This document shows positions 1 through 26,907 of a DNA stretch of 26,907 nucleotides, piece after piece; the first letter of the stretch is position 1; every line of letters begins with the position of its first letter. A program made the translations under genes and the position numbers. The notes beneath the pieces are model-generated. The model had not been told where the DNA came from. It searched no databases and saw only the letters and a program-made list of their open reading frames with translations. This DNA is from a virus (taxonomy: Duplodnaviria; Caudoviricetes): positions 1 to 26,907 of the IMG/VR virus record IMGVR_UViG_3300024246_000012. One strand, 5' to 3'.

Positions 1-345
1 GCCACCAAGACCGGCTGGGCTTCCGACGTCACCAGCGTTGCCCTCACGCCGGACGAGCGGGCCATCTATGAGCAGCAGGAGAAGGTCGGCCAGCGTGCCC
101 AGGCCATCGCTTCGCGCGCCCTGGCGGAGCGCCTCGGGGACCTGATCCGCACCGACGGCATGGTGGCTGCGGCCCCCGTAGACCCGGTGCAGGACGTCAT
201 CGGCAAGCTCGCGGCCCTCAGCGCCGACCAGCTGGCCGCGCTGCGCGGCATCTTCGCCGCCGACCAGGCCGCCGCCGAGACGCAGGACGCGGCCCCGGCC
301 AAGCGCGGCCCCGGCCGCCCCAAGAAGACCGACTCCGCCGAGTAG
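1..345 (+). CDS. Hypothetical phage protein, 5'-truncated
   Basis: Frame 1 is open from base 1 to TAG at 343-345 with GC-rich codon usage; C-terminal AT-hook-like KRGPGRPKK. Confidence 0.7.
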   Translation, partial: ATKTGWASDVTSVALTPDERAIYEQQEKVGQRAQAIASRALAERLGDLIRTDGMVAAAPVDPVQDVIGKLAALSADQLAALRGIFAADQAAAETQDAAPAKRGPGRPKKTDSAE

Positions 346-353
346 GAGGCGCC

Positions 354-527
354 ATGGGCCGCCCAGCCAATCGCTGCAAGCGGTGCGGCGGCCCACAGCG
401 CGGCCGTTCCGGGCGCACGTCGGACATCGTCGCGTACTGCACGGTATGCAAAGAAGGCGTGTGTACCAAGCACTTGCGTGTCCGTGACAGCGAGTACGTG
501 TGCACTAAGTGCGCCAAGGAGGCGTGA
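354..527 (+). CDS. Small Zn-finger protein (57 aa), not in the ORF track
   Basis: AGGAGG RBS, ATG at 354, TGA at 525-527. Translation MGRPANRCKRC...CTVC...CTKH...CTKCAKEA; fills the gap between neighbours. Confidence 0.8.
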   Translation: MGRPANRCKRCGGPQRGRSGRTSDIVAYCTVCKEGVCTKHLRVRDSEYVCTKCAKEA

Positions 528-530
528 GCG

Positions 531-1499
531 ATGCCCGTCTACTCCCCCCAGGGCTATCCGATCGCCGGTCCCGGTTCCCCCTATGTGACCCCTTCGATGC
601 TCATGGCGAGCGCGACAGGAGTCAGCTGGTCCTCGATCGGCTCGCAGGCCTCGACCAGGCCGACGAGCGCACAGGTGTTCGCCGAGACGATGAACATCTG
701 CCGCCGGGCCTCGGCGATGGCGGACTCGGCGACGAACACCGTGCTGCGCGCCACGGTGGACACGGAGCAGCTGACGGGGCCGGGCGACTTCAGGTTCCAG
801 CTCCAGAACAGCACCGGACGGGCCAGGCTCCTGATGTCCCGCTCGCCGATCACGGGGGTGCTGGGCGGCCAGTGGACTCCGGCGGGGGCGTTCCCCGCGA
901 CGTGGACGCAGTTGCCCGCAACGGCCTTTCGGGTCGAGCGGCCGGTCATCGGCTCGTTCGGCTCGACGGCCCCTTCTGGCTCCGGCGACGGCGGCCAGTC
1001 GCTGCTGCTCCAGCCGGGCCAGGTCACCTGGCTGTTCGGCCGCAACAACGTGGACCTTCAGGTCACGTACGTCAACGGCTGGCCACATGCGACGCTCACG
1101 GCTCCCGCGACGGCGGGTGCGACGTCGGTCCAGGTCGATGACTGCACGGGGTGGGGGCCTCCTCCGGGAGCCACGACCGGCGCTTTCGGTACGATCTACG
1201 ACCAGGGCCAGGAGGAGGCCGTCCTGTGCGTCGCATCCACTGCGACGCAGGGGCCCGGCACACTCACCCTCAATGCGCCGCTCCAGTTCGCGCACAACTA
1301 CGGCACGATGGTCTCCACGATGCCCGGCACCATCCAGCAGGCGACGATCCTGTTCGCGGTGTCGCAGGCGATCGTGCGCGGTTCGACGGCGACCACCGTC
1401 CAGGCGGTACCTGGTTCCTCGGTGGGTCCGGGCGCGAGCATGAAGGACTTCGAGAAGGCCGCAAAGGAAATGCTGTCCCCTTACAAGAGGGTGGTGTAA
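531..1499 (+). CDS. Head-to-tail adaptor-like virion protein with an inserted beta-rich module
   Basis: AAGGAGG RBS; position before tail genes; 'VTYVNGWP...IQQATILF...AKEMLSPYKRV' is typical of adaptor C-termini. Confidence 0.6.
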   Translation: MPVYSPQGYPIAGPGSPYVTPSMLMASATGVSWSSIGSQASTRPTSAQVFAETMNICRRASAMADSATNTVLRATVDTEQLTGPGDFRFQLQNSTGRARLLMSRSPITGVLGGQWTPAGAFPATWTQLPATAFRVERPVIGSFGSTAPSGSGDGGQSLLLQPGQVTWLFGRNNVDLQVTYVNGWPHATLTAPATAGATSVQVDDCTGWGPPPGATTGAFGTIYDQGQEEAVLCVASTATQGPGTLTLNAPLQFAHNYGTMVSTMPGTIQQATILFAVSQAIVRGSTATTVQAVPGSSVGPGASMKDFEKAAKEMLSPYKRVV

Positions 1500-1504
1500 G
1501 CCTC

Positions 1505-2014
1505 TTGCCTCTTGTGAGCATGCAGCAGTACTGCAAGGACCTGCTTGACGGCACGCCGATGCCGCTCGGGCTCGCCCCGATGCAGGCGTATATCACACCG
1601 CCGAACCCGGGTGTGGCCGAAGTCCCGACGCTGTACATCTGGGACGCGGAAGGCGAGGAGTCGCGCGAGTCGATGCCGCGTGCTGCGCCCGGTACGGCGT
1701 TCCTGACGACGGGCGCGTTCAAGTTCTTGCAGCACAAGATCGAGATGTACGTCACGATGGTGGACTACGCCGACGACGTGTCGGTGGACAGCAACTTCCC
1801 CGCCTGCGTCGATGCCGTCCTCGCCGTGCTGCGCAACACCAAGATGCCGATCCTCAACCGTGTCGATCCGGTCACCGGCGGCGTCTCGGACGTCACGATG
1901 ATCGGCGAGCGGATACGCTGGCGCCAGGGCGTGCCGCGCTCACTCCAAGATCAGCGCATGTTGTGGCTAGTCTGCTGGCTTCAGATCGACCTGGTAGAGA
2001 AGATCCAGGCGTAG
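1505..2014 (+). CDS. Putative tail terminator/completion protein (start TTG 1505, GTG 1514 or ATG 1520)
   Basis: C-terminal part of ORF 1151..2014; size and synteny in the connector module. Confidence 0.5.
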   Translation: MPLVSMQQYCKDLLDGTPMPLGLAPMQAYITPPNPGVAEVPTLYIWDAEGEESRESMPRAAPGTAFLTTGAFKFLQHKIEMYVTMVDYADDVSVDSNFPACVDAVLAVLRNTKMPILNRVDPVTGGVSDVTMIGERIRWRQGVPRSLQDQRMLWLVCWLQIDLVEKIQA

Positions 2015-2017
2015 ATA

Positions 2018-2065
2018 TCCGGCGGCGGGTATGTCTTGGTTTTCGCATAGCATTTGGCTGCCGGA
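2018..2065 (-). ncRNA. Solitary tigRNA-like stem-loop unit 1
   Basis: Minus strand reads tccggcag-CCA-aatgctatg-CG-aaaa-CCA-agacatacc-CG-ccgccgga; the flanks pair. Confidence 0.75.
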
Positions 2066-2071
2066 CCCGCT

Positions 2072-2082
2072 TAGCGTATCAC
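2072..2082 (-). promoter_or_regulatory. Extended -10-like motif GTGATACGCTA upstream of unit 1
   Basis: TGn-TAnnnT about 7 nt before the stem; near-identical copies at 4430, 11892 and 22900. Confidence 0.6.
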
Positions 2083-2097
2083 GAACGGAGTGATCAC

Positions 2098-2568
2098 GTG
2101 GCCGGAATGCTGACCTTCACCTCCGACGCCCGCGCCGTCGAGACCCTCGGCTCCAGGTTCGAATGGATTTCCGCGAACGTCATGGCGGCCGAACTGATCC
2201 GCAGGCCCGTCCTCGCCGAACTCCAGCGCGAGACGCCGGTGGCGCAGAAGGTCATCAAGGGCGTCGAGCCGGGCAACCTGCGCGACACCATCAAGTCCGA
2301 CATCCGCTCCGGCGCGGGCACGGTCTCCCTGCGCTACACCTCCGACGCCGACTACGCGGGCTTCGTTGTGGACGGCACCGGCCCGCACGAGATCGTCCCG
2401 CGCTCCGCGTCCGTCCTGCACTGGGTTGACACCCAGACCGGCGAAGACGTCTTCCGCCACCGCGTGTGGCACCCCGGTACGCAGCCCAACGACTTCCCGG
2501 GCCGCACCGCTGACCGTGTCCTGCCGTTGGTAGAAACGGCTTTCGCTTCAGTTTTCGAGAGGTTCTAA
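2098..2568 (+). CDS. HK97 gp10-like neck/tail component
   Basis: GGAG RBS and GTG at 2098; motifs 'ETPV...GNLRDTI...YAGFVVDGTGPHEI...V.HPGTQPNDF'. Confidence 0.7.
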   Translation: MAGMLTFTSDARAVETLGSRFEWISANVMAAELIRRPVLAELQRETPVAQKVIKGVEPGNLRDTIKSDIRSGAGTVSLRYTSDADYAGFVVDGTGPHEIVPRSASVLHWVDTQTGEDVFRHRVWHPGTQPNDFPGRTADRVLPLVETAFASVFERF

Positions 2569-2879
2569 TGCCCACCAAGACGCGCCTGGACACCGATGTC
2601 GAAGCTCCGGCAGATGCCCCGCCCGTGGCCGACGCGGTCCCGGCCGTGGAGGCTGCGGCCCCCGAGCCCGTGGCTGCGACTGCGGAAGAGTCCGAAGACC
2701 AGCGCCCCCACTCCGACGACCTCTGGCAGGCCGGGCCCTGGGTCGCGTTGACCTACACGGGCGACCCCAAGGTCTACATCCCGCTCGGCGAGCTCGCTTA
2801 CGGCGACGTCCGCAACGTACCCGCCCCTCTCGCCGAGTCGTACCTCGCGACCCGCGATTTCGTTCCCGCAGCGGCCTGA
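2568..2879 (+). CDS. Hypothetical protein
   Basis: TAATG stop/start overlap with the previous gene; Ala/Pro/Glu-rich N-terminus. Confidence 0.7.
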   Translation: MPTKTRLDTDVEAPADAPPVADAVPAVEAAAPEPVAATAEESEDQRPHSDDLWQAGPWVALTYTGDPKVYIPLGELAYGDVRNVPAPLAESYLATRDFVPAAA

Positions 2880-2928
2880 AGACCCGCTCCCCCGACCCGT
2901 CGTGGCGTAATCCACGGGAAAGGTCTGT

Positions 2929-4362
2929 GTGCCCACTACGGTCGTCGAGCGCTGGGGCAGTCTGTCTGCCTGTGGAGTCGCCCGCGAAGTGACTTTCGGT
3001 ACGCCGCTCACTCCGACGTCTTTCATTCCCATGACCGGCAATGAGCTTCAGCTCGATGTCGGCCTCTTCTCGCCGCACGTCATGTTCGGCCAGAAGGACT
3101 TGAACACCTTCCCGCTGTACGGCCAGTACAAGATGTCCGGCTCGGTCACCGCCCCGGCGTGGCCGACGAACGGCGCTACGTTCATCTCCGCTTCGATCGG
3201 CCCTGACGCGCAGGCGGGTTACGGTGTCGCCGCTCCGACGCCGACCACTTCGACGTCTAATACGGTGGCCAGCCCCACTACGGCGGGCGCAACCACGGTC
3301 ACGTTGACCTCCGCCACCGGTTTCGCGGCGGGCCAGCAGTTGGCGATCGACACTGGCGGCCTGCTGGAGATCCGCAAGATCGCCAGCGTCGCCACCAACA
3401 CCCTGACGCTTTCCGACGCGCTGACGTTCGCGCACGCCGCAGGCGTCGCTGCGGTGACCGGCGCGGCGACCACGACGCTCAACGGCGCGGTGTCGGCGAA
3501 CGCCGGAACGGTGATCGTCACCTCCGCAGCGGGTATCAGCATCAACTCGATCATCCAGATCGACATCAACAGCGTGGCTGGCACGACGACGTCCGAGATC
3601 CGCAAGGTCACGGCGATCTCCACCAACACCTTGACGCTCGACGTCCCGGTGGTGTACGCCCACGGCAACGGGGCGAACGTCTGGCTTGTGGGCGCACCGT
3701 ACTTCCACAACATCCAGCAGGCGAACGTTCTCAGCAGCCTGACGGTCGAGAAGAACCTGGGCAACTTCGAGTCGCTCCAGTTCGCCGGGTGCCGGGTCAA
3801 CAAGCTCGGCATCAGCATGACGGCGACCAACACCGAGGGCACGCTTACGGCGGACCTGATCGCGAAGTCCGTCGCGGTCCTGTCCACGCCGTCGGCTATC
3901 GCGATCACGCCCGAGTCGCCGTGGGTGTTCGCGGAGTCCACGGTCAACCTGTTCAACCAGGTCGTGGCGCAGGCGATCAGCGTCGAGGTCAACATCGAGA
4001 ACGGTGTCAAGGACACCTACACGATGAACTCCTCGCACAACCCGCAGTTCCTCACGCCGGTCACGCGCGCCATCATGGGCAAGATCGACGTGGTCTTCAC
4101 CTCGCTGGACGACGCGACGTGGGGTTACTACAACCAGATGGTCGCGGGCACGAGCGGTCCGCTGACGCTGTCTTTCGCGCACCCCACGACGGGCGGCTCG
4201 ATGACGATCTACCTGCCGAAGGTGGTCCTGGCTAAGACCCCTGATTCGGTAAAAATGGAGGATATTATCACTACCTCCATCGAGTGGACCGCGTTTCTGA
4301 ACATCGCCACGCTCCAGACGATCAGCGCGTTCCTGCTCAACCAGTCCTACCTGGCCGTATAA
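2929..4362 (+). CDS. Major tail (tube) protein with an internal duplicated beta-module insertion
   Basis: 'GVAREVTFGTP', 'SLTVEK...FAGCRVNKL' and 'IYLPKV' resemble tail tube motifs; lies upstream of the chaperones and tape measure. Confidence 0.8.
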   Translation: MPTTVVERWGSLSACGVAREVTFGTPLTPTSFIPMTGNELQLDVGLFSPHVMFGQKDLNTFPLYGQYKMSGSVTAPAWPTNGATFISASIGPDAQAGYGVAAPTPTTSTSNTVASPTTAGATTVTLTSATGFAAGQQLAIDTGGLLEIRKIASVATNTLTLSDALTFAHAAGVAAVTGAATTTLNGAVSANAGTVIVTSAAGISINSIIQIDINSVAGTTTSEIRKVTAISTNTLTLDVPVVYAHGNGANVWLVGAPYFHNIQQANVLSSLTVEKNLGNFESLQFAGCRVNKLGISMTATNTEGTLTADLIAKSVAVLSTPSAIAITPESPWVFAESTVNLFNQVVAQAISVEVNIENGVKDTYTMNSSHNPQFLTPVTRAIMGKIDVVFTSLDDATWGYYNQMVAGTSGPLTLSFAHPTTGGSMTIYLPKVVLAKTPDSVKMEDIITTSIEWTAFLNIATLQTISAFLLNQSYLAV

Positions 4363-4371
4363 GCGGCCTGA

Positions 4372-4427
4372 GACGCCCGGCGGCGTATGAAGATTGGGTT
4401 TCGGCGCACCTTTAGCCGCCGGGCGTC
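4372..4427 (-). ncRNA. Solitary tigRNA-like stem-loop unit 2
   Basis: Minus strand reads gacgcccggcgg-CTA-aaggtgcgc-CG-aaac-CCA-atcttcata-CG-ccgccgggcgtc; perfect 12-bp closing stem. Confidence 0.75.
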
Positions 4428-4429
4428 AT

Positions 4430-4440
4430 TAACGTATCAC
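4430..4440 (-). promoter_or_regulatory. Extended -10-like motif GTGATACGTTA upstream of unit 2
   Basis: Repeated motif immediately 5' of the stem on the minus strand. Confidence 0.6.
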
Positions 4441-4465
4441 ATACTCACGAGTAAGGACACTGCCT

Positions 4466-4915
4466 GTGGATGTCAGCCCCTACGAGGGCACCGTCGAGGT
4501 GCGTATCGGCGATAGCGGCATCGTCGTGATGCGCGAACGCATTCCCGGCGGCGACCGCGAGCACGCCGATAAGGTCCGCATGCGAATTAGCACCAGCGCC
4601 AAGGCCCGCACGACCGACTCGAAGATCGCGGCCGAGGACATGTCCGTCTCCACCGAGATGGACGAGGCAGCCTACCACCTGGCGCTGCTCGACGCGTTCA
4701 TCGTGTCGTGGAACCTGACGCGCCACGGCGTCCTGATCCCGCTCACGCCCGCCCCCGTACGGGAAGCGTCCATCAGGGGTCTGCCGGACCCGCTCTACAC
4801 GCCGCTGGTCAAGAAGGCCCTGGAGCTGGTGGAGGCCGCGTCGCGTACGACGGAAGACCAGGTCCAGTTTCAGCCTGGCAGTGGTGACGGCGGCGCGCAC
4901 CGGGTCCACATCTGA
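4466..4915 (+). CDS. Tail assembly chaperone (G-like)
   Basis: Between tail tube and tape measure; 'IVSWNLT..G..IP.T' motif; AAGGA RBS. Confidence 0.75.
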   Translation: MDVSPYEGTVEVRIGDSGIVVMRERIPGGDREHADKVRMRISTSAKARTTDSKIAAEDMSVSTEMDEAAYHLALLDAFIVSWNLTRHGVLIPLTPAPVREASIRGLPDPLYTPLVKKALELVEAASRTTEDQVQFQPGSGDGGAHRVHI

Positions 4916-5171
4916 TCCACGGATCGTGCGCATCTGGCTGCGTCGGGCGTTCTGGAAGAACTTCGGGACCAACCTGGACGACGCTTGGAGCCATTGGCCC
5001 GAGCAGGAGTTCCAGGATGCTGTCAGCGTCCTGAACTCCGAGGCCCAGGCGTCGCGCACCGGCTCTGGCGGGGGCGGCTCCATCCCGGCGGAGACCACGC
5101 AGGCGAACTTCGACGCGCTGCCGCGTATACCACGCCCGGAAGAACCCCCGCAGGAACCACCACCGGCGTAA
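4881..5171 (+). CDS. Tail assembly chaperone second frame (T-like), probably expressed by frameshift
   Basis: Overlaps the end of the G-like ORF in the +1 frame, has no clear RBS and ends just before the tape measure gene. Confidence 0.6.
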   Translation: MVTAARTGSTSDPRIVRIWLRRAFWKNFGTNLDDAWSHWPEQEFQDAVSVLNSEAQASRTGSGGGGSIPAETTQANFDALPRIPRPEEPPQEPPPA

Positions 5172-5183
5172 CAGGGGGTTGTC

Positions 5184-8100
5184 ATGGCGGACCGCACGAC
5201 CCGCGTCCTGCTGGAGATCATGGCGCTGGACAAGGCGACTGCGGTCCTCGGCTCGATGATGACCTCGCTCCAGGCCTGGGCCGACAAGATGAACGCCGTC
5301 GGCGAAGAGACGCAGCTGACCTCTGAGCAGCTCGAAGTCGCACAGGTGCGTCTCCAGGGCGCTTCGGACGCCTATGCCGTGTCCCTGGAGGCTCAGGCCA
5401 CTGCACTGGGCAAGCTCGAAGCAGCCCAGGCCACGGTCGTCGAGAGCCAGCAGGCCGCTGTGAGCGCCCAGCTGGAGGCGCAGCGCGCCGCCGAGGAGGC
5501 CGCTGTCGCCACAGGCGCGGAGGCGGCCTCGCTGGAGGCGTACGCCACGACGGCCACAAGGGTGGCCGCAGAGACGGCCGCAGCGGTGCAGGCCTCCGTC
5601 ACCGAGCAGGTCGCCGCCTACGACCGGCTGATGGCCGCCGACGCCCTCGTGGCGAAGCGGGCGCGGCAGACCGCCGACGCGCAGATCGCGGGCAACGAGG
5701 AGACCGATGCTTCCACGGTGAAGCTCGGCAAACTGGGCCCGGCGCTGCTGGCCACCGGTCTCGCGATCGGCTATCTGGGCACGAAGTCCGTGGAGTCGGC
5801 CGCGAATTTCCAGACGCTGATGACGAAGCTCGTCACGTCTGCCGGTGAGTCCAAGGACGCCCTCACGGCCGTGAGCCAGGGCGTGCTGAACGTCTCGACC
5901 ATGACGGGCACTTCGGCCGACGAGCTGGCCAAGGCCTTGTACTACGTGGACTCCGCAGGTTTCCACAGCGCCCAGTCCATCACGATCCTGACGGCCGCCG
6001 CCAAGGGCGCCAAGGACGAGATGGCGAATACCGCCGACGTCACCAACGCGTTGACGACGGTCATGACGAACTACCACCTGAGCGCCGACCAGGCGACGAT
6101 GGTCATGAACCAGATGATCACCGCCGTGTCCCTGGGTAAGACCAACCTCCAGGAGTACTCGGTCGCCCTCGCCCAGGTGCTCCCGCTGGCCGCCGCCGCA
6201 GGCGTGTCGTTCGGCGAGGTCGGCGGAGCCATGTCCACGATGACCGCGAAGGGCATGACCGCCCAGCAGGCCGCGCAGGACCTGGCGTTCTCGATCCGCT
6301 CGCTCCAGGGGCCGAACGGCCAGGCCGTCAAGGAGATGGAGCAGCTCGGGCTCTCGGCGACGCAGGTCCAGCAGTCTCTCGGCAAGAACGGCTTGGTCAA
6401 CACGTTCATTGAGCTCCAGAACGCGATCACCAGCCACATGGGCCCGGCGGGCACCGTGGTCATGGACGCGTTCAACAAGTCCAAGACGGCCGCCGCCGAC
6501 GCCAAGCGGATGTTCGACGCGCTGCCCGCTTCCCTTCAGGGGCTGGCCTCGAAGCTGGAGAACGGCACGATCAGCGCCAACAACTGGCGCCTGGCGATCC
6601 GCAACCTGTCTCCCGACCAGCAGAAGCTGATGCAGGAGTTCGCCACGATGCAGACGAACGCGGACGGCTTCAACAGCTTCCTGCGTTCCGGCGCCCCGGC
6701 CGCGCAGTCGTACACCGCTGCCATGCAGAAGATGATGGGCGGCGCGGCGGGCCTGAACACCGCCTTGATGCTCACCAGCGGCAAGGGTTTGCAGACTTTC
6801 GAGAGCAACGTGGCGGCCGTCACGGGCGTCACCAAGAAGGCGAACACCGAGGTTGACGGCTGGGCGGAGATGCAGGGCACGTTCAACCAGCGTATGGCCG
6901 AGGCCAAGCAGGCGCTGGCCAACATGGGTATCGCCATCGGCACCGCCCTGCTGCCGCCGTTGACGAAGCTCGTGACCATGATCGTCGGTTTCTTGGCGCC
7001 GATCGCGACGTGGATCTCCCATAACCAGAAACTGGCGGCAGCTGTTCTGCTGCTGGCCGGTTCGATGGTCACAATCATCGGCGTGACACTCACGGTGATC
7101 AAGGTCATCGGGTTGACGAAGGCCGCGATGGAGGGCCTCGGCAAGGCCATGACGTATGTGGCGGAAAATCCGATCATTCTCGCGATCTTGGCGCTCATCG
7201 TGGTCGTCTACCTTCTGATCACGCACTGGCAGCAGGTCAAGAAGGTCCTGGCCGACGTGTGGGGCTGGATGAAGGTCGCGGCGAAGGACGTCGCCGATTT
7301 CTTCAAGCGCATTTGGGACGACGTCTCCAAGTTCACCAAGCGCATTTGGGACGACATCGCCAACTACTTCAAGCAGGCGTGGGCCGGATTCAAGATCATC
7401 TGGAATGCGACCGGCGGAAAACTCGTCGCAGAGGTCGAACACGCCTGGGATGTCGTCTCGACGTCGTTCAAGAACGAGTGGGACAAGATCTCCGCAGACC
7501 TCTCCCAGATCTGGGGCGAACTCACCACCCTCTGGAACGACACGGGCGGCGCCATCGTCGGCTACATCACCAGCAACTGGGACGAGATCAAGGCCATCAC
7601 GTCCGACATCTGGCACTCGATCTTCGACCCGATCAAGAAGGCCTTCGACGTCATCATGACGATCGTCAAGGCTTACCTCCAGGTCATGGAAGGCATCCTC
7701 AAGGGAGCCTGGGACGTCATCCGGCTGTACCTCCAGTTCGCCTGGGACCTGATCAAGGGCGTCCTCAAGGCGGCATGGGACTTCATGTCCGGCGTCGTAA
7801 AGCTGTACGTCGATGTCATCTGGGGAATCATCAAGGCCGGATTCGACCTGGTCCTGGGCGTCTTCGAAACGGTGTGGGACACGATCAAGGGCGTCATCAA
7901 CACCGCCCTCGACTTCATCAAGGATATCCTCAAGGTGTTCATCGACCTGATCACCGGCAAGTGGCACCAGCTGTGGGTCGATATCGCGAAGACCGCCGTC
8001 GACTTCGTCAACAACGTGAAGTCGCTTTTCTCGGCGGTCATCAACGACACGAAGAAAGCCGTGGTCGATGGGGCCAAGTCCATCTGGGACGGCTTCGTCA

Positions 8101-8684
8101 GCGGCATCGAGGCGGCGCTCAGCGGCATCGGCAAAGCTCTCAAAGACGTCTACAACGCCGTCGTGGGAGCGTTCAAGGACGCCATCCACTGGCTTGAGCA
8201 GGCCGCCAAGGATGTCGTCAACGGTTTCATCAACGGCATCAAGTCCATGCTCGGCGTCGTGGCGAGCGCCGCCGGAAGCGTCGGCGACACCCTGCTGAAG
8301 GGCGTCAAGAGCGCCCTGGGTATCAGCTCTCCGTCGAAGGCGTTCCACGGCCTGGGCATCAACGCCATGGAGGGCCTCGCCAGCGGCATCAACGCGACCG
8401 CCGGGCAGGCAGCCAAGGCGGCTCGCGCTGCGGCCCTGGGCGTGGCTGCTGCGGCCTCGGGGACGATCGGCGGCACCGTGAACATCGGTGCCAGCGGACC
8501 GGGCATGTTCGCCGGTGCCGCCTCCGCCGCAGCGCGGCCCGCCGTGAACATGACGGTCGATCTGCGAGGGGCCCAGATTGCTGGCCCCCAGTCCATCAAG
8601 TGGGTCACCGACCAGCTCAACAAGGACTTCGTCCAGAAGGTCGTGCCCACCGCAGGCATCACGACGCGACGCACGGGAGGGTGA
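5184..8684 (+). CDS. Tape measure protein
   Basis: 1166 aa, Ala-rich and helical; TP901-type core, hydrophobic segments, W/F-periodic 11-aa repeats and 'LGISSPSK' motif. Confidence 0.95.
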   Translation: MADRTTRVLLEIMALDKATAVLGSMMTSLQAWADKMNAVGEETQLTSEQLEVAQVRLQGASDAYAVSLEAQATALGKLEAAQATVVESQQAAVSAQLEAQRAAEEAAVATGAEAASLEAYATTATRVAAETAAAVQASVTEQVAAYDRLMAADALVAKRARQTADAQIAGNEETDASTVKLGKLGPALLATGLAIGYLGTKSVESAANFQTLMTKLVTSAGESKDALTAVSQGVLNVSTMTGTSADELAKALYYVDSAGFHSAQSITILTAAAKGAKDEMANTADVTNALTTVMTNYHLSADQATMVMNQMITAVSLGKTNLQEYSVALAQVLPLAAAAGVSFGEVGGAMSTMTAKGMTAQQAAQDLAFSIRSLQGPNGQAVKEMEQLGLSATQVQQSLGKNGLVNTFIELQNAITSHMGPAGTVVMDAFNKSKTAAADAKRMFDALPASLQGLASKLENGTISANNWRLAIRNLSPDQQKLMQEFATMQTNADGFNSFLRSGAPAAQSYTAAMQKMMGGAAGLNTALMLTSGKGLQTFESNVAAVTGVTKKANTEVDGWAEMQGTFNQRMAEAKQALANMGIAIGTALLPPLTKLVTMIVGFLAPIATWISHNQKLAAAVLLLAGSMVTIIGVTLTVIKVIGLTKAAMEGLGKAMTYVAENPIILAILALIVVVYLLITHWQQVKKVLADVWGWMKVAAKDVADFFKRIWDDVSKFTKRIWDDIANYFKQAWAGFKIIWNATGGKLVAEVEHAWDVVSTSFKNEWDKISADLSQIWGELTTLWNDTGGAIVGYITSNWDEIKAITSDIWHSIFDPIKKAFDVIMTIVKAYLQVMEGILKGAWDVIRLYLQFAWDLIKGVLKAAWDFMSGVVKLYVDVIWGIIKAGFDLVLGVFETVWDTIKGVINTALDFIKDILKVFIDLITGKWHQLWVDIAKTAVDFVNNVKSLFSAVINDTKKAVVDGAKSIWDGFVSGIEAALSGIGKALKDVYNAVVGAFKDAIHWLEQAAKDVVNGFINGIKSMLGVVASAAGSVGDTLLKGVKSALGISSPSKAFHGLGINAMEGLASGINATAGQAAKAARAAALGVAAAASGTIGGTVNIGASGPGMFAGAASAAARPAVNMTVDLRGAQIAGPQSIKWVTDQLNKDFVQKVVPTAGITTRRTGG

Positions 8685-8687
8685 TCG

Positions 8688-10076
8688 ATGTCCACCTCTG
8701 TCCAGCTCCTCATCAACGGTACGGACTACACCCAGTATCTGGAGCAGGGCACGTGGACAATCACCCAGCAATACACGCGCCAGGGCGACACGGCTACGTT
8801 CTACCTGGTGGACGAGCACGCATCCGAGCGCAACACCCCCCCGTCCCTGAACATCTACATCCCGGCCCTGGCCACAGTGACCTTCACCGACCTGGGGCTG
8901 GGGCAGATCCTGTTCGCCGGGTTGGCCACCGCCCCAGAGGTCCAGTACGACGGCCCCAACCGGCTGTACTGGTCCGTGCAGTGCACCGACTGGACGTATT
9001 TCGCGGACCACGGCCTGATCACGGGCGACTTCGTCAACTTCACGGTTGACCAGGTCGTCCTCCTGCTGGTCGCGCAGGCCAACTGCGGAATCAACGCGGC
9101 GCTCGTCGCGAACGGCGGATTCGTCTCGCCGGGACCGGTGATCCCCCGGATCCAGTTCGTCTATTCGACGCTGTCCAACGCTCTAGTCTCTTTGATTCAG
9201 GTCGCCAGCACCTACACGTCGTGGGGCTGGTATGTGGACGAGAGCAGGAACCTCCATTTCACGCCACTGGTGAATGTCGTGAATTCAGGTGTGACATTCA
9301 CGGACGACATCACCGCAGTGGATTCGAATACCGTCGGGCATTACGACACCGACAACTTCACCTACACGTGGGACGGCACGCAGCTGCGCAACCGCGCCGT
9401 GGTGCGCGGTTCGTCCTTCTCGACGCTTCAGACGGACACCTGGTACGGGGACGGCATCACCACGCAGTGGGCGATCTCGCAGGTCCCCGACACCTCGCGC
9501 GTCTCCAGTGCCAGCCTGAAGATCGCCGGGACGACCACGCAGGTCGCGATCCAGTCGGGCACGAGCGCCACCACGCCGTTCGTCATCGTCCAGAACAACA
9601 TCGGCGCGTGGTTCCTGGTGGTCAACACCGGGGGAACCATTCCGACCACCGCGCAGTCGATCGTCCTCAAGTACTACTACACAGCGCCGATCATCGCCCA
9701 GGTGGACAACGTTCCGAGCCAGAACACGTATGCGTCGCTGGCCAACCGTGGGATCTTCGCCACGTACATCCTGGACATCAACCTCAAGACGCTCGCGTCT
9801 GCACAGCAGCGCGGCCAGGCGGAGGTGTTCAGCTTCGGCCTGCCGGAGGAGCGCCTCCAGATCCAGTCCACGGAGCTTTTCGGCGGGCACCTGAGGGCCG
9901 GGCAGATCTTCACCTGGGTCAGCGCTGTCACGCCGAACTCCTCGAACAGCGGGCTGCCGGGGATCAACGACACATTTTTGATCATCTCGAATACGATCGC
10001 GTCGAGCCAGCACGGGTACTACTACCGCACTTACCAGCTCACGGGAGCGCGCACCAGCCTTTCTGTCGGCATCTAG
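8688..10076 (+). CDS. Minor tail/baseplate hub protein
   Basis: Directly after the tape measure gene; 'WYVDESRNLHF' and 'LRNRAVVRG' hub-like motifs. Confidence 0.7.
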   Translation: MSTSVQLLINGTDYTQYLEQGTWTITQQYTRQGDTATFYLVDEHASERNTPPSLNIYIPALATVTFTDLGLGQILFAGLATAPEVQYDGPNRLYWSVQCTDWTYFADHGLITGDFVNFTVDQVVLLLVAQANCGINAALVANGGFVSPGPVIPRIQFVYSTLSNALVSLIQVASTYTSWGWYVDESRNLHFTPLVNVVNSGVTFTDDITAVDSNTVGHYDTDNFTYTWDGTQLRNRAVVRGSSFSTLQTDTWYGDGITTQWAISQVPDTSRVSSASLKIAGTTTQVAIQSGTSATTPFVIVQNNIGAWFLVVNTGGTIPTTAQSIVLKYYYTAPIIAQVDNVPSQNTYASLANRGIFATYILDINLKTLASAQQRGQAEVFSFGLPEERLQIQSTELFGGHLRAGQIFTWVSAVTPNSSNSGLPGINDTFLIISNTIASSQHGYYYRTYQLTGARTSLSVGI

Positions 10077-10091
10077 GCGGCTGGGGGAAGC

Positions 10092-11075
10092 ATGGCAGTC
10101 CTGCGGCCGTACACCCTCCAGGACCTGTTCCAGAACCTCGCGGGAGCGATCAACTCCAACACGGACACGACCACCCAGTTTGAGGTCGTGGACAACTTCG
10201 TCAACGACGCCGAGACGCTGCTGATCAACGTATCCGGCTCGCCTCCGACTCTCACCACGGCGACCGACTATCCAGTGAACGTGTCCGGCGACTACCCCAT
10301 CAGCTATTGGCGGCTGGCGGACGCGGCGACCGGCACGGCGTTCGATTCGAACCAGAACCTGTTCTCGATCTACCCGCGCATCTCCTCCACATCCATGACG
10401 AGCGTGACGCAGGCGGTCACCGGGTTCCTCGCGAACAGCACCGCGTCGCAGTTCACCGCGACCACGTCCAAGATCGTCTTCCCGAACAACGCGTCCCTCC
10501 AGATCACCGCCGACCTGACCATCGAATTCCTGGTCAAGTTCAGCTCCCTGGGATCTTCCGGCAACTCCCACTCGCTCATCAGCAAGGAGGGCGGGACGCA
10601 GGGCAGCGGCGAATTCGCCCTGTATCTCTTCAACAACGCCGGAGTAGGCTCGCTCGTCTACGGCCAGGCGAGCGGTTCGCCGTCCGCCGGTTCCCTGGCC
10701 ACCGCGACGCTTTACCACATCGCGGTGGTGCGCACCGCCTCCAACAACACCGTGACGTTCTACGTCAACGGGACGTCGGCGGGTTCCGGCTCTTACGTAA
10801 CGCCATCGACGACCACGAACAACGTGACGCTCGGGAGCGCGCTCTACGACTCGCCGCTGATGACGCTCGAAGAGGTGGCCATCTACCGCAAAGCGCTGAC
10901 CAGCGCCCAGGTGACACAGCACTACGGGTGGCTGACGGCCAGCAATGCGACAGCGCGGGCTTTCAACGGCGCCGCAACGCCGTACGGGCTGCTGCTGTAT
11001 CCCGGCTACGGGGCCCCGACGTCGGAAACATACTCGAATCCTGCGACACAGTGGGGCACCTTCCAGTGGAAGTGA
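10092..11075 (+). CDS. Minor tail protein with LamG/concanavalin A-like domain
   Basis: 'SYWRL', 'TIEF.VK', 'YHIAVVR...FYVNG', 'EEVAIYRKALTSAQVTQHY'. Confidence 0.85.
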   Translation: MAVLRPYTLQDLFQNLAGAINSNTDTTTQFEVVDNFVNDAETLLINVSGSPPTLTTATDYPVNVSGDYPISYWRLADAATGTAFDSNQNLFSIYPRISSTSMTSVTQAVTGFLANSTASQFTATTSKIVFPNNASLQITADLTIEFLVKFSSLGSSGNSHSLISKEGGTQGSGEFALYLFNNAGVGSLVYGQASGSPSAGSLATATLYHIAVVRTASNNTVTFYVNGTSAGSGSYVTPSTTTNNVTLGSALYDSPLMTLEEVAIYRKALTSAQVTQHYGWLTASNATARAFNGAATPYGLLLYPGYGAPTSETYSNPATQWGTFQWK

Positions 11076-11081
11076 GGGGCC

Positions 11082-11837
11082 GTGCTCTCTAAGAGCGCTT
11101 TCGGGATCCACGGCTCTCTGCGCCTGGAGCTGCGCGACGCTGAGACGGGGGCCCTCCAGGAGGTCCGCGAAAACGGGAACCTGATCGTCACTACGGGACT
11201 CAACTCCCTAGCGGCGGCGCTGAACTGGGCCTTCATCCAGAACTACAACACCGGATGGGGTTTCCCGTTCTCCTCGTCGTCGGGCAACCTGGGCGATGTG
11301 TACGGGGCGCTGGGCACCGGCACCACCACGCCCGCCGCCGCGCAGACCTCCCTGGCCAGCGAGGCGGGGCGAACCCTGCTCAGTACCGGCACGAACTCGT
11401 CGAACGTCCTGACGTACCAGTTCTTCTTCGGCACGACGGCCGCGAACGGCATCATCACCGAGGCGGGGATCTTCACCAACGCCTCGTCTCTCCAGACGAC
11501 GCTGACCACTGCGCTCACTCTGTCGCAGACCTATACCTCGCTTGCCGTGGCGGCGCTGCCCGCAGCCATCCCCAACGGGGTGACCCTCATTCTGAACTAC
11601 GGTGGCGCGCAGGTAGGCGGTGTCACGCAGCAGGTGACCACGGCGGCGCCCGCGAGCTTCGGGGCGACCTCGATCACAGTGACCTCGTTCACGGCGAGCG
11701 CCTCGTTCCCGATCGGGACGGACGTCGCATACAACACGGGCACCCTGCTCGACAGGGCTCTGATCTCTCCGGCGGTCACGAAGACCGCCGCGCAGACCGC
11801 GACGCTGAACCTATCGCTGACCTTGCAGTCCGCCTAG
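11082..11837 (+). CDS. Minor tail protein
   Basis: 'NLIVTTG...ALGTGTT...TSL.SE...ANG.ITEAGIF' tail-collar-like motif. Confidence 0.7.
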   Translation: MLSKSAFGIHGSLRLELRDAETGALQEVRENGNLIVTTGLNSLAAALNWAFIQNYNTGWGFPFSSSSGNLGDVYGALGTGTTTPAAAQTSLASEAGRTLLSTGTNSSNVLTYQFFFGTTAANGIITEAGIFTNASSLQTTLTTALTLSQTYTSLAVAALPAAIPNGVTLILNYGGAQVGGVTQQVTTAAPASFGATSITVTSFTASASFPIGTDVAYNTGTLLDRALISPAVTKTAAQTATLNLSLTLQSA

Positions 11838-11839
11838 CC

Positions 11840-11883
11840 TGCTGGCAACGTTGGCTTGGACTTCGTTGACGGTCTGGCCAGCA
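11840..11883 (-). ncRNA. Solitary tigRNA-like stem-loop unit 3
   Basis: Minus strand reads tgctgg-CCA-gaccgtcaa-CG-aagt-CCA-agccaacgt-TG-ccagca. Confidence 0.75.
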
Positions 11884-11891
11884 AGTACGCA

Positions 11892-11902
11892 TAACGTATC
11901 AC
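11892..11902 (-). promoter_or_regulatory. Extended -10-like motif GTGATACGTTA upstream of unit 3
   Basis: Identical 11-mer to 4430-4440. Confidence 0.6.
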
Positions 11903-11915
11903 GTGAAGGAGCCAG

Positions 11916-12206
11916 ATGGAAGCCGCCGTCCCCCCCTACCACAGCGACGCTGCCGCCGCAGCCTCCGCCGTCGGCGAACTGTACCTGTATGTCAAGCAGC
12001 TCACGGCGCGCATCGCAGAGCTCGCCGAACAGGCCAACAAGCTCGACGACGCACTGATCGAAGCCACGCGGCGCGGCACGGAACTCGACGAGCAGCTCGC
12101 GTCCGCGCATGCGCACAACGACGAGTTGCGCACCCGCATCGACAAGCTCGAAGACGAACTGCGCCAGACGCTCGAAGACGAGGCAGACTGCCGCTGCGAC
12201 CGCTAG
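11916..12206 (+). CDS. Coiled-coil hypothetical protein
   Basis: AAGGAG RBS; heptad-like L/E-rich sequence. Confidence 0.75.
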   Translation: MEAAVPPYHSDAAAAASAVGELYLYVKQLTARIAELAEQANKLDDALIEATRRGTELDEQLASAHAHNDELRTRIDKLEDELRQTLEDEADCRCDR

Positions 12207-12216
12207 GGGGTGAACC

Positions 12217-13008
12217 GTGGCCCTCTACACCGTCAACAACGGGTCAGTCGTCAACGCGGCCGACGTCAACCAGTTCACGAACCTGCTCAACGGCACGACG
12301 ACGAACACCTCCGTCACCGTCGCCAACCGCATCCGTGCCCAGCTGACCGGCGCAACGACCGGCACCGGCGGATATACGGGCCAGGTGGCGGGCGCCCCGC
12401 CGGGCAGCGGCACCTTCCTCACCGGAGACGTCGTCACCGACGGCAGCCTCGGCACGGTGTGGGTGTGCTCCAACGGCGGCTCCCCCGGCAGCTGGAACGC
12501 GGTACCCACCCAGATCGCCACCCAGACGCTCATCTCCGCCGCAGCCTCGGTGACGTTCTCCAGCATCCCCGCGTTCAACCACATCTCGGTGACCTGGAAG
12601 ACGCGCGCCACGGACAACAACGCCGCCGAGCAGCTTTACCTGCGCTTCAACGGGGACACGGCCTCCCATTACCTGTGGGAGAACAACCAGGCGAACAACG
12701 CCGGTGCGGTCTCTGGGGCGACCTCCGCCGGTCTGGTCGGCCAGATCCAGATCGCCACCATCCCGGCCAACAGCGCGACGTCGGGTTTTTTCGGTGCCGG
12801 ACAGTTCACTGTGCCGTATTTCAACGACTCGACGAACTTCGCCGCCGTTTCGGGCACGGCCAGCGCATTCGCCACGGTGACGAACATGTGGAGCGGAACG
12901 TATTCGGGAATGTACAACCAGGCCGTGACGCTCACAAGCCTGACGGTCTTCGCCGCGACCAGCAACCTGGCCATCGGCTCCCGCTTCAGCCTCTACGGGT
13001 GGATGTAG
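12217..13008 (+). CDS. Tail fibre/receptor-binding-like protein, paralogue 1
   Basis: Shared N-terminus MALY.V..G...A.D.NQ..NLL.G; C-terminal 'YLRFNGDT...GSRFSLYG' domain common in phage tail proteins. Confidence 0.7.
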   Translation: MALYTVNNGSVVNAADVNQFTNLLNGTTTNTSVTVANRIRAQLTGATTGTGGYTGQVAGAPPGSGTFLTGDVVTDGSLGTVWVCSNGGSPGSWNAVPTQIATQTLISAAASVTFSSIPAFNHISVTWKTRATDNNAAEQLYLRFNGDTASHYLWENNQANNAGAVSGATSAGLVGQIQIATIPANSATSGFFGAGQFTVPYFNDSTNFAAVSGTASAFATVTNMWSGTYSGMYNQAVTLTSLTVFAATSNLAIGSRFSLYGWM

Positions 13009-13011
13009 CCC

Positions 13012-13929
13012 ATGGCCCTGGCCGCAATCGTCGAAGGCGCGACCTCCTCGGCCACCGACCTCAACCAGGTCGTCAACCTGCTCAACGGCACGACGACGAA
13101 CACCCAGGTCACGGTGAACGGTCCGATCGGCGCACAGCTGGCGGGTACGACCGCGCCCATGCGCTACGTCGGCGGGGTGAACACGCCTCAGGACGTCGCG
13201 TCGATCGACGGGACCCCCTACAGCAGCTTCACCAACTTCTACGCCCCGATCAGCGTACCCCTCACGTACGGGACGACCGACGGCGTGTCCAACGGCACCT
13301 ATTACGGCGCCGGAGACCTGACGTGGGCGCCTGGCGGCCCGATGGCGATCGGGTCTTCGGCGCCCACGTCTATCGGGTATGACATCGCGTACCCCAACGC
13401 CATGACCCCGGCCCTGACGCCTATCCAGATGGGGCCGATCACGATCGGCACGGGCGGTTACGTGTGCCGCGTCCACCAGAGCGCCGCCGTGACGGTCACC
13501 TCGGCGACGCAGGCAGTGAGCTGCGACACGGTGGACTACGACCCGCGCGGGATGTTCCGCCCGTCCATTATCGGATCGGGCCGCGCCATCACCATCCCCT
13601 TCCCGGGGCTCTGGGGCGTCATGGGCTTCATCCACGCGGCCGAGAACACCATGAGCAATCAGTGGGGCATCGCCCTTTACCAGACCGTCCTGTCGGGACC
13701 GCTCACCGCCCTGACGTGCCCGACGGTCCCGTCCGACACCACGAACAAGTACACCGGCGCCGGAGGGATGAGCATGTTCGCGCTCGGTTTCGGCGTGTAC
13801 AGCGCAGGCATCGTCCCCGGTAGCCAGGTCCAGCTGGCCTTCGCGCCCATCCCTACACCACCGACGACGTATTCCCTGGACGTCTCGGGCCCCGACCGCA
13901 CGTTCCTGGCCGTCTGGCTCATCGGATAG
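13012..13929 (+). CDS. Tail fibre/receptor-binding-like protein, paralogue 2
   Basis: Same N-terminal motif; C1q/TNF-like C-terminus ('DTVDYDPRGMF...ITIPFPGLW'). Confidence 0.65.
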   Translation: MALAAIVEGATSSATDLNQVVNLLNGTTTNTQVTVNGPIGAQLAGTTAPMRYVGGVNTPQDVASIDGTPYSSFTNFYAPISVPLTYGTTDGVSNGTYYGAGDLTWAPGGPMAIGSSAPTSIGYDIAYPNAMTPALTPIQMGPITIGTGGYVCRVHQSAAVTVTSATQAVSCDTVDYDPRGMFRPSIIGSGRAITIPFPGLWGVMGFIHAAENTMSNQWGIALYQTVLSGPLTALTCPTVPSDTTNKYTGAGGMSMFALGFGVYSAGIVPGSQVQLAFAPIPTPPTTYSLDVSGPDRTFLAVWLIG

Positions 13930-13937
13930 GGGGCCGC

Positions 13938-14735
13938 GTGGCGCTGTATTCTGTGGCTTCCGGGCAGCCTCCCGCCGCCGCCGACCTGAACCAGGTCATC
14001 AACCTGCTGTCAGGTGCTTCCTCCCCCACGAGCAGCTCCATGCAGGTCGCCAACCGGATCAGGGCTCAACTGACCGGTGCGACGGCCACCTCGGGCCTTG
14101 TGGGTTCCACCAGCGGCGGCGCGCCCGCCTCCGGCACCTTCGCCCTCGGCGACCTGGTGGTAGACACCGGCTACAACTGCCTGTGGGTGTGCACCGGAGC
14201 CGGGACGCCCGGCACCTGGAAGCGCATCGGCGGCCAGACGTGGACGTCCGTCAACTGGATCTCCACGGGAGTCGGCTCCATCGCGTTCCCGCCGGACCAG
14301 ACCACGGGAAACTTCCCGCCTGCGCCGACGGCGATCAACCAGACGTTCTTCACGCGTTCCGGCCGCGTCGGCTTCGACGTGATCCAGGCGAACTACCAGG
14401 TCCCCGAGTTCTACCCCTACCTGTTCCCGGGCTTCTCCGATTCCGCATACGGGTACACCATCCCCTTGACGGGGACCTACCTCGTCACGAACTACCTGGC
14501 CCCTTCCGGGCCCACGGGCGGCACCGACCTGGGTTCGATGATCCTCAAGAACGGCCAGGTCTACCAGTACGGCACCGAGACGCTGTCCTTCGGCAGCGCC
14601 ACGCACAAGGCGACGTCGATCGTGCACTGCACCGCAGGGGACCTGATCCAGGTGGGCGCCTACGCGGAAGGGCAGTATTCCCCTACGGCCTCGTCTTTCC
14701 AGGCGGGATTCAGGATCGCCTACATCGGCAACTAG
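13938..14735 (+). CDS. Tail fibre/receptor-binding-like protein, paralogue 3
   Basis: Same N-terminal motif; C1q-like 'YTIPLTGTYLV...KNG...GDLIQV'. Confidence 0.7.
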   Translation: MALYSVASGQPPAAADLNQVINLLSGASSPTSSSMQVANRIRAQLTGATATSGLVGSTSGGAPASGTFALGDLVVDTGYNCLWVCTGAGTPGTWKRIGGQTWTSVNWISTGVGSIAFPPDQTTGNFPPAPTAINQTFFTRSGRVGFDVIQANYQVPEFYPYLFPGFSDSAYGYTIPLTGTYLVTNYLAPSGPTGGTDLGSMILKNGQVYQYGTETLSFGSATHKATSIVHCTAGDLIQVGAYAEGQYSPTASSFQAGFRIAYIGN

Positions 14736-14743
14736 GAGGCCGC

Positions 14744-15451
14744 GTGGCTTTGTACACCGTCAGCGGCGGCACCGCCCTGGCTCCGCAGGACATCAACCAG
14801 CTGACGAACTTGGTGACCGGCGTGGACGCCAGCACCCAGGTCACGGTGGGCAACGCGATCCAGTCGATCACGCCCGGCTGTCCGGCGCCTTCGCGGTACG
14901 TCGGCGGCACCACCACGGGCGCCCCTTCGTCCGGCACGTTCCTGGCGGGCGACATGGTGATCGCCCAGGACGGTTTCGTCTGGATCTGCGTCACCGGCGG
15001 CACACCCGGCACCTGGTACCGGCAAGGCACGGGAGATTACCAGGCCACTGCCACGCAGGGTGTAGCCCAGACGTTGACGTCGCGCTCCACCCAAACGGGT
15101 TTCGACGTCTTGAACGTCGATACCGTGGTCTCGGATCCGCATAACATGTTCAGCACGTCGAACCACCGCTTCACCATCCCCTTCTCCGGCGGGACGTGGC
15201 TGGTGAACGCGACCGTCGGCACGCTGCTGGCTTCCACGACGTTCTCGCAGACCGCCATCTTGACCAAGAACGGCACGGCGTTCGCGCGGGGCACTGAGGC
15301 GAAGGTGGTCAACGGCGGCAGCAGCATCGTCACCGACCTCCAGCAGTTCGCTTCCGGGGACCTCATCCAGCTGGCCGCCTATGCCGAAGCGGCGGCGGCC
15401 GTGAACACCGGTGCTGGCCGTGTGGTCTTCTCCCTCTGCCTGATCGCGTAG
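14744..15451 (+). CDS. Tail fibre/receptor-binding-like protein, paralogue 4
   Basis: AGGAGG RBS and GTG at 14744; same N-terminal motif; C1q-like 'FTIPFSGGTWLV...KNG...GDLIQL'. Confidence 0.7.
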   Translation: MALYTVSGGTALAPQDINQLTNLVTGVDASTQVTVGNAIQSITPGCPAPSRYVGGTTTGAPSSGTFLAGDMVIAQDGFVWICVTGGTPGTWYRQGTGDYQATATQGVAQTLTSRSTQTGFDVLNVDTVVSDPHNMFSTSNHRFTIPFSGGTWLVNATVGTLLASTTFSQTAILTKNGTAFARGTEAKVVNGGSSIVTDLQQFASGDLIQLAAYAEAAAAVNTGAGRVVFSLCLIA

Positions 15452-15540
15452 GAGGGCCATGTCTGCGCAATCTGTTCGCGCCCGGAGGGGACCGGCGATC
15501 CGTGCCCGTGGTCGCCGTGACACAAGTCGGGAGGTCGGCG

Positions 15541-15864
15541 TTGGCTGACGATCCGGGAGTCGTGTTCACCGTCAAGGAATTGATCGGCCGCCTTGACGGC
15601 AAACTGGACATGATGATGAACGTATTGACGAACAAGGCCGACCGCACCGACGTCAACGCCCTGGGAAACCGGGTAGGGGCCCTGGAGGACAAAGTCGGCG
15701 AGATGCACCAGCGCGAAGTCGAACGCGAAGCTGCGAAACTCGCCGAGACCCGCGCCGAAACCACCCACCAGGAGAACAACCGCTGGGTCCTGGGTACCGT
15801 GATCACCCTGGGGCTGCTGATGGCTGCCATCGGCACCATCGTCGTCATGCTCCTGCGCCCCTAG
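15541..15864 (+). CDS. Membrane protein (coiled coil plus C-terminal TM helix), holin-like
   Basis: GGGAGG RBS before TTG at 15541; hydrophobic C-terminus; lysis context. Confidence 0.65.
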   Translation: MADDPGVVFTVKELIGRLDGKLDMMMNVLTNKADRTDVNALGNRVGALEDKVGEMHQREVEREAAKLAETRAETTHQENNRWVLGTVITLGLLMAAIGTIVVMLLRP

Positions 15865-15872
15865 GAGGTGCG

Positions 15873-16262
15873 TTGTCTGACCAGCATCCCGCCGTCGAAC
15901 ATCCGGCCGACCGCGTAAAACGTCGTTCCAGCTGGAACGACTGGCTGGCGCAGCACCTGGTGGCCGTGTTCGGCACCGTGTGGACCGTGTGGGCTTTCGT
16001 CGTCTATCCGCTCCTCGCGCTGCTGTTCCCGCATTCGGTGCAGAACATCGTGTTCTTCATCTCCAGCGGCTGGATTCAGCTATGGGCGCTGCCGCTGCTG
16101 AACTACACCCAGAACCGCGCCGACGAACTGCGCACCGCGAAGGCAGACACCGATCATCAGGCCCTCACGCATGTGGCGACCACGCTGGACACGGTGGCCG
16201 ACCTCGTCTCGACCCTGCACACCCGGCTCGACGCCATGGAACGCAAGGGAGAGAGCCCATGA
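15873..16262 (+). CDS. Two-TM membrane protein, DUF1003-like, putative holin partner
   Basis: 'NDWLA..L...FGTVW...SS..IQLWALPLL...QNR'; ATGA overlap with the lysin gene. Confidence 0.65.
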   Translation: MSDQHPAVEHPADRVKRRSSWNDWLAQHLVAVFGTVWTVWAFVVYPLLALLFPHSVQNIVFFISSGWIQLWALPLLNYTQNRADELRTAKADTDHQALTHVATTLDTVADLVSTLHTRLDAMERKGESP

Positions 16263-17026
16263 GGACGATGTTCGATGGAATCAACACTGACGCCGCCGAC
16301 ATCCCCACGACGGCACGCATCGTCGCCGGGTATGTGGACGGCCTCTACAAGTGGTCTACCACCGACTGGGCCAGGTTCCCGAACGCGGTCAAGGTGCGCA
16401 TCGCCGTGTTCGCGACCACCAACGACGGACACGTGCTTGACTGCGAGCCCGGCAACTGTACCCCTTCACAGTCTGTGGACTGGGTGCTGCTACGGCGCAA
16501 AGCCGGAGCGGACCCGACAGTGTACTGCGGGCGCAACACGTGGTGGCCGCAGATCCAGGCAGCCTTCAGTGCTCGGGGTGTGCCGCAGCCGCACTACTGG
16601 GTCGCGGACTACTCCGTCAGCCAGACCAACCCGCAGATCCCCACGGGCGCTCTCGCGCTGCAATACCGCGACACCGGCGGCTACGACCTGTCTGTGGTCG
16701 CAGACTACTGGCCCGGCGTGGATCCGGCGGTTCCGGCCCCAACCGTTCCCACGGAAGAGGATTCATCCATGGTCATCCACTACATCACCGGCAACCCCGA
16801 GGTGTGGGCGCTCTCCGGGAACCTGTACTGGCATGTTGTCGATCCAGCGTCGCTCGCGAGCTACGTAAAGGCGGGCATCACCGGAGTCACGATCAGTGAC
16901 GCCGAGCACCAGGCGATCCTCGCCGCCGTTGCCGCCCAGCGGCCCACGGTGACCGTGGACGCTTCGCAGCTCTCGGCCGCCCTCGCGGCAGTGCTGCCGA
17001 AGTCGTTCACCGGCACCCTCAGCTGA
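16259..17026 (+). CDS. Putative endolysin (GH25/DUF1906-like glycoside hydrolase)
   Basis: ATG at 16259; 'VLDCEPG', 'PTVYC', 'YWVADY' and 'ALQY...YDLS'; last gene of the late operon, after membrane proteins. Confidence 0.7.
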   Translation: MRTMFDGINTDAADIPTTARIVAGYVDGLYKWSTTDWARFPNAVKVRIAVFATTNDGHVLDCEPGNCTPSQSVDWVLLRRKAGADPTVYCGRNTWWPQIQAAFSARGVPQPHYWVADYSVSQTNPQIPTGALALQYRDTGGYDLSVVADYWPGVDPAVPAPTVPTEEDSSMVIHYITGNPEVWALSGNLYWHVVDPASLASYVKAGITGVTISDAEHQAILAAVAAQRPTVTVDASQLSAALAAVLPKSFTGTLS

Positions 17027-17030
17027 ACTC

Positions 17031-17060
17031 GGCCCCCGGTTCCGGCCGGGGGCCTTTCTT
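17031..17060 (+). terminator. Rho-independent terminator of the late operon
   Basis: GGCCCCCGG-ttccgg-CCGGGGGCC followed by TTTCTT. Confidence 0.85.
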
Positions 17061-17099
17061 CATGCCCTGGTGGTTGACGGATGACGCTCTAGGGTCTCC

Positions 17100-17137
17100 G
17101 GGCGGCCGTGCCCACAGCTTCCAAGGCACGGCCGCCC
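17100..17137. repeat. 13-bp inverted repeat in the convergence region, possible minus-strand terminator
   Basis: GGGCGGCCGTGCC / GGCACGGCCGCCC, nested in an outer CCCTGGTGG/CCACCAGGG stem (17065-17154). Confidence 0.6.
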
Positions 17138-17216
17138 CCATGGGCCCACCAGGGAGGGAACGGCCCACGGAACACGCACGGGGACCTGCTTCTTCTCCCC
17201 CCGCACGGCTGAAGTC

Positions 17217-17789
17217 TCAGACCAGCAAGTCCAGCTGGCCCAGTTCCCGCATGATGTGCGCGCCCCGAGTGCCCTCCACCGCGCCGAAAACGGACAGGTA
17301 GTCCTCCCAGACGGCCCGCGTGAAGTATTCAATGGTGCGCACCGTCTTTTCCGCGAGGATCTCCTCTTTGATGCGGAAGGCTACGCCGACGGCCTCGGTC
17401 TTGGCCTGGCATAAACGCCGCTGGGTGACGATGACGCGGTCCCAGGTGCTCAGCCATGCCCTCCAGGTCGAGTCCAGCTGGGCGTTGACGGCGCCGCGCA
17501 GCATGGGCAGCCAGGTGAGCGAACGCGGCATCTCGGTGGGCTGCGCCGGGCCGGAACGCGGGACGCGGTGCACGGAGATACTCGGGCGTGGCGCCATGAT
17601 CTTGCGCAGGATGCGCTTCGGGCTGACGATACGCCCGCGCAAGGTGGGCCGTGGCTCCAGGGCCTGGAAGATCCCGGTGACCTCCGCGTCGAGTTCGGCG
17701 AGGACCCGGCGTGCACGCCCCGGCTCGCTGGCTGCCGGTGGACGCAACTGCTCCAGAGGGTTCGTACGCTCCAGCAATGTGGTGCTCAT
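17217..17789 (-). CDS. Hypothetical protein
   Basis: AAGGAGAGG RBS before ATG at 17789. Confidence 0.65.
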   Translation of the reverse strand: MSTTLLERTNPLEQLRPPAASEPGRARRVLAELDAEVTGIFQALEPRPTLRGRIVSPKRILRKIMAPRPSISVHRVPRSGPAQPTEMPRSLTWLPMLRGAVNAQLDSTWRAWLSTWDRVIVTQRRLCQAKTEAVGVAFRIKEEILAEKTVRTIEYFTRAVWEDYLSVFGAVEGTRGAHIMRELGQLDLLV

Positions 17790-17855
17790 CGTGCCTCTCC
17801 TTCCTCGTGCGCCTAGCCCTACCGTAACGTGGGGCACCGACTCTACCGCAGTACG

Positions 17856-18254
17856 TTAATCCTCGTCTATACCGAGCAGTCTGTTCATTTCGTCCACCTG
17901 CGCCGCCACTTCGGCCTCGCGGGCGATGGTGTGCTCGGCGCAGAGCGTCAGGTACCAGCCGCCGGGACGGCGCAGCGCACCCGGCTTGCCGCACCGCTCG
18001 CAGGTAGTGTAAGACTCCTGCTCGAAGGGGTCCGTCACCGCGCCGCCGACGCCCACCAGATAAAGCCGAAGGCCGCCGAATTTCTCCTTGACCTGCGTCA
18101 CCCGGTAGTCCGGGTTGGACTCCAGCGCTGCCGCGTGAGCGCGCTCCAGGATGTCGCGCCAGCCTCCCCCGACGTCCCCGTAGTGCTCGGGGATTTGGTC
18201 GCGCAGGGGGCCGAGGCCGCGTTCCGGGTCGAGCCCGGGGATCACCTCCTGCAT
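17856..18254 (-). CDS. Conserved phage protein with QVKEKFGGLR motif and Zn ribbon
   Basis: GAGGAG RBS and ATG at 18254; 'QVKEKFGGLRLY...CERCG...TLC..H'. Confidence 0.8.
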   Translation of the reverse strand: MQEVIPGLDPERGLGPLRDQIPEHYGDVGGGWRDILERAHAAALESNPDYRVTQVKEKFGGLRLYLVGVGGAVTDPFEQESYTTCERCGKPGALRRPGGWYLTLCAEHTIAREAEVAAQVDEMNRLLGIDED

Positions 18255-18264
18255 GGCTCCTCTT

Positions 18265-18385
18265 CTGCGGCGTATGATCGTTGGGTTTCGCAAGGGCAAG
18301 GGCCACAGCGCGAGCTCGGTAGGCTTCGTGCAGTGTAAGGCTGCGGCGGATGGGGTTTGGGTTTCGCAAGCCGTCTGGCTGCCAG
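18265..18385 (-). ncRNA. TIGR-like array, 3 units, 38-nt period
   Basis: Minus strand reads CCA-gacggcttg-CG-aaac-CCA-aaccccatc-CG ccgcag CCT-tacactgca-CG-aagc-CTA-ccgagctcg-CG ctgtgg CCC-ttgcccttg-CG-aaac-CCA-acgatcata-CG. Confidence 0.8.
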
Positions 18386-18387
18386 CT

Positions 18388-18397
18388 TAACGTAGCA
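18388..18397 (-). promoter_or_regulatory. Extended -10-like motif TGCTACGTTA upstream of the array
   Basis: TGn-TACGTT, same family as the other motifs. Confidence 0.55.
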
Positions 18398-18400
18398 TGC

Positions 18401-18757
18401 TTACAGGAGCGGCGTCTCCTTTTTGCGTGCGGGATCCGCCTCGAACAAGCCGCCGCCGTACTCGGGCCGCAGCGGTTCGGGCTTCGGCCTCGCGTCCGCA
18501 TGGGCCTTCTTGCAGGACTGGCACAGCGCTTTCAGATTCGCGTACGACCAGTTCGTGTCCTGATAGTCCAGGAACACGATGGCCAGCGCGGTACGCAGAC
18601 CGGCCCGCAGCGGATGCGCGTGAGGCTCGACGGCGCGGCAACGGTCCTTGTGCTGCCGACACCCGCCGAGGCACTCACAGCGCCGCTGCGCCCGGTCAGC
18701 GATGATCTCCTGGGTGATCCGTCCCTTGTCCGGGGGAATCGCCGGTCGCCTCGCCAT
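18401..18757 (-). CDS. Degenerate HNH-like Zn-binding protein
   Basis: 'RA..RCEC.G.C..H...C' and 'N...NLKALCQSC'; the expected His residues appear substituted. Confidence 0.65.
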   Translation of the reverse strand: MARRPAIPPDKGRITQEIIADRAQRRCECLGGCRQHKDRCRAVEPHAHPLRAGLRTALAIVFLDYQDTNWSYANLKALCQSCKKAHADARPKPEPLRPEYGGGLFEADPARKKETPLL

Positions 18758-19106
18758 GGTCCTCCTCTGTGATGAGGGCCGCCGTTTCGATCGCGGCGAG
18801 CACCTCCTCCACGGTACGCCCCGGCTCGTCGTTCCACTCCGCCACGTCGCCCTCGTCGGCGACTATGGCGAGGGCCGCCTCCAGCGTGGCGGACCTCGGA
18901 TCCTGGTCCCCCTCCTCTGGGGGGAAGGGCGTTCCATAGAACACGAGGTTGAGCGCACCGAACAGGCAGACGGCGCCGCCGGTGTCCACGTCGGTCGAGC
19001 CGTCGCCGTCCACGTACCACCCCTGGCACCATCCGCGCTCGCGGAGAACCTGCGCCGACGCGCGCAGAACCTCAGGCACCGTGGCTTCGAGACTAAGCAT
19101 CGACAT
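18696..19106 (-). CDS. DUF6197-like protein
   Basis: 'RGWCQG...VCLFGAL...WNDEPGRTVEEVLA' signature. Confidence 0.7.
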   Translation of the reverse strand: MSMLSLEATVPEVLRASAQVLRERGWCQGWYVDGDGSTDVDTGGAVCLFGALNLVFYGTPFPPEEGDQDPRSATLEAALAIVADEGDVAEWNDEPGRTVEEVLAAIETAALITEEDHGEATGDSPGQGTDHPGDHR

Positions 19107-19989
19107 CCCCCTTGCTCTCGTGCAGGCGCTTACCTTCCAGCCAGAGATCCAGCAGGATCTCCTTGGAGACGAGCCTCATCGCGCGCCCGTGCTTGTGACC
19201 CGGCGACAGCGGGCTGCCAACCAACGCGGGTTTGCCCGACGGCCCGCAGCGCTTGCACTCGGTGCGGTGCACAGACTCCGCGTACTTGGCGCGGGCCGCG
19301 TCGTACACCAGCCGGTACGGCGAACAGGCGCAGCCGGGCTTGTGGGTGACGGTGCCGTCCTCGTTCTTGCAGGGGGCCTTCAGCTGCTTGAGGCAGGCCT
19401 CCGCGATGAGGAAGGTGCGCATCTTCGCGCCGTCGGACCAGTTGGACTTGTGCCCCTTGCGCCGGTGCGGCGCGATGCCCAGGTCTCCGGGCGGCAGCCC
19501 CTGGTCGCGCGGGACGATCTCGTGCGTGCCCGGGTCCACGCGCCACACTCCATAGCCCGCGAACGACCACAGCTCGGAGGGCAGGCGCGGCCGGTTGTGC
19601 AGCGGGTGCCAGTACGGGTCCCCGAGCGCGGCAAGCAGCCGCCCGCCCTGCTTCGCGCCGATGCCCTTGGTCTTGGCGACCCAGGGGCCCAGGGGGTGCT
19701 CCTTGACGGCCTTCTCCAGCGAGACGACGGAAACCCGTTCCGCCTCGACGAGCATCTGGACGAGGGCGCTGAGGCGGGCGACGGCCGGGTGGCCCTCGTC
19801 GAGCCCGAAGCCGCGCATCTCGCCGTCCTCGTCGGGCTCGTTGCGGGTGAACTGCCGCAGCCGGTTCTCGGCGGCGATGCGGACCTTCTCGACGTCGCTG
19901 AGGATGTCGGCGAGGACCGCGAGGATGGCGTCCTCGGGGGAGCGCGGGACAACGGTGACGACGATCGGTGGTGCGGTGTCAATGCTCAT
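19093..19989 (-). CDS. IS110/Nop-domain RNA-binding protein without RuvC (TasA-like)
   Basis: Coiled coil 'EKVRIAAENRL', HhH 'KGIGAKQGGRLLAALGD', 'LWSFAGY', 'RRKGHKSNW', 'YRLVYD', 'H.HGRAMRLVSKEILLDLW'. No N-terminal DEDD domain; arrays lie on both sides. Confidence 0.8.
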   Translation of the reverse strand: MSIDTAPPIVVTVVPRSPEDAILAVLADILSDVEKVRIAAENRLRQFTRNEPDEDGEMRGFGLDEGHPAVARLSALVQMLVEAERVSVVSLEKAVKEHPLGPWVAKTKGIGAKQGGRLLAALGDPYWHPLHNRPRLPSELWSFAGYGVWRVDPGTHEIVPRDQGLPPGDLGIAPHRRKGHKSNWSDGAKMRTFLIAEACLKQLKAPCKNEDGTVTHKPGCACSPYRLVYDAARAKYAESVHRTECKRCGPSGKPALVGSPLSPGHKHGRAMRLVSKEILLDLWLEGKRLHESKGDVDA

Positions 19990-20012
19990 GCAAATCCTCC
20001 CTGGATTTCGTC

Positions 20013-20158
20013 ATGCGGCGCGTACGCTTTGAGGTTCGTCCGTGTGATGGCCGCATTGGTTGATGGATGCCGGTGTGGATGGGACGGCGTCCGCGACATG
20101 GGTGACGTGCGAATCGGGGCCGCGCACCCTACTTGGGGTTCGTGGAGGGCATGGCGCC
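20013..20158 (-). ncRNA. TIGR-like array, 4 units (one degenerate), ~35-nt period, directly upstream of the TasA-like gene
   Basis: Minus strand units: CCA-tgccctcca-CG-aacc-CCA-agtagggtg-CG; CCC-cgattcgca-CG-tcac-CCA-tgtcgcgga-CG; a degenerate unit at ~20053-20084; CCA-tcacacgga-CG-aacc-TCA-aagcgtacg-CG. Confidence 0.75.
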
Positions 20159-20725
20159 CTAGAACTCGTCGTCCTCCGGGTCCGGGACGCTGCCGCTTCC
20201 GTCGGGCAGCGGGCCCAGCACGTCCATCAGGACCTCCTTGGGCAGCTGGCCCAGCGTAGCGCCGCGCTCCCACCGGCTGAGCAGGTCGCGCAGCTTCTCG
20301 TAGCGCTGCGCCTTGACCACCATCAGGTCGGCGCGCAGGCGCAGCTTCCCTGAGAGGTAGTCCAGGTCTTCCCATGTGCAGTCGGCCAGGCGCTTGTAGC
20401 CGTTGCTGGTCACGACGCGGTCTTCCAGGACTTGGCGCCACCATTCGGTGATGCCGGTGACCTTGGCGGAGCGCACGAGGATGCCGCGCGCGGTGGCGGG
20501 GCTGGTCAGGGCGCGTTCGGCGACGATGCGCTGGCGCACATAGACCGGGAGCACGAGCTCCAGGACCGCCGGAACCGCCGCCGCCGGGATGCGGTGGAGC
20601 AGTTCTCGCGCGATGTCCGCCGGGTCCGACAGGCCGGTGTCGGCCAGGATGCTGCGGATTGCATTGGGCAGGTCGAAGTGGGGCGCGGCCGGACTTTGGC
20701 CCCGGGTTCCTTGCGCTACGAGCAC
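20159..20725 (-). CDS. Hypothetical helical protein, probably co-transcribed with the array and TasA-like gene
   Basis: GGGAGG RBS and GTG at 20725; 'YKRLADCTWEDL' motif. Confidence 0.75.
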   Translation of the reverse strand: MLVAQGTRGQSPAAPHFDLPNAIRSILADTGLSDPADIARELLHRIPAAAVPAVLELVLPVYVRQRIVAERALTSPATARGILVRSAKVTGITEWWRQVLEDRVVTSNGYKRLADCTWEDLDYLSGKLRLRADLMVVKAQRYEKLRDLLSRWERGATLGQLPKEVLMDVLGPLPDGSGSVPDPEDDEF

Positions 20726-20729
20726 TGTT

Positions 20730-20774
20730 CCTCCCTGGTTGCTTGGACCTAACGTACCACGGCAACCAGGGAGG
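20730..20774 (-). promoter_or_regulatory. RBS-sequestering hairpin with an extended -10 motif in its loop
   Basis: CCTCCCTGGTTGC / GCAACCAGGGAGG inverted repeat; loop contains TGGTACGTTA on the minus strand. Confidence 0.6.
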
Positions 20775-20786
20775 GGCAACTATACG

Positions 20787-21086
20787 TTAGTCCTCGGGCA
20801 GCACGACGGCAAGGATGGCGTGCGGCTGGACCTGGCGGTACGTGCGGCCACCGCGCTCGATCTCCTGGCCGACGTGCTTGTTCACCAGCACCCAGTCGCC
20901 AACGGCAACCTCCGGCTTGGCGAGCGCGCCGTTGTCCAGCGTGCGCCCCGGCCCCACGGCGACCACCAGGGCCTCCGCGAACGGGGAGCCCGCGCTGTCG
21001 GGCACGAACAGACCGCTCGGCCGCTTCTCCGGCGCTGATTCCGGGATCGAGATCAAGATGTTCTCGCCGGTCATACGAAGATCCAT
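20787..21086 (-). CDS. groES: Co-chaperonin GroES (Cpn10) family protein
   Basis: 'SGLFVPDSA...VVAVGPGR...EVAVGDWVL..K..GQEI...ILAVV'. Confidence 0.9.
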   Translation of the reverse strand: MDLRMTGENILISIPESAPEKRPSGLFVPDSAGSPFAEALVVAVGPGRTLDNGALAKPEVAVGDWVLVNKHVGQEIERGGRTYRQVQPHAILAVVLPED

Positions 21087-21123
21087 GTACGCCTCTCTCG
21101 GGATCGGGTTCCGCTACGTTAGC

Positions 21124-21462
21124 CTATTCTTGCGGCGCGAGCGCCAACAGGACTATCTCGGCGATGGCCACCGCGCGCATGTCGGCGGGCATCTCCAACG
21201 CATCTCCCGCGAGGTCTTCCAGGTACTCCCCGACCATCCGCAACAGCGTCGGCGACAGCGCGATCCACTTGGCCAGCGGTTCGCCGGTAAGCTCGCCGAA
21301 GGGGAACGTCTCCGCGATCTGGCTATCGGGCCCACGCTCGATGTACTGGTATAGACCGTGGGAGTCCTCGTCCGGAACCGCGAACCACGGCGTCGGCGGC
21401 AGCCCGTCGAGGCACCCGTCGATCGCCTCGGCCGCTGCGAGGAGCGTTTCGGCCGGGGTCAC
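21124..21462 (-). CDS. Hypothetical protein
   Basis: GTGA overlap with the lsr2 stop; 'PW' and 'WIALSP' motifs common in phage proteins. Confidence 0.7.
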   Translation of the reverse strand: MTPAETLLAAAEAIDGCLDGLPPTPWFAVPDEDSHGLYQYIERGPDSQIAETFPFGELTGEPLAKWIALSPTLLRMVGEYLEDLAGDALEMPADMRAVAIAEIVLLALAPQE

Positions 21463-21791
21463 GCCTGAGCCGCCAGATACTGGTCCTCGACCACGCGGGG
21501 GATCTTGCCGTGGGGGGACACCGGCACGCCGTTGGCCGCGCACCATTCGCGCACCAGCATCGGCACGGTGCGCGGCGCCGCCGTCTTGCGGGTGCGGCGC
21601 GCGGGCGTCGGCTGTGCGGCCGGTGCGGGGGCGGCATCGGTGAAGGGCTCGACAGCGGCGAGGAGGGCCTCCTGGCACTCATAGCACAGGTCCAGCGCGT
21701 AGGCGTGGACGCCTACCGTCAGCGGCACTTCGAAACCTTCGCGATCGTTGTGGAGATCGCAGACCCGTCGCATGACGGTCTCTTTGGACAT
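21459..21791 (-). CDS. lsr2: Lsr2-family nucleoid-associated protein
   Basis: N-terminal 'YALDL' dimerisation region and C-terminal 'VREWCAANGVPVSPHGKIP..V..QY'. Confidence 0.85.
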   Translation of the reverse strand: MSKETVMRRVCDLHNDREGFEVPLTVGVHAYALDLCYECQEALLAAVEPFTDAAPAPAAQPTPARRTRKTAAPRTVPMLVREWCAANGVPVSPHGKIPRVVEDQYLAAQA

Positions 21792-21801
21792 GGGAACTCC
21801 C

Positions 21802-22032
21802 TTACTCCTGTTCTGGGTCGTCGCACAGGCGGGCGTAACCCTCGTCCACAGTACTCAAGGCGTTGCGGACTTCGCGCTTCTGCTCGCGCTTTTCCTCGCG
21901 CGTAGCCATGAAGCTGTCGGCGCGCCACACCCCGCACGTCACCACGAAACCGATGAGGAAGCATGCGGCGAGGACCGCGAGGGCGATGAAAGCGCCCGCG
22001 AGGACGTCGAGGGCTGCGTGCGTTACGTTCAT
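21802..22032 (-). CDS. Small membrane protein
   Basis: GGGAGG RBS; N-terminal TM helix and charged tail. Confidence 0.7.
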   Translation of the reverse strand: MNVTHAALDVLAGAFIALAVLAACFLIGFVVTCGVWRADSFMATREEKREQKREVRNALSTVDEGYARLCDDPEQE

Positions 22033-22077
22033 TTTAAACCTCCCTGGTAGTGCGCGTCCATCCTAGGGGCGGGAGGC

Positions 22078-22485
22078 CTAACGAAGCCAATTCGGCGGCC
22101 GTTCCGGGGCGTAGGCGCCCTCGGCGGTAAGCAGGACATATCCACGGCCGTATATCTTGACCGGAACCTTCTGTGGATCGTCTCCGGCATGCAGGAGGTA
22201 CCCGTCGCGGTACGCCTGGAGGCGGTGGAGTTCGACGCCCCGGAGATGGCATTCACTGCACAGCAGGACCAGGTTGCTGACGCTGCCGATCAGCGGGTCC
22301 CGGCTGCCGCCCATCCGGCGTGGCTTGCGGTGGTGGATCTGGAGGCCTTCGTCGATGAACACACCGCAACGCTCACAGGCGTCGTTCGCCCGACACCCGA
22401 CGGCGATGCGCACATCGGCCGAAGGCCCGGTGTCGCGCGGGACGCGACGGGTCCGGGCCTTCCCCGCCAGGGCGGTGCGTTTCAC
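22078..22485 (-). CDS. HNH endonuclease
   Basis: GTG at 22485 overlapping the upstream stop; 'CERCG...IHHRKPRRMGG...SNLVLLCSECH'. Confidence 0.85.
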   Translation of the reverse strand: MKRTALAGKARTRRVPRDTGPSADVRIAVGCRANDACERCGVFIDEGLQIHHRKPRRMGGSRDPLIGSVSNLVLLCSECHLRGVELHRLQAYRDGYLLHAGDDPQKVPVKIYGRGYVLLTAEGAYAPERPPNWLR

Positions 22486-22874
22486 GTGGCGGGCAGGCCC
22501 TCGGCCAGCCGTGCCTCGTTGAGCAGGCGCCGATAGATCTCGGGATACTTCTCCCGCAGCGCGCGGTCGGCGTTGCGCGTCGCGCGGGTGACCGCGCTGC
22601 GCAGTTCGGCGGTCTCGGGGTCCTGGAGGTGGCCGCGCACCCGCTTCGCCTCGTTGGCCAGGTATGCCTCGCCCTCGGCGACGAGTCGCTCCTGGCGGCG
22701 CAGCCTTGAGAACTTCTTGTGGCATTCCTTGCACCAGCTCATGCGCCTGCGCTCGTTGTCCGGCGCGTCCTTGCGCTTGCGGCCGAGGTAGAAGTCAGTC
22801 AGGAGCTTGACTTCGTGGCACCGGGTGCACTCTTTCAGGCCGGGCGCCAGTGGCGGCGCGTCGATAGTTTCCAT
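22482..22874 (-). CDS. Zn-finger protein (CxxC...CxxC) with helical tail
   Basis: 'KECTRCHEVK..TDFY...SWCKEC'; AAGGAG RBS. Confidence 0.75.
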   Translation of the reverse strand: METIDAPPLAPGLKECTRCHEVKLLTDFYLGRKRKDAPDNERRRMSWCKECHKKFSRLRRQERLVAEGEAYLANEAKRVRGHLQDPETAELRSAVTRATRNADRALREKYPEIYRRLLNEARLAEGLPAT

Positions 22875-22899
22875 GGGGACTCCTTGCTGTCACTCGCGG

Positions 22900-22910
22900 C
22901 TAGCGTATCA
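22900..22910 (-). promoter_or_regulatory. Extended -10-like motif GTGATACGCTA
   Basis: Identical to 2072-2082; overlaps the inverted repeat CGCGGCTA/TAGCCGCG. Confidence 0.55.
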
Positions 22911-22956
22911 CGTACGATCTTGGTGCACCATAGCCGCGTAACAGGCGCAGTCTCCC

Positions 22957-24264
22957 CTATCCTGCATCCCTCGCCATATCCGCAAAACGGGCATAGTGCC
23001 CCTGGAAGGCCACGGCCACCGGATCGCACCGCCCGTCGCGCTGCTTGGCGATGATCAAATCCGCCTCGCCCTGGCGATCCTCCCTGTCGCGCGTCTCCGG
23101 CCGGTCGATCAAGATCACGTTAGTCGCCGCCTGCTCCACCTTCGTGGAGCCCCCGATGTCGGAGAGCACCGGTACGCCACCGGCCCTGCGGGTGGACTCC
23201 CGGTTGAGCTGGGCCAGAACCAGCAGGCGCACCCCGAGGCGCCTGCCCAGCTTCTTGAGGCCATAGATGTTGCGCCCCACCGCCTGTTCTTCGGCCGTCA
23301 CCCCGGCGGGCCACTCCATCAGCTGGAGGAAGTCGATGATCCCCAGCTGTACGCCCTTGCGCACACCCTCGCGCAAGTGCCGCGCGATATCGGCCAGACC
23401 CATCGAGCTCTCGTCGATGATTTGCAGCGGGGCCTGCGCGATCCTCGGGTGCACCTGGGCGATCTTGTGCCACTCCAGCTCGCCGAGCGGGGTCTCGCGC
23501 GGATTCGTCAGCCGGTCCAGCCACACCCCGGCCTCGGCAGCGACCAGGCGGCGCGTGTACTGCTCGGCGCTCATCTCCAGGGTAAATAGCAGGGTACCGA
23601 CGCCGTTGAGCGTGTTCGCGCGGATGAAGTTCACCGCCGCGATCGACTTGCCCTGGCTCGCCCTGGCCGCCACCACGTCCAAGCCGTCCTTCGGGATGCC
23701 CTTGTATACCTCGTCGAGATCGGCCAGGCCGCTGCGCATCCCCGGCTCCTGCGTGGGGTTCTCGGCCTCTTCCAGGACGCGCTCCAACACGTCGTCAATC
23801 GCGTGCCAGGAGGTGTCCCGGGAAGCGGCCACGCCGTCCAGTTCGGTGTACGCGGCGGCCAGCAGCGCCTCGGTGTCCTCGGTCGTCGCGCTCTGCGCCA
23901 TCTGGTTGATCCTGGCCGCGACGCCCTGGAACCTGCGCAGCAGCGCCACTTTCGCCACGATGTCGGCGTGGTACGCGGCAGCGGCGGCCGTCGGCACGCA
24001 GGCCATCAGCGTGTGCAGGTACGGCGCACCGCCGATCTTCATCAGCTCGCCGCGCTTGGCCAGTTCCGCGCCGACGGTGACCGCGTCCGCCGGGACGCCC
24101 TCGGAGTACAGCGCGACGATGCAGTCGAAGATCGCCTCGTGCGCGGGCTGGTAGAAGTCCTCCCCGCGCAGCCCGCCTTCCAGCACCTGCGCGATGGCGC
24201 TGGAGGCCAGCAGCATGCCCCCCAGGACGCTCTGCTCAGCCGCCTGGTCGAACGTTCCAGTCAA
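22957..24264 (-). CDS. dnaB: Replicative DNA helicase
   Basis: 'AEQSVLGGML', 'DFY.PAH..IF', Walker A 'ARASQGKS', 'LEMS', 'IDFLQL', 'AQLNRE', 'IIAKQRDG'; TTG start overlaps the upstream stop. Confidence 0.95.
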   Translation of the reverse strand: MTGTFDQAAEQSVLGGMLLASSAIAQVLEGGLRGEDFYQPAHEAIFDCIVALYSEGVPADAVTVGAELAKRGELMKIGGAPYLHTLMACVPTAAAAAYHADIVAKVALLRRFQGVAARINQMAQSATTEDTEALLAAAYTELDGVAASRDTSWHAIDDVLERVLEEAENPTQEPGMRSGLADLDEVYKGIPKDGLDVVAARASQGKSIAAVNFIRANTLNGVGTLLFTLEMSAEQYTRRLVAAEAGVWLDRLTNPRETPLGELEWHKIAQVHPRIAQAPLQIIDESSMGLADIARHLREGVRKGVQLGIIDFLQLMEWPAGVTAEEQAVGRNIYGLKKLGRRLGVRLLVLAQLNRESTRRAGGVPVLSDIGGSTKVEQAATNVILIDRPETRDREDRQGEADLIIAKQRDGRCDPVAVAFQGHYARFADMARDAG

Positions 24265-24671
24265 CGCCCCACGGCCTTCATGGGGCCGTCCAGGCGCGTC
24301 TCCAGGCGCGTGCTTGGGTGCTTCACCAGCAGCCCACGCTTCACCAGCTCCGCGCGCTCGTTGCGGGACTTGATCTCCAGCGCCACCAGCTCGTCGGCCG
24401 GGACGTCCATGGTGAACAGCGCCGGGTCGAAACCGACATCGCCGAAGGCATCCAGCCGCGCCCGCTCCAGGTCGCGCACGCCCTGCACGATGTGCACCGG
24501 CATCAGCCACTCCGTGGAGGTCTGGAAGTGCTTGCGCACAACCGTGGCCGCGTCGGTGGCGTCGGTGTCGGCGAGCATGACGCTCCAGGCGGCGGTCTCC
24601 GCATCGCCTACGTTCCGCCGGTCGATCGCCTGGGCGAAACTGAGCAGTTCGATGACTTCATCGCGGGTCAC
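24261..24671 (-). CDS. Putative helicase loader/inhibitor-like protein
   Basis: Between initiator and dnaB; 'AAW...L.D...A..VV.KH.......MP.HI' pattern. Confidence 0.55.
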   Translation of the reverse strand: MTRDEVIELLSFAQAIDRRNVGDAETAAWSVMLADTDATDAATVVRKHFQTSTEWLMPVHIVQGVRDLERARLDAFGDVGFDPALFTMDVPADELVALEIKSRNERAELVKRGLLVKHPSTRLETRLDGPMKAVGR

Positions 24672-25798
24672 AGGTGGTCCTTCCGGTCGGCGAAGAGGGT
24701 GGCGGCGAAAAGCGACGGCTGGGACGCGTCCCCGGAGCGCTTGGCGAGGGTGGCGATCACCTTCTGGTCGCCGGGAGCCACGGGCGGCTGGGGTTTGTGC
24801 GTCGAACTCCAGCGAACCATCTCTTGATATTCGGGTGCATCGTCAAAACGATCGTTATTCAACCATGTAGCGGCGTGGGGAATGTAATCCATTTCCGTCC
24901 CCTTCCACTCATGGAATTCCCGGTGCATTCTTGCGGCCCGAATAATGCAATCCGGCGAGAAACCACGATCCACGGCCCGCTGCCACGATTTCCTCGCCGC
25001 TGGCTTTGCCACTTTCCTGGGGTAAATGCTCCAGAATTCCGAGAATTCCGGGCCATCCTCCACTCCCCGACGCGGCTTCGCTGCTGGAGCGATCTTAGCA
25101 CCAGCGACGGCCGGGAGGGCAAGTTCGGTCCCGGGCGGCGCGGGCTGCGCAGGCGGCACGGAGCCTTTGAAGTCAAGATCAAAAGAAGAACTAACTTCAA
25201 AAACAGTACATGGAGGGTTTGGCAAACCCTCTCGGGAGGGTTTCGCATACCCTTCCCGATACCCTTTCTCGAAAGTCTCAGCATCTGAGACGTCGCTGGT
25301 GGGAAGCCCATCCAGGAGGGCAGCACGGACGGCGGCAAGCCGCGCCTCGACCTGCTTCCTCGTTGATGTCCCTGACTTGGCAGAGATTCGATCGTCAAGA
25401 TCGTCAAGAGGGATTCGATCAAGCTCGGCGAGGAGGGTCCGGCGCACCCGGACCGACTCGATCCCCGTCGCCGCGTCGGCCATCGCGGCGACGATGAGGG
25501 GCTGCTTCCAGGAGCCGCTATTGCGAATATAGGTCCGCACGAGAGCCTCGTCGGTGTCACTATCGAAAACGACATAGTGCTTTTCGTCGAGTTCCGCCAG
25601 TTGCTTTTCGATATCCGCTGGAGAAAGGTCTGGCGCCGACTGGGCCCAGCGCTTCAGAGTGACAGGAATGAGCCCGACCTGATTCAAATTCTGCTGGGAC
25701 AACAGGAAAAGGTAGAGGCGCTGCGCCTCGATGCTTACTTTACGGAAGTCCAAGTCACCCCAGATTGAGGTGAGGACAGCGGCGTAGGTGCGTGCCAT
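24668..25798 (-). CDS. Phage replication initiator protein
   Basis: 'IW.D.DF...S..AQ.LYL.LLSQ' N-terminus; 'F.EFWSIYPRKVAK..A.K.W...YIPHAATWLN..RF' C-terminus. Confidence 0.8.
   Translation of the reverse strand: MARTYAAVLTSIWGDLDFRKVSIEAQRLYLFLLSQQNLNQVGLIPVTLKRWAQSAPDLSPADIEKQLAELDEKHYVVFDSDTDEALVRTYIRNSGSWKQPLIVAAMADAATGIESVRVRRTLLAELDRIPLDDLDDRISAKSGTSTRKQVEARLAAVRAALLDGLPTSDVSDAETFEKGYREGYAKPSREGLPNPPCTVFEVSSSFDLDFKGSVPPAQPAPPGTELALPAVAGAKIAPAAKPRRGVEDGPEFSEFWSIYPRKVAKPAARKSWQRAVDRGFSPDCIIRAARMHREFHEWKGTEMDYIPHAATWLNNDRFDDAPEYQEMVRWSSTHKPQPPVAPGDQKVIATLAKRSGDASQPSLFAATLFADRKDHL
25169..25275. repeat. Candidate replication origin (iterons plus A-rich tract) inside the initiator gene
   Basis: Clustered (G)AGGGT/ACCCT repeats, including GAGGGTTTGGCAAACCCTC, next to AAAAGAAGAACTAACTTCAAAAA. 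Confidence 0.6.
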
Positions 25799-25857
25799 CA
25801 GACCCCCCAGCCGCCCTGCGGCGCGGTTCCCATGATCAGCACTTGCGAAACGGGCAT
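25798..25857 (-). CDS. 19-aa leader ORF coupled to the initiator gene
   Basis: GAGGAG RBS; MPVSQVLIMGTAPQGGWGV; TGATG overlap with the initiator start. Confidence 0.45.
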   Translation of the reverse strand: MPVSQVLIMGTAPQGGWGV

Positions 25858-25888
25858 GGCTACGTTACGCTCCTCGCATACAGAGTGA

Positions 25889-25930
25889 ACGAAGGCCGCC
25901 CCCGTCTGCCAAGAAAAGGGCGGCCTTCGT
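25889..25930. repeat. 13-bp inverted repeat upstream of the replication operon
   Basis: ACGAAGGCCGCCC / GGGCGGCCTTCGT. Confidence 0.65.
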
Positions 25931-26000
25931 GCTGCCTAAGCGCATACTACGCGCGGGTTCAATCTCTACGCAACGCCTGGATCGTTGTCACGTACTTGCG

Positions 26001-26447
26001 TCAGAACGCGCCGATGGCAGCCTCGACACCGGCGATCCGGTCCATGATGTCCATGGATTGAGCAGCGCTGGTGGCCATCAGGATCATAGCCCTGCGGACC
26101 TCATCCTCGCCCGCCCGGGAGAAGTCCTCCAGGAGCAGTGCACACTCTCTGGCGTCGCCTTCCGCCACCGCGCCGACGTAGCCGTAGGCGAAGCGCTCGG
26201 CGGTGCCGGGTTCGAACCAGTATTCGAGGGGCGGGCGCTCCCCGACTTGCGTGTAGTACAGCGCGGTCGGCGTGGCCAGCGTTGTGATCACGGCGAGGGC
26301 GGCGTCCCGGCCGCGCATCCAGATGTCGGAGAGCACCTGGGGCAACATGTCGGGGAAGTCGTGCCGGATCAGGACGATGAGCCGGGCGGCGTGACCGTCT
26401 GCGTCGAAGGGCGCACGGGGGGTGCGTACGGGTAGCGGCAGGGGCAA
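26001..26447 (-). CDS. Hypothetical protein
   Basis: GAGGAGGA RBS and TTG start. Confidence 0.7.
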   Translation of the reverse strand: MPLPLPVRTPRAPFDADGHAARLIVLIRHDFPDMLPQVLSDIWMRGRDAALAVITTLATPTALYYTQVGERPPLEYWFEPGTAERFAYGYVGAVAEGDARECALLLEDFSRAGEDEVRRAMILMATSAAQSMDIMDRIAGVEAAIGAF

Positions 26448-26539
26448 GGAGTCCTCCTCGGGGTTGGGGTGGGGATACCGTATGCGCGGCGCAGGCCGTG
26501 GTCAACCGGCATAGCGGGGTTGCGTCATCCGTACCGTCG

Positions 26540-26549
26540 TGTTACGTTA
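26540..26549 (+). promoter_or_regulatory. Extended -10-like motif TGTTACGTTA for the rightward gene
   Basis: Same motif family, about 40 nt before the start at 26588. Confidence 0.5.
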
Positions 26550-26587
26550 GTCCCGAGCCCGGAACCCCCAGCGCGAGGAGGACCACC

Positions 26588-26782
26588 GTGTACAAGCTGA
26601 TCGTCGAAGGACCCGACGCCGAGAACGGCAAGGAGGACTTCGAGATGCGCAACCAGACCACCGCGTATAACGTGTACAGTCGCCTGGCGCCGCAGAACCA
26701 TGTCATCCTGGAGCAGCCCGACGGCACGGTCCTCGACAGCAAGGTGGTTCCGGACCCATGGGAGGCCCACCCCTCCGCTTAA
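26588..26782 (+). CDS. Small hypothetical protein (64 aa)
   Basis: GAGGAGGA RBS and GTG at 26588. Confidence 0.75.
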   Translation: MYKLIVEGPDAENGKEDFEMRNQTTAYNVYSRLAPQNHVILEQPDGTVLDSKVVPDPWEAHPSA

Positions 26783-26790
26783 CGTAGCTT

Positions 26791-26892
26791 CTGGCGGCCG
26801 TGCCTGACCCGAGTCCCAAGGTATGCCGCGCCGCCAGCGCAGGCCACCGCCAGCCATATCCCAGACGGGACCCCTCGCCACCTCGCTGGCGG
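26791..26892 (+). ncRNA. Two tigRNA-like stem-loop units
   Basis: ctggcgg-CCG-tgcctgacc-CG-agtc-CCA-aggtatgccg-CG-ccgccag (second segment 10 nt) and ccgccag-CCA-tatcccaga-CG-ggac-CCC-tcgccacct-CG-ctggcgg. Confidence 0.7.
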
Positions 26893-26907
26893 CATAGGTT
26901 TCACCGG

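Follow-up and report, generated by a model that had tools for sequence, protein, structure and literature searches.

The window, that is the whole stretch of DNA analyzed here, is a 26.9-kb phage fragment with 66% GC. Its plus-strand virion arm includes genes for a neck protein (2098-2568), a tail tube-like protein (2929-4362) and a tape measure protein (5184-8684), and its minus-strand arm carries genes for Cpn10, an Lsr2 domain, HNH and DnaB. The GC content and the presence of Tas relatives in Streptomyces and in Mycobacterium/Gordonia/Rhodococcus phages point to an actinobacterial host. A minus-strand open reading frame (19093-19989) encodes a 298-aa protein that matches both TaTasR (9MTY) and TasH, by sequence as well as in a 14-sequence profile search (E = 2.9e-14 and E = 6e-4, respectively). 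Domain search of this product detected neither HNH nor RuvC and returned no Pfam match. About 20 residues precede the portion that aligns with TasA relatives. Judged by its sequence, the gene is tasA and encodes a Nop-domain Tas protein without nuclease domain.

Two guide arrays lie close to tasA on the minus strand. Array A (18265-18397) contains three units, and array B (20013-20158), upstream of tasA, contains three clear units and a degenerate one. Two further units (26791-26892, plus strand) are located about 6.8 kb from tasA, behind TAACGT, the other reading of the promoter motif described below; the orthologous locus of a complete relative, G001, has three units. HNH-like genes are also found near tasA. 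The locus shares with the stem-loop TIGR-TasA system, as presented in the parts of the published accounts considered here (Faure et al. 2025, PMC12045711; Xu et al. 2026, bioRxiv 10.64898/2026.09.09.750476), a Nop-domain Tas protein without nuclease, two 9-nt spacers between box C and box D with a variable palindromic stem, and sub-arrays near tas, here arrays A and B.

In addition, a box-plus-stem scan and a weight matrix identified three solitary stem-loop tigRNA units on the minus strand, named S1 (2018-2066, core 2026-2057), S2 (4372-4427, core 4384-4415) and S3 (11838-11885, core 11846-11877). The initial annotation had proposed one array-type unit in each of three gaps on this strand, 7-17 kb from the Tas-like gene and with the fixed 9-4-9 spacing of the arrays. 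All three units are indeed present, each intergenic and 7.2-17 kb from tasA, and the spacing is seen in each of them, with different spacers. They follow the pattern CCA/CTA-N9-CG-N4-CCA-N9-YG in 3/3 cases and are closed by variable palindromic stems of about 7 bp (S1), 12 bp (S2) and 8 bp (S3), with fold z values of -5.4 for S2 and about -1.0 for S1 and S3. The scan returned 9 units in the window, as compared to a mean of 0.15 in shuffled sequences (maximum 1; 60 shuffles). The scan pattern suggested at the outset was unspecific when used without the stem (106 matches versus 64 in shuffled sequence). The weight matrix, for which 10 array units alone served as training set, gave scores of 31.2 (S1), 32.7 (S2) and 25.5 (S3), while shuffles yielded 0.15 matches per window at scores of at least 20. 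A sequencing run of a different study yielded a 251-nt contig that spans S1 with one letter changed. No Rfam match was found in the window. S1, S2 and S3 are very probably guides. They would be those of the stem-loop TIGR-TasA system, whose stem-loop units as such were already known (Faure et al. 2025; Xu et al. 2026); this unit type adjoins tas in nearly all related viral loci listed.

Two complete relatives were found, G001 and G002. The window and G001 (118.9 kb; Tas 75%) are collinear. In G001, the promoter motif is retained at gap 1, followed by two units with new spacers, and at gap 3, followed by one unit with new spacers, and gap 2 is occupied by an HNH endonuclease gene, without any unit. 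When the same gaps are compared, as had been proposed, boxes are retained at 6-10 of 10 letters and spacers at 3-7 of 18 (8 orthologous pairs with G001). The idea of a genome-dispersed repertoire is borne out by G001, which has 47 units (matrix score of at least 19.5) at 34 loci. Single units make up 24 of these loci, and 38 of the 47 units are more than 10 kb from tas. A promoter-like hexamer is located within 40 nt at 17/34 loci, five loci directly follow a tRNA 3' end, and many units lie inside a tRNA cluster. Stem-pairing counts in G001 were left out as evidence because the units had been selected on their stems, which would make the argument circular. In G002 (Tas 46%), 17/19 units are more than 2.5 kb from tas and none is in the three gaps. 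Eleven other Tas-bearing phage records contained 0-8 far units (0 in four of them) as compared to 0-3 in one shuffle each. Therefore, strong dispersal is a trait of the lineage of the window and G001; it is weaker in G018 and G030. In the parts of the literature considered here, published TIGR guides form arrays beside or inside tas, and Xu et al. 2026 annotated arrays around tas loci, with a flank of at most 10 kb for tree loci. In contrast, S1-S3 are single, lie 7-17 kb away and follow a promoter-like motif, and such units are found genome-wide in G001. Searches around tas miss most of a repertoire made of such dispersed single guides, as the G001 distances illustrate.

The consensus of extended -10 promoters is TGnTAnnnT. 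An extended -10-like motif (TGnTACGCT in the case of S1) is positioned upstream of each solitary unit on the minus strand, at 2072-2082 for S1, 4430-4440 for S2 and 11892-11902 for S3, with predicted starts near 2066, 4424 and 11886, respectively. The motifs of S1 and S3 are kept in G001. A start about 7 nt downstream of the motif would coincide with the 5' end of the stem. No -35 box promoter was found by a sigma-70 scan, so that the promoter call relies on the extended -10 consensus and on conservation. As initially proposed, GTGATACG(C/T)TA is present before each of S1-S3. This motif is not specific for guides. There are 12 TACGYTA sites in the window; array A has the motif in front of it too, as do ordinary genes, for example at 20756, 22907 and 26543, and it can be read as a -10 hexamer on both strands. 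It is therefore a general phage promoter motif rather than a guide-specific box. Overall, these features make it probable that the units have their own promoters, and the motif may have an additional role on the plus strand.

The published target rule for stem-loop TIGR systems, as given in the parts of the two studies considered here, is an 18-nt contiguous target read by spacers without overlap (Faure et al. 2025; Xu et al. 2026). Here, the target is apparently 17 nt, with a central pair shared by both spacers. The position-9 bases of the two spacers, A and B, complement each other in 226 of 495 distinct guides (45.7% versus 26.2% expected, z = 9.8), which were drawn from related phages and are not fully independent; the second-highest position pair of the covariation table reaches z = 3.1. 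Only 46% of the guides show this complementarity, and S2 is among those without it; in the window and G001 together, it is found in 18/45. With position 9 excluded, the concordance of GC codon phase between spacer halves has a z of +6.1 at gap -1, -2.4 at gap 0 and -3.5 at gap +1, gaps -1 and +2 being equivalent in this test (modulo 3). Such concordance suggests coding DNA as the source of the guides. The position-9 complementarity could come from an RNA-RNA pair, but the phase result would then remain unexplained. Taken jointly, the simplest reading of these sequence patterns would be a 17-nt target with spacers sharing one central base pair. This geometry was adopted only after gap-0 tests came out null, and we consider the overlap rule likely to be correct. 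The portions of Faure et al. (PMC12045711) considered here report neither spacer covariation nor overlap for TasR. A 1-nt overlap, if true, would explain the failure of 18-nt target searches in this clade.

In the overlap reading, S1 spells M-L-W-Y-V. The gene adjoining it (1520-2014, plus strand) has no family match, and its position suggests a head-tail or tail-terminator role. S1 is codon-compatible at 17/17 nt with 6/12 homologues of this gene, as compared to at most 15 for the window's own gene. These six are all the full-length homologues, with 75-90% identity. The candidate target in the window (1957-1973, plus strand) encodes MLWLVC, where relatives have MLWYVC. Tyrosine is also present at this site in five further cluster members, hence in 11/11 close relatives, and leucine is found in the window only. 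At the DNA level, S1 matches the G001 allele at 14/17 positions, with three silent differences, and the own allele at 11/17; in 194 loci, two distinct sites, of which the G001 allele is one, come within 3 mismatches of S1. In a shuffled-guide control, 17/17 was reached in 7 of 15,599 cases (p = 4.5e-4, or about 0.005 when corrected twelve-fold, as was also done for S2, to account for 3 guides, 2 flanks and 2 geometries). The own-allele leucine codon, CTA, represents 1.4% of leucine codons in virion genes.

S2 in the same reading spells K-V-R-M-K-I. Its adjoining gene (4466-4915, plus strand) probably encodes a tail assembly chaperone, given its position between the tail tube-like and tape measure genes. 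Compatibility at 17/17 is observed with 2/8 homologues, which are the closest two (86% and 80%) and carry KVRMKI. The own allele (4571-4587, plus strand) carries KVRMRI and matches S2 at 13/17 nt, versus 10/17 for the G001 allele. Shuffled guides reached 17/17 in 9 of 13,323 cases (p = 6.8e-4, about 0.008 after correction), and 0 of 68 other guides did so on the S1 or S2 homologue sets. The own-allele arginine codon, CGA, represents 2.4% of arginine codons in virion genes, and the 6-codon windows at the own S1 and S2 sites are among the rarest 4.5% and 3.5%, respectively. Judging from codon usage, the rare-codon substitutions of the own alleles would fit escape changes. The matches of S1 and S2 to kin are at the protein level, except for the G001 allele in the case of S1. 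No divergent sibling allele was observed at either site in four sequencing runs. We find it likely that S1 and S2 aim at kin, namely sibling phages.

Other target searches were mostly null. For S3, partial candidates were obtained in gene 12217 (12/17) and in the G001 orthologue of gene 11082 (13/17), among many equal matches, and no full match was detected in 150 distant homologues of gene 12217. G001 guides, including those at gaps 1 and 3, had no neighbor match: 0/28 testable guides reached p of 0.1 or less against genes of relatives, and 2/47 did so against own genes. The searches turned up no exact DNA target; when viral_contigs was scanned with the 17-nt targets, S1 had 7 matches and S3 had 2, none in neighbor homologues. 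DNA matches to own neighbors in the overlap geometry were not above controls. When 165 guides were compared to 14 genomes, none reached 17/17 and six reached 16/17, versus 1-4 in control geometries. No self-target with fewer than 3 mismatches was found in the window at gaps -1 to 2, nor any at 0-1 mismatch in the opposite-strand geometry (88 spacer pairs, gaps 0-2, 1.18 Mb). Guides of A1 mycobacteriophages gave nothing above 14/17 in partial A1 loci. At gap 0, neighbor tests were null at both DNA and protein levels, gene 1520-2014 being absent from one gene set. Scans of viral_contigs with 18 nt returned 1, 0 and 1 matches, all unrelated, and the 18-nt scan of genome_contigs with S1 returned 17, none actinobacterial. 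Seven of these 17 and the viral match of S1 fall in one conserved motif of a single gene type, which we take to be nucleotide-sugar dehydratase-like. This motif was first a lead for a host target of S1, and was dropped once the overlap geometry emerged. Most other targets may be host genes.

Our favored explanation, to which we give good though not full confidence, is that S1-S3 are single stem-loop TIGR-TasA guide units, likely with their own promoters, two of which spell the siblings' allele of the adjacent virion gene, likely for silencing by TasA. Units resembling the tas-linked arrays, with spacers that turn over and a relative that disperses them genome-wide, would provide the guides, this step being read directly from the sequence. 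Host RNA polymerase would start at the stem and produce a 50-60 nt RNA, which TasA would take up in trans, array processing being hardly required. Spacers A and B would then pair with opposite strands and share the central base pair on a 17-nt target, as the covariation suggests. S1 and S2 fit the alleles of relatives, as seen at the protein level, and unique substitutions in rare codons distinguish the own alleles. Bound TasA would prevent the rival's virion operon from being transcribed, as could be expected from TasA orthologues such as MbTasA, for which the portion of Xu et al. 2026 considered here describes RNA-guided DNA binding and repression. Finally, a guide located 70-190 bp from its target may stay linked to the resistant allele when siblings recombine.

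The dispersed tigRNA genes could also be real but act mainly on genes of the host or on unrelated mobile elements; the agreement of S1 and S2 with their neighbors would then be chance or a relic, and the gaps would be safe sites behind a promoter. The lack of neighbor matches for S3 and all G001 guides and the many G001 units in the tRNA cluster agree with this, as does the frequency of permissive 17/17 matches in a set of about 400 proteins, attained by 4-11 of 70 guides whichever geometry is used. However, S1 and S2 both find their match in the adjacent gene, at the residue unique to the window and in rare codons, with the low shuffle p values given above, which makes this alternative unlikely as a whole; it may hold for most other guides. 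Regulation of the phage's own neighboring genes by partial pairing, as in late gene timing, is distinctly improbable. TasA is a repressor type, and the best sites within 1 kb of S1, S2 and S3 are on the coding strand of a nearby own virion gene (11, 13 and 12 of 17), but these scores are no better than in control geometries, relatives agree with the guide at coding positions at which the own alleles do not, and G001 spacers are not conserved though the genes are.

We see a slimmer chance still that the units are selfish homing-like cassettes, for which TasA would serve to mark a rival's allele, the cassette with its flanking allele then being copied into co-infecting kin by recombination or by a separate nuclease. 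Their intergenic position beside the target gene is like that of T4 free-standing homing endonucleases, as described in the part of PMC2988022 considered here, and the HNH endonuclease gene in G001 gap 2 and the HNH-like genes near tasA agree with it, against which TasA lacks a nuclease domain; homing would be compatible with the favored explanation. Lastly, terminators or antisense elements, with the motif as a plus-strand promoter of downstream virion genes, deserve almost no weight: despite GC stems at gene ends and a motif that is -10-like on both strands, the loops are 32 nt long, unlike the short loops with U-rich tails of intrinsic terminators, and have fixed boxes and spacing, boxes are conserved while spacers change, and a terminator scan called 0/3 stems, its sole gap site being another small plus-strand hairpin (2015-2032).

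Single guide units beside their targets, as the favored explanation has it, can be compared with several known systems in the parts of the reports considered here. Like the mini-CRISPR arrays of SPV1 and SPV2 (Medvedeva et al. 2019, PMC6858448), they are intergenic, small (1-2 spacers in SPV1/SPV2) and probably have their own promoter, and siblings have different spacers at the same position. The targets of SPV1 and SPV2 near the array in close relatives, with a mutated own site, may have a counterpart here, seen at the protein level for S1 and S2, not for S3 or the G001 guides. In contrast, SPV1 and SPV2 use CRISPR repeats and host Cas, where the window has tandem-spacer guides with box C/D and a TasA that is phage-encoded and devoid of nuclease; no CRISPR direct repeats were found at the three gaps. 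VIPR (bioRxiv 10.64898/2026.04.26.720920) is likewise a phage-encoded RNA-guided transcriptional silencing of competing phages or satellites, as would be the case here, but its protein is unrelated and its code, GGY/NN, is noncontiguous. The free-standing homing endonucleases of T4 (PMC2988022) are also intergenic and aimed at a relative's allele of a conserved neighbor gene, but through protein-guided cleavage and gene conversion, unlike an RNA-guided system without nuclease domain. The literature searched, which left most subscription journals and preprint supplements (that may hold distant-guide positions) outside its scope, contained no description of genome-dispersed single tigRNA genes, of a 17-nt overlap or of TIGR kin targets.

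In a broader reading, which we hold with a modest preference, an actinophage clade would have split the TIGR array into dozens of free-standing guide genes, with their own promoters or behind tRNAs and a 17-nt overlapping code, some of them beside the gene attacked in siblings, thus forming guide-plus-resistant-allele modules in an arms race between kin. The parts of Faure et al. 2025 (PMC12045711) and Xu et al. 2026 considered here leave open what the natural targets are, which biological role TasA plays and whether guides have separate promoters; candidate targets are named here for S1 and S2. The locus offers testable answers on all three points, the sites read by S1 and S2 being concrete candidates for targets, each with a resistant allele built in. 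The geometry can be tested at the bench, since this TasA clade also occurs in cultured phages (90 records, most of them from phages of Mycobacterium smegmatis). The 17-nt rule, if true, would make it possible to look for the natural targets of stem-loop TasA systems, among them the systems of cultured mycobacteriophages.

The motif TACGYTA occurs twelve times in the window (positions 2078, 4436, 11898, 17852, 18394, 20756, 20783, 21115, 22907, 25861, 26543 and 26786), at gene boundaries, and a -10 hexamer can be read in it on either strand. Some of these sites overlap stop codons. The motif is found several dozen times in G001, the complete collinear relative, and once in G002, a more distant complete relative. 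Possibly, the TACGYTA sites are bidirectional promoters or a site for a phage regulator.

In G001, the gap that holds guide S2 in the window is occupied by an HNH_3 endonuclease gene (G001:65225-65847; L009:5532-6116). The G001 gap-3 guide (G001:57703) is codon-compatible with the stretch encoding NAPLQF at 1272-1288 of the window, within gene 531-1499, where G001's own version reads SAPLQF. This match, which does not rise above the genome-wide background, possibly reflects reciprocal kin targeting.

A 24-nt stretch is shared, with two differences, by the neck gene (2380-2403, plus strand) and the variable loop of tasA (19507-19530, minus strand), both copies encoding HEIVPR; this likeness may be due to chance. 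The window also carries four tandem paralogous tail genes (12217-15451) with a common N-terminal ALYTV-type module, as well as phage-encoded Cpn10 co-chaperonin (20787-21086) and Lsr2 DNA-binding-domain protein (21459-21791) genes.

The same TasA clade is present in cultured-type actinophage records (L042-L053, L060 and L031), which comprise A1-like mycobacteriophages and others. These records contain small stem-loop arrays whose spacers differ among close phages, and their tas gene is labelled as transposase or hypothetical in the deposited annotations. For units called with a 10-nt spacer B following CCC, which occur in many of the related loci listed, a reading with a loop of 5 nt, then CCA and a spacer of 9 nt, often fits better.

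In G002, about nine long-stem units lie at 16261-17506, distant from tas at 109 kb, and several are preceded by their own short TGCTAT-type motif. In G001, about 18 guide units are interspersed with 37 tRNA genes at 5505-14422 (L006), all on the same strand, and five guide loci immediately follow the 3' end of a tRNA. Similar tRNA-adjoining units are found in G002 and in two further Tas-bearing phages, G018 and G030. In the G001 cluster, guides could be released by tRNA processing.
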